Sequence record: NC_019401.1
DNA: 64,000 bases
Direction: 5' to 3' (one strand)
The notes below the pieces were generated by a model. That model did not search any database, was not told the DNA's origin, and saw only the letters and a program-made list of their open reading frames with translations. The position numbers were made by a program, and so were the translations under genes. This document shows, in pieces, positions 1-64,000 of the stretch (position 1 is the first letter of the stretch; the number at the start of each line of letters is the position of its first letter).

Positions 1-126
1 TTGTGCACCAGCATTGTCTCTTATAAATGTATCACCTACATTCTGAGTACTAAAATCAATATCAAGTATTGTAGTACTAGGTGGTAATATATTTCCGTAT
101 TTTATCATCTTTACAAATGGTAACAT
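1..126 (-). CDS. MLPF-family putative virion protein, partial (runs off window), paralog of 1804..2436
   Basis: Not in ORF track. Minus strand reads MLPFVKMIKYGNILPPSTTILDIDFSTQNVGDTFIRDNAGAQ; shares LDIDFSTQxVGDT with 1804..2436. Confidence 0.8.
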   Translation of the reverse strand, partial: MLPFVKMIKYGNILPPSTTILDIDFSTQNVGDTFIRDNAGAQ

Positions 127-204
127 ATAATTTCCCTATAATGGATATAAAGTACTTAAACTATAATCCAAAGTCTATATATCAATATCTTTAATTAATA
201 TAAG

Positions 205-213
205 GTATTTACC
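205..213 (-). promoter_or_regulatory. putative late promoter GTAAATAC
   Basis: Same motif upstream of all three MLPF genes; resembles T4 late TATAAATA. Confidence 0.4.
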
Positions 214-300
214 TCATAAATGCATAAATCACAACTGTTAAGTGCACTTAAAACTTAAACATTCCTAGTACTCATAGCACTCATAGTACTACTAAAATAA

Positions 301-1458
301 TTATATCGATAATGGTAATGTAATTGGTTTGAACCTATAACTGTTAGAACCTATACCCGGTGTATGTGTTCCAATAGCCCCCGCTACGTATATCATATTA
401 TCTGTACCTAATATGTATGAATTCGACGAATTTATAAACCATCCATCATTGTATATCGTCTCATCGTGACTGAATTCCGGCAATAATACCTTATCATGTA
501 ATGTCGGTACGTTGTACGAGCTTGTGCTACCTGTACCAATCTTCCCTTGTGTATTATCACCCCAATACTTAAATTCTCCAGTACTGTTATAATAAGCCAC
601 TGCACTGTTATATGCAGAATATATATAATCTGGATTCCCAATAGATGTAACTAATGTCGGTACTGTTACCGTTCCCGCCGTACTACCATTACCATTTTGT
701 CCAGAATTATTAGTGCCCGCTACGTATATCCCATCAATCTTCTTCGTGAAGTAATTATTCGTTCCAACATAAAAATCTAGTACTTCTGTGTTCAAATTTA
801 TAAATGTGCTTCTCGTTACATTCGGATTTAATTGGAATACAGTACTGTTTCCCGATCCAGCTAATGTTCCATCTGTTCGTAAAATGTAAAATGTTCCAGT
901 AGTGTTAAACCTCGCTTTCTGTATAACTGAACCTATATCAGTCCTCAACGCAAATGTACCAAAATTCGTATTACCTAATCCTAATCTTCCATCACCGTTT
1001 GCACCACCAGTATACATAGAACCGTCTTTCATCACTATATTAATATTCTCATACGTAAGCTGTAAGTACTTAATATTATCATAAGTAACTGCACCAAATA
1101 TATTCGTCCTGTCAGTGAATACCATCACACTACTTGCATTTATTCCTAATGCCGTCGCAATCCCTGAACTAAACCATTTGTTATCGTTCGTTATATATAA
1201 CAGTACTCCACCAGGCGACGATATAGAATCACACCAAAAATTCTTTACATTCGTAGCAATCAATGTCCACTGCGTTAATGCAGTACTGCTACCAGTACCA
1301 AACATACCAGAATTGTTAGAACCTATCGCCCATAAATTTCCAGTACTAGTAAGAAATATTGTATTCGATTGATTAAACTTACTCCCCTGTACCTTAATAA
1401 TATGTCCAGGTGCCGGTGCAATATTCCCGTATTGTATTATCCTGCTAAATGGTAACAT
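301..1458 (-). CDS. RCC1-like repeat (beta-propeller) MLPF-family putative virion/fibre protein
   Basis: Repeated G-x-N-x-x-G-[QR]-[LF]-G motifs (GSNNSGMFG, GANGDGRLG, GTNNSGQNG, GDNTQGKIG); MLPFSRIIQYGN start. Confidence 0.75.
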   Translation of the reverse strand: MLPFSRIIQYGNIAPAPGHIIKVQGSKFNQSNTIFLTSTGNLWAIGSNNSGMFGTGSSTALTQWTLIATNVKNFWCDSISSPGGVLLYITNDNKWFSSGIATALGINASSVMVFTDRTNIFGAVTYDNIKYLQLTYENINIVMKDGSMYTGGANGDGRLGLGNTNFGTFALRTDIGSVIQKARFNTTGTFYILRTDGTLAGSGNSTVFQLNPNVTRSTFINLNTEVLDFYVGTNNYFTKKIDGIYVAGTNNSGQNGNGSTAGTVTVPTLVTSIGNPDYIYSAYNSAVAYYNSTGEFKYWGDNTQGKIGTGSTSSYNVPTLHDKVLLPEFSHDETIYNDGWFINSSNSYILGTDNMIYVAGAIGTHTPGIGSNSYRFKPITLPLSI

Positions 1459-1489
1459 TGTATTCCCCTATATCTTTTTTTAATATCTA

Positions 1490-1498
1490 GTATTTACC
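1490..1498 (-). promoter_or_regulatory. putative late promoter GTAAATAC
   Basis: About 35 nt upstream of the 1458 start. Confidence 0.45.
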
Positions 1499-1504
1499 CA
1501 CTAA

Positions 1505-1535
1505 AACAAAAAAAGCCCGACCTAAGTCGAACTAA
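1505..1535 (-). terminator. intrinsic terminator
   Basis: Minus strand AGTTCGAC-TTAG-GTCGGGCT followed by a T run. Confidence 0.75.
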
Positions 1536-1542
1536 TGTCTAA

Positions 1543-1803
1543 TCATGTAATCTTCTTTACTGTTCGATTCAAATCCGTCGCTGATGAACCACCAAAAAAT
1601 TGATATATCACCGTATCAGTTTCATGCAACGCACAATGCTCAGAAGCATACCATATCGTACCTTTTATATTATCAGGTGCTCGCTTAAATTGTTCAAGTT
1701 CTTCATCCCATACAAATACACAGAACCTAATGCAATAACTAAATTAGCTCCACCATTGTATGATAACTGCTGACCATAATTACTCCATGTATTGGTGCTT
1801 ATA
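1543..1803 (-). pseudogene. frameshifted 3' remnant of a kelch-like repeat gene
   Basis: Reads FNISTNTWSNYGQQLSYNGGANLVIALGSVYLYG, then in another frame VWDEELEQFKRAPDNIKGTIWYASEHCALHETDTVIYQFFGGSSATDLNRTVKKIT-stop; no start codon. Confidence 0.45.
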
Positions 1804-2436
1804 TTAAATCCTAATAATCTTGATACTCTTTAATAACCCATTCCAATATGCAGGAGTACCACCAGTATAAGAACCACCTATGCTAAAATTCGTACCAGCA
1901 CCAAATGGACTCAATGTATGCCTCTGCACTAAACCATTAACAGTAGTTGTTATTCCAGTACTATCTACCTTAAATGATACAATATCCCAACCAGTATTCA
2001 CTACCGTACCAAACTGTATAGTCCTGTAAGTACTTCCAGAATCCATAAACATCTGATACACCCCCGCTGATGGATTGTTACTCATATTCATCCCAGGTAT
2101 TCGTCCAACATTATAATCACCAGTGCAAAATATTTCTCCTACAGGAGCAGAGTTGTTATTAAGTACTAACTGAATCTCAAAACTATGTCCGGGTAATGTT
2201 AAGTACGCATTCATCGGACATATGTACTTAGTATTGTTAAAACGCATTACATTAGATCCTAGTACTTCATTATACTCAACCACCCCAGATGTAGTTCCTG
2301 ATTGTAACGAAAATATACTATGTCCAGTACGGTCTATAATAGAAGTATCTCCAACTGATTGCGTACTAAAATCAATATCAAGTACTACTTCCTTTCCTAT
2401 ATCTCCGTACCGGAATATCCTTGCAAATGGTAACAT
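1804..2436 (-). CDS. LamG/concanavalin A-like domain MLPF-family putative virion protein
   Basis: Beta-rich, with WDIVSF..TTTVNG, FSIGGS and YWNGLLKSIKI typical of LamG folds; MLPFARIFRYGD start. Confidence 0.65.
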   Translation of the reverse strand: MLPFARIFRYGDIGKEVVLDIDFSTQSVGDTSIIDRTGHSIFSLQSGTTSGVVEYNEVLGSNVMRFNNTKYICPMNAYLTLPGHSFEIQLVLNNNSAPVGEIFCTGDYNVGRIPGMNMSNNPSAGVYQMFMDSGSTYRTIQFGTVVNTGWDIVSFKVDSTGITTTVNGLVQRHTLSPFGAGTNFSIGGSYTGGTPAYWNGLLKSIKIIRI

Positions 2437-2466
2437 ATCTAACCCTCTTATTAAAATTATAATATA

Positions 2467-2475
2467 GTATTTACT
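2467..2475 (-). promoter_or_regulatory. putative late promoter GTAAATAC
   Basis: About 35 nt upstream of the 2436 start. Confidence 0.45.
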
Positions 2476-3443
2476 TAGGAGTACTACAATAACCAGTACT
2501 CCAGTACTATAGAAGAACTTATCAACTTCTCAAATATCCCCTCAATATACCCTTAGAACGCTATAGGAAACACTCAGAGAGCATATGTTTGATTCCTGTA
2601 GATAACGCTTTGCGATATCGAAAGGATTCAAACAGCCTAAAATAACGTTTACGATATGCGTCACTCTATATTATAATACTTTAAAATTATATATTATCAC
2701 TATCTTTCTAGTACTATTCAACGTATAAGATAAAAGAATATCAGTACTAATCAGTACTGACAACTATTGTTCAGTACTGTTAACCCCTTCCACTATATCT
2801 GTTCCTGAAGTCGAATGCAAACCGCACAAAAAGTACAGTAACCTTTTTTCAAAAATGATAAGATGAGGTGAGGGAAAATCTGGAAGGTACGTGAAATCAA
2901 ATACCGATCCTAAAAATTTTGGAGTACCTTCGAAAGTTTTTCTGAGATCTCAAAAGTACTCAAACGTAAAAACCAATCAGCAAAATTTCATTTGATACTT
3001 TATTTTTATTGATGATCATTACAGTACTGAACAACGATACAGTACACAGGTGGTAGGTATTATATCAGTACTTGTATATGTCAGAAAATGTAAAGAGCTT
3101 TTAAAATTATAGAATCAGCTTGACGAGAGCGGGTGGATTTAGTATTATGGATTTACACGGTGAGGGGAGGCAATTGAGCCTGGTTCTTACAAGTACTGAC
3201 ATTACTTTTGATGATGTTGGTCATGATACAATTTACCGTATCATTTTCGATCCTCTTTATTGCTTAGGAAATATTGAGTACTAAGTATATTGTAATAATT
3301 GAGTACTTTGTATAGTACTATGTAGTATGCATTTATATTTGACGGTGTACGCCAATATGAATGGATAATGCTAGTACTATACAGTTTTAATTGAGAAAAG
3401 GTACAGATACAGTAACAGTACTGTTACCCTGAATTTTGGGTGT

Positions 3444-3590
3444 ACTATCCCTATCTGCTATCGTTAGATGGATAGACTTCTGGCAGTGTAGATGGATAGA
3501 TGTTTATACGTCTGGACTGCTATCCTTCTGGATGGCTAAACGGCTAGATGGCTACCCATCTGGATGGATAGACGTTTAGACGGCTAAATG
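3444..3590. repeat. cluster of short GATGG[AC]TA repeats with partial inverted CTATC copies
   Basis: GATGGATA at 3467, 3491, 3563; GATGGCTA at 3531, 3547; related GACGGCTA near 3579; CTATC x3 at about 3446-3462. Confidence 0.75.
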
Positions 3591-3770
3591 ATTTTTTCTG
3601 TCAAAATTCCATTAGCTCCCCTTCCGCGACTGGATGGAACCAGGCAGAATCGAAAGTCGTCTTTTCGTGTTGACAGGGATATAATACCACACTGAAAAAC
3701 AATTGCAAGGGATTTTTTGCAGAAAAATAAATTTGACAAGTGATTCAGGATTATAGTACTATATAAGCAA

Positions 3771-3803
3771 GCCAGAGAAATGGCGTCGCCCACAGGGTGC
3801 GGA
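3771..3803 (+). ncRNA. two-hairpin element E1+
   Basis: TTGACA(3733)-18-TACTAT, then GCCA-GAGAAA-TGGC, GTC, GCCCACAGGGTGCGG. Confidence 0.55.
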
Positions 3804-3842
3804 GATCTGCCTATTGATATTTAAATGAATTTTGGATACAAT

Positions 3843-3875
3843 TCCGCACCCTGTGGGTCAAGGAGTTCCGCCTCC
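3843..3875 (-). ncRNA. two-hairpin element E1-
   Basis: Minus strand TTGCAT-17-CATAAT, then GGAG-GCGGAA-CTCC, TTG, ACCCACAGGGTGCGG. Confidence 0.55.
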
Positions 3876-4124
3876 ATGTAAGATATTATGCCAGTACTGC
3901 GATCATAATGCAAGTACTTTTTGTGATTTTCTTTAAAAAAGTTTCCCCTTCTATATACGTATAAAGGAAGCGTTTAGAGCGTGTCAGATCCTGGGGCTTA
4001 CAGTTTTGTACTTTATACTTTATAAAGCCGTGTAAAGCGTCCTATGCGTTCTATGTTTGCGTATGTGTATATAGAGAAGAAAAAGGCTGTTAGAAAGAAT
4101 TTTATAAAAACTTGTATAAAGTAC

Positions 4125-4152
4125 TTGCAAGGTTTTTTCGGTGTGATAGTAT
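4125..4152 (+). promoter_or_regulatory. sigma70 promoter with AGTACT overlapping -35
   Basis: TTGCAA-16-TAGTAT. Confidence 0.55.
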
Positions 4153-4256
4153 TAACCACGTCGAACAGGACAACGCTCTTTAAAAACTTGCTGGTGAATA
4201 CTTAAACATGCCTCCAGGTACTTTGAAAAAAGAATCTGAGAGAATGAAAAAAGTAC

Positions 4257-4284
4257 TTGACGGCAAGATTAGAAAGTGTAGAAT
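4257..4284 (+). promoter_or_regulatory. sigma70 promoter
   Basis: AGTAC-TTGACG-16-TAGAAT with TG extension. Confidence 0.6.
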
Positions 4285-4290
4285 GTTCAA

Positions 4291-4440
4291 TATCGAAAGG
4301 CGGCAAGGTTCGCCGGATGGTAGGAAACGGTGGCGGGGCGATTCAGTACTGCTACAGTGATAAGCGAAAAGAGCTATCACAGCGTTATAAAGGTTAACAT
4401 AACTGTTAACGTCCTATCTGCCGCCCGACGATGCTTTCTG
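4291..4440 (+). ncRNA. candidate structured small RNA
   Basis: Promoter upstream, no ORF; GGCG/CGCC, GGTAGGA/TCCTATC, GTGAT..AGC/GCT..ATCAC and GTTAAC/GTTAAC stems. Confidence 0.4.
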
Positions 4441-4582
4441 TACTGTAAAAGGTACGAAAGAAAAAAGATTCAGAAAGTTATCAAAAAGTACTTGACTGCC
4501 TGAATCGCACGATGTAAGATGTTAAGCAAGCCAGATGGCTAACCCAAAATTCAAAATTTAACTTTTAAGAAGGTATATAATC

Positions 4583-5257
4583 ATGACTACTACTAACACC
4601 ACTAAAGCCGCAAAAGTTACTCTGAACTCTATCGTGTTCGCTGCCGCCCCGGTTCTGCGTGAACTGAAAGAAGGTGAGTCTTACACCAAAACCGAAATGA
4701 AGCAGTTTGAAAAAGAACTGGCCGAACATGTTCGCACTACGTCGCTGGATCTGGCACGTTACATCGTGAACAAAACCGAAAACACCGACCTGATTTCCAA
4801 ACTGCTGGCGGCGACGGTGGAAGCGATTCCTTCTGTGGTTGATGAAGTGCTGAAAGCGAAACAGGAAGAAGAAGCCCGCAAAGCGGAAGAAAAACGCAAA
4901 GCGGAAGAAGAACGTCAGGCCCAGCTCCAGGCCGCCGCTGAAGAACTGGAGAAGAAAAAACAGGATATGCTTAAAGTTCTGACTGATAACGGCGTGGATC
5001 TGGAAGTCGCCAAAGCGATGGTAGCCGCTGGTGCGAAAAACCTGGCTCCGGCTCATGCGGTGAAAAACTCTTACGAACGTGTATCCTGCACTATTGAAGG
5101 CAATCAGTACGATGTTCCGGTGCGTGGCAACATGTCTCAGGCACTGAAAGACCTGGCAGCGAAATACGGTTTCGCCGATGACCGCGAAGGCTTTATCGAA
5201 AAATTCCGCGATGAACCTGCAACGGCGAACGCTGAAGAAAACACCGCCGAAGCGTAA
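4583..5257 (+). CDS. highly expressed early coiled-coil protein, C-terminus resembles H-NS/MvaT DNA-binding domain
   Basis: Strong host-like codon bias; coiled coil; RGNMSQALKDLAAKYG resembles MvaT-type GGNHKTLKEWKAKWG. Confidence 0.75.
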   Translation: MTTTNTTKAAKVTLNSIVFAAAPVLRELKEGESYTKTEMKQFEKELAEHVRTTSLDLARYIVNKTENTDLISKLLAATVEAIPSVVDEVLKAKQEEEARKAEEKRKAEEERQAQLQAAAEELEKKKQDMLKVLTDNGVDLEVAKAMVAAGAKNLAPAHAVKNSYERVSCTIEGNQYDVPVRGNMSQALKDLAAKYGFADDREGFIEKFRDEPATANAEENTAEA

Positions 5258-5404
5258 TACCAAAAGTAATACGGCAAGGGGGCTAGAAAGCCCCCTAAGC
5301 CTTTCTAACAGTACTGTAATACATTTCCTCAAAAGTACTGTTAGAAACGCTTAGAATCAATCCTACAGCGTTTTACGATACATTTTTAATTGAGAGTAAA
5401 CGCT

Positions 5405-5674
5405 ATGGAACTAAAACCACTTTCTGAACTCCGCGATAAAAAAACCATTGTCGCCAGGACAATGATCCACACTTCCCCACGTCAAAAGGTTTTATCTGGC
5501 TATCTGGTTTTTGTGCTGGATGGTAAACTAATACAACGCCGGATCTATGATATGGCTTATAATAGTACTTTTAATAGTGCTATGTATATAGTTTACAAAG
5601 GCGTAAACTATGCCGTAGATCTTGCCTGTAAGACGATTAGCGGGGCTTTCAGTGTTCAAACGTTGAAAGTATAA
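5405..5674 (+). CDS. hypothetical early protein
   Basis: ATG 5405 preferred over TTG 5390; followed by terminator. Confidence 0.7.
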   Translation: MELKPLSELRDKKTIVARTMIHTSPRQKVLSGYLVFVLDGKLIQRRIYDMAYNSTFNSAMYIVYKGVNYAVDLACKTISGAFSVQTLKV

Positions 5675-5685
5675 GCCTACAATCA

Positions 5686-5720
5686 AAAGCCCTTAGAGAA
5701 CGTGCTAAGGGCTTTATATT
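5686..5720 (+). terminator. intrinsic terminator
   Basis: AAAGCCCTTAG/CTAAGGGCTTT stem. Confidence 0.7.
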
Positions 5721-5796
5721 TGATTTTAAAAAATCCTTGCAATAAACTTTCAAACGTGTAGAATTACTTATATCGAAAGAATGTGGAGTAAACAAG

Positions 5797-6189
5797 ATGG
5801 AAAGTAAAGCTAAGTTTGAACAATACAGATTAGTTTTGGATGTACTGATTCAAATGAAAGATTGTATTGACCGCGATGATACTTATACTACAGTACTGGA
5901 TAAGTCATTCAATCTTACCCGATCCCTGGGTATCTGCTGGCATGTATATGTTCACACTCCACCAGCGGAGATCACTGGTATCGGATCGGACTATCTTGAA
6001 CCTGCATTCATTGCGTTAGGGCTTGATCGTGAATATCCGGTTGAAAGCCAGGTTGATACTGATTCGCCGCGAATCCTGCACTTTTCACAGCGTAACCTGT
6101 ACGATCCTGATAACGAGTGCGGAAAGTTACGGATCAAGTTGGTTAATGATTTGATTCAGTACTTTGAAACAGAATTACAAAAGTCTTAA
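5797..6189 (+). CDS. hypothetical early protein
   Basis: GGAG RBS and own promoter. Confidence 0.8.
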   Translation: MESKAKFEQYRLVLDVLIQMKDCIDRDDTYTTVLDKSFNLTRSLGICWHVYVHTPPAEITGIGSDYLEPAFIALGLDREYPVESQVDTDSPRILHFSQRNLYDPDNECGKLRIKLVNDLIQYFETELQKS

Positions 6190-6258
6190 AAAGTACTTGT
6201 ATATTAATTTAGAATCTGTATAATACGTAAGTATAGAGAAACAACAGAGATTAAGAAA

Positions 6259-6543
6259 ATGCAAATTACACTTAACGGATTTACTTTTGTTAAGAACGCA
6301 AATGGTACTGATAACATCCAATCAGTACTTAAAAACAAAGACAATAAAGCATTAGGCGGCATTGTCAAAGAAGGTAACAAGATGGCGAAGCTTGAACGTC
6401 TGAAACAATCGCCGGAAACGTTAGATTTCCTTTGTAAAGTACTGGAAGAAACAAATCAAGTTTATTCAGTACAGAAAGCGGCGAAACCACGTAATAAGTA
6501 CAAAGGTAAATTTAATCCCAACATTCATTCAGTTGGTGCATAA
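6259..6543 (+). CDS. hypothetical basic early protein
   Basis: Own promoter at about 6197-6223. Confidence 0.75.
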   Translation: MQITLNGFTFVKNANGTDNIQSVLKNKDNKALGGIVKEGNKMAKLERLKQSPETLDFLCKVLEETNQVYSVQKAAKPRNKYKGKFNPNIHSVGA

Positions 6544-6555
6544 ATCTTTACAAAA

Positions 6556-6591
6556 CGGGGGTTGACATCAGCCCCCGAAAAATGCAATAAT
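6556..6591 (+). promoter_or_regulatory. terminator-promoter fusion cassette A1
   Basis: CGGGGGTTG-ACAT-CAGCCCCCG hairpin containing TTGACA; AATAAT at 6586. Confidence 0.7.
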
Positions 6592-6599
6592 GTTTACAA

Positions 6600-6633
6600 G
6601 CCGGAACAAAGGCGTAGCCCATAGGATGCGGAG
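6600..6633 (+). ncRNA. two-hairpin element E2+
   Basis: GCC-GGAACAAA-GGC, GTA, GCCCATAGGATGCGG. Confidence 0.55.
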
Positions 6634-6671
6634 ATCTATCTATTGTTTTTTATTTTAATTTTAGATAGATC

Positions 6672-6704
6672 TCCGCACCCTATGGGTTAGGACGTTTCGC
6701 CGTC
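6672..6704 (-). ncRNA. two-hairpin element E2-
   Basis: Minus strand TTGACA-17-TATTAT, then GACG-GCGAAA-CGTC, CTA, ACCCATAGGGTGCGG. Confidence 0.55.
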
Positions 6705-6879
6705 TTGATAGTAATAATAGCAGTACTGAAAAGCCTTGTCAAGCAAAAAAATGGGGAACTTTCCTTGCTCCCCTGTAAATGTTTCAAAGGCATATATTAG
6801 ACTACTGCGAAGCGTTGTTAATCGCAGGTAGTACTATAACAGAACGTGGCAGAGATCGCAAATATATTTTGATGCTTAA

Positions 6880-6966
6880 TATACTTTTAAACGTGAAAAG
6901 TACTTGCAAAGAATGATTAAAAGAGTATACTTAACTTATCGAAACAAACGAGAGGATTTAAAAATG
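6880..6966 (+). repeat. promoter-RBS-ATG cassette, copies at 9235-9321, 14429-14515, partial 7213-7303
   Basis: TATACTTTYAAACGWGAAAAGTACTTGCAAAGAAT...TATCGA..AACGA..AGGATTTAAAAATGG repeated ahead of unrelated ORFs. Confidence 0.8.
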
Positions 6967-7236
6967 GCTAGTTACAGTGCGTCAATGATTGTTAAGGATT
7001 TAGCTGGAAAGCCGTGTTTAGCTTGCGGTTCCTTTGGTAACATTGCGATAGATGGTAGATTATCTATTTCCAGGGCGATAGAGATCGCGGAGGAAAGTTT
7101 TAAGAAAGAATCCAAATTTCAAAACAGCGAATACTTGGGATTTGTAATTGAGAAAACTTCTCGATTCGTTGAATATCGTAAACCGAGTATTATCGGTAAT
7201 AAAGAAGTAAAAACTTTTAAAGAACTTGAACGATAA
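6964..7236 (+). CDS. hypothetical early protein
   Basis: Start reassigned to ATG after GAGGA RBS. Confidence 0.75.
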   Translation: MASYSASMIVKDLAGKPCLACGSFGNIAIDGRLSISRAIEIAEESFKKESKFQNSEYLGFVIEKTSRFVEYRKPSIIGNKEVKTFKELER

Positions 7237-7300
7237 TACTTGTAAAGTGGGTAATGGTTTAGTACTGTTACCCTATCGAAACGAACTTGAGGATTTAAAA

Positions 7301-7747
7301 ATGGGAACTCCAGCATGTATCGCAGTAATGAACGATAAGAAAGAAGTTACCTGGACTTATGTTAACTATGACGGGTATTTAAACGGCGTAGGCAGAATGT
7401 TGAACGAGTATTACAACGATCTGATAATGGCTAAAAAATTGATTTCGATGGGTGATATTTCAGTACTGAAAAAGACGATGGATTGCCCGGTCGGTCACTC
7501 ATTCGCTACACCTGCCCCGGATTGCACAGTATTCTATGAGCGTGATCGAGGTGAAGATAATGTAAAACCACGTCACGGCGATTATGCTATGTTCCTGCGT
7601 TGTAATAAGGGGACAATTAGTTATATCTACACGGATGGACAATGGCATATAGTACGAGAAACAAGTAAACGCGGGGCAATTTTAGACCGTCATAAATTGT
7701 TAGTACTTGGCGAAGTGTTATCCGGTTTATATGATTTTTCGCGTTAA
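7301..7747 (+). CDS. conserved phage hypothetical protein (YDGY / HSF / RDRGE motif family)
   Basis: YVNYDGYLNGVG..GDIS..HSF..YERDRGE pattern; start reassigned after GAGG RBS. Confidence 0.8.
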   Translation: MGTPACIAVMNDKKEVTWTYVNYDGYLNGVGRMLNEYYNDLIMAKKLISMGDISVLKKTMDCPVGHSFATPAPDCTVFYERDRGEDNVKPRHGDYAMFLRCNKGTISYIYTDGQWHIVRETSKRGAILDRHKLLVLGEVLSGLYDFSR

Positions 7748-7760
7748 TTAAATTGCATAT

Positions 7761-7793
7761 AGTACTTGCAAAATTCTGCGAGTACTATATAAT
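7761..7793 (+). promoter_or_regulatory. AGTACT-paired promoter B1
   Basis: AGTACT at 7761 and 7781; TTGCAA..TATAAT. Confidence 0.75.
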
Positions 7794-7823
7794 TACTTAT
7801 ATCTTAAACGGGAGAACAAAGAA

Positions 7824-8279
7824 ATGAAAGCTAACGAATTTGAACAGAAAGTAAGAGAATCCTTTTTGAAGTACTTTCCAAACGGTCATATTCGTTTATC
7901 TAAACTTGCGTTAGGTGGCGGCTTACATATTGCTTGTGGCCTGATTGCAAACGTTAAAGAGATCACCGCCACTATTCGCGAAAATGATCCGTTAAACGTT
8001 TCTATCTTTATTCATGATAACTATGTTTTCAATGATTCAGAAACGGATCTTGATAATGTAGTACTTGAATTTGACAATTCGCATATATCGGTTATTCCTG
8101 ATAATCCGCATATGTACAGCCAATCGCACAAGATCGCCGCACGTAAAATTAACGCTGCACCAGAAAAAGCACTGCAAAACCTGGATAAGTATTTTAAACG
8201 TGTTAAAGATGTTGTATCCGAGCAAGCGGCATTAAATCGGATTATCAAACAAGATACAATTGATCCGAAATATCTGTAA
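7824..8279 (+). CDS. hypothetical early protein
   Basis: GGAG RBS, promoter B1. Confidence 0.8.
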   Translation: MKANEFEQKVRESFLKYFPNGHIRLSKLALGGGLHIACGLIANVKEITATIRENDPLNVSIFIHDNYVFNDSETDLDNVVLEFDNSHISVIPDNPHMYSQSHKIAARKINAAPEKALQNLDKYFKRVKDVVSEQAALNRIIKQDTIDPKYL

Positions 8280-8290
8280 AGTTATTAATC

Positions 8291-8326
8291 AAAGTACTTG
8301 CAAAATGAATGCGAGTACTTTATAAT
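8291..8326 (+). promoter_or_regulatory. AGTACT-paired promoter B2
   Basis: AAAGTACTTGCA-7-TGCGAGTACTTT inverted repeat, then TATAAT. Confidence 0.8.
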
Positions 8327-8356
8327 TAACTTATATTAAGTAAGAGAGAAAACAAA

Positions 8357-8779
8357 ATGAAATTAGATGTAAGAGGTTATTCTGAAGGTGGCTACTGTTT
8401 CCTGTACGATGGTAAGCCGGTTTCCATTCATGAAGCAATGGTCGCGAACGGCGGGAAGTTTTCAAAGCGTACTACTAACGCCTTGAACCGTAGAAATCTG
8501 CCTAGTGTTGAATGGCTAAAAGTGTTTGAAAAAGATGTAGCCACGTTACATACTGGCTTAGATGCTCCTGGTGCCCGTAAAGTACTGAGGGATCATTATA
8601 ACATCGATGTACTTAAACGTGACTATTATCATTTGTCAAGTTCAGAAGTATACGATCTTAAAACTGTATACAAAATGTGCAAATATAAAGTAACAGTTAA
8701 AGAACCTGCACACTCTGAGATGTACTACTTTTTCCAGTACTTGTCAAGGAAAGATGTGCATCCACTCGAAAAGAATTAA
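8357..8779 (+). CDS. hypothetical early protein
   Basis: Promoter B2, GAGAG RBS. Confidence 0.8.
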   Translation: MKLDVRGYSEGGYCFLYDGKPVSIHEAMVANGGKFSKRTTNALNRRNLPSVEWLKVFEKDVATLHTGLDAPGARKVLRDHYNIDVLKRDYYHLSSSEVYDLKTVYKMCKYKVTVKEPAHSEMYYFFQYLSRKDVHPLEKN

Positions 8780-8784
8780 TTAAA

Positions 8785-8821
8785 GAAAGGGGTTGACTTC
8801 GGTTAGCCCCTTCTGTATACT
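8785..8821 (+). promoter_or_regulatory. terminator-promoter fusion cassette A2
   Basis: GGGGTTGAC-TTCG-GTTAGCCCC; TTGACT-17-TATACT. Confidence 0.75.
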
Positions 8822-8830
8822 GTATTCATT

Positions 8831-8862
8831 GGCAGATAAAGCCGCAAGCCCATAGGGTGCAT
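8831..8862 (+). ncRNA. two-hairpin element E3
   Basis: GGC-AGATAAA-GCC, GCAA, GCCCATAGGGTGC. Confidence 0.55.
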
Positions 8863-8942
8863 AATTGTATCTATAATATTAAGAATAAAAAAAAGATAAA
8901 ATAATCCTTGCAATCAAACGATGAATAGATTAATATGTAGTT

Positions 8943-9228
8943 CTCGACACGCAATAACGCGATAACCTAAAAGAAGGAAAGCAGATATTCTATCAGGCTC
9001 ATATCCTGATAGCAGTACTAATAACCTGAGACACATAGCACACCGATAAGTCTATGTTAGGATGCATTAGCGAAAGCACATCACTGGATGAATGCATAGT
9101 ACTGGTAGAATATGCGGTATTATCTTTATAAGAGAATATATGAGATAAACTTAATGCGGCCTTAATGGGCGTGGCGTGTATCAAAAGCCACCGTTAAACG
9201 CTCCCTTAATGGGGGCGTTTTTCGTTTT
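8943..9228 (+). ncRNA. candidate 285-nt structured RNA with own promoter and terminator
   Basis: TTGCAA-17-TAATAT at 8908-8936; nested stems; ends in AAACGCTCCC/GGGGGCGTTT terminator; no plus-strand ORF of 60 aa or more. Confidence 0.65.
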
Positions 9229-9318
9229 GGATAATATACTTTTAAACGAGAAAAGTACTTGCAAAGAATGATAAAAGTAGTATACTTATCTATATCGAAA
9301 ACGAAAGAGGATTTAAAA

Positions 9319-9675
9319 ATGGTAGATATGTTCTGGAGTAGTTCGTGCGGCAGAATTGAACTTGAGTTCAAAGATCCTGAGCAGGTATTCACTATGTTTC
9401 ATAGTGGCGATTGTGAGGATTCTGTTAAGGCACAGATTCCGTACTTCCTTCCTCAATTGCAGAACATTGATCGTTCGCGTATTATTTCAGTACTAAATGA
9501 ATATTCTGGTGATTGGACAATTGGGGAGTTATTGGAACTTACACAGGAAGATCTTTACATTAAACTGTTATGGATCGCTGCTGGTGATAAACACGACGAA
9601 ATCAATATGGATGAATTGTGTGAATGGCAGAATGATTTTTTGGCAGAACGTGAACGCGAAAAACACGGCGAATGA
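9319..9675 (+). CDS. conserved phage hypothetical early protein
   Basis: HSGDC..QL..ID..L.EY..W..LLWIAAG pattern; start reassigned after cassette RBS. Confidence 0.8.
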   Translation: MVDMFWSSSCGRIELEFKDPEQVFTMFHSGDCEDSVKAQIPYFLPQLQNIDRSRIISVLNEYSGDWTIGELLELTQEDLYIKLLWIAAGDKHDEINMDELCEWQNDFLAEREREKHGE

Positions 9676-9681
9676 TCATTA

Positions 9682-9716
9682 AAAGTACTTGCAATAACAT
9701 GCGAGTACTTTATAAT
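9682..9716 (+). promoter_or_regulatory. AGTACT-paired promoter B3
   Basis: AAAGTACTTGCA-6-TGCGAGTACTTT, then TATAAT. Confidence 0.8.
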
Positions 9717-9748
9717 GATTGTACTTATTAAGTGAGAGGAAAAACAAA

Positions 9749-10129
9749 ATGAATCCAGTTTATGACGTTCACGCTGATATTGTAACCACGATGGAAAAAG
9801 TTTTTGCTGGTGGTTATGATGCACTCGCTTTTCGTAAAGAGCATGACAGATTACAAAAGCGAATTGATAACCTCAAATTGGTTAGGGATCGTTATGCTAC
9901 CAACACACTACTTACCAGTATGATTGGTAATGTAATGATGAAAAAACTGTGCCTGGCATATGAATTTGAAAAAACTCTGTATTGTACTGCCAATAACGTT
10001 CCGGGTCGTCCCAATACTGATTTTCTTCATTCATTGAATTTGTCAAGTGCTGAATGGGATGCTTTACCACAATATCACGTGTGGATTGCATCGGGTAAAA
10101 TTTACAGTACTGTGCATAAATCCAAATAA
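9749..10129 (+). CDS. hypothetical early protein
   Basis: GAGG RBS; start reassigned. Confidence 0.75.
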   Translation: MNPVYDVHADIVTTMEKVFAGGYDALAFRKEHDRLQKRIDNLKLVRDRYATNTLLTSMIGNVMMKKLCLAYEFEKTLYCTANNVPGRPNTDFLHSLNLSSAEWDALPQYHVWIASGKIYSTVHKSK

Positions 10130-10135
10130 ACAAAT

Positions 10136-10160
10136 AGGGGAACTATATGTTCCCCTTTTT
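10136..10160 (+). terminator. intrinsic terminator
   Basis: AGGGGAAC-TATAT-GTTCCCCT plus T run. Confidence 0.8.
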
Positions 10161-10175
10161 AAGTGAGATATTCAT

Positions 10176-10430
10176 ATGAATATTTTTTACCAAACTAACA
10201 GGTTATGTGTTGTATTTGATTGTGATTCTGATAAAATACAATGCGTAATATACAGGAAAGGAACGGCAGTATATGATAACTGGAAAGTACTACAATCATA
10301 TACAATGCGGCGTAAAGGTTTTAAACGCCTGGATAATCGAACACAGAAAGCGGCCTTGCGACAAATGATCAAGGCAATGCGGAACCGTCAAACAATGGCG
10401 TTAAACGTTGTACTTAACAGTAAGGAATGA
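10176..10430 (+). CDS. hypothetical basic protein
   Basis: ORF with phage-like spacing. Confidence 0.65.
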   Translation: MNIFYQTNRLCVVFDCDSDKIQCVIYRKGTAVYDNWKVLQSYTMRRKGFKRLDNRTQKAALRQMIKAMRNRQTMALNVVLNSKE

Positions 10431-10434
10431 TACA

Positions 10435-10644
10435 ATGGAACCAGAATTTAAGCCAGAACAGAAAGTAATTTTTCGCAGTACTGACAGCGGGCCAGAATAT
10501 CAAAAGCCATATGACGCTGTAGTTAATCGCTTACTTACAAGTGATGAATACGATATTCAGGACGTTGGATATATGTATGAGATCCAATTCTCTGATGGTT
10601 CTACAAAACATGCTTTTGAAGATGAATTGTCGGTACAGCAATAA
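10435..10644 (+). CDS. hypothetical small SH3-like beta protein
   Basis: AAGGA RBS; FKPEQKV..YEIQFSDG..HAFEDEL pattern. Confidence 0.7.
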   Translation: MEPEFKPEQKVIFRSTDSGPEYQKPYDAVVNRLLTSDEYDIQDVGYMYEIQFSDGSTKHAFEDELSVQQ

Positions 10645-10652
10645 TTAAAAAA

Positions 10653-10685
10653 GGGGTTGACATATGTTAGCCCCGTCTGTATACT
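10653..10685 (+). promoter_or_regulatory. terminator-promoter fusion cassette A3
   Basis: GGGGTTGAC-ATAT-GTTAGCCCC; TTGACA-17-TATACT. Confidence 0.75.
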
Positions 10686-10691
10686 GTATTC

Positions 10692-10722
10692 ATTGAAACA
10701 AATTAGCCCACAGGGTGCGGAG
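10692..10722 (+). ncRNA. two-hairpin element E4
   Basis: ATT-GAAACA-AAT, TA, GCCCACAGGGTGCGG. Confidence 0.5.
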
Positions 10723-10933
10723 GTGTATCTATTAAAAAAGTACTGTACATGTATCCAGTACCTATCAAATATAAATTCAAACGAAAAAAGTACTTGCAAT
10801 GGATGATAAAAGGAGTATAATTGTTTACATGGAAGGGCAAGAGGTGAAAGGTAATGAGTCGCAGTACTGAAATAGCTCTGTTTATCTTTGTACTAGTAGC
10901 ACTATCTATTAATTTTAATTGAGAGGATTCAAA

Positions 10934-11167
10934 ATGTCTTTATATGATGTAACTGTAAACAGTACTGGTATTGGTCGTTCTGGTACTACTAAGATGCTGG
11001 CTGTTGCTTTCTTTCCTCATATGAATGAAGCAAGACAAGGTATCAATGAGTGGGTATCAGAGAACTTTGTTGCTCCGGTAACTGTGAGTGTTGAATTAAA
11101 ATCTCACTCAAATATTATCTATCCATCAGAAGTTCAGGGATATGAGCGTATTGTAATTATTGAATAA
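10934..11167 (+). CDS. hypothetical early protein
   Basis: GAGG RBS; start reassigned. Confidence 0.7.
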   Translation: MSLYDVTVNSTGIGRSGTTKMLAVAFFPHMNEARQGINEWVSENFVAPVTVSVELKSHSNIIYPSEVQGYERIVIIE

Positions 11168-11174
11168 TTCATTA

Positions 11175-11211
11175 AAAGTACTTTGACAAAATGGTTAGAG
11201 TACTTTATAAT
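11175..11211 (+). promoter_or_regulatory. AGTACT-paired promoter B4 (identical to B5)
   Basis: AAAGTACTTTGACAAAATGGTTAGAGTACTTTATAAT. Confidence 0.8.
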
Positions 11212-11324
11212 GTAGTTATATTAAAGGCCAGCTTTCTGACAATATCAGTACTGAGCATGATCTAGAAGATCATGAAGGCACAGAATATAAAGGCTAGTGG
11301 TCTATGGATCAGGAGAACTCATAA

Positions 11325-11558
11325 ATGTTTTATATTGCAGAAGTAAAACGTAATGGCGTAGTTGTTGAAAAATCGTTAGTATGTACCAGTAATGAAATTG
11401 CTGGATATTCTTATGCTGAAGATCGTTTTAATACAGTACAAGATAATACTCCAGGTGAATACAACATTACTTTTGATTTTTATCAGCTTGATAATCGTTC
11501 TATTGTTCCGGTTATACAAATGCCGGAAGATATTAAATTTATTGTCCAATTAGATTAA
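11325..11558 (+). CDS. hypothetical early protein
   Basis: AGGAG RBS after a structured leader. Confidence 0.75.
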   Translation: MFYIAEVKRNGVVVEKSLVCTSNEIAGYSYAEDRFNTVQDNTPGEYNITFDFYQLDNRSIVPVIQMPEDIKFIVQLD

Positions 11559-11566
11559 CAACATTA

Positions 11567-11603
11567 AAAGTACTTTGACAAAATGGTTAGAGTACTTTAT
11601 AAT
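11567..11603 (+). promoter_or_regulatory. AGTACT-paired promoter B5
   Basis: TTGACA-17-TATAAT with AGTACT at 11569 and 11591. Confidence 0.8.
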
Positions 11604-11629
11604 GTAGTTATTGAGTAGGAGGAAACAAA

Positions 11630-11740
11630 ATGCAATTTGTTTTCGGTGCAATTAGCGGTATACTGATTTATCTGAATTGGGATGTTATCAGTCCCTGGAT
11701 TGAATCAGTACTGAAATTTACATTAACCTTTTTTAATTGA
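11630..11740 (+). CDS. 36-aa small membrane protein
   Basis: Not in ORF track. AGGAGG RBS; MQFVFGAISGILIYLNWDVISPWIESVLKFTLTFFN. Confidence 0.65.
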   Translation: MQFVFGAISGILIYLNWDVISPWIESVLKFTLTFFN

Positions 11741-11752
11741 GAGAAACAAAAA

Positions 11753-11956
11753 ATGGCACAGAAAGATCGTCGTTATGCAATCAATGCGGAGTTCACTGGT
11801 CACATTTCCGGTAAGAAACGTTTTGTACTGCGTTTTGAAGGTACTCGCGTATCTGATCACGGTTCCCGCTATGAGGCGGAACAGGAGATCGCGAAGTACA
11901 AGAAAGCGGGTACTATCCCTAATGTAAATGGAACACGTGTTGCAGTGGAGGCATAA
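11753..11956 (+). CDS. hypothetical early protein (paralog-like to 15384..15575)
   Basis: FEGT..EA...IAK motif. Confidence 0.75.
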   Translation: MAQKDRRYAINAEFTGHISGKKRFVLRFEGTRVSDHGSRYEAEQEIAKYKKAGTIPNVNGTRVAVEA

Positions 11957-12132
11957 TGCGGGAGTTTGCATTGTATGACAAGGTACATTTAGAACGGGAA
12001 TATCCGTTAAGTACTAAGAAAGTACTTGATACGTTGCCGGTTCTTACTGATTTAGAGGTTGAAATTATTATTAACCTCAAGGTATCAGAAAGTATTGAGA
12101 TTAATAATACTGTTATCATCCGTACAATGTAA
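11956..12132 (+). CDS. 58-aa hypothetical protein
   Basis: Not in ORF track. GGAGG RBS, start overlaps upstream stop; MREFALYDKVHLEREYP. Confidence 0.6.
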   Translation: MREFALYDKVHLEREYPLSTKKVLDTLPVLTDLEVEIIINLKVSESIEINNTVIIRTM

Positions 12133-12142
12133 AAACATTATC

Positions 12143-12179
12143 AAAAGTACTTGCAAATAGAAAGCGGGTACTTTATAAT
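12143..12179 (+). promoter_or_regulatory. AGTACT-paired promoter B6 (drives RHH gene)
   Basis: AGTACT at 12146 and GGTACT at 12167; TTGCAA-17-TATAAT. Confidence 0.75.
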
Positions 12180-12208
12180 GTACTTATATTAAGCGAGAGA
12201 ATAAAGAA

Positions 12209-12412
12209 ATGAAAAGACTTCAAATTGACGTATCGGAACAAGCATTCAATCAACTGAAAGAATTGAAGGGTAAATGTGAAAGTGCTAGTTACGCAGATGT
12301 TACCCAAAAAGCATATAAAGTACTCGACTTCTTTATGAATGCAAAAGCTGATGGCAAATCTATAATTGTCGTAGATAAAGATGGTAAAGAAACGATAGTA
12401 GAAATGCTTTAA
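12209..12412 (+). CDS. ribbon-helix-helix (CopG/Arc-like) DNA-binding protein
   Basis: Alternating N-terminal strand RLQIDVS, helix A (EQAFNQLKELK), helix B (SYADVTQKAYKVL). Confidence 0.7.
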   Translation: MKRLQIDVSEQAFNQLKELKGKCESASYADVTQKAYKVLDFFMNAKADGKSIIVVDKDGKETIVEML

Positions 12413-12422
12413 CTATATTATC

Positions 12423-12459
12423 AAAAGTACTTGCAATTAGAAAGCGAGTACTTTATAAT
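12423..12459 (+). promoter_or_regulatory. AGTACT-paired promoter B7
   Basis: AGTACT at 12426 and 12447. Confidence 0.8.
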
Positions 12460-12490
12460 GTAGTTATTGAATCAAACAGAGGTTAACGAA

Positions 12491-12793
12491 ATGAAAACTC
12501 CACATCATAAAGCGTATGAATACGATTATTACTTTGTTGGTACTGATGGTATTCCTTATGTAGCAAAAAACTATCTCGCTGTAGTTCCTGGCGTTAATGT
12601 TGAAATGCTGATTAAACGCTGGAACCTTGCGGCTGGTCATGGTCGGAAGTATGTTCTTAAAGGTGAAGTGGATCTCAAAACAGCATTATACACTCCAGGT
12701 ACTACTGGTGCGATGATTGCCACCGATTGGAAGTTACTCGATCATATGCAATTTCACGGCGTCGAATATGAAGTAAAACGCATCGCCGCATAA
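12491..12793 (+). CDS. hypothetical early protein
   Basis: GAGG RBS; start reassigned. Confidence 0.75.
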   Translation: MKTPHHKAYEYDYYFVGTDGIPYVAKNYLAVVPGVNVEMLIKRWNLAAGHGRKYVLKGEVDLKTALYTPGTTGAMIATDWKLLDHMQFHGVEYEVKRIAA

Positions 12794-12808
12794 TCAAAAA
12801 GTACTCTA

Positions 12809-12840
12809 GTACTGGTGTAATAGCCAGTACTGTTTTTTTA
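12809..12840 (+). terminator. intrinsic terminator with AGTACT stem
   Basis: AGTACTGG-TGTAATAG-CCAGTACT plus T run. Confidence 0.7.
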
Positions 12841-12870
12841 TGTACAGTACTATATCTCATAGACAGATCT

Positions 12871-12903
12871 CTGCACCCTATGGGCTTGAGCATTGTTCTT
12901 GCT
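12871..12903 (-). ncRNA. two-hairpin element E5-
   Basis: Minus strand TTGACA-17-TATATT, then AGCA-AGAACAA-TGCT, CAA, GCCCATAGGGTGCAG. Confidence 0.55.
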
Positions 12904-13029
12904 ATGTGTTAATAATATACCAGTACTTATATAATGTCAATGAAATAATTATACTTTCAAACGTGAATTTCCCCTTGCATTTATGGTTGAGTACTGTATA
13001 ATACTTGTATTGAATCGGGAGCATGAACA

Positions 13030-13275
13030 ATGAACAAAGATTTAGTACTATACAGTATTGCAATATCCCTTGCAACTGTTGTCGTATCTTTCGGAATTGA
13101 TGAAGCGAGATCTGGTATATTTTGGCAAGCTACTGTTATTGCAGAAGGGCTTGACAATTCGTTATATACATTTGTATCATATGGCCTGAATCCTGTTTTT
13201 TATATGTTGTTATGGATTGGGTTAGGTTCAATAATAGCATTTATTTTTCATTTATTTGTTGACACAGACAAATAA
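13030..13275 (+). CDS. hypothetical membrane protein
   Basis: Two hydrophobic segments; GGAG RBS. Confidence 0.7.
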   Translation: MNKDLVLYSIAISLATVVVSFGIDEARSGIFWQATVIAEGLDNSLYTFVSYGLNPVFYMLLWIGLGSIIAFIFHLFVDTDK

Positions 13276-13312
13276 AGCAGGTATAGTATTCTTATTGAAA
13301 CGGAGAGATACT

Positions 13313-13513
13313 ATGAAAGTTCAACCGATTTCTGCGATGTATAAGAATACAAATGATACCCGTCGTGAGGGTAAACCTGTAACGAAAGAAAGTGTACTTG
13401 AGCAAATTAAGTTATTCAAAGAACTGAATGGGGAAGATAGCAGTACTGTAGTTAATTTGAGTACTGATAAACTTCCTGAATTTTTGTACAATAAAGATGG
13501 TAAAATCAAATGA
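13313..13513 (+). CDS. hypothetical protein
   Basis: GGAG RBS; start reassigned. Confidence 0.65.
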   Translation: MKVQPISAMYKNTNDTRREGKPVTKESVLEQIKLFKELNGEDSSTVVNLSTDKLPEFLYNKDGKIK

Positions 13514-13522
13514 GGGTTTATA

Positions 13523-14380
13523 ATGGGTAAGTATATTAGTTTGGGTTTTGTTGGTGTTCTGGTACTGTTTTTGCTGATTACTGGTTTGAGTTCGTTCTAT
13601 ACCATTGACCAGCAAGATCGCGGTGTCATTCTGACCAACGGCAAAATCACAGGGATCGCAAATCCGGGTATGAACTGGAAAAAACCATTTATCGATAGCG
13701 TGGTTGAAATTCCGGTAACTGGTCAAAACAAAAGTTATCAGGGCTTGCAAGCGTATTCCCGCGATCAGCAAGTAGCAAACATGAACGTATCCGTATCGTT
13801 TTCCGTACCGGAAGGTAAAGTCGGCGAACTGTATAGTACTTTCGGTACTATTGAAAACCTAACTGCTCGCGTTATGGATCGCCAGATTCCACAAGCGATG
13901 GAAAACGTATTTGGGCAATACAATGCGATCTCTGCGGTCCAAGACCGTGTTAAGCTGGTGGCTGATCTAAACACCGCCGTTAAAAAAGCGTTGGAAGCTT
14001 ATCCGGTATATGTTGAAAGTGTCCAACTCGAAAACGTATCATTCAGCGACGCATATGATAAATCGATTGAAGCACGTATGCAAGCCGAAGTAGCAGTACT
14101 GAAACGCCAGCAAGATCTTGCATCCGAAAAAGTATCTGCACAGATTCAGGTAACACAGGCACAAGCGAAAGCTGATAGCCAACTTGCCGAAGCGAAAGCA
14201 GCAGCAGAAGCAACACGCCTTCAGGGTGAAGCAGATGCAGCAGCGATCAAAGCAAAATCTGATGCACTTAACAGCAATCCGCAACTGGTTCAGCTTGCCG
14301 CTGTTGACAAATGGAATGGCGTACTGCCTACTCAAATGGTTCCTGGTTCGACCGTTCCATTCGTGAATCTTAATAAGTAA
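13523..14380 (+). CDS. SPFH/band 7 (prohibitin-like) membrane protein
   Basis: N-terminal TM, YTIDQQDRGVILTNG..PG..WKKPFI, coiled coil with AEA repeats, KWNGVLP. Confidence 0.92.
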   Translation: MGKYISLGFVGVLVLFLLITGLSSFYTIDQQDRGVILTNGKITGIANPGMNWKKPFIDSVVEIPVTGQNKSYQGLQAYSRDQQVANMNVSVSFSVPEGKVGELYSTFGTIENLTARVMDRQIPQAMENVFGQYNAISAVQDRVKLVADLNTAVKKALEAYPVYVESVQLENVSFSDAYDKSIEARMQAEVAVLKRQQDLASEKVSAQIQVTQAQAKADSQLAEAKAAAEATRLQGEADAAAIKAKSDALNSNPQLVQLAAVDKWNGVLPTQMVPGSTVPFVNLNK

Positions 14381-14387
14381 GTACTAC

Positions 14388-14416
14388 AAAAGCCTAGCAA
14401 TGTCTAGGCTTTTTTA
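14388..14416 (+). terminator. intrinsic terminator
   Basis: AAAAGCCTAG/CTAGGCTTTT plus T run. Confidence 0.8.
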
Positions 14417-14512
14417 TATTTCAAAAAATATACTTTCAAACGTGAAAAGTACTTGCAAAGAATCGTACAGAGTAGTATTATCTTTATATCGACAACGAAC
14501 AAGGAAAATCAA

Positions 14513-14707
14513 ATGGAACAACATTTCGTACATATCCCTAGCCCTCTGATGTTTTCGAGAGACGCTAGATTGTCTCGCATTAAGTACTTGAAAAAGGCAA
14601 AGGCAAGTACTGATAAAGAAGGCCGTAAATGGAACTTCACTATGGCGAAGATGATGAAACGCCATGAGAAACAATGGATGGAAACTTATCAGCAGGAATA
14701 CATGTAA
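14513..14707 (+). CDS. hypothetical basic protein
   Basis: AAGGA RBS in repeated cassette; start reassigned. Confidence 0.7.
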   Translation: MEQHFVHIPSPLMFSRDARLSRIKYLKKAKASTDKEGRKWNFTMAKMMKRHEKQWMETYQQEYM

Positions 14708-14716
14708 ACATTATCA

Positions 14717-14753
14717 AAAGTACTTTGACAAATATGTTAGAGTACTTTATAAT
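14717..14753 (+). promoter_or_regulatory. AGTACT-paired promoter B8
   Basis: TTGACA-17-TATAAT, AGTACT at 14719 and 14741. Confidence 0.8.
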
Positions 14754-14784
14754 GATTATATCAAAAAACGAACTGGTGATTATT

Positions 14785-15021
14785 ATGGTTATCGAACATA
14801 ATGCATATATTCCAAAAGCAGTACGCCAAGCTTTTGATATGGTGAAGCGTGTGTATCCCAACGTTACACAAGTCGAATATGATGATAACGGTAATTGGCT
14901 TTACTCTGACGGCAAAAGCTTTTTTCCTTCATTCAATAATATTAATATTGATGTTGGAGTACTTGAACACGCCGCTGATGCCGCCTATAATGTAGGCATT
15001 CCAGTTACGTTTAAAATTTAA
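14785..15021 (+). CDS. hypothetical early protein
   Basis: Start reassigned downstream of promoter B8. Confidence 0.7.
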   Translation: MVIEHNAYIPKAVRQAFDMVKRVYPNVTQVEYDDNGNWLYSDGKSFFPSFNNINIDVGVLEHAADAAYNVGIPVTFKI

Positions 15022-15033
15022 AAAGGTAATTGT

Positions 15034-15321
15034 ATGCCGTCAATGTTCAGAAATTCAAAGAAGGTACAGACTGCATTAAAAGTAATGGATATTGTTAAAA
15101 CAAAAAACAATACCAACAATGCACCAACTTCTAAAACAAAGAAAGTAAAATCTACTAAGCAAAGTACTGTAGTTACTCTTTCTGTTATGATACAATTCCT
15201 GAAAGATAACGATGGCGATTTAGATTTGCTTTACAAAACATATGTTGGCGATCTTGAATATCGCAAACAGATGGCTGATGAAGCATATATGTTGTTCAAA
15301 AAGAATTTGAATAGCATTTAA
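15034..15321 (+). CDS. hypothetical protein
   Basis: AAGG RBS. Confidence 0.7.
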   Translation: MPSMFRNSKKVQTALKVMDIVKTKNNTNNAPTSKTKKVKSTKQSTVVTLSVMIQFLKDNDGDLDLLYKTYVGDLEYRKQMADEAYMLFKKNLNSI

Positions 15322-15357
15322 AAAGTACTTGCATTATCAATCACAGTACTATATAAT
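15321..15357 (+). promoter_or_regulatory. AGTACT-paired promoter B9
   Basis: TTGCAT-17-TATAAT, AGTACT at 15324 and 15345. Confidence 0.75.
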
Positions 15358-15383
15358 AATTATATTCAACTGAGGAAATAATC

Positions 15384-15575
15384 ATGAGTAGACGATTTAG
15401 TTATGCAGCGAAAGCTGATGGTGGTTATCAAGTACTGTTTGAAGGTACTGTAATTGATAATGCAAGTACTGTCAAAGAAGCACGTAATAAAATTGCAAAG
15501 ATAAAACGTGATGCAAAGCACAGTAATTTAGTTAATAAGTTTTTTAGTTACAGCAAAGATTTTAAACAAAAATAA
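15384..15575 (+). CDS. hypothetical early protein (paralog-like to 11753..11956)
   Basis: GAGG RBS; FEGT..EA...IAK motif. Confidence 0.75.
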   Translation: MSRRFSYAAKADGGYQVLFEGTVIDNASTVKEARNKIAKIKRDAKHSNLVNKFFSYSKDFKQK

Positions 15576-15636
15576 CTTGCATTAAACCTGAATAGAAAGT
15601 ATAATCTTTATATCAACCAAACAGAAGGGATATACC

Positions 15637-16002
15637 ATGAAAGCAGTTTACTTTGCAACCAGAACTCTCGCTCGCAACGCTGTTGAAGAACTGAACGGTA
15701 AGTTCAAAGATTTTGGTACTGACGCCCCGAAAGGTGAACGCTGGGCAGTGCTGGTGGAAGAAACTGTACAGAACAATCAACTGTCTGTACAGGAAGAAAT
15801 TAACACTGCTCCCACAACTCCGGTACAGCAGATCACTGAAAGTCTTATTGACTATTCAGAAGCAATCACAGTACTGGATCGTCCGGGTTCCATTATTGGG
15901 GAACAAACTTTACGTACCCCAAATAACAAGCCTGTACGTACTTTGTGGCGTCGTAACAAAACGGCAATGCGTTTGGCTGCTCATATGGAAGCAACCGCTT
16001 AA
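15637..16002 (+). CDS. hypothetical early protein
   Basis: AAGGG RBS, host-like codon bias. Confidence 0.8.
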   Translation: MKAVYFATRTLARNAVEELNGKFKDFGTDAPKGERWAVLVEETVQNNQLSVQEEINTAPTTPVQQITESLIDYSEAITVLDRPGSIIGEQTLRTPNNKPVRTLWRRNKTAMRLAAHMEATA

Positions 16003-16010
16003 AACTCGGT

Positions 16011-16037
16011 TGGGGCATTATATGATGCCCCTTTTTT
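16011..16037 (+). terminator. intrinsic terminator
   Basis: GGGGCAT/ATGCCCC plus T run. Confidence 0.8.
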
Positions 16038-16050
16038 AAGGTTAATCCAT

Positions 16051-16293
16051 ATGAAAAAGTTAACAATTGATAATACACAATTGCGTGTGCATTTCAAAGC
16101 AAGTACTAAAATACTTGATAGAGCATTACGTGTTGTGAAAGATTTCAATAGTGGGCAAATAAGACCGCGAAGATTAGGTTGTGGATTGTTTGAAGTTCTG
16201 GATGTTTCGCGTAACGAAAGAATCGTTATTAAAGATCGCAAACTTAATCTAATGACGCATGAACAATATAACAAGTTCGTTGAACGCCGTTGA
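16051..16293 (+). CDS. ParE/RelE-like toxin-fold small protein
   Basis: F..G.IRPRRL..L.V...RI...LMTHEQYN matches the enterobacterial ParE-like family pattern (from memory). Confidence 0.55.
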   Translation: MKKLTIDNTQLRVHFKASTKILDRALRVVKDFNSGQIRPRRLGCGLFEVLDVSRNERIVIKDRKLNLMTHEQYNKFVERR

Positions 16294-16347
16294 CAGAATC
16301 CCCTAAATATGAATATAATAAATTTATAGTCATTAGGGGATTTTATT

Positions 16348-16869
16348 ATGCCTGGAACATTTAGAAGTAAAAACGGGGCAACACTATCTGGACACTCAGA
16401 TAAATGGAGTAATGCTAACCGTAGTCCTAACAGTCATGATGCAGGACAAGGATCAAAAGGTAAACGCAATCAAGGAACCGGTATTCAAGGGAAACTAAAC
16501 ACTATGCCATCACAAGGCGTAGATACTTCCAAAATGAAGCCGGAACAAAAGTTAAAGTACTTTCAATCTTTAGGGTTAATGCCTGGCGTGGCTCCTGAAC
16601 CAGAACCAGAAGTTAAGCCAGAACCTGCACCAGACCAACGCAACAAAGTACAAGCTCTTACTCAAGACCTACAGAAAGTATTCGCGAACAATCCAAACTA
16701 TCTACACAGTATTGTACAGCAATTAAAAGAAGTGCCACCAGCACAATTTAAAAAAGCGGTATTCGCTGCTTACAGAGCTATGCAAGAAAGTACATCACAA
16801 CAAAATGTAGATCCTAAAGAAGTACTAACTCATATACAAGATGCAATTAATCAAAGTATATACGATTAA
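16348..16869 (+). CDS. hypothetical protein with disordered N-terminus and PEPE linker
   Basis: ORF with own promoter TTGACA-18-TATAAT. Confidence 0.75.
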   Translation: MPGTFRSKNGATLSGHSDKWSNANRSPNSHDAGQGSKGKRNQGTGIQGKLNTMPSQGVDTSKMKPEQKLKYFQSLGLMPGVAPEPEPEVKPEPAPDQRNKVQALTQDLQKVFANNPNYLHSIVQQLKEVPPAQFKKAVFAAYRAMQESTSQQNVDPKEVLTHIQDAINQSIYD

Positions 16870-16933
16870 TATTTGACAGAACAATTTTCGTCTGATAGTA
16901 TTAAGTTATCAAACACAAACAGGGTACTATCAA

Positions 16934-17278
16934 ATGAAAAGGATTATGTTAGTAGGATTGATGTTCGCATGTGTCAGTACTGTACAGGCTGAAATGCTTA
17001 CCTGTACTAGCTCGACACTTTCTTTCCGTAACAACGATGGAAGTTACTCGGAAAAGGCAGGTACTAAACTTACCGATATTTCCATTGAAGTACAGGAACA
17101 ATCGATCACTATGTACGCTGGTGGATTAGACCGCCTGGAATTCTGGAAAGATTATAATGAGTACCGCAATGATAGCGGGAAGATCGTTCGTAATGGTAGT
17201 ACTTTCTCTATGTATACTACTATTCCAACCGATACAAACAACATGCAGCCAATCAAAGTTGATTATATCTGCAAATGA
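16934..17278 (+). CDS. exported/periplasmic protein with Sec signal peptide
   Basis: MKRIMLVGLMFACVSTVQA cleavage-like motif. Confidence 0.75.
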   Translation: MKRIMLVGLMFACVSTVQAEMLTCTSSTLSFRNNDGSYSEKAGTKLTDISIEVQEQSITMYAGGLDRLEFWKDYNEYRNDSGKIVRNGSTFSMYTTIPTDTNNMQPIKVDYICK

Positions 17279-17285
17279 TTCAAAT

Positions 17286-17321
17286 AAAAGGTTGACTACG
17301 GTCGGCCTTTTTTGTTATACT
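17286..17321 (+). promoter_or_regulatory. terminator-promoter fusion cassette A4
   Basis: AAAAGGTTGAC-TACG-GTCGGCCTTTT; TTGACT-18-TATACT. Confidence 0.75.
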
Positions 17322-17330
17322 TCTTTCATT

Positions 17331-17362
17331 GGCAGATAAGCCGTTAGCCCATTGGGTGCATA
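17331..17362 (+). ncRNA. two-hairpin element E6
   Basis: GGC-AGATAA-GCC, GTTA, GCCCATTGGGTGC; about 55 nt identical to the E7 locus. Confidence 0.55.
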
Positions 17363-17527
17363 GTTGTATCCTTTTTAAGTACTTTCTACTTTGAAAATAT
17401 TATACAAAAACTTGTAATTTCTTCTTGCAGATTAATCTGAATTTGGTATTATATACACATCGAGACGGGGCAACGTCTTAGATAAACTAAGCGAGCGAGA
17501 AAGAAAATGCGGCGTAAATGAATTTAT

Positions 17528-17564
17528 AAAAGGAGTTGACAGCGGTTGACTCCTTTAGTATAAT
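17528..17564 (+). promoter_or_regulatory. terminator-promoter fusion cassette A5
   Basis: AAAGGAGTTGAC-AGCG-GTTGACTCCTTT; TTGACA-17-TATAAT. Confidence 0.7.
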
Positions 17565-17609
17565 CATCCCATTCAAACAAATGTAGTACTTTCTAAAAGG
17601 CATAATATC

Positions 17610-17837
17610 ATGAGAAACATCGTCGAAGTACTGTTTAACGCATCAAGAGAAGTTTCCGAAGAAGAACGCCAGGCTTCCGAAGTCATTAGCGATCTTTGCC
17701 AAAAGCATGAGCTTGTCTTACCTGAACAACTTATGGCTATGAATTACTTTTCAGGTATTGACTTCAATCTGATTGTATCAAAGGTTAGTACTCTTAACAC
17801 GCCGTTGATACCCGAAGCAATGTTTTATACACATTAA
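17610..17837 (+). CDS. hypothetical early protein
   Basis: AAGG RBS, promoter A5. Confidence 0.7.
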   Translation: MRNIVEVLFNASREVSEEERQASEVISDLCQKHELVLPEQLMAMNYFSGIDFNLIVSKVSTLNTPLIPEAMFYTH

Positions 17838-17845
17838 TAAGTAAT

Positions 17846-17882
17846 AAAAGGCTTGACACGTTCGAGCCTTTTTTGTTATACT
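17846..17882 (+). promoter_or_regulatory. terminator-promoter fusion cassette A6
   Basis: AAAAGGCTTGA..TCGAGCCTTTT; TTGACA-18-TATACT. Confidence 0.75.
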
Positions 17883-17891
17883 TCTTTCATT

Positions 17892-17922
17892 GGCAGATAA
17901 GCCGTTAGCCCATTGGGTGCAT
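17892..17922 (+). ncRNA. two-hairpin element E7
   Basis: GGC-AGATAA-GCC, GTTA, GCCCATTGGGTGC. Confidence 0.55.
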
Positions 17923-18055
17923 AATAGTACTAGTACTATAAGAAAATAAAAATATAAATTCAAACGAAAAAAAACTTGCATTCAAATAACAGTACTGGCA
18001 TAATACTTACATGGATTAGGGAATGGCCTTAATCATTTTAAGCGAGAATACTATC

Positions 18056-18631
18056 ATGAAATTCGAAGAACTGAACGAAGAACAAAAAGCTAGAGCAATT
18101 GAAAAACATCGCGATATCAACGTTGACTATGACGAATGGTATGATTTTGTAAAAGAAGAACATCATTCTAAACTGGAAGAAGTTGGTTTTTCTGGTGTAG
18201 AGTCTGCATATTCTGGATTCTGGTCACAAGGTGACGGTGCAAGTTTTACTGCTGATAGCCTGGATATTGAGAAGTTTTTACGTGCAACTAAACGCTGGAC
18301 TTATTATCGTCCGTTGCATGAAATGATCCGTATTAATGAAATATGGGCTAAAGTAGTTCGTACTACTCACCGCTACTGTCACGAAAACACAACTCAAGCA
18401 GAGTTACACGGTGAACATTACCTTAATTTAACATCGCGTCAAGAATCTTTGTATGAAGAACTTGAAAAGGAAATTGATGAATATATCACACGTGCAGGTC
18501 AAGAGTACTATCGCGATCTGAATACTGCATATGATGATTTAACTTCTGACGAACAAGTTAAACTATCAATCATTGCAAATGATATGGACTTTGAAGAAGA
18601 CCCACGTGAATCAGGCATAACTTATCTTTGA
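18056..18631 (+). CDS. conserved MGE protein (family often auto-annotated as antitoxin of toxin-antitoxin stability system)
   Basis: F.EL.EEQK.RA..W..YSGFWSQGDGASF..Y..LTSDEQV..IIAND.DF pattern; start reassigned. Confidence 0.75.
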   Translation: MKFEELNEEQKARAIEKHRDINVDYDEWYDFVKEEHHSKLEEVGFSGVESAYSGFWSQGDGASFTADSLDIEKFLRATKRWTYYRPLHEMIRINEIWAKVVRTTHRYCHENTTQAELHGEHYLNLTSRQESLYEELEKEIDEYITRAGQEYYRDLNTAYDDLTSDEQVKLSIIANDMDFEEDPRESGITYL

Positions 18632-18640
18632 CAAGTACTC

Positions 18641-18678
18641 AAAGGGGATTGACTAGTTCAATCCCTTTGTTGTATAAT
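18641..18678 (+). promoter_or_regulatory. terminator-promoter fusion cassette A7
   Basis: GGGATTGA-CTAGT-TCAATCCC; TTGACT-18-TATAAT. Confidence 0.7.
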
Positions 18679-18698
18679 AACAATACGGAGACAATAGA

Positions 18699-18797
18699 AT
18701 GGTTGAGTATACAACTATCAATCCGGTATATGAAGAAGGGAAAGCAATGAACAAAATTGCTTTATGTTTTATACTTTTTATAGTACTTTTATTATGA
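18699..18797 (+). CDS. possible 32-aa membrane peptide
   Basis: GGAG RBS after promoter A7; MVEYTTINPVYEEGKAMNKIALCFILFIVLLL. Confidence 0.35.
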   Translation: MVEYTTINPVYEEGKAMNKIALCFILFIVLLL

Positions 18798-18945
18798 GAC
18801 TACTTAAACAGCATAGCGAAGTATCTTTGTATAGTAGTATGGGATTGTTTTTAGTATCAAAAGGCCGGACAAAAATAACTTGCAAAAGTGGTGTAACTGC
18901 ATTATACTTCTTTCATCAACTAACCAATATTAAGTGAGTACTGAA

Positions 18946-19278
18946 ATGAGAAAACCTAACGTAGAAATTCTTTGTGATTCACATCACGGAATTTATATTC
19001 CGTCTATCATGATTCAACGTCTGGTAGATAATGGCTGGCGTAACATTCCTGATGATGCAGTTGAAATTCTCAAAGATCCTAATCATGAATGTTATTGGGA
19101 AACGTGGCAAGAAGTACTGGACAATGCTGAATGGCATGATGCAAGTACTAGCCAGGTTTTCAAACTGCATCATGACGGCGATCTGTTTGCAGTATGCCCT
19201 GAAAGTTGTACGCCACAAGAGTATCATCATATCTATGGTGAATATCCTGAATGGTACAACCAGGAAGAAGAAGTATGA
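18946..19278 (+). CDS. conserved phage hypothetical early protein
   Basis: HHGIYIP..YWETWQEVLDNA..HDGDLFA pattern. Confidence 0.8.
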   Translation: MRKPNVEILCDSHHGIYIPSIMIQRLVDNGWRNIPDDAVEILKDPNHECYWETWQEVLDNAEWHDASTSQVFKLHHDGDLFAVCPESCTPQEYHHIYGEYPEWYNQEEEV

Positions 19279-19411
19279 TCCAGTATTGGTGGCTTGAGCC
19301 AGTACTCTATCTGATTGTAGCACTCACCGCATTATATGTAGTTGTTACAATCTTTGGTTAAATTCAAAAAGTACTTGACTCCGGTCAGGTACTTTGCTAT
19401 TATGTATACAT

Positions 19412-19445
19412 AGCAAGAACAATGCTTTAGCCCATAGGGTGCAGC
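19412..19445 (+). ncRNA. two-hairpin element E8
   Basis: TTGACT promoter at about 19375; AGCA-AGAACAA-TGCT, TTA, GCCCATAGGGTGCAG (same hairpin 1 as E5-). Confidence 0.55.
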
Positions 19446-19565
19446 AGTGTAGCTATAGTATAAGGATGTAACTGAAACAAATATAAAGTTAAATGAAAAA
19501 TCCCCTTGCTTTCTTTCTTTCGTGTGGTATACTTTAATTATTGAAACAGAGCGGAGTAGAAAGAA

Positions 19566-19808
19566 ATGGAAAAGTCTGGAATTGAATTTAAAGTCCGTAA
19601 GTGGTCTGAACATGGTGCTCGCCGCCCATTCGACGTGGTAGCACTGGATCACGACAACAACAAACAGCACTACCAGCCAGGCTGCACTTTCAGTACTGAA
19701 GATGGGGCAAAGCGTCATCAGGCAATACTGGAAAAACGTATTAAAGATGTACCAAACAGTATTAAGTTTATTCGTGACTGCTGGCCTGTAGACGGCGGTA
19801 TTGAATAA
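19566..19808 (+). CDS. hypothetical early protein
   Basis: GGAG RBS and own promoter. Confidence 0.75.
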   Translation: MEKSGIEFKVRKWSEHGARRPFDVVALDHDNNKQHYQPGCTFSTEDGAKRHQAILEKRIKDVPNSIKFIRDCWPVDGGIE

Positions 19809-19833
19809 AGATTTAAATAAAGATTCAAATGAA

Positions 19834-19870
19834 AAAAGTACTAGACAAAAACGATTTAGTACTTTATAAT
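19834..19870 (+). promoter_or_regulatory. AGTACT-paired promoter B10
   Basis: TAGACA-17-TATAAT, AGTACT at 19837 and 19858. Confidence 0.7.
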
Positions 19871-19899
19871 TTAAAAACTAAATGAGTGGAGACACGAAA

Positions 19900-20787
19900 A
19901 TGTTAAAATTATACAAAGGTATTAACGGCCTGGCACTGAAATCAAATCGCCCTCTTAACAGAGCGGAACTTCTGGAAGTAGTCCCTTCTATCTTTGCAAT
20001 TGAAGGGCATTCTTCACGTAGCTCCCGTTTCGCACCAGTTGCAACGATTGATGTACTGGATCGCCTGGCACAAGAAAACTACTTTCCGATGTTTGCTATT
20101 CAGTCGCAAACACGCGATGCATCAAAACGCGATTATACTAAACATATGATCCGTTTGCGTCAGCCGGGTAAGCAGGAAGGTGAAGCAAACGAAATCATCC
20201 TGGTAAACGCCAATGATGGCACAAGTGCATATCAGTTGATGGCAGGTCAATTCCGTTTTGTATGTTCTAACGGTTTAGTTATGGGTGATATGTCTCATAA
20301 CACGAAGATCTACCACAAAGGCACTGACATTATGGACGATGTTATTGAAGGTGTTTACACGGTGGTTAAAGACTTTGATGAAATCGAACGCTACAAAAAG
20401 GAAATGAAGCAGATTCAACTTAGTACTGAACAACGCGATTCCTTTGCAATCGCCGCCTATATCATGAAAGAAGGTTTACCGGAAAACGGCGATTGGGCGA
20501 ACGCAGTATATCAGCCACGAGCATTACTTTCTACGAAAGACCTGAACACGCTGGATCGTTATGATAACAGTCTGTACAGTACTTTTAACACTGTACAGCA
20601 ACATATGATGGCTGGTGGGCAACGTGGCTATAATCCACATACTGGCCGCCGTCGCTCAAGTCGTGAAGTAACGAACATCGACAAAAACATTGATCTGAAT
20701 AGTACGTTGTGGCGTACTGCGATGAAAATGGTAGACCAATATAGTCTACTGAAAAACGCAGAACCTGAAGAATTAATTCAGTTCTAA
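19900..20787 (+). CDS. DUF932 (DUF945/YubP-like) protein
   Basis: PSIFA..HSSRS.RF..T..L..E.YFP..QS.TRD..KR.YTKHMIRLR; NANDGTSAYQLMAGQFRFVCSNGLV; LYSTFNTVQ. Confidence 0.88.
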   Translation: MLKLYKGINGLALKSNRPLNRAELLEVVPSIFAIEGHSSRSSRFAPVATIDVLDRLAQENYFPMFAIQSQTRDASKRDYTKHMIRLRQPGKQEGEANEIILVNANDGTSAYQLMAGQFRFVCSNGLVMGDMSHNTKIYHKGTDIMDDVIEGVYTVVKDFDEIERYKKEMKQIQLSTEQRDSFAIAAYIMKEGLPENGDWANAVYQPRALLSTKDLNTLDRYDNSLYSTFNTVQQHMMAGGQRGYNPHTGRRRSSREVTNIDKNIDLNSTLWRTAMKMVDQYSLLKNAEPEELIQF

Positions 20788-20794
20788 GTCAAAT

Positions 20795-20830
20795 TGGGGG
20801 TTGACAACGATTAGCCCCCTAAGCTATACT
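20795..20830 (+). promoter_or_regulatory. terminator-promoter fusion cassette A8
   Basis: GGGGGTTGA..TTAGCCCCC; TTGACA-18-TATACT. Confidence 0.7.
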
Positions 20831-20863
20831 TGCATTTGACAACGTAAACGGAGTAACGGAACC

Positions 20864-21202
20864 ATGAGCATGAATTTTTTCATCATGACCAGTACAACGC
20901 AAGACGGTCACACCGAGTACGGCAAAACTGAATACGTTATCGTAGGTCAGGATAAAGCGGGCCGCCGTTTCCGCCTTGATACTTCTGTATTATACAATGA
21001 CGATAAAACAGACCGTGAATGCCGCGATATTCAAAATCGTCGTATTATGCGTATGCTGCAAAGTATCGCGTATGGTCAGAAGATCGATATGCAATTCTGG
21101 AAAGAAATCGAACCTGCATACGAATCTGAGGCGTTTTATAAGTTAGATACTAAGCAACGCATGAAGATCGAACAGGAACATGTCGATATGTATGGCGTTT
21201 AA
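20864..21202 (+). CDS. hypothetical early protein (paralog of 21787..22134)
   Basis: KTEY.IV....G.R.RL..W.EI.P.Y.S shared. Confidence 0.8.
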   Translation: MSMNFFIMTSTTQDGHTEYGKTEYVIVGQDKAGRRFRLDTSVLYNDDKTDRECRDIQNRRIMRMLQSIAYGQKIDMQFWKEIEPAYESEAFYKLDTKQRMKIEQEHVDMYGV

Positions 21203-21227
21203 CTTATAGTACTGCGTAACGTAATAC

Positions 21228-21258
21228 AAGGGCAACCATTCAACGGTTGCCCTTTTTT
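21228..21258 (+). terminator. intrinsic terminator
   Basis: AAGGGCAACC/GGTTGCCCTT plus T run. Confidence 0.85.
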
Positions 21259-21465
21259 AATTCATTTTTTTTTAAATTAACACTTGACAAATCAAATTTA
21301 ATAATAATTTGTACAAACCTATACACGAGTACTGTACAATTTTTTTATATTTTTCAGATAATTATGTGATGCAAGTTTTGTAAATGATGCTAAGGAACGA
21401 TTGACAGGCATAGGATAATTCCGATACAATAGCCCTAAGTTAACAAGCGAAGCGAGTATAATAAT

Positions 21466-21687
21466 ATGAGTAGTTCAGTTAATAGCAGTGAATTGGAAGC
21501 ATTGAAAATCCGTTGGTATCAATTAGCCATTGAAGGCAAGCCAGTGATCGGCGAAGATGAAAAGTTGTTCAACTCCCTCCCCCGCTACGTTCAAGAGGAA
21601 CTAAAGAAGGCATATCTTTTCGGCGTGAACGATGAATGCGAAACCTGGATGATCCCACAACAAGTAACGGCAAAAGTCAAAAACTAA
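21466..21687 (+). CDS. hypothetical early protein (paralog of 22592..22768)
   Basis: L..L...WY.L..EG..I.G.D..LFNSL....EL..AY..G shared. Confidence 0.8.
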   Translation: MSSSVNSSELEALKIRWYQLAIEGKPVIGEDEKLFNSLPRYVQEELKKAYLFGVNDECETWMIPQQVTAKVKN

Positions 21688-21718
21688 TCCAGTACTATCA
21701 CGCATATAAACATACTCC

Positions 21719-21754
21719 AGGGGGTTGACTTTGGTCAGCCCTTTTTGCTATACT
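21719..21754 (+). promoter_or_regulatory. terminator-promoter fusion cassette A9
   Basis: GGGTTGAC-TTTG-GTCAGCCC plus T run; TTGACT-18-TATACT. Confidence 0.75.
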
Positions 21755-21786
21755 TCTATTACACCAAAGCAAGAGAGTACAAAACC

Positions 21787-22134
21787 ATGTTAGACGTTTA
21801 TATCAGAAGTGATTTAGTATCAGATGGCGTTGATGAATGCGGTACTCCAAAAGAAAAGACAGAGTACTACATCGTAGCAGAATCTGAAACAGGTCAGCGT
21901 ATCAGATTGGAAAATGCTTCTATCGTGAACCGCGATTTTTCCGATGAACAATGTGTCGCGTACTTAGAACCAACAGTTAATAAAATCAAAAATCATTTGG
22001 CTGGTGGCGGTAAACTTAATCCAGATCTATGGTACGAAATCGATCCATGCTACGGGTCACAACGTTACATGGATTTAGATAGTTCTGGCTTCTTCTACCA
22101 CCGCGAGAAACGAGAAGATACCTATCGCAATTAA
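21787..22134 (+). CDS. hypothetical early protein (paralog of 20864..21202)
   Basis: Start reassigned downstream of promoter A9. Confidence 0.8.
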   Translation: MLDVYIRSDLVSDGVDECGTPKEKTEYYIVAESETGQRIRLENASIVNRDFSDEQCVAYLEPTVNKIKNHLAGGGKLNPDLWYEIDPCYGSQRYMDLDSSGFFYHREKREDTYRN

Positions 22135-22336
22135 GTAAACACCAATTCAAGAAAATTTCGAGTACTTGTCAAATCAAATACAAGTATTCGAAAATTTAGT
22201 TTAGTGTCGAGTACTTGTATAAATTTTCGCGTATGCACCAGCGTATACATATATGCACATATAATGCGTAATATGTACTTGCATACGCCTACACATACAT
22301 GTATACTATCATTGTCAACTACAGAGGATCTATATC

Positions 22337-22531
22337 ATGAATGCACAAATTAGACTCTTAGCGAATCAAGTACTGAACAAACGTTACTTGGGCATTGAAG
22401 AAGCAATGGAGCGTATCATCGGCAAATACACTGAACAAAACGCTGATGTACACGCCGCCGTATTCAATGAGATTCAAGATATTCTGAATCCTCATGGTAC
22501 TGGTGAAGATGAAGTTTATTGCGAAAGTTAA
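22337..22531 (+). CDS. hypothetical early protein
   Basis: GAGG RBS. Confidence 0.75.
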   Translation: MNAQIRLLANQVLNKRYLGIEEAMERIIGKYTEQNADVHAAVFNEIQDILNPHGTGEDEVYCES

Positions 22532-22591
22532 TTTGACAACGCGATGTAAGTACTGATATACTTACTACACATTAATCGAGAGGGTAACAAC

Positions 22592-22768
22592 ATGGTACAG
22601 GTAGACTTAGCAGAACTCAGAACTAAATGGTACAACCTGGGGAAAGAAGGTACTGAAATCTCAGGTGATGATGCAGTACTGTTTAACTCCCTCGATCCGT
22701 GGCAAAAGCGGGAACTCCACAATGCCTACGTTGAAGGAACTACGGAAGCCCTTGCAACCGTAGCATAA
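22592..22768 (+). CDS. 58-aa hypothetical protein (paralog of 21466..21687)
   Basis: Not in ORF track. GAGG RBS; MVQVDLAELRTKWYNLGKEGTEISGDDAVLFNSLDPWQKRELHNAYVEG. Confidence 0.8.
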   Translation: MVQVDLAELRTKWYNLGKEGTEISGDDAVLFNSLDPWQKRELHNAYVEGTTEALATVA

Positions 22769-22790
22769 CCCTAACAGGCTATCGTATCAT

Positions 22791-22822
22791 AAAAGTGTTG
22801 GCAAAGTCCAGCACTTTTTTTC
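22791..22822 (+). terminator. intrinsic terminator
   Basis: AAAAGTGTTGG/CCAGCACTTTT plus T run. Confidence 0.75.
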
Positions 22823-22880
22823 GTTTTTAAGCAAATAAATTCCTTGACCTTCCCTGCGATATTTGAGAGAATACCCACAA

Positions 22881-22912
22881 GCCAGAACAAAGGCGTAGCC
22901 CACAGGGTGCAT
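22881..22912 (+). ncRNA. two-hairpin element E9+
   Basis: TTGACC promoter; GCC-AGAACAAA-GGC, GTA, GCCCACAGGGTGC. Confidence 0.55.
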
Positions 22913-22952
22913 AGGCACGTCCAAAATTCAGTACTCAAATTTTAGATAGATC

Positions 22953-22985
22953 TCCACACCCTGTGGGTCAGACCGTTACACCGGT
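22953..22985 (-). ncRNA. two-hairpin element E9-
   Basis: Minus strand TTGCAT-16-TATAAT, then ACCG-GTGTAA-CGGT, CTG, ACCCACAGGGTGTGG. Confidence 0.55.
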
Positions 22986-23167
22986 TTATGTACTTATTAT
23001 ACATCAACCACGGATCAATGCAATACCCTGGAGAAAATAAAATTATAAATTCAAACATAATATTCGCTTGAATTCTTTGTTCAGTTTGATAATATACCTA
23101 GACCAAAACAAACAACGGCAAGACTATACCGCCTAAATCGTCAGGCCGGATTATACCCAAAACCCTG

Positions 23168-23533
23168 ATGGAGTATCAAAAAATGAGATTAAGTGAGCTT
23201 CGCGGTATCCTGACAGTACTGGAATATCAGGCACATCAAAAGGGAAACATTGATCCGCTGGTGGAGTTATTCAGCGTTGAATTAGATGGCGATGTTTTCC
23301 TTACTGTAGATATTAATGCTATCCAGGCAGATCCAGCAGGTCAGTTAACCCCAGGTGGATCTATTCACCTGCCATTAAAAGAAATTACTACTCGTGGATT
23401 CGTGGTAGTGTATGGTGATAAAGGCCGTGAGGATTGTATTGTGATTCAGGCCACAAATAAGAAAGAAGCTGAAAGATTGTTCTTGAAACATTTCAGTACT
23501 TATGAACTGAAAACAATCAACGAAGAAATCTAA
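23168..23533 (+). CDS. hypothetical early protein
   Basis: ORF; start may be ATG 23183 after GGAG. Confidence 0.75.
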   Translation: MEYQKMRLSELRGILTVLEYQAHQKGNIDPLVELFSVELDGDVFLTVDINAIQADPAGQLTPGGSIHLPLKEITTRGFVVVYGDKGREDCIVIQATNKKEAERLFLKHFSTYELKTINEEI

Positions 23534-23545
23534 ATCTTTACAAAT

Positions 23546-23581
23546 CGGGGGTTGACATTAGCCCCCGAAAAATGCAATAAT
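23546..23581 (+). promoter_or_regulatory. terminator-promoter fusion cassette A10 (near-identical to A1)
   Basis: About 50-bp direct repeat of 6541-6592. Confidence 0.75.
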
Positions 23582-23589
23582 ATGATCAA

Positions 23590-23621
23590 GCCAGAAAATT
23601 GGCGTGACCCATAGGGTGCGG
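23590..23621 (+). ncRNA. two-hairpin element E10
   Basis: GCCA-GAAAAT-TGGC, GTG, ACCCATAGGGTGCGG. Confidence 0.55.
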
Positions 23622-23772
23622 AATTGTACCCATAGCTTTTGTAATATAAATTCAAATGAAAAAAGTCCTTGCAAAGCTCATTCGTGTGTATTACTATTAC
23701 CTCATCGAAACAAGAAACGGCAAGACGAATCAGCCGAGAACGTCATGCCCCACTACGCCCAAAGGATTTATC

Positions 23773-24042
23773 ATGAAAGTACAAACATTAATTAAAAAGC
23801 TTTTTGGTGAAAACGCTATCCAGGACTATATGGATACTTTGGACGAAGAAGAACAATATTCAGTTCTTGAATACTATTCAATCCAGCGTAATGAAGATGA
23901 TTCTGAACCAGACTACTTTGTTAAACTATTTGTAGATGGTCTGTACACTATCAAAGATATCAATGGTAATGTGCTTATTCATACATATGAAACACCAGCA
24001 TTAAAAAATAAATTAAAAGTACTTGCACAATCTTCTAACTAA
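23773..24042 (+). CDS. hypothetical early protein
   Basis: AAGGA RBS; start reassigned. Confidence 0.75.
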   Translation: MKVQTLIKKLFGENAIQDYMDTLDEEEQYSVLEYYSIQRNEDDSEPDYFVKLFVDGLYTIKDINGNVLIHTYETPALKNKLKVLAQSSN

Positions 24043-24112
24043 TAGTATCTTATCTGTGTCGGACGGGAACAGGGTTACATAGTGTAACCCGCTCGCTCCA
24101 GGGAGATTTACA

Positions 24113-24406
24113 ATGGCTACTTCTACTCCTTTCGTTAATGTTTCTGTTAACCGTTTTGGCTTCAATATCCTGGACGTTAAAATGAATCTCGTCGGTACTG
24201 AAGAACCAAGACGCCTGGCAATCATGATGGTACTGATGGCTTGCGGTATCACTGACCCACAAGACCAGGCAGATAACATGCAATGGTTAGAAGATAACTA
24301 TACTCAGTCTGTGACTAATCATGAGACTGTTAAACCGGGTCACACGTCCTTCTACCTGAACGATGATCTCGTGTCCTTCACTTATGAAGTGCAGCACGAC
24401 ATGTAA
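24113..24406 (+). CDS. hypothetical early protein
   Basis: GGAG RBS. Confidence 0.75.
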   Translation: MATSTPFVNVSVNRFGFNILDVKMNLVGTEEPRRLAIMMVLMACGITDPQDQADNMQWLEDNYTQSVTNHETVKPGHTSFYLNDDLVSFTYEVQHDM

Positions 24407-24487
24407 TAATATAAAGTACAATAGTACTTGACAAATACGAAAGGCCGCTGTCATAATGATGGCGGCTTACTTTATGGGATTAACTTT

Positions 24488-24688
24488 ATGTTTAATGTGA
24501 TTGGATGTTTAGGCGTCAGTGTTGGACAGGCTGACAGTATTGATATGGCTACGCTGTTAGTACTGCGACAGATAGCAATAGGAGCTAAGAAGGTACGCAC
24601 CATGCGTAACGCTCTCTCACGCCTTACCACAGGGCAGGAATACCACGTGGAATACGGTGGCTCAGGCTGTACCATACGCCGCTTATAA
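24488..24688 (+). CDS. hypothetical early protein
   Basis: The TTG start at 24428 is the -35 box; ATG 24488 preferred. Confidence 0.6.
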   Translation: MFNVIGCLGVSVGQADSIDMATLLVLRQIAIGAKKVRTMRNALSRLTTGQEYHVEYGGSGCTIRRL

Positions 24689-24733
24689 GTGCTTACAGAA
24701 AGGATTTAAGTACTTTTATCTAAGGTCAAAAAA

Positions 24734-24880
24734 TACCTCACGCAGAAAAAAACTAAGCGAGTTTTAATCTGCGTAGGTAATCCATTGACATTTACCAAAT
24801 GAAATAGTTTACCCTGTGATTATATATCGTCAGGGTAAAGGTGCGGTAATGCTTAGCCGAACATAATTCCGGTATTACCT
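24734..24880. other. three consecutive long hairpins at the early/middle boundary
   Basis: TACCT-C-ACGCAGA/TCTGCGT-AGGTA; TTTACCCTG/CAGGGTAAA; GGTAATGC/GTATTACC. Confidence 0.6.
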
Positions 24881-24916
24881 TATACATATAGAACATTCGG
24901 GGAAATTTGGAGAACT

Positions 24917-25498
24917 ATGGACATACAAAAATACGAAGTACTGAAAAAGATATACTTGAATACTTGGGAGCATATTGTTCCCATGATGCCAGTACAGCGT
25001 GATATAGCAAGACGCAAACTTGATGAAAGATACTCTGCTGATTACAGTACTTGGAGAGATGGAGAAGGATATAATCACTTTTTCCGTCTATACGATATAG
25101 ACTACGGTGAATTCAATTCTGGTTTAGTATTTGAGATGAGTTACAATACTAGTACTAAGTACTTCAGTACTTTCAGTACCAACAGTATTCGCATTGCTCA
25201 CTGGAAACCTGATCATCCACGATTCTATGCACTGTACGATCCAGAGAATGCTAACGATGGTTATATTCATACTTTCATTCAATTTCCTTGTGATACTGAT
25301 TACTTCTTTCAACGTATGCTTGTACAGGAAACATTGGAGTACGAGGATTACGAACTGTGGGATACAGAGGTACAGGTAATGCGTGAAGTACTGAAAGATC
25401 ATCCAGCACTAAGTGTAGGTATGATGTGTAATGACCCTGATTTACATCCTGACGTAGTAGTGTACTTCGCACAACAATTTTTTCAAAGAGAGTACTGA
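24917..25498 (+). CDS. FQL-motif paralog family protein
   Basis: DYFFQRMLVQETL motif. Confidence 0.8.
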   Translation: MDIQKYEVLKKIYLNTWEHIVPMMPVQRDIARRKLDERYSADYSTWRDGEGYNHFFRLYDIDYGEFNSGLVFEMSYNTSTKYFSTFSTNSIRIAHWKPDHPRFYALYDPENANDGYIHTFIQFPCDTDYFFQRMLVQETLEYEDYELWDTEVQVMREVLKDHPALSVGMMCNDPDLHPDVVVYFAQQFFQREY

Positions 25499-26122
25499 AT
25501 GATAGAAGAACTACAATTTCAAACCACGATAATCAAAGAATTATGTACTATGTACAAAACAATACTACCATTGTTACAGAAGCAAGAGGAAGCTGGATAC
25601 ACTGGTTCACGAAGGTACTTTAATAGTTTTCACAGTACTGTATTCAATGCACAACTTGAATGTACTGTGACGTTGAATCCTACAGCAGCAAGCATTACTT
25701 ACATTAGTCCTAAATTATACAAAAGTGTATCTCAAACTTTTTGTACTGTTTATAACAAGAGAATGAATGAACGTATTACGAGTATGTACAATTCATTTTC
25801 ATTACTACGAATGTATGGTTCTGTGGATGATTCTATGCTATTAGTTAAGGATGATCATGACAGTATAATCAAGTTAGCTGATTCGTATGACGATGATATA
25901 CTTGAAGCTATGGCATTTCAATTACTGACAAAGTATGATCCAGTGCGGGTACAAGCTATCTTACTTGATCAGGTTTTGTACTGTGATATAAAGGATTTCA
26001 AAAGGATAGTTGTACAGATGGTTCCATTTAGTGGTTTAGGCACTGATAAAGAGAATGAATTAATAAAGGCGTTTAACCATACAGTACTAGGATTGCAGCA
26101 TGAAATTGAAAATCTTTCTTGA
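25499..26122 (+). CDS. FQL-motif paralog family protein
   Basis: EAMAFQLLTKYD motif. Confidence 0.8.
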   Translation: MIEELQFQTTIIKELCTMYKTILPLLQKQEEAGYTGSRRYFNSFHSTVFNAQLECTVTLNPTAASITYISPKLYKSVSQTFCTVYNKRMNERITSMYNSFSLLRMYGSVDDSMLLVKDDHDSIIKLADSYDDDILEAMAFQLLTKYDPVRVQAILLDQVLYCDIKDFKRIVVQMVPFSGLGTDKENELIKAFNHTVLGLQHEIENLS

Positions 26123-26672
26123 GTTATATAAGATATTCGAAGAAATTTACCGAAACGTGAAGAATAATTCTCATATTCGTTTTCACCGTCTTGGACGGTT
26201 AAGTACTGGCAGGGAGTTTGTTATAAGTGCTGATCGAGTATATGTTTACATGGAATTGCAGGATGGTAATTCTATGTTAGATTTTATCAAGATTACTGAC
26301 AGTGATGGTACTCAGATACACAGTACTTTAAGGGATGACAGACTCTTTCGTTATCCTACTAAGTACGCAACAACATTAAGGCATGGTATCTACCGTGAGA
26401 GTTCTGGAGTGTTATTCAAAGCACCTAACACGTTTCCTTTCCTTAATAATGTACCGATGGATGAAGATGTTTTAGAGCCTCTTATGTTCCAGTTAAGTAC
26501 AAAGTACACTATCAATGAAGTTAATGCTATGGTACTGGCTAATGCATTTGAGGAAATTCACAAGGGTCGTTATCATCAGCCTGGTATTAGCATTGATTTC
26601 AATTCATTTGATATGTTAACGGATGAAGAACTTTTAGAATTAACTTCACTAATACCACTGATGGTAAGTTAA
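26100..26672 (+). CDS. FQL-motif paralog family protein
   Basis: EPLMFQLSTKYT motif. Confidence 0.8.
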   Translation: MKLKIFLELYKIFEEIYRNVKNNSHIRFHRLGRLSTGREFVISADRVYVYMELQDGNSMLDFIKITDSDGTQIHSTLRDDRLFRYPTKYATTLRHGIYRESSGVLFKAPNTFPFLNNVPMDEDVLEPLMFQLSTKYTINEVNAMVLANAFEEIHKGRYHQPGISIDFNSFDMLTDEELLELTSLIPLMVS

Positions 26673-26673
26673 C

Positions 26674-27291
26674 ATGGGATATACAATTCAAAAGTACGAG
26701 TACTTTAAAGAAGTACTGGCAATGATTGGAACATTTGAGCAGGGTTTGTTTGGTGATTTAGAGTATAACGACCACGATGTAGTACGTTTACGTTTAGTCA
26801 GAGCCAGGGATGATCGAATGACATTTAATGCTTATGTAATTGGTCACGATTATGATTATAATATTTTCAGTTCAACGTGGTTGTATCGTGATTGTTTAAC
26901 TAACTTTACTAATTATAGTATTACTCAGCGTGAAGTACTGAGTACTACATATTACCAGTACAGGGATAATGAATTCATTGTTAAATCTCAGGATGGGTTA
27001 TTTGATTCAAAGGTATCGACGCTGCAATATCCTATACAAGAGGATGAGTACTTTCAGCAATTGACCCGAATCGATTTACCGCCGGAAGATGAGATTGAAC
27101 GTTTCATGACAGTTTCTAAAGAAATCATTTCTCGGTATCCTGAATTTGTAGGATTCACATTTCACGGTGGAACAATGATGCAAGAAATAAATGAAACGAA
27201 CCATGAAAATATGGTACAATCAGTTATGGATTGCATGAATGAGTTGGTTAAGCTTGAGATGGAACGTAAAAATGGTGGCATTTTAGAATGA
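26674..27291 (+). CDS. FQL-motif paralog family protein
   Basis: EDEYFQQLTRIDLP motif. Confidence 0.8.
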   Translation: MGYTIQKYEYFKEVLAMIGTFEQGLFGDLEYNDHDVVRLRLVRARDDRMTFNAYVIGHDYDYNIFSSTWLYRDCLTNFTNYSITQREVLSTTYYQYRDNEFIVKSQDGLFDSKVSTLQYPIQEDEYFQQLTRIDLPPEDEIERFMTVSKEIISRYPEFVGFTFHGGTMMQEINETNHENMVQSVMDCMNELVKLEMERKNGGILE

Positions 27292-27385
27292 TAAATAAGT
27301 GTTATCCAAAAATTAATTGGTCAAAAAATAGTCAAAAAAATTTCCGCTTCTCATTATAGTTATCAAGATAAAATGGCGGCGGCAC

Positions 27386-28009
27386 GTGGCGACGGGGAAA
27401 GGTACGAGCAGGATGATTCATTGTGTGTTATTAAAAGAGTTTCATGAAAAGTACTCAGATTTTATTGCAGTTGCTGAGTCTTTCCGTGTACCGCTTATAA
27501 AAAGAAATTTCGATACACAGCATAAGTTATGTAATATGGGCGGGTCACATGGTCAGTACAGTGCACGTTTTAAAGTACATGACGATTCGGTGGCTATTCA
27601 GGTTAACGGTAATAATTTTAGTCTAACGTACTGTTCAATGTTCTATAAGGATATAGTGAACAAAAATGTTTTTTTCAGTACTGATACTACTGCTGAGATT
27701 GAATTTGGTAATCCACAAATAAAAGATGAATTTAAAGTTTGTGGCGGCGGGTTCGAGCGGAATATGTCATACCCTATTCTTGAAGAACAGTACTTTCAGT
27801 ACTTGACAAGTGCACCTTTAAGTAGTGAAGAAGTGTATAATTATTTTAATAGTATTGATATTGATCATAATTGTACTATTCAACTTATTGCACAGAATAA
27901 TGGTATTCAAGATTTCAAAAATGTAATGCAAGATGTTACCGCAATGAAAGAGCTAAAACGGCATCTGGACTTGGTTAGTCATGCATATAAAATGACGAAT
28001 GGATTATGA
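27386..28009 (+). CDS. FQL-motif paralog family protein
   Basis: EEQYFQYLTSAPL motif; start may be ATG 27413. Confidence 0.75.
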   Translation: MATGKGTSRMIHCVLLKEFHEKYSDFIAVAESFRVPLIKRNFDTQHKLCNMGGSHGQYSARFKVHDDSVAIQVNGNNFSLTYCSMFYKDIVNKNVFFSTDTTAEIEFGNPQIKDEFKVCGGGFERNMSYPILEEQYFQYLTSAPLSSEEVYNYFNSIDIDHNCTIQLIAQNNGIQDFKNVMQDVTAMKELKRHLDLVSHAYKMTNGL

Positions 28010-28509
28010 GTAAGAAGATATTCGAACAAGCAAAGAGATATGTTGATAAAGTACTTTATATATTTTCGGTAATGGACAAATGTGAACGCTTACCCGAAAG
28101 TGATATGTATTACTACAAAAAGTACAAGTTCCAAAAAAATGACATATGCTGGCGTAGTAGTTCTGCCTACGCTTTTACAGTACTGGCAAGTCGTCGGGAT
28201 ACTTGGAGAAAATCAAAAGTTAATTTGTGTATTGACAGTACTGGTCGAAATTCTATGGTCAATTCTGATAGACCATTTATGGGTATTACTGAATATTCAG
28301 ATGATGTTGATTTTCAGTTAAGTACTTTATACGACGATAAAGAATTGTATGAGTATTATGTAGGTTCATTATTGTATACTGCTGGTTTCCGTGGATTTGT
28401 AAAAAAAGATATTAGCCATAATACATTGAATGCATTTATGAGAAACGCTGATGACATGTATAAAAATCGAGATAAGTTATGGTACAATCGCAGATCATTC
28501 GCCTCCTAG
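28006..28509 (+). CDS. FQL-motif paralog family protein
   Basis: DDVDFQLSTLYD motif. Confidence 0.75.
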   Translation: MSKKIFEQAKRYVDKVLYIFSVMDKCERLPESDMYYYKKYKFQKNDICWRSSSAYAFTVLASRRDTWRKSKVNLCIDSTGRNSMVNSDRPFMGITEYSDDVDFQLSTLYDDKELYEYYVGSLLYTAGFRGFVKKDISHNTLNAFMRNADDMYKNRDKLWYNRRSFAS

Positions 28510-29072
28510 AAATAGTTAAGATGTTACACAAAATTCGCGGCAAACGTCTCAGTTATAACTGGAGTGATGGTGCTGCACGTGATTACTTCCATAAAAAGTG
28601 TGATACTTTTTACGAGTCGTTATCATTCAATGTAGACGAAACGATTACTTACAATACACCCCATACAAGATTCAAGCTAACAAATTGTTATATATCAAGT
28701 ACTGGCGTTGCTTTTGGTGAAAGTTGTGTTATGGATGTTTGCTTTGATACTGCATGGTTTCTTAATGGTATAGATAAACATTCTAAAAGAATCGTACTGA
28801 ACAACATAGAACAAGATGAAATGCAATTAGTTGTTGATGAACAAAAAAATTGTATAATTTTAAAAGAAGTTCAGCTTACTGAAGAATGGTTATTCCAGCT
28901 TATGACATTGTATGATATTCCTTCATACAGTGACATTCTAATCTTTAAAGAAATAAGAGAACATATGATGCAGTACTCATACCCTATGAGTTTTTCTGTA
29001 TCTTATAACAACGTAAATCATTTAGATTTATTCTTCGAAAAAATACATGGCTATCTGGAAGAACTTATATGA
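28479..29072 (+). CDS. FQL-motif paralog family protein
   Basis: EEWLFQLMTLYDIP motif. Confidence 0.8.
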   Translation: MVQSQIIRLLEIVKMLHKIRGKRLSYNWSDGAARDYFHKKCDTFYESLSFNVDETITYNTPHTRFKLTNCYISSTGVAFGESCVMDVCFDTAWFLNGIDKHSKRIVLNNIEQDEMQLVVDEQKNCIILKEVQLTEEWLFQLMTLYDIPSYSDILIFKEIREHMMQYSYPMSFSVSYNNVNHLDLFFEKIHGYLEELI

Positions 29073-29497
29073 TCGTATTCCATGCAAGTACTGTAAAAAT
29101 TAATGACTTTTATATTCCGTATGGTGGTTTACATTTTGGCGGGATGCATAGTGCATTGGAATGTGCACTAAGAAAATTATACCAGGGGAAAGAAGCTGGA
29201 TACGACATAGATACTATTCATATTCACCGTTGTGAATTGACTGGTTCGAAGTACTATGAATCTGATGATTTAGGTTCTGATGTGGGCTGGAGAAAGCTTT
29301 ATAATAATTTAACCAAAAATAATGTTGATTTTCAAATTGTTAAATATATCAACAAATATGAGCCTGACGTATTACCATCATATTGTGTATTCGATACAAG
29401 TATGGTGAAGATTCTCGACCACAGTACTATGCATATTGACCGAGTAGAAGATATTCTAAATGGAGTTTTCAGTGATGAATACCGATATAATTATTAA
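29069..29497 (+). CDS. putative ADP-ribosyltransferase-fold protein (ART-PolyVal-like)
   Basis: FHAS, GLHFG, and C-terminal YINKYE....SYCVFD...VKIL. Confidence 0.5.
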   Translation: MIVFHASTVKINDFYIPYGGLHFGGMHSALECALRKLYQGKEAGYDIDTIHIHRCELTGSKYYESDDLGSDVGWRKLYNNLTKNNVDFQIVKYINKYEPDVLPSYCVFDTSMVKILDHSTMHIDRVEDILNGVFSDEYRYNY

Positions 29498-30011
29498 AAT
29501 GTTGAAGTTGATGGAACGTGCAGAACGGGTTGAGAAGTCAATTGATTCCAGCGAACTTATGTTGTCTAAAGAATTGGCTGGTTTTGAAAATCACTATGAT
29601 ATAAGTTTTGATAAAGGGAACCGAATTATTTGTCATTTCTGGTACATGAATGACGGGGATAAGTTCTGGCGTTCACATGAAATATTCAAGATTTCATTTT
29701 CTGACATTGATGCATCAAGTAATATTCACACGTACTGTTTAACGTATTCCCCATTAAACAAAAGTTGTTCAGTTCATGGAGTTCAACATTTTAAAATTGT
29801 AGAACCTTATGAGTTTGATGAAGCATTATATTTTCAAAAGTTAACCCAACATAATTTACCGGATGAACAAGATTACATTGATGCCTGTGAAATTTTAAAA
29901 TCCATATGGAAAGGAAATTTCGTATATCTGTATCTTAATTTCCATGAACTGGAAACTCATATTAAACATGTTGAAAATTTAATTTTACAATCGGAGAGTT
30001 TACATGCTTAA
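29460..30011 (+). CDS. FQL-motif paralog family protein
   Basis: DEALYFQKLTQHNLP motif; start may be 29475. Confidence 0.75.
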   Translation: MEFSVMNTDIIIKMLKLMERAERVEKSIDSSELMLSKELAGFENHYDISFDKGNRIICHFWYMNDGDKFWRSHEIFKISFSDIDASSNIHTYCLTYSPLNKSCSVHGVQHFKIVEPYEFDEALYFQKLTQHNLPDEQDYIDACEILKSIWKGNFVYLYLNFHELETHIKHVENLILQSESLHA

Positions 30012-30447
30012 TATTATTGAAAACATTGATCCTATTAATTACATCATCCAAGATGTACTAAGTAAAATCAACGGACTTGATTTAGCTCCGCGTAACAACT
30101 TTTACATCGGTGATGGATACTCACTGGACGTACAAGAAGTAAGAAAGAATTCATACAAGTTAAAAGTACGGACACAGAACTTACAGGATCTTTGTAACAT
30201 CGGGATCGATAAGAAGAATATGATTATTCGATACAGTCCTGAATTTTTCTTTATCCACGATGGTAAAGAGTTAAGTACTAATCTGTTTGATGGTACTTTT
30301 TGTATAGAAGATTTGCCCCAGGTGTTTGATAAGAATGGTGCTGTTTTTGGCTTGCCAGTCGATTTCGACTATGATACAATGCAGCAGACGATACAAATGT
30401 GCCGTAGAGTTCACGAAGAATTCTTGCGGAAACTCGCTTCATCATAA
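30004..30447 (+). CDS. hypothetical protein
   Basis: Overlapping-start ORF in operon. Confidence 0.75.
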   Translation: MLNIIENIDPINYIIQDVLSKINGLDLAPRNNFYIGDGYSLDVQEVRKNSYKLKVRTQNLQDLCNIGIDKKNMIIRYSPEFFFIHDGKELSTNLFDGTFCIEDLPQVFDKNGAVFGLPVDFDYDTMQQTIQMCRRVHEEFLRKLASS

Positions 30448-30470
30448 TAAAAGTACTGCTCATGGATGAG

Positions 30471-30478
30471 TATAAATA
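30471..30478 (+). promoter_or_regulatory. T4-type late promoter TATAAATA
   Basis: Exact T4 late consensus in intergenic gap about 50 nt before ATG. Confidence 0.55.
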
Positions 30479-30526
30479 CTTTTAGAGCACTGGAGAGTGC
30501 ATAAAAGAGTTCAAGGGAGTGAACAC

Positions 30527-31003
30527 ATGAATATTATTCAAAAAGAGAATGGGCCGATTGATGATGTGATCACTAATGACGCCTTTGAAGTACATGGGCT
30601 AATGTTTTCTATTAAAGATATTGTACAATGTCTTTTTCTATGTAGTTCTACAATGCACGAATTTTTCAATAATCCAATGTGCAATTGTTTTGCAGTTACA
30701 GTAAACAGTACTGATAAGTGGATTATGGCAACTCCGATGACCATGAATACTGAATTTAATGAATGTGTCATGCGAAATAACAAGGGTAAAACCCCACAAT
30801 CTGAAGTAGAAAAGCTTCGGAATACTTATACTAAACCTGACGATAAACATATTTTAATGTTCTTATCTAAAGGGTACGTTATGGATAACTTTACAGTACG
30901 TGAAAGTTATCATGATTTCCTCTTTACTGAGGGCGAGCCTCATGTTATGATTACTTCAGAAGACATAGAGAGCTTAACACTAAAGAACCCATATTTGGAG
31001 TAA
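30527..31003 (+). CDS. hypothetical protein (possibly late)
   Basis: GGAG RBS; start reassigned. Confidence 0.75.
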   Translation: MNIIQKENGPIDDVITNDAFEVHGLMFSIKDIVQCLFLCSSTMHEFFNNPMCNCFAVTVNSTDKWIMATPMTMNTEFNECVMRNNKGKTPQSEVEKLRNTYTKPDDKHILMFLSKGYVMDNFTVRESYHDFLFTEGEPHVMITSEDIESLTLKNPYLE

Positions 31004-31006
31004 TAA

Positions 31007-31177
31007 ATGGCTAAGTCTAAGAAGACTGAAAAGTTAGTTGTGAATAATCCGGTTGCAAAGCACATGGAAACGTTCAACAAACCTAAAACTTTTGTTGATC
31101 AGAAGAAAGAATCTAAAAAGGGTAAGACCAAACATAAAGGACGCTATGATGCGTCCTTTGACGTTTCTGGAAAGTAA
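31007..31177 (+). CDS. 56-aa basic ArfA-like protein
   Basis: Not in ORF track. GGAG RBS; MAKSKKTEKLVVNNPVAKHMETFNKPKTFVDQKKESKKGKTKHKGRYDASFDVSGK. Confidence 0.7.
   Translation: MAKSKKTEKLVVNNPVAKHMETFNKPKTFVDQKKESKKGKTKHKGRYDASFDVSGK
31136..31166 (+). terminator. terminator-like hairpin inside the ArfA-like ORF, upstream of its stop codon
   Basis: AAAGGACGC-TATGAT-GCGTCCTTT, perfect 9-bp stem; tail TTTGACGTTT is an imperfect U tract. Confidence 0.55.
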
Positions 31178-31180
31178 TAA

Positions 31181-32068
31181 ATGTTGGATTTTAAACAGTA
31201 CTCGATAAAAGAATGTATTGAACAAGCATGTTTTGGAAAGTGGCATTCGCCTTTAATAATTGGAACTACTGAAAACAAATTCGATTCATATATCGGTCAA
31301 ACAAGTTTTACACAGTACTACACATATAATGATGAAAAATTTATGGCGTGGAGTACATGGTATGATGGTAGAGAATATGAACCGAATAAAGAATTTGAAT
31401 TCACTGTTAAAACACAAGAACCAGATTTTCGTGATCGTTCATATCATTTGCATTATATACTTCGACGATTCGATGAAATATTAGAATTAAAGAATATCGG
31501 CTTCGCATATAAAATTAAGAAAGATGGTTCAAAATATCTTAGTAAGAAACGTTACGAATTTAAAAACAAAACACTAAGAATGGATGTATTACGCAATGAA
31601 TATACTTGGTACTACGAATCTCATCAATATATGAAGAAGATTAATAAAAATAAAACATCTGAACATTATGTTAGATTCAAAGGTACTGAATTAGAAATTC
31701 GCGAGAACTATAATTCCAAGGGTGTTTGCACGAGAAGTTTGCTGCATATAGGTGATGGTAGATCCATTCAGATTCATTTGAAGAAAGGCGTGGTTTCTGC
31801 TTACTGCCAATGTGAATTTGGTACATTAAAAAATTGTACTATTAACTTGCCGTACTTAAATGATGCGTCAGTACTTAATTTGTATGATACTACGAATTGT
31901 TTTAATCTGGATTTAATGATTCCTCACAATGAATTATTTGAAGCATATACTAGTTCATTGAAATTATTAAAGCATAATATAACACGATGTGTGTATAACG
32001 ATGAACATGTAAATCCAGTACTTCGAACTATGATGGAACATATACAAGAATATGAAAAGAAAAATTAA
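31181..32068 (+). CDS. hypothetical protein
   Basis: Long ORF, Y/K-rich. Confidence 0.8.
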   Translation: MLDFKQYSIKECIEQACFGKWHSPLIIGTTENKFDSYIGQTSFTQYYTYNDEKFMAWSTWYDGREYEPNKEFEFTVKTQEPDFRDRSYHLHYILRRFDEILELKNIGFAYKIKKDGSKYLSKKRYEFKNKTLRMDVLRNEYTWYYESHQYMKKINKNKTSEHYVRFKGTELEIRENYNSKGVCTRSLLHIGDGRSIQIHLKKGVVSAYCQCEFGTLKNCTINLPYLNDASVLNLYDTTNCFNLDLMIPHNELFEAYTSSLKLLKHNITRCVYNDEHVNPVLRTMMEHIQEYEKKN

Positions 32069-32372
32069 ATTCAAAGATGGTATTCCAAAATTCATATGGT
32101 TAGGTTCACGAGGATACCCACGTGATTCAGAAAAGATGCAATACAATGATGGGTCAACTATTCATATAAGTACTGCTCCTAACTACAAGGCTGCACTAGA
32201 AAGAATTTACACATCATCTATTCATCTAAATGAAAAAGACAGTGAAAAGTATTTCTTTGCATTGTTGCAGTACTTAGATGATGAGGACGAGGATACCTTT
32301 TATCTTATGTTTGAAGATTTTAAAGAATGGCATAAGGTAATAGATATGGATCATAAAAGTGAAACAGAATAA
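32052..32372 (+). CDS. hypothetical protein
   Basis: Overlapping-start ORF. Confidence 0.7.
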   Translation: MKRKIKFKDGIPKFIWLGSRGYPRDSEKMQYNDGSTIHISTAPNYKAALERIYTSSIHLNEKDSEKYFFALLQYLDDEDEDTFYLMFEDFKEWHKVIDMDHKSETE

Positions 32373-32388
32373 AAATTTATGGTATAAT
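32361..32388 (+). promoter_or_regulatory. putative phage middle promoter GAAACR-N13-TGGTATAAT
   Basis: Identical spacing at 35079 and 58485. Confidence 0.6.
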
Positions 32389-32415
32389 GTACGCACCTAA
32401 ACGAGAGGGTTAATA

Positions 32416-32811
32416 ATGAACAAATCACATTCAGGTTTTCTAAAAGCAATTACTGGTGTAGTACTAATCAGTAAAGATGGCGAAGATATGCTTTGCTGCT
32501 TAGAAGATATGCAAAGCACTAAACATTTTACTATTGGACAGATTTTTACAGCAGTTCGTGTTCTGTACGGTAAAAGTGTTAATGATTATGGTACTCTATG
32601 GCCTAAGTTCCGGGTACATTCAAATGGTCCAATTTCTAATGATTGGATTGCACTACAACAGATCCATGATAATTGTGAATCGGACTACGAATTTTTAGTA
32701 GCAGCGTGTGAGCAATTAAAAGAAGAAGTACCAGATGTTGTGCCACGTGCTGAAGTAGAAAAACAACTTCAAGTATTCAAAGGCGTCATCACGGATCTAG
32801 CAACAAATTAA
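32416..32811 (+). CDS. hypothetical protein
   Basis: GAGG RBS. Confidence 0.8.
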   Translation: MNKSHSGFLKAITGVVLISKDGEDMLCCLEDMQSTKHFTIGQIFTAVRVLYGKSVNDYGTLWPKFRVHSNGPISNDWIALQQIHDNCESDYEFLVAACEQLKEEVPDVVPRAEVEKQLQVFKGVITDLATN

Positions 32812-32833
32812 TGTAATATAAAGGGATTAAATT

Positions 32834-33184
32834 ATGTCAAACGGAAATGACAAATTCAACATGTTCGAAGACTTCGAAGAAGCAAAAGTAAGAAAAGTAC
32901 TTCATGATGATTCACAAGACGAGAATGATGTTGATAATGAATACAATGATGACGTTGAGATTGTTAGCGTCACAATGAAAACTGAAAGTCGTAAGAAATT
33001 CGCTGCATCAGTAGTTTCGCGTTCACAAGAAGATTACGAAACATTTATTGAATCAGTGCATTACGAAACTCTAACTCATCCAGTTAGTGGTGTTCAATAT
33101 CAGGTCAAAGTAACTGTACTAAAACCAGAAATTAACCCACAAGAGCTACTTCGTCCTGCTTACGCTTACAGTACTAACCATTAA
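32834..33184 (+). CDS. hypothetical acidic protein
   Basis: AAGGG RBS. Confidence 0.75.
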   Translation: MSNGNDKFNMFEDFEEAKVRKVLHDDSQDENDVDNEYNDDVEIVSVTMKTESRKKFAASVVSRSQEDYETFIESVHYETLTHPVSGVQYQVKVTVLKPEINPQELLRPAYAYSTNH

Positions 33185-33189
33185 TTATT

Positions 33190-33211
33190 AGGGGCTTCAA
33201 TGCCCCTTTTA
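33190..33211 (+). terminator. intrinsic terminator
   Basis: AGGGGC-TTCAAT-GCCCCT plus T run. Confidence 0.7.
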
Positions 33212-33226
33212 TATAGGAATAACATA

Positions 33227-33553
33227 ATGTCAGCAGGATTTATTGCGTTTTTACTATACGTAGCAGTAGGAGTTTTATTTGCACTGTATATTGGCATATA
33301 CCATTTCGTATCGCTATGGCAATATATCAAACAGCTTTACACTGCACGATATTTAACTCCAACAGAAATCAAAACATATTTTGGTTTTAAGTTTTGGTGG
33401 GATCGTGATTGTGATAGTTGGATTGAAATTTCAATTATGAGTCTACTTCGCACACTCTTGCTGATGCTTATTTCGATATTTATTTGGCCTATTTGCGTTT
33501 TCTTTGTTCTAAACATGAGCATTCAACGAGCACGTGAGAGATTGGAAAATTGA
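33227..33553 (+). CDS. hypothetical membrane protein
   Basis: Two hydrophobic helices; start reassigned. Confidence 0.75.
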   Translation: MSAGFIAFLLYVAVGVLFALYIGIYHFVSLWQYIKQLYTARYLTPTEIKTYFGFKFWWDRDCDSWIEISIMSLLRTLLLMLISIFIWPICVFFVLNMSIQRARERLEN

Positions 33554-34308
33554 ATATACAAGAAATCTGTAAAGAACAATCTGTATGGAATGACAAGATA
33601 ATTAGTGCTGCTAATCACATCGACCCCAAACTACTTGGTGTTTTGTCTTTTCAGGATTTGTTTAATGACAAATATGGTGATAATTCACTATTGGAGCGAT
33701 ACAACAATGAAGTATACCCATTAATTCACCAGTATAAAGTTTTCATGCAAGATAAAACTGAAAAGTACTTACTGAATTTTATCAATGATATTTCGTGTCT
33801 AGTTGATAGTACTGGATACGATTCTCGTACTGGTGAGGATACTACTTCATTTAATTGTTTCCATGATATACCAGAGACATATATACCTTCACTGGAAATT
33901 GAATTTATATGGCACTCAGTAATGGAGATGCGATATATTTCATATAAACCATTCTGGTGTAATCACGGTTATACCCTACATGGTAATAACGAAACTATTT
34001 GTGTGTCTAGTTATTCAACACCTAAAGAATTCATCACAGAAAACCGTAAATTGTTCCAAAGAAGTTTTGGTGATACAAACTTAGGTCGTCTTGAGAGAGC
34101 AGTACTATGGAAAGACAATATATTTGATTATCCAGTGTATATGCCAGCATTATCAAGTTACGAAGACCGTGCAATACCTGCATCGTATGAAGAATCAATC
34201 CGTCGCCATCTAATTCTTAAACATGCAATAGAACATAATATTGATGGCATTGTGTATAATTCAATAATTGATGGCGATGGTAGCATAACTCTAGTGAGTA
34301 TAGAATAA
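33550..34308 (+). CDS. hypothetical protein
   Basis: TTG start overlapping upstream stop. Confidence 0.75.
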   Translation: MNIQEICKEQSVWNDKIISAANHIDPKLLGVLSFQDLFNDKYGDNSLLERYNNEVYPLIHQYKVFMQDKTEKYLLNFINDISCLVDSTGYDSRTGEDTTSFNCFHDIPETYIPSLEIEFIWHSVMEMRYISYKPFWCNHGYTLHGNNETICVSSYSTPKEFITENRKLFQRSFGDTNLGRLERAVLWKDNIFDYPVYMPALSSYEDRAIPASYEESIRRHLILKHAIEHNIDGIVYNSIIDGDGSITLVSIE

Positions 34309-35090
34309 TGTTTTTTAATTTCTTTTTATCATTTGAATCATTCCGTTCAGGTTTCAGTGGTTCAGCAAGTAAATCTCAAGCAACGGATGCAAATCAATAT
34401 GTCATTCCGAGGAAACAAAGAACAACATTTAATGCATTATTAGGTTCATTAGCTGCGGTTATGAATAGAGAATCACAATTTCTCTATACAAGTTATGCAA
34501 CTCGCACAGTACTAGTGAATCTTTCTGATGAATCTATGTTCCAGTTAGAGACACTTTGTGTTCCTGAGTACTGTTACTGTACTTATAACCTTGATACTAA
34601 AATTATTGGGTTCGGTAATAGTGTTCTAGAAGCATATGAAGCCACTCGTGAAGACAATATGAAAAGTGGTAATGTTGGTTACGGAGGAAAAGCTAATTAT
34701 AATTACATGATTCAGTTCTTTCCACTGAAAGAAGAAGATGAACCATTTGAATTCACTTGTCCATATGCTTTTTACGAACAAGTTCTGGCTGAATTAAAAC
34801 CATACATTAAGTATGAGAAGAACGCAATGTTCAAGAATTGCACTGATATACTTGAGCGGGAGCAACCTTTTCTTAATAAATTCTTTGAAAGTTATTATGA
34901 AGAAGGTCGTGACCGTTCTGAAAAGTACTATGGTTCGCCCATAAGAACTTATGAGTTCAAACATACTGTTAAGATGTTTATGGAAGACGATCCTGACATT
35001 CTTGAGAAGAAAGATTTTCATGAATCAGGTCTACAGTTTCTAGGTAGTTTGTGTTTTAAAATGATGCAAATGACAGATGAAACGTTTTAA
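34308..35090 (+). CDS. hypothetical protein with FQL-like motif
   Basis: DESMFQLETL motif. Confidence 0.75.
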   Translation: MFFNFFLSFESFRSGFSGSASKSQATDANQYVIPRKQRTTFNALLGSLAAVMNRESQFLYTSYATRTVLVNLSDESMFQLETLCVPEYCYCTYNLDTKIIGFGNSVLEAYEATREDNMKSGNVGYGGKANYNYMIQFFPLKEEDEPFEFTCPYAFYEQVLAELKPYIKYEKNAMFKNCTDILEREQPFLNKFFESYYEEGRDRSEKYYGSPIRTYEFKHTVKMFMEDDPDILEKKDFHESGLQFLGSLCFKMMQMTDETF

Positions 35091-35106
35091 TTTTTTATGG
35101 TATAAT
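35079..35106 (+). promoter_or_regulatory. putative phage middle promoter GAAACR-N13-TGGTATAAT
   Basis: GAAACG 35079-35084, TGGTATAAT 35098-35106. Confidence 0.6.
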
Positions 35107-35110
35107 GTAT

Positions 35111-35138
35111 AGGACAGTATGATGTACTGTCCTTTTTT
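35111..35138 (+). terminator. intrinsic terminator or 5' hairpin
   Basis: AGGACAGTA-TGATG-TACTGTCCT plus T6. Confidence 0.75.
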
Positions 35139-35139
35139 A

Positions 35140-35800
35140 ATTGAGAAAAACTCTGAATGACCTTGAAGAACAAGGATAGTTTTGAACCTGGACTGATGAA
35201 AAGTAATCGGTCAGATGAGTAGTTCATTCAGTACGAACAGCAAAAGAAACCCGTTAGAGTACTAGCAGTCATACAAACGCGACATAAGACTACGAATCAC
35301 GGCAATGCGGCTGTATAAAGCATGACAGCACTACATAAGTTCATGCCTTGATAGACATATAGGATCGCACCTACCTAATGTATAAGGGAGTTAAATTTTG
35401 CGATTGGATTTGTACAATATAGATCCGTCTAAAATTCGTGAAATTTAACAAGTACTGAAGCTGTTCATGTGGCTTTGGTACTCAGTGTAGTAAGACTACG
35501 ACCGTTGTATAGAACCGCGATAGGGAGAAACCGGACAACCCGCTTCCGCTCTTTTAAGAAATTCGTGACATGAAACTGCTATGACTATCATCGTCAGATT
35601 TGTTCTTCCCTCCCTGTGGGGGGATGAAAATGCATCAACAAATCTCGTCAGTAATAATAGTGTTAAACATATTATAGTTAAGTGAGAACGTAAATCACCG
35701 AAGAACGAAACGTCAGTTGAGTTCAAAAGTGATTTACTGGAACATCGTTAGATGTTCCTTGTATAACGAATCAGCGATGAACTGATTCCTAAAGTGAGAT
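35140..35800 (+). ncRNA. candidate large (about 650 nt) structured RNA, class unassigned
   Basis: ORF-free gap in an otherwise gene-dense block; at least 12 hand-found stems including 14-bp 35390-35403/35436-35449 and long-range 35263-35269/35575-35581; strand assumed from G-U pairs and the upstream promoter. Confidence 0.7.
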
Positions 35801-35804
35801 GTAA

Positions 35805-36329
35805 ATGAAGATCGTGTACAAATGTAAGCATACAGGTGAAGTAAGTAGTACTGTAAATTTGGATGAGTTTGAAGGGTATTGTATTAAACTGGAAAATAAT
35901 AAGCTTAGCAAGATAACAGAGTTATTATATAGCATTGTTATTGCAAAGATTGATTATCGACCTACTAAAACTACCCTAATCCATAAAATTGAATACAATG
36001 GACACGTTGAATACAGGTACAGTAACAATAAAGTACAATCATTGTACTATGAATTTGATAATAAAAAATACGGTGAATATAAAAAATTCAGTCCTTCAGG
36101 TGAACTGACTGAAAGGAAATTCTACTTTGAGAATATAGATATTACTGATGATGTTATGAATTTTATTCAGTACAATGGTGACCCTAAAGACTTTAAAGAT
36201 TATTCTTTTAAAGAAGATGAACTGTTTAATTTGATGATGAAATATGGATATTATTTCAGGTTTTGTTACGAATCAGGAAGGGATAGCACTGAGTTTGACT
36301 TTATAACAGAGTACTGTCAAAAAATATAA
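35805..36329 (+). CDS. hypothetical protein with MORN-variant-like repeats
   Basis: YSNNKVQS..KKYGEYKKFSPSGELTERKFY. Confidence 0.7.
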   Translation: MKIVYKCKHTGEVSSTVNLDEFEGYCIKLENNKLSKITELLYSIVIAKIDYRPTKTTLIHKIEYNGHVEYRYSNNKVQSLYYEFDNKKYGEYKKFSPSGELTERKFYFENIDITDDVMNFIQYNGDPKDFKDYSFKEDELFNLMMKYGYYFRFCYESGRDSTEFDFITEYCQKI

Positions 36330-36341
36330 AAAGGAAAAATC

Positions 36342-36884
36342 ATGGAAGATAACAATATGTCCGTACACTTTAGTTCTGCATCGAATACTTGGGATACTCC
36401 CGATGACTTCTATCAGAAACTACATGCTGTATGGAACTTCACATTAGATCCTGCTGCAATGGATGAAACCGCTAAATGTGAAAAGTACTACACTCCTGAA
36501 ACTGATGGACTAGCACATTCATGGGCTGGTGAAACTGTTTGGTGCAATCCACCTTATGGTCGTGAAATCAGTAAATGGTTTAAGAAATTCGATGAAGAAT
36601 TTAAACAAAATGGAACAACAATTATTGCTCTACCACCAGCACGAACTGATACCACGTACTTCCACAAGTATGTTCGTGACTCTGCTACTGCGATATGTTT
36701 TGTTAAAGGACGTTTAAAATTTGATAACCGTAGTCTTCCATCATGGAAAGAAGATGGTTCTCATAAGAAAACTGGTGCTCCATTCCCAAGTATGATTGTC
36801 ATCTATGACAATAACATTACTCAGGAAAAGTATGAAGTACTTAATAGTCTTGGTTTCGTAGTTCAACCGTTTTTACTTGGATAA
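36342..36884 (+). CDS. dam: phage DNA N6-adenine methyltransferase (PF05869-type)
   Basis: W.TP..FTLDPAA..DGL..W.GE.VWCNPPY..PARTDT. Confidence 0.9.
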   Translation: MEDNNMSVHFSSASNTWDTPDDFYQKLHAVWNFTLDPAAMDETAKCEKYYTPETDGLAHSWAGETVWCNPPYGREISKWFKKFDEEFKQNGTTIIALPPARTDTTYFHKYVRDSATAICFVKGRLKFDNRSLPSWKEDGSHKKTGAPFPSMIVIYDNNITQEKYEVLNSLGFVVQPFLLG

Positions 36885-36887
36885 TAA

Positions 36888-37445
36888 ATGAAAAAGACTT
36901 GTATCATGGTGTACGGAAGATTTAATCCAGTACATATCGGCCACGCCAATATATTTGGTACTGGATTGACAATGAGTTATAGTATTCCGAATTCAGAATT
37001 AAAAATATTTGTCAGTACTACGCAAGATAAAGGTAATAATCCATTACCTTACGAAATAAAAGTGCAAATGATAAAAGATTATTTTCCTGCGTTTCGTCAG
37101 TATATTCAGGCGGAGCAAGGCGAAACATTATTCACTACTCTTGAAATATTGAATGCTGAGTATGATAATTTAATTCTTTTATGTGGTTCAGACCGTTTTG
37201 TACATTTTGAGTCAGTACTGAAAAAATACAACGGTACATTATATTCATTTGATAATATTGATGTTATCAACATGGGTGAGCGTGGTACAAGTCCATACAG
37301 CAGCACTGTAATGCGTGACGCAGTTAAAAGAAATGATATTGAAACCTTCAGTTATTGTCTTCCTGGTAATGACATTAAACTCAATATGGAGTATTTTGAT
37401 ATTATATCTACATATATGGGAGTAAAAAATGTTATTCAAAGTTAA
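36888..37445 (+). CDS. cytidylyltransferase-like (HIGH-motif) nucleotidyltransferase
   Basis: GRFNPVHIGH, NPL, GSDR, SST.MR motifs. Confidence 0.85.
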   Translation: MKKTCIMVYGRFNPVHIGHANIFGTGLTMSYSIPNSELKIFVSTTQDKGNNPLPYEIKVQMIKDYFPAFRQYIQAEQGETLFTTLEILNAEYDNLILLCGSDRFVHFESVLKKYNGTLYSFDNIDVINMGERGTSPYSSTVMRDAVKRNDIETFSYCLPGNDIKLNMEYFDIISTYMGVKNVIQS

Positions 37446-37710
37446 CACTATGTTTTGGGATCAGAATGAAGGTACTGGTTATCGTCATGTGTCAGTAGAA
37501 TATAATGACCGTGTTCTGCTCTCTGTAACGGCTCACAACGTGTCGGGGGCGTGGCAAGCACAGGTCATCCCAATGGGCTTTTCATTCAATCTGGATGAGA
37601 TACAGGCGTTCTCAGACATGTTCTCTGTACTGCCAGGACTGATGAAATTTTTGTGCAAAGAGAGCATGACTGTTGAAGAAATTCAAGAATATCTCTTGAC
37701 AATTCAATAA
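37429..37710 (+). CDS. hypothetical protein
   Basis: GGAG RBS. Confidence 0.7.
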   Translation: MLFKVNTMFWDQNEGTGYRHVSVEYNDRVLLSVTAHNVSGAWQAQVIPMGFSFNLDEIQAFSDMFSVLPGLMKFLCKESMTVEEIQEYLLTIQ

Positions 37711-37754
37711 AGCCTCGATAGCATCAAATTTTCAACCAAGAAGGAAATAATAAT

Positions 37755-38330
37755 ATGTCGAGTTTTTTGACTAATACCTTCGCGAAGTACTTACGCTTAG
37801 GTGTTATTCCCCGTCCAGTCCGTGGTAACTGGAAAGGTGGGGAATTTATGTACAGTTTTTATCATGACGATGTTCAATACACTATTGATGATGATGGTGA
37901 TTATGAATATTACGCTAATGTAGATTATATTCTCGAATGCCTAGAGGCACGTGATATTATCATTCAGCGTAATCATGATATTGTTCGTGCAGTTTATGAG
38001 TACTTAGTAAATGAACTTGATACTGACATTTGGGTACGTGTTGGTTCAGGAATGCAATTGAACTGTACTTTCGGTGATAGTCATGGTGAATTTGCACATC
38101 TAATGATGGATTTTGTTGATCCTGAACAGTTCGATGATGCAGTTGAAAAACTTCGTGCACTAATAACAGAGGAAACTGGATTGGAACCAGATTTTGAACC
38201 AGTAACTAACTTTGTTCTTATGGTTGTAGATAAAGAAAATATTGAGTTATTTGATAAATTCGAACATCCAAAAATCGATGTACTTAATCTTGACGATATG
38301 GATGATGATATTGATGAAGAAGACGAATAA
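37755..38330 (+). CDS. hypothetical acidic protein
   Basis: AAGG RBS; TTGACA-17-TAGCAT upstream. Confidence 0.8.
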   Translation: MSSFLTNTFAKYLRLGVIPRPVRGNWKGGEFMYSFYHDDVQYTIDDDGDYEYYANVDYILECLEARDIIIQRNHDIVRAVYEYLVNELDTDIWVRVGSGMQLNCTFGDSHGEFAHLMMDFVDPEQFDDAVEKLRALITEETGLEPDFEPVTNFVLMVVDKENIELFDKFEHPKIDVLNLDDMDDDIDEEDE

Positions 38331-38463
38331 TGATGAGCAGCACCTAGAAAGTGCTGCCAATATGATTAATAAGATCGAAGAAATACTTGCACGTATCAAC
38401 GAAAAGCTTGATTTAATGTTGAAAATTATAGAGGAACAAGATGATGAAAAGCCGAAAGAATGA
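38314..38463 (+). CDS. small coiled-coil hypothetical protein
   Basis: Start reassigned to ATG 38314. Confidence 0.5.
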   Translation: MKKTNNDEQHLESAANMINKIEEILARINEKLDLMLKIIEEQDDEKPKE

Positions 38464-38593
38464 AGACCGAGATTATCTGAAACAATTTCAGTCCAACGAA
38501 CAACTCAGTAAAGCACTTCAATTTTTAAGTACTGAAGCATCTAAACTTAAAAAATTAATTCAAGATATTGTTGAACGAGCTAAAGGCAAATAA
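38441..38593 (+). CDS. 50-aa hypothetical protein
   Basis: Not in ORF track. GAGG RBS; stop overlaps next ATG; MMKSRKNEDRDYLKQF. Confidence 0.55.
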   Translation: MMKSRKNEDRDYLKQFQSNEQLSKALQFLSTEASKLKKLIQDIVERAKGK

Positions 38594-39237
38594 TGGAAAA
38601 AACAGAATACAGTAAACTACGTACTAAAGTACTAGGAATTATTGAAGGGCTAACTCTACTTGACCCGAAATACTTTAATGTTCGTCGTGTCATTACGTAT
38701 GCAGAACAAATTCACAGCAATCAACGGCGTGATGGTAATCCTGAGTTTTCTCACCAACTGGAAATGCTTAGTCTAGCATTAGGACTACACAATTCACTGT
38801 TAGACCCATATTCTGTTTATATGGCAATTGTGACCCATGACCTTATTGAAGATTACCCTGAGTATCAGCAAGAACTTGCTCAGATGTTTCCTGATAGTGT
38901 TAAGTACAGTCGTACTTTATCTAAATTTGTTGACAGTGATTCAAGTGAAGGTAAAACTTACTACGATTACTTTGAACAAATTGCTCATTGTGCAGTATGT
39001 TCAGTTGTTAAGCTAATTGACCGTATTCACAATTTAAGTACTGCTGTTGGTGTATTCAGTATTGCTAAACTTGCTGAGTACTGCGATGAAGTAGAGAAAT
39101 ACTTCCTTGATATGATGCGTACTGCTAAAAACCAATTCAATCAACGTGAAGTTTATGAAGTACTTAAATTTATGCTTCAGACTGAAGTACGTACAATTCG
39201 TGCGTTTCTTACTATTCTAGAATCAAAAGGTTCTTAG
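38593..39237 (+). CDS. HD-domain RelA/SpoT-type small alarmone hydrolase (Mesh1/SAH-like)
   Basis: AEQIH..Q.RDG.P...H; HDLIED; VKLIDRIHNL. Confidence 0.8.
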   Translation: MEKTEYSKLRTKVLGIIEGLTLLDPKYFNVRRVITYAEQIHSNQRRDGNPEFSHQLEMLSLALGLHNSLLDPYSVYMAIVTHDLIEDYPEYQQELAQMFPDSVKYSRTLSKFVDSDSSEGKTYYDYFEQIAHCAVCSVVKLIDRIHNLSTAVGVFSIAKLAEYCDEVEKYFLDMMRTAKNQFNQREVYEVLKFMLQTEVRTIRAFLTILESKGS

Positions 39238-39238
39238 T

Positions 39239-39457
39239 ATGAATGATTTGAAAAGTTTAAAAAAGATAATGGTATGTGTTGAAGTACTGACATTACTGTT
39301 ACTATGGGTATGTGCATTCTATTTGAATGCAACTACCCAATCATTGGGAATCACAGTACTGACTAGTATCGCAATGAGTATTGGCTCGTTTGGGACGGGT
39401 TTTATATTGTATGAAATTATAAAGGAATGGAAAGCAATTGAATCTAGTAAAACATAA
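39239..39457 (+). CDS. hypothetical membrane protein
   Basis: Two hydrophobic segments. Confidence 0.7.
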   Translation: MNDLKSLKKIMVCVEVLTLLLLWVCAFYLNATTQSLGITVLTSIAMSIGSFGTGFILYEIIKEWKAIESSKT

Positions 39458-40535
39458 AAATATTCTCCTACGTAGTCTAGGGGAAGACGCAGTAAAATTA
39501 TTAAAAACCACAAATGCTATTATTGCTGGTGGAGCTATTACTTCTATTTTCACTGGTGCAGAAATTAATGACTATGACATTTATTTTCGTTCCAAGAAGG
39601 ATATAGTCACTTTTATTCGCAATACTTTTAACGAAGAAGGCGAAGAAGGTGAGCCATTCATTTTATCAGAAGAAGACTTTCTTGATGTTGGTTCTTTTGA
39701 ATTTGTATGTCTAAATCAAACATCACGTAGTATTACATATTCTCATAATGGATTGAATCTACAATTAATCCACTTTGACTATTTTGAAACTGCACATGAT
39801 ATTTTCGAAAGCTACGATTTCCATATTAATATGGCAGCTTATGATTTCAAAATAGATGATTTCGTATTGCACGATTATTTTATAACTGCTGTTGCTGCAC
39901 GTCGCCTTACCTTTAATGCGGGAACCCGTTACCCTATTATGAGTTCACTACGTGTTTCCAAGTACTTAGAACGTGGATATAATATCTCTAAAAAAGAGAT
40001 GTTTAAAATTGGTATTGCTACTGCTAATCTGAACATTGATTCATGGGATGCGTTAGAAGATCAGCTAAGTGGATTCTATGGAATTGATGTAAGTAATATG
40101 TTCGACCGTTCTAAACCTTTTAGTATTGAGCTTGCAATCGAAATGATTGATGAAGTACAGGATATGATCACACCACAACGTCCTAACTCACCAACTATTG
40201 ATCAACTTCTTTTCAACATTGTAGGTAATCCATTCAAAGAACAACGTTTATTCTTTAAACGCATAACTCTTGATAAAGATGGAACGTACTATAATTTTAT
40301 TGACCGTGATGAACGCTATACATTGAATGAATCCACGGCAGTTAAGAATTCATTATTTGACACTGATCATGAAGAACTACTATCTAAGCCAAGTTACTTT
40401 TGGGGTTATGGTTCGAACACTTCAGTACTAGGCATCTTCCTTCTCGAAGAAGAAGGCCATAAGATGACTATGGGTTATTCTGGATTAGAATTGACAGGTA
40501 ATGTCAAGCTAATTGCAGTAAGAGAAAATAATTAA
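39438..40535 (+). CDS. Pol-beta superfamily nucleotidyltransferase (CCA/poly(A) polymerase-like head)
   Basis: IAGGAITS....INDYDIYF; YDFHINMAAYD; R..KY..RGY. Confidence 0.75.
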   Translation: MNLVKHKNILLRSLGEDAVKLLKTTNAIIAGGAITSIFTGAEINDYDIYFRSKKDIVTFIRNTFNEEGEEGEPFILSEEDFLDVGSFEFVCLNQTSRSITYSHNGLNLQLIHFDYFETAHDIFESYDFHINMAAYDFKIDDFVLHDYFITAVAARRLTFNAGTRYPIMSSLRVSKYLERGYNISKKEMFKIGIATANLNIDSWDALEDQLSGFYGIDVSNMFDRSKPFSIELAIEMIDEVQDMITPQRPNSPTIDQLLFNIVGNPFKEQRLFFKRITLDKDGTYYNFIDRDERYTLNESTAVKNSLFDTDHEELLSKPSYFWGYGSNTSVLGIFLLEEEGHKMTMGYSGLELTGNVKLIAVRENN

Positions 40536-40576
40536 GGGAGAAGTAAAGCAGATTTATTCACAAGGAGTGTGGAGCG

Positions 40577-41308
40577 ATGGTAGATCGTATTAAATTTGCA
40601 ACTGAAATGGCTAACGAACTCAACATGTCAAACTTTCAAACATTAACCTCCGTTATGGCAGAATACGCGACTGCTGGGGCTGTTGATGGTGTTCAGTGTG
40701 GACAAGCCAATATGTTAGCTGATGTATTCAGTGCTGTAAACAGTACTCAGTACTCAGTAAAAACATATAAGGATGATTTCGTTGCCTTATATATGAACGG
40801 TAAAGTTCAGGAAGAAAGACGTTATACCGACCCTATAATAGAACGTAGGATTAGTGGTGTAACAAATCCAAATGGCGATCCAGTACAAGTACTGCGTGAA
40901 GTCATTGAGGATATAAAAGATAATGAGTTTAAGAGTTTACAACATTATGGTGTCAGCAATACAGAAACAGTATTAGTTGGATATTCGGAAGATGAAACTC
41001 ATTATTATTTTAGACTAACTGAAATGCCTTATGTTTATGAAGAACCTGCTATAGTAGAAGTGAAGTACTTTACTGAACGTAGCAAGAATTATAACAGACA
41101 TGATGGGAACCGTACATCTATTGTTGGTTACAATGATGAGGGTATACAAATTTACGAATGGGTACACCCAAACAATTCAACCTACACCAGATGTTTGAAA
41201 AAGCGTTATTGTTTAGAAAATGCTGATTCATTCTATTTCAAAATTGAGAAACAATCATATTCACGTCCTGATGATTCAGTACTAATGGGTATGGTACAAC
41301 TGTTCTAA
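40577..41308 (+). CDS. hypothetical protein
   Basis: GGAG RBS. Confidence 0.8.
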   Translation: MVDRIKFATEMANELNMSNFQTLTSVMAEYATAGAVDGVQCGQANMLADVFSAVNSTQYSVKTYKDDFVALYMNGKVQEERRYTDPIIERRISGVTNPNGDPVQVLREVIEDIKDNEFKSLQHYGVSNTETVLVGYSEDETHYYFRLTEMPYVYEEPAIVEVKYFTERSKNYNRHDGNRTSIVGYNDEGIQIYEWVHPNNSTYTRCLKKRYCLENADSFYFKIEKQSYSRPDDSVLMGMVQLF

Positions 41309-41312
41309 TTAT

Positions 41313-41338
41313 TTGCCCCGAAATTCGGGGCATTATTT
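41313..41338 (+). terminator. intrinsic terminator
   Basis: TGCCCCGAA-A-TTCGGGGCA then T-rich. Confidence 0.65.
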
Positions 41339-41350
41339 TAAAGGATTTTT

Positions 41351-41644
41351 ATGGCTATTAATGCACGTGGTATTAGTTCTATGAAAGTAATTGTAGAGGC
41401 CAACTACATTGAAGATGGAACTACTGTTACAAAAGTAAAAGGCACTAAAGAATATACACTACGCCGAAGCATTAAGATTTATGGTGAAAATCACCGAGAA
41501 ATTAAATGTGATGAAGATTGTGTATTCCTAGTAGATAGTACTGGAAATATTAACATGATTTCACAAGATACTGAATTAGTAGCTCATGTTCATCCAGAAG
41601 ATTTAATGTATGATATACAAGATTCTTTGGAAGAAAACAAATGA
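41351..41644 (+). CDS. hypothetical protein (paralog-like to 41641..41937)
   Basis: EA..I.DGT.V.K..G...Y.L shared. Confidence 0.75.
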   Translation: MAINARGISSMKVIVEANYIEDGTTVTKVKGTKEYTLRRSIKIYGENHREIKCDEDCVFLVDSTGNINMISQDTELVAHVHPEDLMYDIQDSLEENK

Positions 41645-41937
41645 TAAATTTGAATAACAATGACTACATCAACGTACTTATAGAAGCATATAAGATTGCT
41701 GATGGTACAATAGTCTATAAACCAATGGGTGATGTAGCTTATATTCTATGCACAGAAGAACCTACTTTTAGTTCCATAATTTATACTGATACGCGAAGAT
41801 ATGGAACGTCTAAAGGCATGGTTTATCTCAGACACAATAATGACAAGTACTATGCTTATCCGGCGAATAAAACTTTGAGAGTCCGTATTGATAAGTACGA
41901 TTTGCAACGAATAATTGACGAAAGTAGTGAATATTAA
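41641..41937 (+). CDS. hypothetical protein (paralog-like to 41351..41644)
   Basis: ATGA overlap. Confidence 0.75.
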   Translation: MINLNNNDYINVLIEAYKIADGTIVYKPMGDVAYILCTEEPTFSSIIYTDTRRYGTSKGMVYLRHNNDKYYAYPANKTLRVRIDKYDLQRIIDESSEY

Positions 41938-42000
41938 GTTGACAAAATATAAATGTGATGCTATATTTCACCTCTGTCCAATTACAAGAGAATTAAAAAC

Positions 42001-43152
42001 ATGTCTAAAACAAAAAAGATTTTTGATGACCTGATGAATCTTACTTCTGTGAATGATGCGTTCATGTGGAAAGATTTTGAAAGTACTGCTGGTGGTATTT
42101 TTCGTATTTTCTCTTATCGCCTGGCAAGTTATTCCGACTTCTTAGCACCGAGTGCATTGGAATGTCGCGGTACTATGTTTCAGGTAAGCGAAACTGGTGA
42201 ATTCATTGGTATGGCTTCACGTACACCGATGAAGTTTTTTAATGCATATGAAAATCCATTCACTATGTATGATAAAAGTACTTTAAGTTCTGAAATTGCA
42301 GTTGTGATGGATAAACTTGATGGTTCCATTATTAGTACTTTTATGGATGTTGATTATGAAGTACGCACTAAATCACATGCATCACTGAATTCAGATCATG
42401 CGAAAAATAGTACTGCAATGTTGCATAATGATCGTGATTTGTACAATGAAGTTCATTACGCAGAAAGCATGGGTTATACGGTGAATATGGAATACACTTC
42501 ACCTGAATATCGTATTGTTCTTCCGTACCAGGAAGATAATTTAACAGTACTGAATTTGCGTCATCGCATGACTGGTGAACTTTTAATTGGTCACCGTCTG
42601 AAGGGCTTTAGTCCGTTGCTTTACAGCCGTTCTGTATTTGCTAAGTACGGCGAAATTGATCCAACGTTTCCTATGAAAGAAACTTTGTATGATAGTATTG
42701 AAGCAACTCGTTCAATGCAGGATATTGAAGGTTTTGTTTTAATCCTAAAAGATGGACGTATGTGTAAGATTAAAACTGACTGGTATTGTGCACTGCACTT
42801 TACTAAAGACAGCATTAATGTTGATTCTCGCTTATATGAGGCAATCATTACTGGTGCGTCAGACGATCTTAAACAAATGTTTAGTACTGATCTGTACTCC
42901 ATCAAGAAGATTGAAAAAATGGAACAGCTTGTTTTTTCATGCTATAATAAGCTTGTACATGATAGTGAGTCGTTTTACGAAGCGAACAAACATCTTGACC
43001 GTAAAGAATATGCTTTAAAAGTTCAATCAGACGTACCTAACGAACTTGGTAAGCCTGGTATTGCGTTCAGTCTTTATAACTCTAAGCCCGTAGATTATAA
43101 AGCGATGATGTTAAAATACATGAAGGACGTTCTTGTAAACTTCGAAGTTTAA
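42001..43152 (+). CDS. rnlA: RNA ligase 1 (T4 Rnl1 family)
   Basis: IFSYRLASYSDF..ALECRG.MF; KFFN; motif I KLDGS; EG(F)VL..KIKTDWY..LH. Confidence 0.95.
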   Translation: MSKTKKIFDDLMNLTSVNDAFMWKDFESTAGGIFRIFSYRLASYSDFLAPSALECRGTMFQVSETGEFIGMASRTPMKFFNAYENPFTMYDKSTLSSEIAVVMDKLDGSIISTFMDVDYEVRTKSHASLNSDHAKNSTAMLHNDRDLYNEVHYAESMGYTVNMEYTSPEYRIVLPYQEDNLTVLNLRHRMTGELLIGHRLKGFSPLLYSRSVFAKYGEIDPTFPMKETLYDSIEATRSMQDIEGFVLILKDGRMCKIKTDWYCALHFTKDSINVDSRLYEAIITGASDDLKQMFSTDLYSIKKIEKMEQLVFSCYNKLVHDSESFYEANKHLDRKEYALKVQSDVPNELGKPGIAFSLYNSKPVDYKAMMLKYMKDVLVNFEV

Positions 43153-43178
43153 AGAATGTAATAGCCTAACAAGGAGTA

Positions 43179-43418
43179 GTGATGGCTAAACCGAAGTATA
43201 AATCGAAAAAGGGCGAAGTACGAACTCCTGAAGAACATAGAAAGATACTACAAGAAATTGACGCTTTGCAGAGTGAACGCTCAAGGAAAGGGGTTCAGAA
43301 ATCAGTAAAGCGTCTCAAAAACACTTTTGGTGTCAGCAGTACTATGTACAAGAAGGAACGTAAGCCCAAAAACAAAAAACCAAAAATTTATGATTTAGGA
43401 CGATACGCACGTGAGTAA
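43179..43418 (+). CDS. hypothetical highly basic protein
   Basis: AGGAG RBS; K/R-rich. Confidence 0.75.
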   Translation: MMAKPKYKSKKGEVRTPEEHRKILQEIDALQSERSRKGVQKSVKRLKNTFGVSSTMYKKERKPKNKKPKIYDLGRYARE

Positions 43419-43635
43419 TTTAGTTACAATAACGACCGTTAAAGTACTATATAAAAATCATGAATTTTCCCTAATCCCTAAAGGAGTTGTACCATTCAAT
43501 AAACTAATTGAAATGGTAAGATATGTAAAAGAAATTGGCGACATTGCTTTTATCGTTGATGGTGATATGTACTTCGACGAAGGTGCATTCTTTAATCTAA
43601 CGATGAAGTACTGTAATGAGTACGTTATAATCTAA
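43411..43635 (+). CDS. hypothetical protein
   Basis: GTG start overlapping upstream gene. Confidence 0.6.
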   Translation: MSNLVTITTVKVLYKNHEFSLIPKGVVPFNKLIEMVRYVKEIGDIAFIVDGDMYFDEGAFFNLTMKYCNEYVII

Positions 43636-43647
43636 TCGGAGAATCCC

Positions 43648-43872
43648 ATGAAAGTAGAAATGCAACACAGCATAGTGCAAGATATGACAGTAATTAAATT
43701 TATTTCTTTAAAAGATTACTTCCGAGCACTTGACTTTTTGGATTCGAGTGGGTTAGAATGGACGCCACTAAAATATAGTTCTAAAAATGATACTGCAAGT
43801 ATTCGTTTATCAGAGAACGTTTTGAAAATTTTTAGCAATAAATTTGGGATAGGAAAATCATGCCAGTATTGA
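43648..43872 (+). CDS. hypothetical protein
   Basis: GGAG RBS. Confidence 0.7.
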   Translation: MKVEMQHSIVQDMTVIKFISLKDYFRALDFLDSSGLEWTPLKYSSKNDTASIRLSENVLKIFSNKFGIGKSCQY

Positions 43873-44783
43873 CATTAACAGTAGGATTGCCAGGGTGTGG
43901 TAAAACCACATGGGCGAATGAACAAGTAAAGAAAGCACGGTCGAAGACTGTTATTGTAAACTTGGATGATATTCGCCAGACTATGGCAGGTTCACACAGC
44001 AACTATAAATTCCGCAAAGATAACGAACAGTACGTGCAAAACGCACAGTACAGTGCAGCAACACATGCGGCAGCGAACAACTGGAACATCATCGTTGGTG
44101 ATACCAACTTGAATCCAAGCGTTCGTAATAAATGGAAAGAGTTTGCAAAAACTCATGGTTATACTTACAAAGAACAAAACTTCTTTGAAGAATTCAAGAA
44201 AGATAAAACTTTCGTACATGATTTCTTTGCAGTAAAAGAGTACGTTAAGCTTTGTAAAGAACGTAACCTTCTTCGTGAAAAATCTGTACCAGAAGAAGTT
44301 ATTGATGGTATGGCTGAAAAGTACTTGTACAATTTCGATGTAGTTGGTAATTCAAATTCTGATTTACCAGAAGCTATCATTGTTGATATTGATGGTACTT
44401 TGGCTCACATGAATGGTAAACGTGGTCCATATGAAGAAAATAAAGTTCTTGTTGATGATCCAGATCCTGAAGTTATTTTGTCAGTACTGGCTGAAAAGAA
44501 CTATTTAAATCGTACTGTGATCATCATGAGTGGTCGTCATGAAACATGTCAAGAAGATACTGAAGCATGGTTACAGAAGTACGGTGTACCATACGATCAT
44601 ATCTTCATGCGTGGTGCAGATGATAACCGTTCTGATGACATTGTAAAGTACGAACTTTATATGAACCATGTACTTGGTAATTATAAAGTAGTTAAAGTAT
44701 TCGACGACCGCCAGAAAGTAGTTGAAATGTGGCGTAAACTTTTAAAACTTAAAGTTTATGCAGTTGCGGAAGGAAACTTCTGA
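43860..44783 (+). CDS. pseT: polynucleotide 5'-kinase / 3'-phosphatase
   Basis: P-loop GLPGCGKTT; HAD DIDGTLA; SGR; R..DD..DD.VK; DDRQ.VV.MWR. Confidence 0.95.
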   Translation: MPVLTLTVGLPGCGKTTWANEQVKKARSKTVIVNLDDIRQTMAGSHSNYKFRKDNEQYVQNAQYSAATHAAANNWNIIVGDTNLNPSVRNKWKEFAKTHGYTYKEQNFFEEFKKDKTFVHDFFAVKEYVKLCKERNLLREKSVPEEVIDGMAEKYLYNFDVVGNSNSDLPEAIIVDIDGTLAHMNGKRGPYEENKVLVDDPDPEVILSVLAEKNYLNRTVIIMSGRHETCQEDTEAWLQKYGVPYDHIFMRGADDNRSDDIVKYELYMNHVLGNYKVVKVFDDRQKVVEMWRKLLKLKVYAVAEGNF

Positions 44784-44787
44784 TAAT

Positions 44788-44816
44788 AAGGGATACTTCG
44801 GTATCCCTTCTTTTTA
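44788..44816 (+). terminator. intrinsic terminator
   Basis: AAGGGATAC-TTCG-GTATCCCTT plus T run. Confidence 0.88.
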
Positions 44817-44839
44817 ATTAAGAAAAAAAGGAGTCAATT

Positions 44840-45049
44840 ATGGCTATTAGTGTTGTTTATACAATTAAGAAAAAAGGTACATCTGAAGTGCGTGATATTA
44901 TCACCCATACTGATGAGTACTGGTTCAATTCAGGTTCATATTATGTGAATGGTGGTATTCGTACTGAACTTGAAAAAACTTATCCAGAAAGTGAGTTTGA
45001 TATTGAAGTTCAAGTATTAACACATTCTGGATCTCAATCTAATGAATAA
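44840..45049 (+). CDS. hypothetical protein
   Basis: AGGAG RBS. Confidence 0.7.
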   Translation: MAISVVYTIKKKGTSEVRDIITHTDEYWFNSGSYYVNGGIRTELEKTYPESEFDIEVQVLTHSGSQSNE

Positions 45050-45245
45050 GAATGTTTACTTATTTTATTACACTTCATATGAAATTGTCGATCATGATGA
45101 AGACGGTGCAGTATATGAAGATGTTCGATATAATTTAAGTGCATTCGTTGATTTAAAAAAAGGATTAGAGTACTACAAATCTAAGTACCCTTCTAAATCT
45201 ATACAATATGAATCCATAATAGTTATGGATTTTAACGAGGAATAA
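45042..45245 (+). CDS. hypothetical protein
   Basis: Overlapping start. Confidence 0.65.
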   Translation: MNKNVYLFYYTSYEIVDHDEDGAVYEDVRYNLSAFVDLKKGLEYYKSKYPSKSIQYESIIVMDFNEE

Positions 45246-45248
45246 ATT

Positions 45249-45416
45249 ATGGAAATCATTTTTACTGTACTTTGGTTGTTCGCGTTCATTTGGACTTTAA
45301 CAACTGCTCGCGATAATAATCGCTCAATGTTTATTTGGGGTGTAGTTGCACTTGTATTCTCCCCACTACTAGCACTAGTTTGTCTATGGTTGTTAGGTAA
45401 GAATTATGGAAACTAA
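45249..45416 (+). CDS. 55-aa membrane protein
   Basis: Not in ORF track. GAGG RBS; MEIIFTVLWLFAFIWTLTTARDNNRSMFIWGVVALVFSPLLALVCLWLLGKNYGN. Confidence 0.7.
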   Translation: MEIIFTVLWLFAFIWTLTTARDNNRSMFIWGVVALVFSPLLALVCLWLLGKNYGN

Positions 45417-45687
45417 TAAAGAAAAATACGCATTACCTGAAGGTTCAGAAGAAGTACAATTCGATTACATTGCAAATATGATGGATGAAATCGAAGAAAG
45501 TACGTTCAATGAGTTAGTGTTTAAAATAGATACTAACTACAAAAATGAATGGATGGTTGAAATATATGAACATGCAGACGAAGATGAAACCGATGACTGT
45601 TCATTTGATGATTTAGAAATGGTTGACTGGTATACAGGAAAATCATTGAAAGATGTATTTGATTTTCTTATGGAGCGGTATGTATGA
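45406..45687 (+). CDS. hypothetical acidic protein
   Basis: Operon ORF. Confidence 0.7.
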   Translation: METNKEKYALPEGSEEVQFDYIANMMDEIEESTFNELVFKIDTNYKNEWMVEIYEHADEDETDDCSFDDLEMVDWYTGKSLKDVFDFLMERYV

Positions 45688-46022
45688 GTGAACGTGAATT
45701 TGGAAAACATCAACGCGATCTGGAAGTAACTGGTATTTGTACTGATCCTGATTTTATGTTTGAACTTCGCACGATGTATAATATGGTAGTAGAGTTTGAC
45801 CGCGAATACTGGAGCGATGATCCAGACGCAGATCCAAATGACCTATTTGAGAATTTTACACCACTTACTCTTGAAGTACTACAAAATATCGAAAACGGTA
45901 TTAAAGTTGATGGTGAAATGGTTTCTGGTGAGATTGATTTCATTATCGATGTTCTTGAAGGTGGTGACCAAAATGATTCATTTGGTTCTGAAGGCTGGCG
46001 TCATCAGTTAGGGTGGGATTAA
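45684..46022 (+). CDS. hypothetical acidic protein
   Basis: GGAG RBS, ATGA overlap. Confidence 0.75.
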   Translation: MSEREFGKHQRDLEVTGICTDPDFMFELRTMYNMVVEFDREYWSDDPDADPNDLFENFTPLTLEVLQNIENGIKVDGEMVSGEIDFIIDVLEGGDQNDSFGSEGWRHQLGWD

Positions 46023-46023
46023 T

Positions 46024-46251
46024 ATGTTAGAAGTACTTGCATATATTTCTCTTGTTTATTGTATTGGGGCAGTTATCACATTCTGTGGATTCGCATTATG
46101 GCACGGTGGTGTATCAGATACTTTTGGTATCGGTCTGGCGATCACCGCAGCATTAGCATTTTTCTGGCCTGTGTCAATACCAGTTATGATAAAAGAAGAA
46201 TGGGAAGAACGAAAGAAAAAAGGGAAGAAAAATGGAAAGAACAGGAATTGA
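46024..46251 (+). CDS. hypothetical membrane protein
   Basis: Two TM segments, FFWP motif. Confidence 0.7.
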   Translation: MLEVLAYISLVYCIGAVITFCGFALWHGGVSDTFGIGLAITAALAFFWPVSIPVMIKEEWEERKKKGKKNGKNRN

Positions 46252-46480
46252 GTTCACCTTACTAGACTCATGGGAAGGTTGGGATGAACATGGCGTAGCC
46301 GATTTATATTTTTATGATGTTAAACTAAAACCTGAAGTATTCGGCGAAGATTTCATGAAACAATACGAAGGTAAACGTATGGATTTAGGTATGTACCTTT
46401 CTATTTCTGTTATCGAAGTTTATGTTGAAGGTATCGAAGAACCAGTATTAATTAAAGATGTTAAATTGAGTATTCTATGA
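46232..46480 (+). CDS. hypothetical protein
   Basis: Operon ORF. Confidence 0.7.
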   Translation: MERTGIEFTLLDSWEGWDEHGVADLYFYDVKLKPEVFGEDFMKQYEGKRMDLGMYLSISVIEVYVEGIEEPVLIKDVKLSIL

Positions 46481-46833
46481 CAGATAAAGTTTACGTAGCA
46501 TTTGATGGTACAGAATTTAGCACCAAAAAAGCATTGTTGGAGTATCATGAGATACTTAAACTTGGTGATGAAAAATTTGCTGAAAAACGTAAGCAGTACT
46601 TAGTACTAAAAGAAGCACAAGTGAAAGCACTTGGTGACGTTTTGCAATTTCGTCAAGATTGTGAACATGAATATGTAAAAATTAAAGCGTGTTCAGATAC
46701 TGGAAACTATGATCGTTCACAGGATTCTTATTGGTACGAGATTGAATGTAAGTGCTGTGAAGAAAGATGGAATGAAGATCAGAGTACAAGTAAGTACAAA
46801 ACATACGATAGAAATACAGAGTGGATTAGATAA
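46477..46833 (+). CDS. hypothetical protein with possible Zn site
   Basis: CEH..CKCC motif. Confidence 0.7.
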   Translation: MTDKVYVAFDGTEFSTKKALLEYHEILKLGDEKFAEKRKQYLVLKEAQVKALGDVLQFRQDCEHEYVKIKACSDTGNYDRSQDSYWYEIECKCCEERWNEDQSTSKYKTYDRNTEWIR

Positions 46834-47078
46834 TGATTGTAGCAATTTATATTCAAAGTGAATCTTGTGACAAATATCTTGAATTATTTGTTAATGAAAG
46901 TGTTCACGAAATCAAAGAAAAATTATATGAAAACATGGAAATGTATGAGCCTGTTTGCGAATATGATGTAGTCTTTGATGAAAGTACTACTGATAAAGAA
47001 AAACTTTCTGTCCATGAAATGTTGTCTGATTGGTATGACGATTCTTGGAATAGTGACGACGAAGAAGAAGATTATTAA
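46833..47078 (+). CDS. hypothetical acidic protein
   Basis: Start adjacent to upstream stop. Confidence 0.7.
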   Translation: MIVAIYIQSESCDKYLELFVNESVHEIKEKLYENMEMYEPVCEYDVVFDESTTDKEKLSVHEMLSDWYDDSWNSDDEEEDY

Positions 47079-47084
47079 GTTCGT

Positions 47085-47108
47085 GGGGAACAGTAGTTCC
47101 CTATTTTA
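47085..47108 (+). terminator. intrinsic terminator
   Basis: GGGGAAC-AGTA-GTTCCCC then T-rich. Confidence 0.7.
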
Positions 47109-47122
47109 ATTGAGGAAAACAC

Positions 47123-47764
47123 ATGACTACTATTGAAGCAATTGAAGCACGTATTGAAGAATTAGCAAGCAAACGTGCGGCGAACCAAGCACTAATGCAG
47201 CCCATGTTCAAAGAAAACAGTGCACTTACTGACGAGATTCAAGAACTGCAAGCTCAAGTACTAAAACTAAAAAGCGAAGCGATTGAAACTGAAGAAGATA
47301 TGATTAAGTTCTATATCGTGAACGATGGTTGTTCTAATGGTATGGATCATTATCATGCACGTAATCGTTTCTTTGAATCTATCGGGCTTCGAACTTGCGG
47401 TTATTTTCCAGCAACTAATCAATGTGGATTTGAACTGATGTTATATAAGGACGGTTCTAATCTTGAACAAACATTGAGCGGGATTGAAAAAGTACTACCA
47501 TATATCATCCCAATTGATGGGGAAGAATATGACCGTAATAAAGTAATTACCATGTCCATTTTTGAACGAACCTGCTCAGAGTACGGTTGCTATTCATTGG
47601 TATATGATGTTGAAAGTATTGAATGGATATTGTCAAAGATTGCATGGCATCGTCGTAGTGAACTTAAAGTGTTTAAAACTTTACGTGAAGCACTTGAATA
47701 CATTAGTGCTAATCATTATTACGGATATGATGACGAAGAACAATCTGATGAAGAAGAATATTAA
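47123..47764 (+). CDS. hypothetical protein, N-terminal coiled coil
   Basis: GAGG RBS. Confidence 0.8.
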   Translation: MTTIEAIEARIEELASKRAANQALMQPMFKENSALTDEIQELQAQVLKLKSEAIETEEDMIKFYIVNDGCSNGMDHYHARNRFFESIGLRTCGYFPATNQCGFELMLYKDGSNLEQTLSGIEKVLPYIIPIDGEEYDRNKVITMSIFERTCSEYGCYSLVYDVESIEWILSKIAWHRRSELKVFKTLREALEYISANHYYGYDDEEQSDEEEY

Positions 47765-48543
47765 TGACACATGTAAAGATAATTAATGTTCCCGATGATA
47801 AAGATTTATATATCATCGGAGATATTCATGGAAACTATAATTTCTATGAAGCAACCTTACGAGAATTAGGAATCACTGATGACGATGTAATAATCAGCGT
47901 GGGTGATTTGGTTGATCGCGGCACAAATAATGCAAAAATGTTGCATGAATTTTTAACTAAAGAAAATCGATACATGGTACTTGGTAATCATGAATCGATG
48001 ATGATTCAGGCACAATCAAGTCGTGAATGGAATTTGAATTGGCTTCATAATGGCGGTACTACTACGCTTGAAGAAATTGGACAAGCAGGTATTTCACATT
48101 TTTGTGAAATGCTTTCAGATATTCCACATCTTATTGAAGTGAATCATCGTGGATATAAATTGGGTATTGCTCATGCAGGAATCCCACATTATCCAAGTGT
48201 TAGCGATTGGGATACAATCAAAGAATGGGCTGAAACAAATGCAGAGTACCGACACCAGTTAATTTGGGATCGTGATGCTATTCAGTACGCAATGTTTGAT
48301 TATGATGTTCCTGAAGCAGAGAAACTAGAACGTATTATTAATGGTGTTGATTATGTTATTCATGGTCATACTGGAGTTCCTAATAAATTCCAGTTCGGAA
48401 ATCGTGTTTGGATTGATACTCAATTCAGAGCTAATAAATTCACTCTAGCATATATGGACACGGAAACACATTTCATGAAATTTAAATCAGTACTTCCCGA
48501 TCTGTGGGGTGCAGATCAAGGATATACAATAGAGGAACTATAA
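47764..48543 (+). CDS. Ser/Thr protein phosphatase (lambda NinI/PPP family)
   Basis: GDIHG, GDLVDRG, GNHE, HAG, HGHT, IDT motifs. Confidence 0.92.
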   Translation: MTHVKIINVPDDKDLYIIGDIHGNYNFYEATLRELGITDDDVIISVGDLVDRGTNNAKMLHEFLTKENRYMVLGNHESMMIQAQSSREWNLNWLHNGGTTTLEEIGQAGISHFCEMLSDIPHLIEVNHRGYKLGIAHAGIPHYPSVSDWDTIKEWAETNAEYRHQLIWDRDAIQYAMFDYDVPEAEKLERIINGVDYVIHGHTGVPNKFQFGNRVWIDTQFRANKFTLAYMDTETHFMKFKSVLPDLWGADQGYTIEEL

Positions 48544-48848
48544 TGAAAGAATTAAAAGTACGATCAAAGTTGCAAGAAGAACCATATTTCCAACCATTTA
48601 TTATCACCAATCCTGAAATTATAGAAGAAGTCGATTTTACTATGAACACAGTACTAATCGCATTCGATAATGATACATACCATTCAGAAACGTTAATTTT
48701 AGGTAAACCAATTATCCATATCGATGGAACAACGACTACCATCATTGATTATTACTACACAATCAAAGATGATAAATTTAACCGCCGTACCACATTGTCA
48801 ACATTAATTGCTGGCGGCGTTACTGTTTTTGTAAAGGAAGCTTATTAA
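48543..48848 (+). CDS. hypothetical protein
   Basis: GAGG RBS; start reassigned. Confidence 0.7.
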   Translation: MKELKVRSKLQEEPYFQPFIITNPEIIEEVDFTMNTVLIAFDNDTYHSETLILGKPIIHIDGTTTTIIDYYYTIKDDKFNRRTTLSTLIAGGVTVFVKEAY

Positions 48849-49306
48849 TGCGTTTATATAGTATTACAAACATGTACATGGCTGGTGTTCATGCTGGTAT
48901 TCAAACACAACACAGTACTGGTGAGATGTTTCTAAAATATCCACACACTACACCACAACATAGTACTATTATGACATATCTTCAGTTCCATAAAACAACG
49001 ATTGTTGTAAATGGTGGAATGCACGATAATCTAATGTCAATTTTGGCGTTGATGGAAAAATGGGAAGCAGAAGAAGAATATGAAGTACTTCCATTTGCAC
49101 CATTCTTCGAGCCAGGCGTAAATAACGCACTAACAAGTATCAGTATAATTATGCCACAAGATGCGGTTGATTATATGGATGCAATTCGCAAAACTGCACC
49201 AGATTCTGAAGAATATAGTAAATTAAAACTCGCCATGTATAATTCATATGGTCGTTATGGCATTCCAGTTTTGGAAACATTAGCATTCTTACCACTAGCA
49301 AAATAA
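48848..49306 (+). CDS. peptidyl-tRNA hydrolase II-like protein
   Basis: G..AGIQTQHS; HKTTIVVNGG; LPFA.F.EP..NNALTSI..IMP. Confidence 0.55.
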   Translation: MRLYSITNMYMAGVHAGIQTQHSTGEMFLKYPHTTPQHSTIMTYLQFHKTTIVVNGGMHDNLMSILALMEKWEAEEEYEVLPFAPFFEPGVNNALTSISIIMPQDAVDYMDAIRKTAPDSEEYSKLKLAMYNSYGRYGIPVLETLAFLPLAK

Positions 49307-49316
49307 GAGAAAAACA

Positions 49317-50537
49317 ATGGTAGCTATTCCAGAGAAATTTTATGTAACACGTGTATATCGGTCAGCAGAAGAAGTACTAGGATGGATGGTGGTTGCTGAT
49401 AAAGAGCACACGAAAGCATTCAAAGATGCAAAAGTCAAAGCTGATGCTTGGGCTACTCCATACCGCCGTTATGGTCAAACCACTGAAGACCCAGGAATGG
49501 AACCAATTTATGTTGATAATAAACCACGTAAGGGTTTCCGAATGGTTACTAATGTTAGCCGTTACAGTACTTCTAACGTTGTTTGGCGTATCATGCATCC
49601 AGAAGGTTTCGAGTTTGAAATCACTTCAGACAATCTATGTGATCTTCTGGAAACTAATACGATTGTAGAAGGTGAATTTCAGGATGAACTTTTCTTCACT
49701 CACAATAAAAAATTAGTCAATGAAAAAACAAAATTATTTGCTGACCTAATCGCACGTGAAGAAAAGAAAAAAGAACAGAAAGAAAAAGCCAAAGAAATGT
49801 TCATCGGCACTCGCCTGGTTTATGAACATTATAAAGGAAATAGAACTTTCATTTATTGTGGCAAAGCACATGCTATTACTGTGAATAACAACAAGCCATT
49901 CCAGTTAAGTGCAAAAAGTTCTTTGCGTTTTGTTGTTCAGGAAGTAAGTACTGGTAATTATCATATGCTTAGTTCAATTTCTGACGATTATAAAATTGTT
50001 GAACAATATGAAAATGACAATATCGATATGTCAGATGTTGTTCAAAAGTTTAATGAGCAAATAAAAGATTCAACAAAGAAAAAGTCGCAGTACTATGACC
50101 CTAGCTATATTCCTAATGCTGTTGTGCCTATTTTTGCTTCGGTTAAACCATACAAACGTGAACAACTGAAGATTGAATATAATCCAGTAGACCCAAAAGA
50201 AATCCAATATATTGGTGGGGATAAGATTTATCTTCATAATAATTCTATGATTTTCGGATTCGCATGGAATAGTCATTATAATTGGGAAGAAACTTCAGAC
50301 CAATCATATTACGGCACACATCATACTATGACGCATTTACGCACTTATCCAATTGGTGGAGTAGATGATAAGGGTTATCCAGCACTTGATATTGATATTA
50401 CCAATCATCGTCAGATTGGGTCTTATCGTAGTGATAATATTTTTGCACCAATCCGCCGTGATTATCAGGGAATTAGGCTAGACACTGTACCAATGCCAGA
50501 AGAAGTTCTTATGGGTCATTATGTAATCGGGGAATAA
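49317..50537 (+). CDS. hypothetical protein
   Basis: Long ORF; N.P..GFR..W.I.HPEGFEFEI..NL pattern. Confidence 0.85.
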   Translation: MVAIPEKFYVTRVYRSAEEVLGWMVVADKEHTKAFKDAKVKADAWATPYRRYGQTTEDPGMEPIYVDNKPRKGFRMVTNVSRYSTSNVVWRIMHPEGFEFEITSDNLCDLLETNTIVEGEFQDELFFTHNKKLVNEKTKLFADLIAREEKKKEQKEKAKEMFIGTRLVYEHYKGNRTFIYCGKAHAITVNNNKPFQLSAKSSLRFVVQEVSTGNYHMLSSISDDYKIVEQYENDNIDMSDVVQKFNEQIKDSTKKKSQYYDPSYIPNAVVPIFASVKPYKREQLKIEYNPVDPKEIQYIGGDKIYLHNNSMIFGFAWNSHYNWEETSDQSYYGTHHTMTHLRTYPIGGVDDKGYPALDIDITNHRQIGSYRSDNIFAPIRRDYQGIRLDTVPMPEEVLMGHYVIGE

Positions 50538-50562
50538 TATTCCCCTTGTTAAAGGATATAAC

Positions 50563-51978
50563 ATGTCTGTTTTAGATATTATTTTAAAAATTAAAGAAAC
50601 TGCTAGTACTAACGCAAAGAAAGATATTCTGTCAGAAAACATTAATAATGATGATTTGAAACGTGCAATTAAATTAGCACTTGAACCATCTATTGTTAGC
50701 GGTATTAAAAAGATTCCAGAACCAATTAGTACTGACAAAAAACTAACTCTTTCAGAAGCACTTGACGCACTTGACGCACTATACACTCGTTCAGTTACAG
50801 GTAATGCCGCTCGGCAATTCCTTGGTGAATTACTTGGTTCTGTAAGTGAAGATGATGCTGATGTTGTTCGTCGCGTCGTACTGAAAAATCTTGACTGTGG
50901 TATTCAAGAGAAAAATGCAAATGACGTATTCGGTAAGAACTTTATTAAAGATGAACCTTACATGCGTTGTTCTCTAGTGACTGAAAAAACCATTCCAAAT
51001 ATTACATCTTTCAAAACTCATGGTTATGCAGTTGCTGAAATTAAAATGGATGGTCAGTATTTAAACAGTGCTGTTGTCAATAATACATTGCTTTGTACGT
51101 CACGAAATGGTAAAATCTATGACTTCTTGGGTCATAAAGATGATGACATGATTTTCCTTGCACAAAATGTGCAGCGTCTAGATGACCGATTTGAAAATGG
51201 TGTTGTTTTCAATGGTGAATGTTTAGTACTGGATACTGATGGTAATATTCTACCTCGTGAAACAGGTAATGGTATTATTCAGAAAGCTGGTAAAGACAGC
51301 ATCACCAATTCAGAAGCAATGCGTGTAGTATTTGTTCTATGGGATGTATTGCCATATGATGCATATATGGATGGTATTTGGGAAGTAGAACGTAAAGAAC
51401 GTCGCGAACTTCTTGAAAACGCAATCAGTGCGTTGGATTCTGAATATGTACGATTAGTTGAATATCGTAAAGTACAAGATATTGGTGAAGCCTTTGATTA
51501 TAATACTGAAGCTATTGAACGTGGTGAGGAAGGTGTTATTCTTAAATGTGAAAGTGCTATCTGGAAATCACATACATCACCAAAACAATTAAAACTAAAA
51601 TTAAAAATGCAGTTCGATCTTCGCGTTATTGGTTATCGTCCAGGTGAAGGTAAACGTGCTGGTTTGATTGGTGCATTAATTCTACAATCCGAAGACGGGA
51701 TTATCGAAGTAGGATGCGGAACTGGTATCAAAGAAAAAGACCATGAATGGACATTCACAACCATGATGGAGCGTTGGGATGAAATTGATGGTGGTATTGC
51801 TACTGTAGAAAGTACTGCATTAACTCGTGATAAACGTACTGGAAAAATGAGTATATTCTTACCAGTATTTGTTGAATTCCGTTTTGATAAAGATACGGCT
51901 GATACATATGAACGTATTCTTGAAATAAAAGAATCAGCAGTGCATGTACTTCGTGAGAAATTGGCTCGTCTAGAATGA
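50563..51978 (+). CDS. lig: ATP-dependent DNA ligase
   Basis: Motif I KMDG, FNGE, WD, EEGVILK, K.K, LDCG N-domain, PVF..FR.DK. Confidence 0.96.
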   Translation: MSVLDIILKIKETASTNAKKDILSENINNDDLKRAIKLALEPSIVSGIKKIPEPISTDKKLTLSEALDALDALYTRSVTGNAARQFLGELLGSVSEDDADVVRRVVLKNLDCGIQEKNANDVFGKNFIKDEPYMRCSLVTEKTIPNITSFKTHGYAVAEIKMDGQYLNSAVVNNTLLCTSRNGKIYDFLGHKDDDMIFLAQNVQRLDDRFENGVVFNGECLVLDTDGNILPRETGNGIIQKAGKDSITNSEAMRVVFVLWDVLPYDAYMDGIWEVERKERRELLENAISALDSEYVRLVEYRKVQDIGEAFDYNTEAIERGEEGVILKCESAIWKSHTSPKQLKLKLKMQFDLRVIGYRPGEGKRAGLIGALILQSEDGIIEVGCGTGIKEKDHEWTFTTMMERWDEIDGGIATVESTALTRDKRTGKMSIFLPVFVEFRFDKDTADTYERILEIKESAVHVLREKLARLE

Positions 51979-52397
51979 TTATCTATACAAACTTTGGTAC
52001 AAATGAAGAAGTTGTGTTTATTGTTCCTCCTATTGTGGAGGAATATAATAGTTCTTCAGTCTTTGACCGTTTTAATGAGCGTATGTCAAATGGAATGTCC
52101 CGCTATTTTTCAAGCACATTCGTCTTACACTGTAATGAAATTACGGTGTATGATTGTTGTACAGAACAGTACCTTGAATTAAAAAACAGAAGAAGACCAC
52201 TTGACACAGGATGGCAACGTGGTACAATAGCAGCACGGTTGAAAAACAACTTTAAACTTGGAACTTTTCATAATGGAGAAGAATTTTCCCCATTTGGACA
52301 TAGAACTGATTTTCGTACAATAACGGTCTATCCAGAAAGTACTGAAAATCTGGAAGAATATTTAAGGAATTTAGATGAAATTTATCACTTTTTCTGA
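51975..52397 (+). CDS. hypothetical protein
   Basis: ATGA overlap. Confidence 0.7.
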   Translation: MIIYTNFGTNEEVVFIVPPIVEEYNSSSVFDRFNERMSNGMSRYFSSTFVLHCNEITVYDCCTEQYLELKNRRRPLDTGWQRGTIAARLKNNFKLGTFHNGEEFSPFGHRTDFRTITVYPESTENLEEYLRNLDEIYHFF

Positions 52398-53166
52398 TAC
52401 GCATGATTCGGTTGATTTTATTAATAATGTTACTGGAAATAAAGATGCTATTCTTTTACTTCCTGGTGATATTGGTGAAGTTCGCCGTTTTAATAAGTAC
52501 AGAAATATGATTGAAATACTTTCTTCTAAATTCAAAGAAGTGCTTTTGGTTCCTGGTAATCATGAGTACTATCGTTCAAATATAACAAAAACGCATCGAG
52601 TACTTAAAGAACTCGACGAAGAAATTTCTAATTTTCATTTCCTTCAGAATGACTTTCGTATATTTGATGATGTATTAATATTGGGCGGTACTTTGTGGAC
52701 AGATTATGATAACGGTAATCCTCTTACTAAGCTACATGCTCGGTTGGGAATGAACGATTATAAATGCATCAGGCATGGCGATCCATCAACGTACTGGCAT
52801 CATCGGATTACACCTGAAGAAATTGAATTTTTTCATTACGAAACAAAAACTTTTTTGCAGAAATGCCTTGACAAACAGCGTGAAGTATGTCAAAATACAA
52901 AAACGGTGATAATGACGCACCACGCTCCAAGTTTTAACAGTGTAGATCCGCTCTACCGTGATGATAATTTGAATGGTTGCTACTGTTCAAATATGGATTA
53001 TTTTGTCGATAGTTTAGGTGCAGACGTTTGGGTACATGGTCATATTCATGCATCACATGATTACATGATAGGCGATACTCGCGTGATATGTAATCCACGT
53101 GGATATACCTTTGGTGTACAACATGAAAACAGTGCATTTAATAGTACTATGACATTTGAGGTGTAA
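52375..53166 (+). CDS. calcineurin-like metallophosphoesterase
   Basis: SDTH, PGD, PGNHEYY, GGTLWTD, THHAP, HGHIH, NPRGY. Confidence 0.92.
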   Translation: MKFITFSDTHDSVDFINNVTGNKDAILLLPGDIGEVRRFNKYRNMIEILSSKFKEVLLVPGNHEYYRSNITKTHRVLKELDEEISNFHFLQNDFRIFDDVLILGGTLWTDYDNGNPLTKLHARLGMNDYKCIRHGDPSTYWHHRITPEEIEFFHYETKTFLQKCLDKQREVCQNTKTVIMTHHAPSFNSVDPLYRDDNLNGCYCSNMDYFVDSLGADVWVHGHIHASHDYMIGDTRVICNPRGYTFGVQHENSAFNSTMTFEV

Positions 53167-53167
53167 T

Positions 53168-53608
53168 ATGGCAGGGAATGATGCACTAACAAGACTTATG
53201 TCTATGGTTGCTAACAATACGAAAGTGACCATAAATGATCAAACCATGTCTTTCAGTGAGATGGTTATCAAGAAAACATCCGATGGGGGAACTGTTGTAA
53301 TGGTCGATGGTTTGCCTGTCGTGGGTGATGAAATTGAGATCAATATAGAAGTAAATGGTGATGTTGAATCTATCATATTAGGTTCAGGTACTGTTACTTG
53401 TATTAATGTAAACAACGGCGTTAAAACCGTCTCTGGTGATGTTATGTGTGAAGATGTTCATGGAAACATATCAACAACATCAGGCGACGTTAAATGTAAA
53501 GATGTTGCGGGGAACGTATCAACTGTTTCTGGTGATGTTAATGGTAACACAATTGGTGGTAACGTAAGTACCATTTCTGGTAATATTTCACATAAGGGTA
53601 AAGCTTAA
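53168..53608 (+). CDS. beta-solenoid repeat protein (DUF4097-like)
   Basis: Repeated [VI].T.SG[DN][VI] units. Confidence 0.7.
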   Translation: MAGNDALTRLMSMVANNTKVTINDQTMSFSEMVIKKTSDGGTVVMVDGLPVVGDEIEINIEVNGDVESIILGSGTVTCINVNNGVKTVSGDVMCEDVHGNISTTSGDVKCKDVAGNVSTVSGDVNGNTIGGNVSTISGNISHKGKA

Positions 53609-53609
53609 T

Positions 53610-54302
53610 ATGTTCAATAATTCAATTCTCGACACAACTGATACTACTCCATCCAACTACAGCATTCCTATTGTTCTGGAACGTTCTGCTGATGGTGAAC
53701 GTTCTTACGATCTAGCATCTCGCATGATGGCAGAACGCATCATTATGATTGATTCTGATTTCAATGCACAGATGGCACACATTATCAAAATGCAACTTAT
53801 GTATCTTGATTCACGTGATAAAAAACCAATTACCATGTATGTAAGCTCCCCAGGTGGTTCTGTACACGATGGTCTAGGTATTAAAGATGTAGCTAAGAAC
53901 TGCCGCTCACCAATTAAAACTATCGTAATGGGTTATGCTGCAAGTATGGGTTGCTACACTCAATCCGTAATGGGTACACCTGGTATGCGTTTGATGGGTG
54001 CAGATTCCTTTATTATGGCACACCAAGTATCCTCTGGTACTAAAGGTCTAATTACTGATCAGAAAATTGCATTACAACATTCTGAACGTTTGAATGAACT
54101 TCTAACTAAACAGATTGCTGAAGCAGTTGGTGTTTCTCACGAAGACTTCCTAAAAGATGTTGATCGTGATTTGTGGCTAAATGCTGAAGAAGCACTTAAC
54201 TACGGTACTAAAGGTTTTGTAGATGGTATTCTTGTTGGCGAACGTAACGAGAAAGGTCAATACAAAGTAAAACGTCGCGATGGTTCTTTTGATTGGGTAT
54301 AA
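53610..54302 (+). CDS. clpP: ClpP-family protease subunit
   Basis: ERS.D..SR.M.ERII; LMYL; SPGGSV; catalytic G.AASMG and MAHQ; DRD.WLNAEEAL.YG..D. Confidence 0.93.
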   Translation: MFNNSILDTTDTTPSNYSIPIVLERSADGERSYDLASRMMAERIIMIDSDFNAQMAHIIKMQLMYLDSRDKKPITMYVSSPGGSVHDGLGIKDVAKNCRSPIKTIVMGYAASMGCYTQSVMGTPGMRLMGADSFIMAHQVSSGTKGLITDQKIALQHSERLNELLTKQIAEAVGVSHEDFLKDVDRDLWLNAEEALNYGTKGFVDGILVGERNEKGQYKVKRRDGSFDWV

Positions 54303-54318
54303 TTTAAAAATTTAACTT

Positions 54319-54606
54319 ATGAATAAGATTCTAGTACGGGGGAACGAGGTTCCCCAAAACTCTGAAGAAATTAGTACTTCAGAATTCATGAATGTAGCAC
54401 TAGCTCAAATTGCTAGTACTGCATTATCAGTACAAAGTTCTGATGAAGCGGAACCAGTACTAACCGCAATGTCCGATATTTTGGAGTTGATGTGCGAGTA
54501 TTTAAAAGCTAAAAATATCGCACCAGATTCATTATTTGAACATGTAGAAGAATTACGAAATACACAAGGAGCTTTCAACAAGAAAGTTGCAGTACTAAAG
54601 GACTGA
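54319..54606 (+). CDS. MazG-like/PRA-PH-like NTP pyrophosphohydrolase homolog, acidic catalytic residues apparently degenerate
   Basis: NKILVRGNEVP and SDILE..I.P..L....R...GAFNKKV align with YNKLVRDKIP / ADILE..GIS...R..RGGF.K. Confidence 0.55.
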   Translation: MNKILVRGNEVPQNSEEISTSEFMNVALAQIASTALSVQSSDEAEPVLTAMSDILELMCEYLKAKNIAPDSLFEHVEELRNTQGAFNKKVAVLKD

Positions 54607-54610
54607 TTTA

Positions 54611-55069
54611 ATGGCTGGAAACAACAATCAATACAATCTTGGCTACGCTTTTTTCCAAGATAAAAATAACGAAGTTCTTTCGAATGATCAACTAAAGCAG
54701 ATGCACCCACTTTTCCGTGTTGGTTATCGTGCTGCTCAAGAAGATTACATGAAGAAGAACAATCGTAATTTCCCAACGGTACTAGCAGATATTCCTAAAC
54801 GGAATGAAGTGTTTGTACCTGACTGGAATGATATTCTTGCAGCAACTCGTCGCCCACGTTTTGATAAGCTTCATAATGTACCAGAGCTTGCTCCAGTACT
54901 GAATGAGATTATTAAATCCGTTGAGAATAAAAAGAATCAAATTAAACGTTATTCTGATGTAGTGCGTTTGGTTAATGAAGCTTTTGACGTAGTGCTTCAA
55001 TATGGATACGAAAGTGGTATTCTAGATGAACACGATCTAAGCAAATACAACTATTCTCCAAAGAAATAA
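54611..55069 (+). CDS. hypothetical protein
   Basis: Operon ORF. Confidence 0.75.
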   Translation: MAGNNNQYNLGYAFFQDKNNEVLSNDQLKQMHPLFRVGYRAAQEDYMKKNNRNFPTVLADIPKRNEVFVPDWNDILAATRRPRFDKLHNVPELAPVLNEIIKSVENKKNQIKRYSDVVRLVNEAFDVVLQYGYESGILDEHDLSKYNYSPKK

Positions 55070-55074
55070 AATTC

Positions 55075-55102
55075 AGGCCACTTAATTGTGGCCTTTTCTT
55101 TT
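55075..55102 (+). terminator. intrinsic terminator
   Basis: AGGCCAC/GTGGCCT plus T run. Confidence 0.75.
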
Positions 55103-55113
55103 AAGGAACACTT

Positions 55114-55677
55114 ATGAAATTAAAGGCTTATACACCAGAAGAAACTGATGAACTTCTGTACAAATTTATCGTGATTGCAACGTATGTTAAGGACATTAAC
55201 GAACGTGCTTACCAGATCATGAGTGGTCGTTATGCTGAATACCTTGAAAACTTTTCGTGGTCAATATTCAAATGGACTCCCGTAGAGTTTGAAGAATTTA
55301 CTAACAAACTAAGCTGCTGGGATAAACCGCACTTTCAACGCAGTTATATAGATCCACGCTTTGATACGAATGATCTTTTCAAAAATAATTTATTTAACGA
55401 AGAAATGCAAATCTTTCGTGGTTCATCCTGGACAAAATATTATGATGATTTTATGGTTAAAAAAGGTTGCAAGAAGCTTTCTGAAGAAGAATTCAATATT
55501 TTGTATGAATCTGCTGATTGTGTGAATTCTTTTGTCATCGATTATGATTTACGTAAAAAATACACTGCACTAATAAAATACGCACACAAGCCGTTTGAAT
55601 TTGATGAATCAGATATTCCGTGGTTAGAACGCATTGATAACCTATATAAAAAGGCGATAGCATGGAATTCAAATTAA
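55114..55677 (+). CDS. tandem paralog 1 of 3 (KY..KPF..ESD family)
   Basis: LIKYAHKPFEFDESDI. Confidence 0.8.
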   Translation: MKLKAYTPEETDELLYKFIVIATYVKDINERAYQIMSGRYAEYLENFSWSIFKWTPVEFEEFTNKLSCWDKPHFQRSYIDPRFDTNDLFKNNLFNEEMQIFRGSSWTKYYDDFMVKKGCKKLSEEEFNILYESADCVNSFVIDYDLRKKYTALIKYAHKPFEFDESDIPWLERIDNLYKKAIAWNSN

Positions 55678-56189
55678 CAGAAAGACAATCTTACGAAATC
55701 CTAAAACATTTAGGTAACTATCGTTCTATTATTGAGAAGGTTAATGCTGAAGCTTATGATATTTTAGAACGATATTATGAGCGTTATATATCTTCGCCAA
55801 AAAATTATTGGTTTAAACCAATGAGTAAGCGAAAGTTCCTTGACAAAATATGCAAAGGTTCTAGTAACATTAATACTCGAACTGATTTCGGCTGGAGAAA
55901 AGAAATTTACTCTTATAATTTTGCTGAAATTAATATTGAGTATCTACGCAAATTTGGTATTGCAGTTGAACCAATTGCTAATATGATTATTGATGAAGCA
56001 TTAGCATGTCCATCTATTAGTTCAAGTTGTGTTGAAGATGTAGATAATATGTATAATCTTTTGATGACATACAGTACTCCACCATTTATTGCAGATACTG
56101 AACTGTTAAATATGTTTCATGAAGTAAAAGAATGCAATGAAAAACGAATTCAATTACTGGAAAATATCGGAATAAAATATGAACTTTGA
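55662..56189 (+). CDS. tandem paralog 2 of 3
   Basis: LMTYSTPPFIADTELL. Confidence 0.75.
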   Translation: MEFKLTERQSYEILKHLGNYRSIIEKVNAEAYDILERYYERYISSPKNYWFKPMSKRKFLDKICKGSSNINTRTDFGWRKEIYSYNFAEINIEYLRKFGIAVEPIANMIIDEALACPSISSSCVEDVDNMYNLLMTYSTPPFIADTELLNMFHEVKECNEKRIQLLENIGIKYEL

Positions 56190-56673
56190 AACTTTGAGTG
56201 TTGAACAAACAAAAGTGTGGATTGAGAACATTCAAAAAACAATTGCTCTTGCAACTGCACTTGAAGATTACATGGATAAGCGTATGACTCAAATGGATGA
56301 AGAATACGCAGCAACATATCATAATGGCTGGCGAAAGTTCTTTTATGATAAAGATTACTGGATTAGTTCTTCTGGTTATGCCTATGCTATGGGTGGAATG
56401 CGTAAGGCTCGTCATGTTACCAGTTTGACCTATGCAGAAGTACTGTTACGGTACTTTGTGCATACGTATAATAAAGGTGAAAAAACTGAGTATGATGAGA
56501 CGTATGAACGTTGGTCTAAATATGCTAAGAAACCATTTGAAGTTCATGAAAGTGATATTATGTTTTATCAAAAGATGAAACGTTTTCATCATGAAGCACA
56601 AGAACTAGCAAAAAAATTAGGGATGGAATATGAAGCATTCAACTTGGATGAAGATTGCAAAGATCGTAGCTGA
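56179..56673 (+). CDS. tandem paralog 3 of 3
   Basis: WSKYAKKPFEVHESDI. Confidence 0.8.
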   Translation: MNFETLSVEQTKVWIENIQKTIALATALEDYMDKRMTQMDEEYAATYHNGWRKFFYDKDYWISSSGYAYAMGGMRKARHVTSLTYAEVLLRYFVHTYNKGEKTEYDETYERWSKYAKKPFEVHESDIMFYQKMKRFHHEAQELAKKLGMEYEAFNLDEDCKDRS

Positions 56674-57103
56674 TGAAAGTAAATGTGTATCACAACATGT
56701 GGGTGCGGTGATTGTAAAAAATGATCGCATTGTAAGTACTGGATATAATGGTACACCATCAAAACAAGAAAACTGTTGTGATGCAAATGCACATTTAGTA
56801 CACAATGGTGAATTTCAAAATTGGGTATCAGATGATGCAAAACATGAGCATCATACCTGGAGCCAGTTACATGAATTACATGCTGAACACAATGCTCTTT
56901 TATTTGCAAATCCCCTTGACAGGGAAGGAGCAACATTGTATTGTACACTACAGCCATGTTTCGTGTGTTCACTACTAATTGCTGGATCTGGTATTAAGCG
57001 TGTGATCTATGAAACTGAATATCACCGTACACCAACAGAAGCACTTGATGTTTTGAAAAATGCTGGTATAATTGTACAAAGATTATCAGATGTTGAGGAA
57101 TAA
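56630..57103 (+). CDS. cd: dCMP deaminase
   Basis: S.C....VGAVIV..GYNG.P; HAE; PC..C Zn motif. Confidence 0.93.
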   Translation: MKHSTWMKIAKIVADESKCVSQHVGAVIVKNDRIVSTGYNGTPSKQENCCDANAHLVHNGEFQNWVSDDAKHEHHTWSQLHELHAEHNALLFANPLDREGATLYCTLQPCFVCSLLIAGSGIKRVIYETEYHRTPTEALDVLKNAGIIVQRLSDVEE

Positions 57104-57106
57104 AAA

Positions 57107-57373
57107 ATGAAATTTTTAGTTATTTTAATTTTTCTTACTTTTGCAGTGGCATTCACAAGCGTTGTACTATATTCATTATTTGGTCGTGGTAATTCAGCAC
57201 CACGGAAAAATATTCGCAATTATAAAGTACGTTTTGATGCAGCAAAAGAAAAGTACTATATTGTAAATCAGCTTGATACGCACGATGAACCAGTAACAAA
57301 CAGTTTAGGTTTTCGTGTTATGTATAAAGACAAACCTAAAGCAGAGTTTGTTGCTGAAAAATACAATGCATAA
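57107..57373 (+). CDS. hypothetical protein with N-terminal TM helix
   Basis: GAGG RBS. Confidence 0.75.
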   Translation: MKFLVILIFLTFAVAFTSVVLYSLFGRGNSAPRKNIRNYKVRFDAAKEKYYIVNQLDTHDEPVTNSLGFRVMYKDKPKAEFVAEKYNA

Positions 57374-57402
57374 AAAAAGGAGCCAGTTGGCTCCTTTTTG
57401 TT
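57373..57402. terminator. bidirectional intrinsic terminator
   Basis: A7-GGAGCCA/TGGCTCC-T5 between convergent genes. Confidence 0.88.
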
Positions 57403-57415
57403 TTTATACTTTTAA

Positions 57416-58327
57416 TTAAGCAGTTACAGTTACAACAACGGTATCGGTTTTAGAACCGTCAGCAGTTGTTACAGTAATGGTTGCAGTACCAGCTTTAACA
57501 CCAGTAATTACTGCGATATGAGTTGCACCAGCTTTAGGTGCTACAGTAGCAACAGTTGGGTCAGATGAAGTAAATGTACGATTCAAGTTACTTGCATTAC
57601 TTGGAGTAATCGCAGTACTATCTTCAACAGTTGCACCTACTGCTACAGTTGCAGTCTTGTTAGCAAACGCAACACTTTGTACAGCAGTAGATACTGTGTA
57701 TGCACATGTTGCAGTTTTAGATCCATCAACAGTTGTTACAGTAATAGTAGCAGTACCATTAGCTACACCAGTAACTAAACCAGTAGAACTAACGGACGCA
57801 ATTGATGGTGCACTTGATGACCATGTAACATTCTTATTAGTTGCACCAGCAGGAAGTACTGTAGCAGTTAGTTGTTCAGTACCGTTAACAAATAGTGCAG
57901 AAGTGATTTTGTTAAGTGATACACTCGCTACACTAATAGTACCTTGGCCTGAATAACTATCCAAAAACACAACAGAGCCATCTTGTAAAACAACTTTGTT
58001 TAGTAGTAAACGAACAGCGAAACCAACAACAGCACCACTTGAATTTGAAATACTAATGCAGAAAGTACCGTTTGGTAGAGCATCAGCCAATGCAGAAGCA
58101 GAGGAAGCAGGGTTAAGATTCGCACCATTTTTATCTACACCAGTAATTTTTACGAAAGGATATAGAGTCGCCCCATCAGCACTGATCAAATCAAATACAT
58201 TGATTGAACGTTGTTTACTGATACGGACGTTTGTTAATTTAGTACCATTCGATAAAACAGCAGCATCAACATTGATGCCATCAAGACCGAATGGTGATTT
58301 ATTACGACCGGCAATTGGTTTTCCCAT
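57416..58327 (-). CDS. virion-type protein with two C-terminal Ig-like (Big_2) domains
   Basis: LTATVLP..ATNKNVTWSSS.PSIASVSSTGLVTGVA.GTATITVTT.DG repeated. Confidence 0.9.
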   Translation of the reverse strand: MGKPIAGRNKSPFGLDGINVDAAVLSNGTKLTNVRISKQRSINVFDLISADGATLYPFVKITGVDKNGANLNPASSASALADALPNGTFCISISNSSGAVVGFAVRLLLNKVVLQDGSVVFLDSYSGQGTISVASVSLNKITSALFVNGTEQLTATVLPAGATNKNVTWSSSAPSIASVSSTGLVTGVANGTATITVTTVDGSKTATCAYTVSTAVQSVAFANKTATVAVGATVEDSTAITPSNASNLNRTFTSSDPTVATVAPKAGATHIAVITGVKAGTATITVTTADGSKTDTVVVTVTA

Positions 58328-58484
58328 AATTATAATCTCCTAGAGAATCATTTATATATTAATATTTATCCAGTACAAGCCCGAAAATGTATTAATTATC
58401 ACTTGACACGAAAACAATAAGCTGCTATACTTTTCAAAGATTTATGAATTTTATATAGTTCAAAATATTTACCTGAAAATTATT

Positions 58485-58512
58485 GAAACGTAAGAAATTT
58501 TTCTGGTATAAT
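58485..58512 (+). promoter_or_regulatory. putative phage middle promoter GAAACR-N13-TGGTATAAT
   Basis: GAAACG 58485-58490, TGGTATAAT 58504-58512. Confidence 0.6.
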
Positions 58513-58520
58513 GAACACAT

Positions 58521-58568
58521 CAAGGTGAAGTAGCCTTGCAATCACAATGACTAAGGGAGTCTTAGATT
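58521..58568 (+). promoter_or_regulatory. two-hairpin 5' leader of NadM-Nudix gene
   Basis: CAAGGT-GAAGTA-GCCTTG, then ACTAAGGGAGTCTTAGAT (58550-58567). Confidence 0.6.
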
Positions 58569-59666
58569 ATGAAAAATGAAAAAGTTTATGTATATATTGG
58601 TCGTTTTCAAATGGCACATGCTGGACACGAAGCGACAATCAAACATGCACTTGAAAATGCAGACCGTTTGGTAATTCTTGTTGGCAGTTCTGAACTTGCA
58701 CGTGATCCTAAAAATCCGTTCACCTTTGAAGAACGTCACCAGGTACTGGATGCTATGAGTAGTCGTTTAGCACAGGAAGAATGGGCTAAAGGGCGTTCGG
58801 TAAAGATTAACATCTTACCAATCCACGATTACGTTTATAACAACAGCAAATGGTTGAAAGAAGTACACGAAAAAGTCAAATCTGTAACCAGTTCTTCAAA
58901 TATCTTTATCACTGGTTGTCAGAAAGAAGCTGATGAAAGTACTTTCTATCTGAACTTCTTCCCACAATGGCAACAGGATTTTATTTCTGAGCAAAAAGTA
59001 ATGTCTTTAGATACTCGTGGTGTTCCAACTCCAATGAGTACTATCAACAGTACTGAAATGCGTAATCAATTCTTCAGTACTAAACAAATTCCTGAAGAAC
59101 TGCCAGAAGAAACCAAAGAGTTTCTACAGAAGTTTATGCACACTAAACCAATTGTGTTTGATACGTTGATTGGTGAATTTAATTTCGTACAACGTTATCG
59201 TGCACAAATGAAAGAACAACTACCATATGACAACATTCCGTTCTTAACTGGCGATTCAATGGTCGTATGTGCTGGTCATGTTCTTGTAGTTAAACGCCGC
59301 ACTTTCCCAGGTAAAGGTTTATACGCACTTCCTGGTGGTTTCTTTGATGCGTGGAAAGATAAAGACCAAATTCAAACTGCACTACGCGAATTGAAAGAAG
59401 AAACGAAAATCGATGTTCCACTAAAAGTACTTGAAGGTTCAATCCGTGAAAGTATGGAATTCGGTGATTTCAATCGTTCCTTACGCTGGCGTATTATCAC
59501 CAAATGTGCTTACATCCAACTTCAGGACAATACTTTACCAAAAGTAAAAGGTGCTGATGATGCAGAAAAAGCATTCTGGATGCCACTTGGTGAAATTGTT
59601 CAGAACCGTGATAAGTTCTTTGAAGACCATCTAAGTATCATCGATACTTTCTTGGGTATTCTTTAA
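58569..59666 (+). CDS. natV: bifunctional NMN adenylyltransferase / Nudix ADP-ribose pyrophosphatase (NadM-Nudix)
   Basis: IGRFQ..H.GH, KNPFTFEER, STEMR; Nudix box PGGF...ALRELKEET; DDAEKAFW; FFEDH. Confidence 0.93.
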   Translation: MKNEKVYVYIGRFQMAHAGHEATIKHALENADRLVILVGSSELARDPKNPFTFEERHQVLDAMSSRLAQEEWAKGRSVKINILPIHDYVYNNSKWLKEVHEKVKSVTSSSNIFITGCQKEADESTFYLNFFPQWQQDFISEQKVMSLDTRGVPTPMSTINSTEMRNQFFSTKQIPEELPEETKEFLQKFMHTKPIVFDTLIGEFNFVQRYRAQMKEQLPYDNIPFLTGDSMVVCAGHVLVVKRRTFPGKGLYALPGGFFDAWKDKDQIQTALRELKEETKIDVPLKVLEGSIRESMEFGDFNRSLRWRIITKCAYIQLQDNTLPKVKGADDAEKAFWMPLGEIVQNRDKFFEDHLSIIDTFLGIL

Positions 59667-59672
59667 TAGTTT

Positions 59673-59698
59673 TGGAGTACTTCGGTACTCCAATTTTT
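59673..59698 (+). terminator. intrinsic terminator
   Basis: TTGGAGTAC-TTCG-GTACTCCAA plus T run. Confidence 0.88.
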
Positions 59699-59712
59699 AA
59701 GTAAGAGGGATT

Positions 59713-60228
59713 ATGTTGTACTGTCAACCGGAAAGTTTTTACAATGAAATGAAATATATTTCTGATAATAAAGAAGACTTTCCAAAGAAACTAAAAGCTG
59801 CGAATTACAATATACCAAATGAACTTTCAAATATCGACCCTATATCATTTTTGATTAAAATGGTATTAACTGAACCTGAACCTGATGAGAATTCTATATA
59901 TGCACTAAGAACGTATGGCACTTACAATTCAACTCAGGTTAACAGTACTGATAGGATAATGCAGGTATATTACGCAACAGTGAGTGATGGTTGTCTTTTT
60001 GTATCTAATCCAAGCGTTGCAAGTATTACATTTGAAGATTCTAAAATGTATTTTACATCATCTGATGAATACGGTGATGAGTACTGGTTTACATTGGAAG
60101 ATATAGCAGAAAATAAACATAATAATCCTTATGCAGAAAGTTCGTACATACGGTACGGAAAAGATATTTTTAATCCTAATAATTTAATGGCTAAAATACC
60201 ACTTAATTTATTACAGAATTTGGTATAA
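59713..60228 (+). CDS. hypothetical protein
   Basis: GAGG RBS. Confidence 0.75.
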   Translation: MLYCQPESFYNEMKYISDNKEDFPKKLKAANYNIPNELSNIDPISFLIKMVLTEPEPDENSIYALRTYGTYNSTQVNSTDRIMQVYYATVSDGCLFVSNPSVASITFEDSKMYFTSSDEYGDEYWFTLEDIAENKHNNPYAESSYIRYGKDIFNPNNLMAKIPLNLLQNLV

Positions 60229-60239
60229 CCAAAATAACC

Positions 60240-60287
60240 GAAAGCGTTGTAGCTTTCATAAAACTTAATACTAAGGGAGTCTTAGAT
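60240..60287 (+). promoter_or_regulatory. two-hairpin 5' leader of NAMPT gene
   Basis: TGGTATAAC at 60221; GAAAGC-GTTGTA-GCTTTC, then ACTAAGGGAGTCTTAGAT (60270-60287). Confidence 0.6.
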
Positions 60288-61775
60288 ATGAACACAATTA
60301 TTAATGACAATGTAAACTTTATTCTCAACGTTGATTCTTACAAAACTGGTCACGGCTTTATGATGAAAGAGGGTGTTGTAGCTCTTGAATCAAATATCAT
60401 TGCTCGTAAACCATCTAAGTACACGACTCATGTTGTAATGGCTGGTCTTCAGTACTACATTCAGAAGTACTTGAATATTACCATTACCGTTGATGATATT
60501 GATGAAGCAGAACTTGAAACAGAACAACGTGGCGATGATTTTGATCGCGGCTTTTGGGAACATATTGTTGAAGTACATGGTGGTAAAATTCCAGTACATA
60601 TTCGTGCAGTTCCAGAAGGTACTGTTGTTCCGGTTGGCTGTCCGTTGGTGCGTTCTTTCAGTACTGATCCTCGTGTTTGCGTAATCGCAAGTTATATCGA
60701 GACTCAGTTACAACGTGCAGTATGGTTCCCAACTACTGTAGCAAGTAATGCACGTAGCATTAAAGAATTTTTAGCAGATACAATGGAGCGTCATGCAGGT
60801 CATCGCTTTGTTGATTACCAGCTTCATAACTTCGGAGATCGTGGTGCGTCAAGTTTTGAATCAGCAATTCTTGCTGGTATGTCTCACGCAATGATTTTCA
60901 GTGGTTCTGACTGTTTATCTGCGAACCGTTATATTAAACGTTACTTCCACACTGATAAAGCATATTTGAGCAGTGTGACTGCAAGTGAACATAGTGCAAC
61001 ATGTTCAAACTCAGATGCGGATCGCCGCGATGATTTCAACATGGCTGTAAAAATGGTTCGTTTGTGGGAGAAGAAAGTCAATAAATTCATTGCTAATGGT
61101 TCAGTCGGTGTTCCACCAATTGTTTCCGTTGTAATTGATACTTATGATGCGTACCGTTTTGTCCGTGAATTTATGGGTACTCGTCTTAAAGCGACCATTG
61201 AAGAAATCGGCAAACGTTGCCCAGGTGCTAAATTAGTTATGCGTCCTGACAGTGGCGACCCAACTACTATGCCTATCGAAATTATCGAAATTTTGATGGA
61301 GAAATTTGGTTTCACTGTAAATGACCAAGGATATAAAGTACTTCCATCTTATATCGGTGTTATTCAGGGTGATGGTATTAACGAAGATAGCATTCGTCAA
61401 ATCGTAGCTAATCTTGATGCTAAACGTCTTTCTGTTGAAAACTTAGCATTTGGTATGGGTGGTAAACTTGTACATCCAGAAAAAGGCCGCGATACTTATA
61501 GCTTTGCTATGAAAGGTTCTGCACAGCAATTAGCTGACGGTACTTGGGAAGACCTTTTCAAAGACCCAATTACTGATGTTGGTAAACGTTCTCTCCGTGG
61601 GCGGGTAACCACTTATGAGTGCACTAATACTCATAAAATTATTGCAGAACGTATTGAACTACAAGAAGTCAATCCATTCCTACGTGATATGATGGTTGAC
61701 GTATACGTTAACGGTGAGATCATGAATCTCAGTAACTTCGATGAAGTGCGTGAGCGTGCAAACAAAGGTTTGTAA
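60288..61775 (+). CDS. nadV: nicotinamide phosphoribosyltransferase (NAMPT)
   Basis: DSYK..H; GLQYYI; WFPTTVAS; LHNFGDRG; SEHS; VIDTYD; RPDSGDP; IQGDG; FGMGG; KDP.TD.GKRS.RG. Confidence 0.96.
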   Translation: MNTIINDNVNFILNVDSYKTGHGFMMKEGVVALESNIIARKPSKYTTHVVMAGLQYYIQKYLNITITVDDIDEAELETEQRGDDFDRGFWEHIVEVHGGKIPVHIRAVPEGTVVPVGCPLVRSFSTDPRVCVIASYIETQLQRAVWFPTTVASNARSIKEFLADTMERHAGHRFVDYQLHNFGDRGASSFESAILAGMSHAMIFSGSDCLSANRYIKRYFHTDKAYLSSVTASEHSATCSNSDADRRDDFNMAVKMVRLWEKKVNKFIANGSVGVPPIVSVVIDTYDAYRFVREFMGTRLKATIEEIGKRCPGAKLVMRPDSGDPTTMPIEIIEILMEKFGFTVNDQGYKVLPSYIGVIQGDGINEDSIRQIVANLDAKRLSVENLAFGMGGKLVHPEKGRDTYSFAMKGSAQQLADGTWEDLFKDPITDVGKRSLRGRVTTYECTNTHKIIAERIELQEVNPFLRDMMVDVYVNGEIMNLSNFDEVRERANKGL

Positions 61776-61780
61776 TTTTT

Positions 61781-61806
61781 AGGGGGCTTTATGCCCCCTT
61801 CTTTTT
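61781..61806 (+). terminator. intrinsic terminator
   Basis: AGGGGGC-TTTAT-GCCCCCT plus T run. Confidence 0.8.
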
Positions 61807-61817
61807 AAGGTAGATAA

Positions 61818-62030
61818 ATGCTGGAAGTAATGAAGTGTATTGCATTAAGTATAGCTGTAATTGGTTTTGGCTTATCAGTACTTGCACCATTATTTCTACA
61901 TTTTAAAACTGAAGTACAGAATTCTTCAAACATAATAAAAGTACTTGTGTTGTGTATTTCAGTAATAGTTCTTGTACTATATTTTACAATTTTATTTTAT
62001 TTTATTTGGATATATAATGGGTTCATTTAA
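61818..62030 (+). CDS. hypothetical membrane protein
   Basis: Two TM segments. Confidence 0.65.
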   Translation: MLEVMKCIALSIAVIGFGLSVLAPLFLHFKTEVQNSSNIIKVLVLCISVIVLVLYFTILFYFIWIYNGFI

Positions 62031-62955
62031 CACAACATGTTCGGTTTCTCGCCTACCTATTGGTATGGGTGATGAAGTAAAGATTTTCTTTCTAATTAAA
62101 AATCCATACAATGATACGCACAAATGCTATATTAATGATAACTGGAATTTATTTGGTCTTCCGCTAGATGCAATCTATGATGATTATGGCAAATATGAAT
62201 TAGTAGAAAATGAAAAAAATATACGTATTTGGGAAACATACGCACGAGAGTTTAAAAAACGTATCGTAGAGCGTGAACAGGGTCCAAACCAATTTCATGA
62301 TTGTCCGGTATCTCGCAGCGACATTACTTTTAGTACTATTCAAGACGCCATTTGGGAAAGTCGTGCTAATCTAGAGCATAAATTTTTGGATGATAATTCT
62401 GTTGATCTGAAAATCGAAATCATGGCTATTCATAAAAAAGTATATGATTCTATTAGTACTGAATTTGATTGTTGGCGTGGTAAAATTGTCCTTGAAGATA
62501 AAATCAAAGAAATACAAAGCGAACACCGCTTCCCATATTATTTGAACTGCACTGAATTTTTGGAATCATTCGATGAAGATGATGAAAAATTATATGATGG
62601 TGATGAATTAACAGAAGAAGGCAATAAACTACTAAGCCTAAAAATCGAATTAGAGTGGACGATTGATGGACTGATAAAAACACCTAGAATATATGAAGAT
62701 GTTAACATTTATATCAATCACAGCATGGGAATCTACAATCTTGTCGAATACACAGTGCCAGAATATGCAGATTTTGCTCCAGAATTTATTCAGAAATATT
62801 TGTTCGAATGTAACATGACCATGTTGAATATTGAGTATTGTCCAGCAATTACATCAGGCCAATCTTACAATTTTATGAAGCAGGTTGCATTTCATGAAAG
62901 TATTGTTGAACTGGCAAAAGAACTACATCAAACACACGACAATTGGGATGATTAA
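62017..62955 (+). CDS. conserved phage hypothetical protein
   Basis: MGSFNTTC.VS.LPI..GD..F.L..LP..A.YDDYG pattern; start reassigned. Confidence 0.8.
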   Translation: MGSFNTTCSVSRLPIGMGDEVKIFFLIKNPYNDTHKCYINDNWNLFGLPLDAIYDDYGKYELVENEKNIRIWETYAREFKKRIVEREQGPNQFHDCPVSRSDITFSTIQDAIWESRANLEHKFLDDNSVDLKIEIMAIHKKVYDSISTEFDCWRGKIVLEDKIKEIQSEHRFPYYLNCTEFLESFDEDDEKLYDGDELTEEGNKLLSLKIELEWTIDGLIKTPRIYEDVNIYINHSMGIYNLVEYTVPEYADFAPEFIQKYLFECNMTMLNIEYCPAITSGQSYNFMKQVAFHESIVELAKELHQTHDNWDD

Positions 62956-62957
62956 AT

Positions 62958-63158
62958 ATGTTAAAATTGATACTAATTATATCCGTTATTGCATACATCA
63001 TTGTGGGATTTTTAACTTATACTGAATATAAAAAGAAGTTTAATTCAGAAGAAAAAATCTCAACCAAAAAAGTTATCTATATAGTCATTCATGGTTTTTT
63101 ATATGTATTGATTGGATTACTAATTGCAGTACTAGGATATTTGATTTTAACTATGTGA
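62958..63158 (+). CDS. hypothetical membrane protein
   Basis: Two TM segments. Confidence 0.65.
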   Translation: MLKLILIISVIAYIIVGFLTYTEYKKKFNSEEKISTKKVIYIVIHGFLYVLIGLLIAVLGYLILTM

Positions 63159-63165
63159 GGAAATT

Positions 63166-63612
63166 ATGGCTGGCAAAGGATTCGTCGGCCTTTCCCTTGA
63201 TAAAGAACAGGGAAAGGAAATACAAAAAATATTTAAACTAGCAGGGATCGACTGCTTGACTCCATCAAAATTTCATGTTACAGTGATGTACGATGAAAGT
63301 GAACCTGAAATAGAACTACTTTCTAATGATAAGACTTATAAAGCGAAAATCACTGGAGTAGAGCGTTTAGGTAAACCAGGTGGTGAGTGGGAAGCAATTG
63401 CTCTTTTACTTGATTCACCAGAAATTGAGAAGCGGCATAAAGAGTTGCAAAATGCAGGGTTCAAGCACAAGCATCCTAGTTTTAAATGCCATATGAGTAT
63501 CGTATATAAACCAAAAGATACTGATGAAGATTTAATTGAGTTGATTTATAAATTGGGCGTTCTACCAGAAGAATTAATCTTTGGTGATGAACATTTAGGC
63601 ACAACTGTTTAA
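63166..63612 (+). CDS. acb1: Acb1-like (T4 gp57B) 2H phosphoesterase, putative anti-CBASS nuclease
   Basis: HVTVMY and HMSIVY 2H motifs; LLLDS..EKRH...GFKH pattern as in T4 57B. Confidence 0.82.
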   Translation: MAGKGFVGLSLDKEQGKEIQKIFKLAGIDCLTPSKFHVTVMYDESEPEIELLSNDKTYKAKITGVERLGKPGGEWEAIALLLDSPEIEKRHKELQNAGFKHKHPSFKCHMSIVYKPKDTDEDLIELIYKLGVLPEELIFGDEHLGTTV

Positions 63613-63624
63613 TTGGTATAAAAA

Positions 63625-63861
63625 ATGAAAAACGACAAAGACTTAACCAAAAATGAAAAACGGCTTTATAGTGGTTCTTGGGTTGATGAGCAAGAAAACG
63701 CTAAAAAAAATGTGGTATGTACTCGTTGTTTTTCAACATACTTTCTCCAATCAGCACCGAGGACTGTACCCGGTACTGATGGATATTATACAAAGGAGCC
63801 TCAATGTCCGAATTGTGGTTGCCGACTATATTTTACGCATTTAACAGGGAAACATGAATGA
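63625..63861 (+). CDS. Zn-ribbon protein
   Basis: CTRC...CPNC. Confidence 0.7.
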   Translation: MKNDKDLTKNEKRLYSGSWVDEQENAKKNVVCTRCFSTYFLQSAPRTVPGTDGYYTKEPQCPNCGCRLYFTHLTGKHE

Positions 63862-64000
63862 ACCTAAATGGTTTTTTATCTAATAATGGGATTCCACGAC
63901 TAATTTTTTGTACTGGTGCTGGACTTTCAAAAGAATCTGGTATTCAGACTTTCCGTGATGCGGCTGGTGAAGGTCTATGGGATGATGTAAGTATTGATGA
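63858..64000 (+). CDS. Sir2/CobB-family NAD-dependent deacylase, partial
   Basis: Not in ORF track. MNLNGFLSNNGIPRLIFCTGAGLSKESGIQTFRDAAGEGLW. Confidence 0.9.
   Translation, partial: MNLNGFLSNNGIPRLIFCTGAGLSKESGIQTFRDAAGEGLWDDVSID

Follow-up and report, generated by a model that had tools for sequence, protein, structure and literature searches.

A two-hairpin leader with covarying stems precedes the NAD-salvage genes of Cronobacter phage GAP32 and of diverse other phages

Two NAD-salvage genes of Cronobacter phage GAP32, a jumbo phage with a genome of 358,663 bp, are preceded by the same short sequence, and the question raised by this locus is whether the two genes are controlled together and, if so, by what kind of element. 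The window analyzed here is a stretch of 64,000 nt, bases 1-64000 of that genome. The product of the first gene is annotated as a bifunctional NMN adenylyltransferase/Nudix ADP-ribose pyrophosphatase, and, as the initial annotation had described, this gene is separated from the second by a terminator and another gene. The genes and terminators of the locus are as follows.

58569..59666, plus strand: GAP32_112, NadM-Nudix (phage "NatV"), from Pfam PF01467 and PF00293 and the record annotation
59672..59693, plus strand: intrinsic terminator-like hairpin 3' of NadM, UUGGAGUAC-UUCG-GUACUCCAA and then a U run
59713..60228, plus strand: GAP32_113, a conserved hypothetical protein (phrog_25832) between the two enzyme genes
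60288..61775, plus strand: GAP32_114, nicotinamide phosphoribosyltransferase (NAMPT/NadV), from Pfam PF18127 and PF04095 and the record annotation
61781..61799, plus strand: terminator-like hairpin 3' of NAMPT, from the terminator scan

The terminator behind NadM is kept in relatives, with covarying loop and stem. GAP32_113 was found to have neither a leader nor a promoter of its own, by sequence and promoter scan.

The shared word is an 18-mer carrying the Shine-Dalgarno (SD) sequence in a hairpin, reported earlier before both enzyme genes, and two exact copies of ACTAAGGGAGTCTTAGAT were indeed recovered, at 58550-58567 (1 nt from the ATG of NadM-Nudix) and 60270-60287 (0 nt from that of NAMPT), and nowhere else in the 358.7-kb genome. 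When up to three mismatches were allowed, no further match was found in the 64-kb window (0.05 expected by chance), and with up to four mismatches no comparable copy was found elsewhere in the 358,663-bp genome. A near-match at genome position 283338 was rejected, as it is not a hairpin.

Promoters were located by consensus matching, with the following results.

58403..58431, plus strand: P1, a sigma-70-like promoter with TTGACA, a 17-nt spacer, TATACT and TG (11/12 consensus matches)
58483..58512, plus strand: P2, the NadM-leader promoter with TTGAAA, an 18-nt spacer and TATAAT (consensus scan)
60221..60229, plus strand: TGGTATAAC, a -10-like word overlapping the GAP32_113 stop codon

From its sequence, P1 is a putative promoter. 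P2 is conserved among relatives, has an extended -10 TG at 58504-58505 and includes TGGTATAAT at 58504-58512 as part of a good sigma-70 promoter; transcripts from it are predicted to start at about 58519-58520, 1-2 nt 5' of the first hairpin. The initial annotation had placed a promoter before the first hairpin of each gene, and this is supported for NadM only. At NAMPT, TGGTATAAC has no -35 element and was not called by the promoter scan, and its counterpart is degenerate in relatives (phage BF reads TGGCATAAG), making it a doubtful promoter. Given these features and the overlap with the stop codon, the NAMPT leader of GAP32 may be internal to a transcript.

Each leader consists of two hairpins, here termed H1 and H2, joined by a linker. 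A 6-bp hairpin with a G..GTA loop had been noted ahead of each 18-mer, and this was found at both genes (H1).

58521..58538, plus strand: H1 of the NadM leader, CAAGGU-GAAGUA-GCCUUG (sequence, predicted fold)
58539..58550, plus strand: linker of the NadM leader, A/C/U-rich and variable, differing in length and sequence among relatives
58551..58565, plus strand: H2 of the NadM leader, CUAAG-GGAGU-CUUAG; the pentaloop contains the SD, GGAG
60240..60257, plus strand: H1 of the NAMPT leader, GAAAGC-GUUGUA-GCUUUC (sequence, predicted fold and class I alignment)
60258..60270, plus strand: linker of the NAMPT leader, variable in comparison with relatives
60271..60285, plus strand: H2 of the NAMPT leader, CUAAG-GGAGU-CUUAG; the loop contains the SD, and the AUG follows 2 nt past the stem

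In the NadM H1, a stem of 6 bp, closed by a U·G pair, carries a GWWGUA hexaloop, and in the predicted fold the H2 helix of the same leader can run on into the start codon to include its A and U. H2 is the predicted minimum-energy fold in both leaders, and the thermodynamic signal of single GAP32 leaders is weak (z-scores of -1.1 to -1.7). Since the main-class model (R1) scored the GAP32 leaders weakly (17.2 and 13.5 bits, similar in strength to noise on GAP32 at 41316-41351 and 210419-210453), a covariance model specific to the GAP32-type leader class (R2) was built. On the GAP32 genome R2 gave 64.3 and 61.2 bits at the two leaders; the next best match genome-wide reached 20.4 bits, and together with the lack of a near copy of the 18-mer this bears out the claim that no other gene has the leader. 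The 13-copy promoter-coupled two-hairpin leader elsewhere in the window (3771-23621) was set aside as a different sequence family, with no loops in common with the NAD leader.

Comparison with other genomes showed a family of leaders of about 45-50 nt with a common layout of H1, a linker of about 10 nt, and H2, which holds the SD core in its loop and sets its 3' arm against the AUG. Across the family, H1 forms a stable stem of 6-10 bp capped by a loop typical of the lineage, and the linker is G-poor and variable (median 10 nt). H2 is marginally stable (4-6 bp, mean free energy -1.2 kcal/mol) with the core SD GGA(G) in a pentaloop, while the extended SD continues, with its A-rich 5' portion, into the 5' arm. 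The 3' arm of H2 directly abuts the AUG in 62% and lies within 2 nt of it in 89%.

The leader precedes NadM, NAMPT and, in one phage, PnuC (PF04973, E 2e-37) in more than 100 diverse phage contigs. Among 223 unique phage NadM/NAMPT leaders, H2 was present in 80% and both hairpins in 69%. Exactly two strong matches, both at NAD genes, were found in each of RaK2, CBB, BF and a fourth jumbo phage (contig L168), and only 2-4 matches, all at the NAD locus, in each of five further whole phage genomes of 195-518 kb, the PnuC gene being among the sites in these five; with GAP32 this makes ten whole phage genomes that have 2-4 copies apiece and none outside the NAD locus. A spread over many unrelated genes genome-wide had been named at the outset as the result that would speak against pathway-specific control, and the search returned the opposite, with the leader restricted to NAD-salvage genes in every whole genome examined. 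Bacterial copies were found in chromosomal nadM-nadV operons of three gammaproteobacteria, where nadM and nadV are each preceded by one and the surroundings are those of an ordinary chromosome. The motif was found only among closer protein relatives, such that leader and gene subfamily appear to be inherited together, and no clear leader motif was found in KVP40 and CcrPW. In bacterial genomes (596 Gb), the exact 15-mer gave at least 120 matches, about the chance level and none before a NAD gene, so the exact word is uninformative outside phages. R1 had no match in a sample of 151 alphaproteobacterial genomes, which contains no genome known to match.

This distribution bears on the possibility of a constitutive expression module that senses nothing and travels with the NAD-salvage cassette in horizontal transfer. 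In such a module, H1 would protect the mRNA end or insulate the ribosome binding site (RBS), the linker would be a ribosome standby site, and H2 would display the SD. The joint inheritance of leader and gene subfamily and the typical mobile, auxiliary nature of the genes agree with this, as do the G-poor, variable linkers, the placement of the SD in a loop, where it is not masked, the many copies in which transcription is predicted to start 1-3 nt 5' of H1, and the members that have H2 only (IME-SM1 and Miro). General-purpose use would be expected of such a module, yet at the same loci strict H2 was found at 141/214 NAD gene starts (66%) and at 26/908 starts of other, neighboring genes (2.9%), with the few sites per genome given above. 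Protection of a 5' end would also be senseless for the many copies that lie between cistrons, internal to operons (e.g., the bacterial nadV leader; IME-SM1), and the H1 loop is conserved while the stems drift, which points to recognition rather than stability alone. A purely constitutive role is considered fairly unlikely.

Support for the two helices came from covariation. In alignment A5, 89.5% of cells were paired (60.8% in shuffles), 9/9 pairs changed on both sides, and the covariation score was 0.70 (0.17 for shuffles), a value reached by 0/500 shuffles; the covariation signal collapsed once the pairing partners were slid. For H2 across the family, 100% of cells were paired and all four modelled pairs changed on both sides around an invariant GGA, and in the RaK2 NadM leader the helix is flipped (CUUAG-GGAGUA-CUAAG). 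In the class I alignment, which includes GAP32, five of the six H1 pairs changed on both sides and 99% of cells were paired, with G·U pairs tolerated (e.g., CG to UG at the H1 closing pair). In A5, the H1 loop G-AUAGA-C was retained in 87/101 sequences. A hairpin that lies at the SD and AUG, keeps its pairing by compensatory change and conserves its loop bases is what would be expected of a protein-bound translational operator, and the leader shows this pattern, in class I as well.

The tolerated G·U pairs, together with a strict strand bias (125/125 R1 matches in 558 kb on the gene, or sense, strand), argue for an element that behaves as RNA rather than DNA. The same data bear on a reading of the inverted repeats as DNA operators for an NrtR- or NadR-type transcription factor. 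These regulators share the targets of the leader (nadM-nadV, pnuC), and in them ADP-ribose or NAD is sensed by a domain derived from an NAD enzyme; they differ in that HTH proteins bind DNA operators. Bacterial nadM-nadV operons are known NrtR targets, and the boxes are defined as a 21-bp palindrome with a GT-N7-AC core (NrtR) and TGTTTA-N6-TAAACA (NadR) (PMC2330246). Although the repeats also lie close to promoters, neither consensus fits, the arms covary freely with no conserved half-site, a G·U pair would leave a mismatch on the opposite strand, every match lies on the coding strand, and many copies lie between cistrons. The operator was rejected on these grounds and is regarded as scarcely credible. 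Comparative support is strong for the coordinated, pathway-specific post-transcriptional control proposed in the initial annotation, given the restriction to NAD genes, the occurrence in diverse phages and three bacteria, and the covarying helices. There is little doubt that the leader is a real, pathway-specific RNA element.

What this RNA might respond to was addressed through its loops. The H1 loop differs by lineage (AUAGA, AGWGA, GWWGUA, GGGGU), and still other loops were seen in XaC1 NadM, Ochrobactrum phage OC and a Vibrio phage. Within a genome the loop class agrees in about 21/23 classified leader pairs, while the stems differ. A loop that varies among lineages but is the same in both leaders of one genome is more readily explained by a macromolecule that evolves together with the leader than by one small ligand common to all. 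The concordance could in part stem from common descent of the leaders instead of such co-evolution, and, as H1 loops are not universal, H1 could also be a generic stabilizer.

A direct metabolite-sensing riboswitch would instead form a ligand pocket from the two hairpins in the manner of guanidine-II, with binding of NAD+, NMN, ADP-ribose, nicotinamide or PRPP stabilizing or releasing H2. Very small two-hairpin riboswitches exist, and the regulon-like distribution, across three distinct families of NAD-salvage genes and in bacteria as well as phages, is in keeping with one, as are covarying stems with conserved loop nucleotides and the marginal stability of H2, which suits ligand-dependent switching. 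The motif also occurs where no cassette-linked regulator gene is visible, as in the bacterial operon of G109, which is flanked by transporter genes. Against this, a pocket for a universal metabolite should keep its contacts, and the H1 loop is lineage-specific; the leader has no internal loops or junctions. By inspection, kissing of the two loops, or base pairing between the H1 loop and the H2 3' arm, was possible in some subsets only and is not conserved; a conserved partner for a pseudoknot was likewise not seen. Rfam scans gave no match to NAD+-I, NAD+-II or any other model on the leaders at E up to 10, nor at the gathering score on 20 loci.

The known RNAs closest to this idea differ in kind. 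NAD+-I (nadA motif) and NAD+-II (pnuC motif) are likewise cis-regulatory RNAs on NAD biosynthesis or transport genes, and NAD+-II also builds the SD into its sensing structure; the NAD leader, without internal loops or a pseudoknot, is found in other taxa and has a lineage-varying loop. Guanidine-II (mini-ykkC) shares the arrangement of two short hairpins with conserved loops and a variable linker next to the translation start, but has two identical kissing ACGR loops, whereas the loops of the NAD leader are unlike (AUAGA or GWWGUA versus GGANN) and not complementary. Direct sensing is regarded as unlikely, and somewhat more so in its full form, in which a very small novel riboswitch of the NAD pathway would turn on the phage NAMPT and NMNAT pair (NARP2) upon defense-driven NAD+ depletion and be shared by nadM-nadV of some gammaproteobacteria. 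The leader family is apparently undescribed so far, as no description was found in Rfam 15 or in the literature searched.

A third class of partner is a general RNA-acting factor, namely a RegB-like endoribonuclease acting at the SD GGAG, another phage RNase, or host CsrA/RsmA. RegB cuts SD GGAG sites in T4 early mRNAs, and CsrA/RsmA binds GGA in short hairpin loops, usually at two sites per target. GGAG is exposed in the H2 loop in GAP32, and a GGA in the loop of an SD-overlapping hairpin resembles CsrA sites. About 30% of family members, however, have GGAU or GGAA in place of GGAG, H1 lacks GGA (it never occurs there in the main class), and the restriction to NAD genes would not be explained by a factor of this kind, as pathway specificity speaks against a global regulator. 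This explanation is judged very unlikely.

The reading preferred here, held with middling confidence, is that of a conserved RNA leader of NAD-salvage genes (NadM-Nudix, NAMPT and, in a single phage, PnuC) through which translation is controlled by a trans-acting factor. H2 would gate entry of the 30S subunit, such that a stabilized H2 would lower translation and a released H2 would raise it. Each cistron of the pathway would have its own copy of the leader, with its own stem sequence and the same loops, and because the loops are the same on every cistron, one trans-acting partner could set all of them together as a regulon. The leader thus probably switches costly NAD-salvage genes together. 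Because the H1 loop changes in step in both leaders of a genome, the partner is assumed to be a macromolecule that is encoded along with the cassette and evolves together with the leader. A protein is the probable candidate, and it may be one of the two enzymes. In the simplest case, NadM-Nudix or NAMPT would repress its own translation, binding the RNA in a manner dependent on NAD-related ligands. The initial annotation had offered both a metabolite-sensing RNA and autoregulatory binding, and between these the sequence evidence leans toward the latter, protein-based idea. Two other regulator candidates, GAP32_113 and small ORF family A, gave no Pfam, fold or family lead.

Such a partner has precedents in phage translational operators, for which the hairpin between coat protein and replicase in MS2, Qbeta and PP7 and the T4 gp43, gp32 and RegA systems were taken as the comparison set. 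In these, a small hairpin lies at the RBS, the protein reads loop bases while the stem merely has to pair, binding blocks initiation, and operator and protein co-evolve by lineage; binding to the NAD leader would act likewise. The NAD leader differs in having two hairpins, in holding the SD rather than the AUG in a loop, and in being common to several cistrons of one pathway and present also in bacterial chromosomes, and its partner is only putative. The logic of ligand-dependent binding is known from IRE/IRP1 (aconitase) and from the mRNA autoregulation of thymidylate synthase and DHFR, in which the ligand-free enzyme binds a leader hairpin and so couples translation to metabolite status. One H1 subclass reads C-AGUGA-G, similar to the CAGUGN loop of the IRE. 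The likeness is in logic only, without homology, and RNA binding by NadM-Nudix or NAMPT is hypothetical.

The leader was also compared with the PeSL cassettes of T4-type phages (Arbiol 2010; Comeau 2014). Both combine a promoter, a stem-loop, an SD and an ATG in a compact unit that large phages place before accessory genes. The stem-loop of a PeSL is located just 5' of a sigma-70 promoter and acts as a terminator, and dozens of copies per genome precede unrelated ORFs of hyperplastic regions (PMC4122927). In GAP32 both hairpins lie 3' of the -10 element, within the leader, and across the genomes examined the hairpins are part of the transcript and limited to 2-4 genes of the NAD locus; assignment to PeSL was rejected.

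Depletion of NAD+ is a common bacterial route of defense against phages (e.g., Thoeris, DSR, SIR2-HerA, SEFIR). NARP2 is a proven, metabolically costly phage countermeasure that makes excess NAD+ at the expense of PRPP, and cloning of the KVP40 operon proved toxic (bioRxiv 10.1101/2024.02.11.579819). Control through the leader would fit this costly, PRPP-consuming pathway to need, for example when host defense depletes NAD+. If true, this would add a layer of regulation to a phage counter-defense metabolic pathway, the first to be described, and the outcome could be a new enzyme-autoregulated operator, a new riboswitch class or a new phage RNA-binding regulator, in each case with a small and modular leader.

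The leader also occurs at genes other than the salvage enzymes themselves. About 22 of the 26 non-NAD sites with H2 also carry H1, and they precede small ORFs adjoining or just 5' of NAD genes. In other phages, genes that have no known link to NAD follow the leader as well, namely two small-protein families, a radical SAM enzyme and phrog_1843. Small genes flagged in this way (phrog_33851, phrog_12218 and others) are likely new members of an NAD or anti-defense regulon.

The window covers bases 1-64000 of the 358,663-bp genome of Cronobacter phage vB_CsaM_GAP32 (JN882285), a jumbo phage that resembles RaK2 and belongs to the genus Mimasvirus. Exact copies of the 18-mer ACTAAGGGAGTCTTAGAT precede GAP32_112, which encodes a NadM-type NMN adenylyltransferase fused to a Nudix domain (PF01467, PF00293), and GAP32_114, which encodes NAMPT (PF18127, PF04095), leaving 1 nt and 0 nt, respectively, before the ATG. 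No further copies were found in the window at ≤ 3 mismatches (0.05 expected by chance) and no comparable match across the whole GAP32 genome at ≤ 4 mismatches; the sharing of the 18-mer noted in the initial annotation is real and far beyond chance. The 18-mer is predicted to fold as the hairpin originally described, with the SD in its loop (H2, CUAAG-GGAGU-CUUAG), and the predicted helix can continue past a bulged A to include the first two bases (A, U) of the start codon. The 6-bp hairpins with G..GTA loops reported upstream (H1) were found at both copies, and a terminator and another gene separate the two enzymes, as had been stated:

58521-58538, H1 of the NadM leader, CAAGGU-GAAGUA-GCCUUG, 6 bp
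58550-58567, ACTAAGGGAGTCTTAGAT before GAP32_112
59672-59693, terminator between the NadM-Nudix and NAMPT genes
59713-60228, GAP32_113 (phrog_25832), also between these genes
60240-60257, H1 of the NAMPT leader, GAAAGC-GUUGUA-GCUUUC, 6 bp
60270-60287, ACTAAGGGAGTCTTAGAT before GAP32_114

Transcript starts were inferred from promoter consensus. A promoter had been proposed before each H1, and this holds for the NadM copy (TTGAAA, 18-nt spacer, TATAAT and a good extended -10, with H1 beginning 8 nt downstream) but is doubtful for the NAMPT copy. Because TGGTATAAC, upstream of the NAMPT-leader H1, lacks a -35 element, overlaps the GAP32_113 stop codon and decays in relatives, the NAMPT leader may be internal to a transcript. 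GAP32_113 begins directly after the NadM terminator without a leader or promoter of its own, and its predicted fold is of low confidence; it is retained between NadM and NAMPT in all GAP32-like relatives examined and in XaC1, and is not found there in RaK2. A Sir2-like gene and another Nudix gene, both without a leader, lie 2-3 kb downstream of NAMPT (63858-64000 and beyond; GAP32_119, GAP32_120); genes for NAD use and for handling ADP-ribose are clustered in this region.

Using a covariance model of the GAP32-class leader (R2), the two GAP32 sites scored 64.3 and 61.2 bits against 20.4 for the next match, in agreement with the earlier remark that the leader was noticed on no other gene of the window. 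Exactly two strong R2 matches per genome, both at NAD genes, were obtained in RaK2, Pectobacterium phage CBB, Serratia phage BF and a fourth jumbo phage (contig L168). The 20.4-bit match (genome 144524-144557, outside the window; locus L358) is a weak H2-like hairpin, CUAA-GGGA-UUAG, 3 nt before the GAP32_224 ATG, and could be a chance occurrence or a degenerate third family member; weaker matches occur at syntenic positions in CBB and BF, and the MutT/Nudix gene GAP32_226 is close by.

Both leaders are retained at both genes in CBB, BF, Erwinia phages, Yersinia phage fHe-Yen9, Xanthomonas phage XbC2 and Kaldavass. Throughout these close relatives the H2 sequence is identical and the H1 loop is constant (G-W-W-G-U-A), while the H1 stem varies by compensatory substitutions (CAAGGY/GCCUUG, CAAAGC/GCUUUG, GAAAGC/GCUUUC). 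In a 19-sequence alignment including RaK2 and XaC1, two-sided changes were present at 5/6 H1 pairs, with 99% of cells paired, and the H1 closing pair was either C-G or U·G, the latter being a wobble possible only in RNA transcribed as the gene's strand. In the RaK2 NadM leader, H2 is flipped to CUUAG-GGAGUA-CUAAG, so that this hairpin too shows compensatory change.

The H2 15-mer also precedes a NadM of just 35% identity on a 172-kb contig (L023; exact IMG/VR scan), and blastn with the leader reached NAD genes of Ochrobactrum phage OC, a Vibrio jumbo phage and XaC1, where inspection revealed the same H2 with differing H1 hairpins. A survey of 159 IMG/VR loci encoding NAMPT or NadM-Nudix relatives, in which a simple rule served to predict the metagenomic gene starts, yielded 223 unique leaders, of which 80% had H2 and 69% had H1 and H2. 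H2 is generally an AU-rich 4-6 bp stem with a GGANN pentaloop (GGAGU 77, GGAUU 28, GGAAC 24, GGAGA 14, GGAGC 11), a mean stem energy of only -1.2 kcal/mol, and a 3' arm that abuts the start codon in 62% and lies ≤ 2 nt away in 89%. Its closing A-U pair is nearly invariant because the 5' arm holds the A-rich 5' part of the extended SD (UAAGGAG). H1 stems span 6-10 bp and the median linker length is 10 nt. Among H1 loops, G-AUAGA-C is the most frequent (59), ahead of AGAGA/AGUGA and the GAP32-type GWWGUA (15 each). Among cultured phages inspected, roseophage DSS3_MAL1 has the full motif at both NAD genes, only H2 is present in Stenotrophomonas phage IME-SM1 and in Klebsiella phage Miro, and KVP40 and CcrPW have no clear motif.

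Another covariance model (R1) was built from 72 main-class leaders and applied at E ≤ 0.05, the E-values of both models being rough. It returned 125 matches in 558 kb, 125/125 on the gene strand. In their alignment, two-sided changes occurred at 9/9 pairs, 89.5% of cells were paired (60.8% after shuffling), and the covariation score was 0.70 versus 0.17 shuffled, a value reached by 0/500 shuffles; offsetting the pairing partners collapsed the signal. For H2 the paired fraction was 100%, and its outer pair occurred as UA, AU, CG and GC. Covariation in related phages, which had been proposed as a check, was present in both classes. A DNA operator is scarcely credible, since the arms covary freely, G·U is tolerated and every copy is on the coding strand. 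For the same reasons NrtR and NadR boxes were rejected: these are fixed DNA palindromes (21 bp with a GT-N7-AC core, and TGTTTA-N6-TAAACA; PMC2330246), unlike the freely covarying, single-strand leader.

As a control for specificity, strict H2 was counted at 141/214 NAD gene starts versus 26/908 other predicted starts in the same loci. H1 was also present at ~22 of these 26, which precede small ORFs adjoining or just upstream of NAD genes (phrog_33851, phrog_12218, phrog_1843, radical SAM enzyme). Occurrence before many unrelated genes was looked for and was not the case, as five whole phage contigs (195-518 kb) had 2-4 R1 sites each, all at the NAD locus. Window positions 41316-41351, where AAAGGAUUUUU and the GAP32_078 ATG come after the terminator-like hairpin CCCCGAAAUUCGGGG, scored 19.7 bits with R1 and were judged a generic terminator plus AU-rich SD context and no family member.

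Additional genes carry the leader. In a 518-kb phage (G005), it precedes a PnuC nicotinamide-riboside/NMN transporter (L337:1540-2199; PF04973, E 2e-37) and the 50-codon ORF just before it, both ~6 kb from NadM and NAMPT. Two small-protein families were also found under it:

phrog_33851, ~117-136 aa, beside phage NAD genes: L283:2072-2443, L306:2603-2974, L295:6481-6831, L275:846-1211, L180:1049-1456
phrog_12218, ~105-110 aa, directly upstream of NadM: L266:2649-2972, L299:2672-3001, L294:2287-2601, L306:2211-2537

The phrog_33851 proteins have the motif GEDPNCD..GG.HH.P.LG....FWQWGAGG and a coiled-coil tail, gave no Pfam or atlas lead, and are candidates for a new NAD or anti-defence regulon member. 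The phrog_12218 proteins have an N-terminal coiled coil and then C.WNHTDGCGW.YE, which may bind metal; in phages with this gene under the leader, NadM lacks its own.

In bacteria, R1 matched 1/151 sampled gammaproteobacterial genomes, before nadM on an 89-kb contig among ordinary transporter and acyl-CoA genes. NadM-Nudix was present in 9/401 sampled genomes; in three of the nine, all gammaproteobacteria, the enzyme is closest to the phage's, NAMPT is adjacent, and G-AUAGA-C plus H2 stands before each of the two genes, nadM and nadV, in a chromosomal operon (G109:C21, loci L348/L350, flanked by ABC and MFS transporter genes; G292, L349; G305, L351). The motif therefore extends beyond phages. 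R1 had no matches in 151 alphaproteobacteria, a sample too weak to show absence.

Rfam 15, including the NAD+-I and NAD+-II riboswitch models, did not match the leaders, and the papers found on viral NAD systems and on how phages reconstitute NAD+ make no mention of a leader element; by these searches the element represents a new cis-regulatory leader RNA family, situated on a phage counter-defence pathway. Identity with PeSL cassettes was rejected, as their stem-loop is 5' of the promoter and occurs in dozens of copies before unrelated ORFs (PMC4122927). The 13-copy two-hairpin leader elsewhere in the window belongs to another sequence family.

Each NAD-salvage cistron thus has, where its translation begins, an RNA structure that is specific to the pathway and maintained by evolution, and the coordinated post-transcriptional control first suggested is well supported. 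H2, as a weak helix, would have to open before the 30S subunit could use the SD and AUG, and whatever keeps it closed would repress translation. Alternatively, the leader might be a module that travels with the cassette by inheritance and constitutively provides stability, a standby site and display of the SD, which we consider unlikely, or a target of a general RNase or CsrA-type factor, which is very improbable. H1 loop class varies by lineage (AUAGA, AGWGA, GWWGUA, GGGGU) and is concordant between a genome's two leaders in ~21/23 classified cases, while the stems differ. Individual stems with common loops would point to a single partner that recognises several sites. The lineage pattern of the H1 loops would be expected of an operator co-evolving with a macromolecule encoded on the same cassette. 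A direct riboswitch is quite unlikely, as a lineage-specific loop class is not expected of a pocket for a universal metabolite. Because nadM and nadV are the only genes always linked to the motif, across phages of many hosts and bacteria, we favor, as a working model, translational autoregulation by the NadM or NAMPT enzyme, putatively ligand-modulated. If true, this would make sense of the reported cost and toxicity of NARP2, the NAMPT and NadM NAD+-reconstitution pathway (bioRxiv 10.1101/2024.02.11.579819).

Upstream of many main-class NadM leaders is TATAAATA, the T4 late promoter consensus (e.g., L308:2900-2975, L254:2900-2985); a sigma-70-type promoter sometimes accompanies it in tandem, which suggests that the NAD genes are transcribed early as well as late. 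In T4-like environmental phage loci (IMG/VR), a gene junction, AACATTTCGGAGTTGAAGAATG, is repeated before many small ORFs (e.g., L270:4693, L286:4243, L292:5056, L306:5195) and resembles a place where one ORF, with a conserved end, runs into the SD and start of the ORF that follows.
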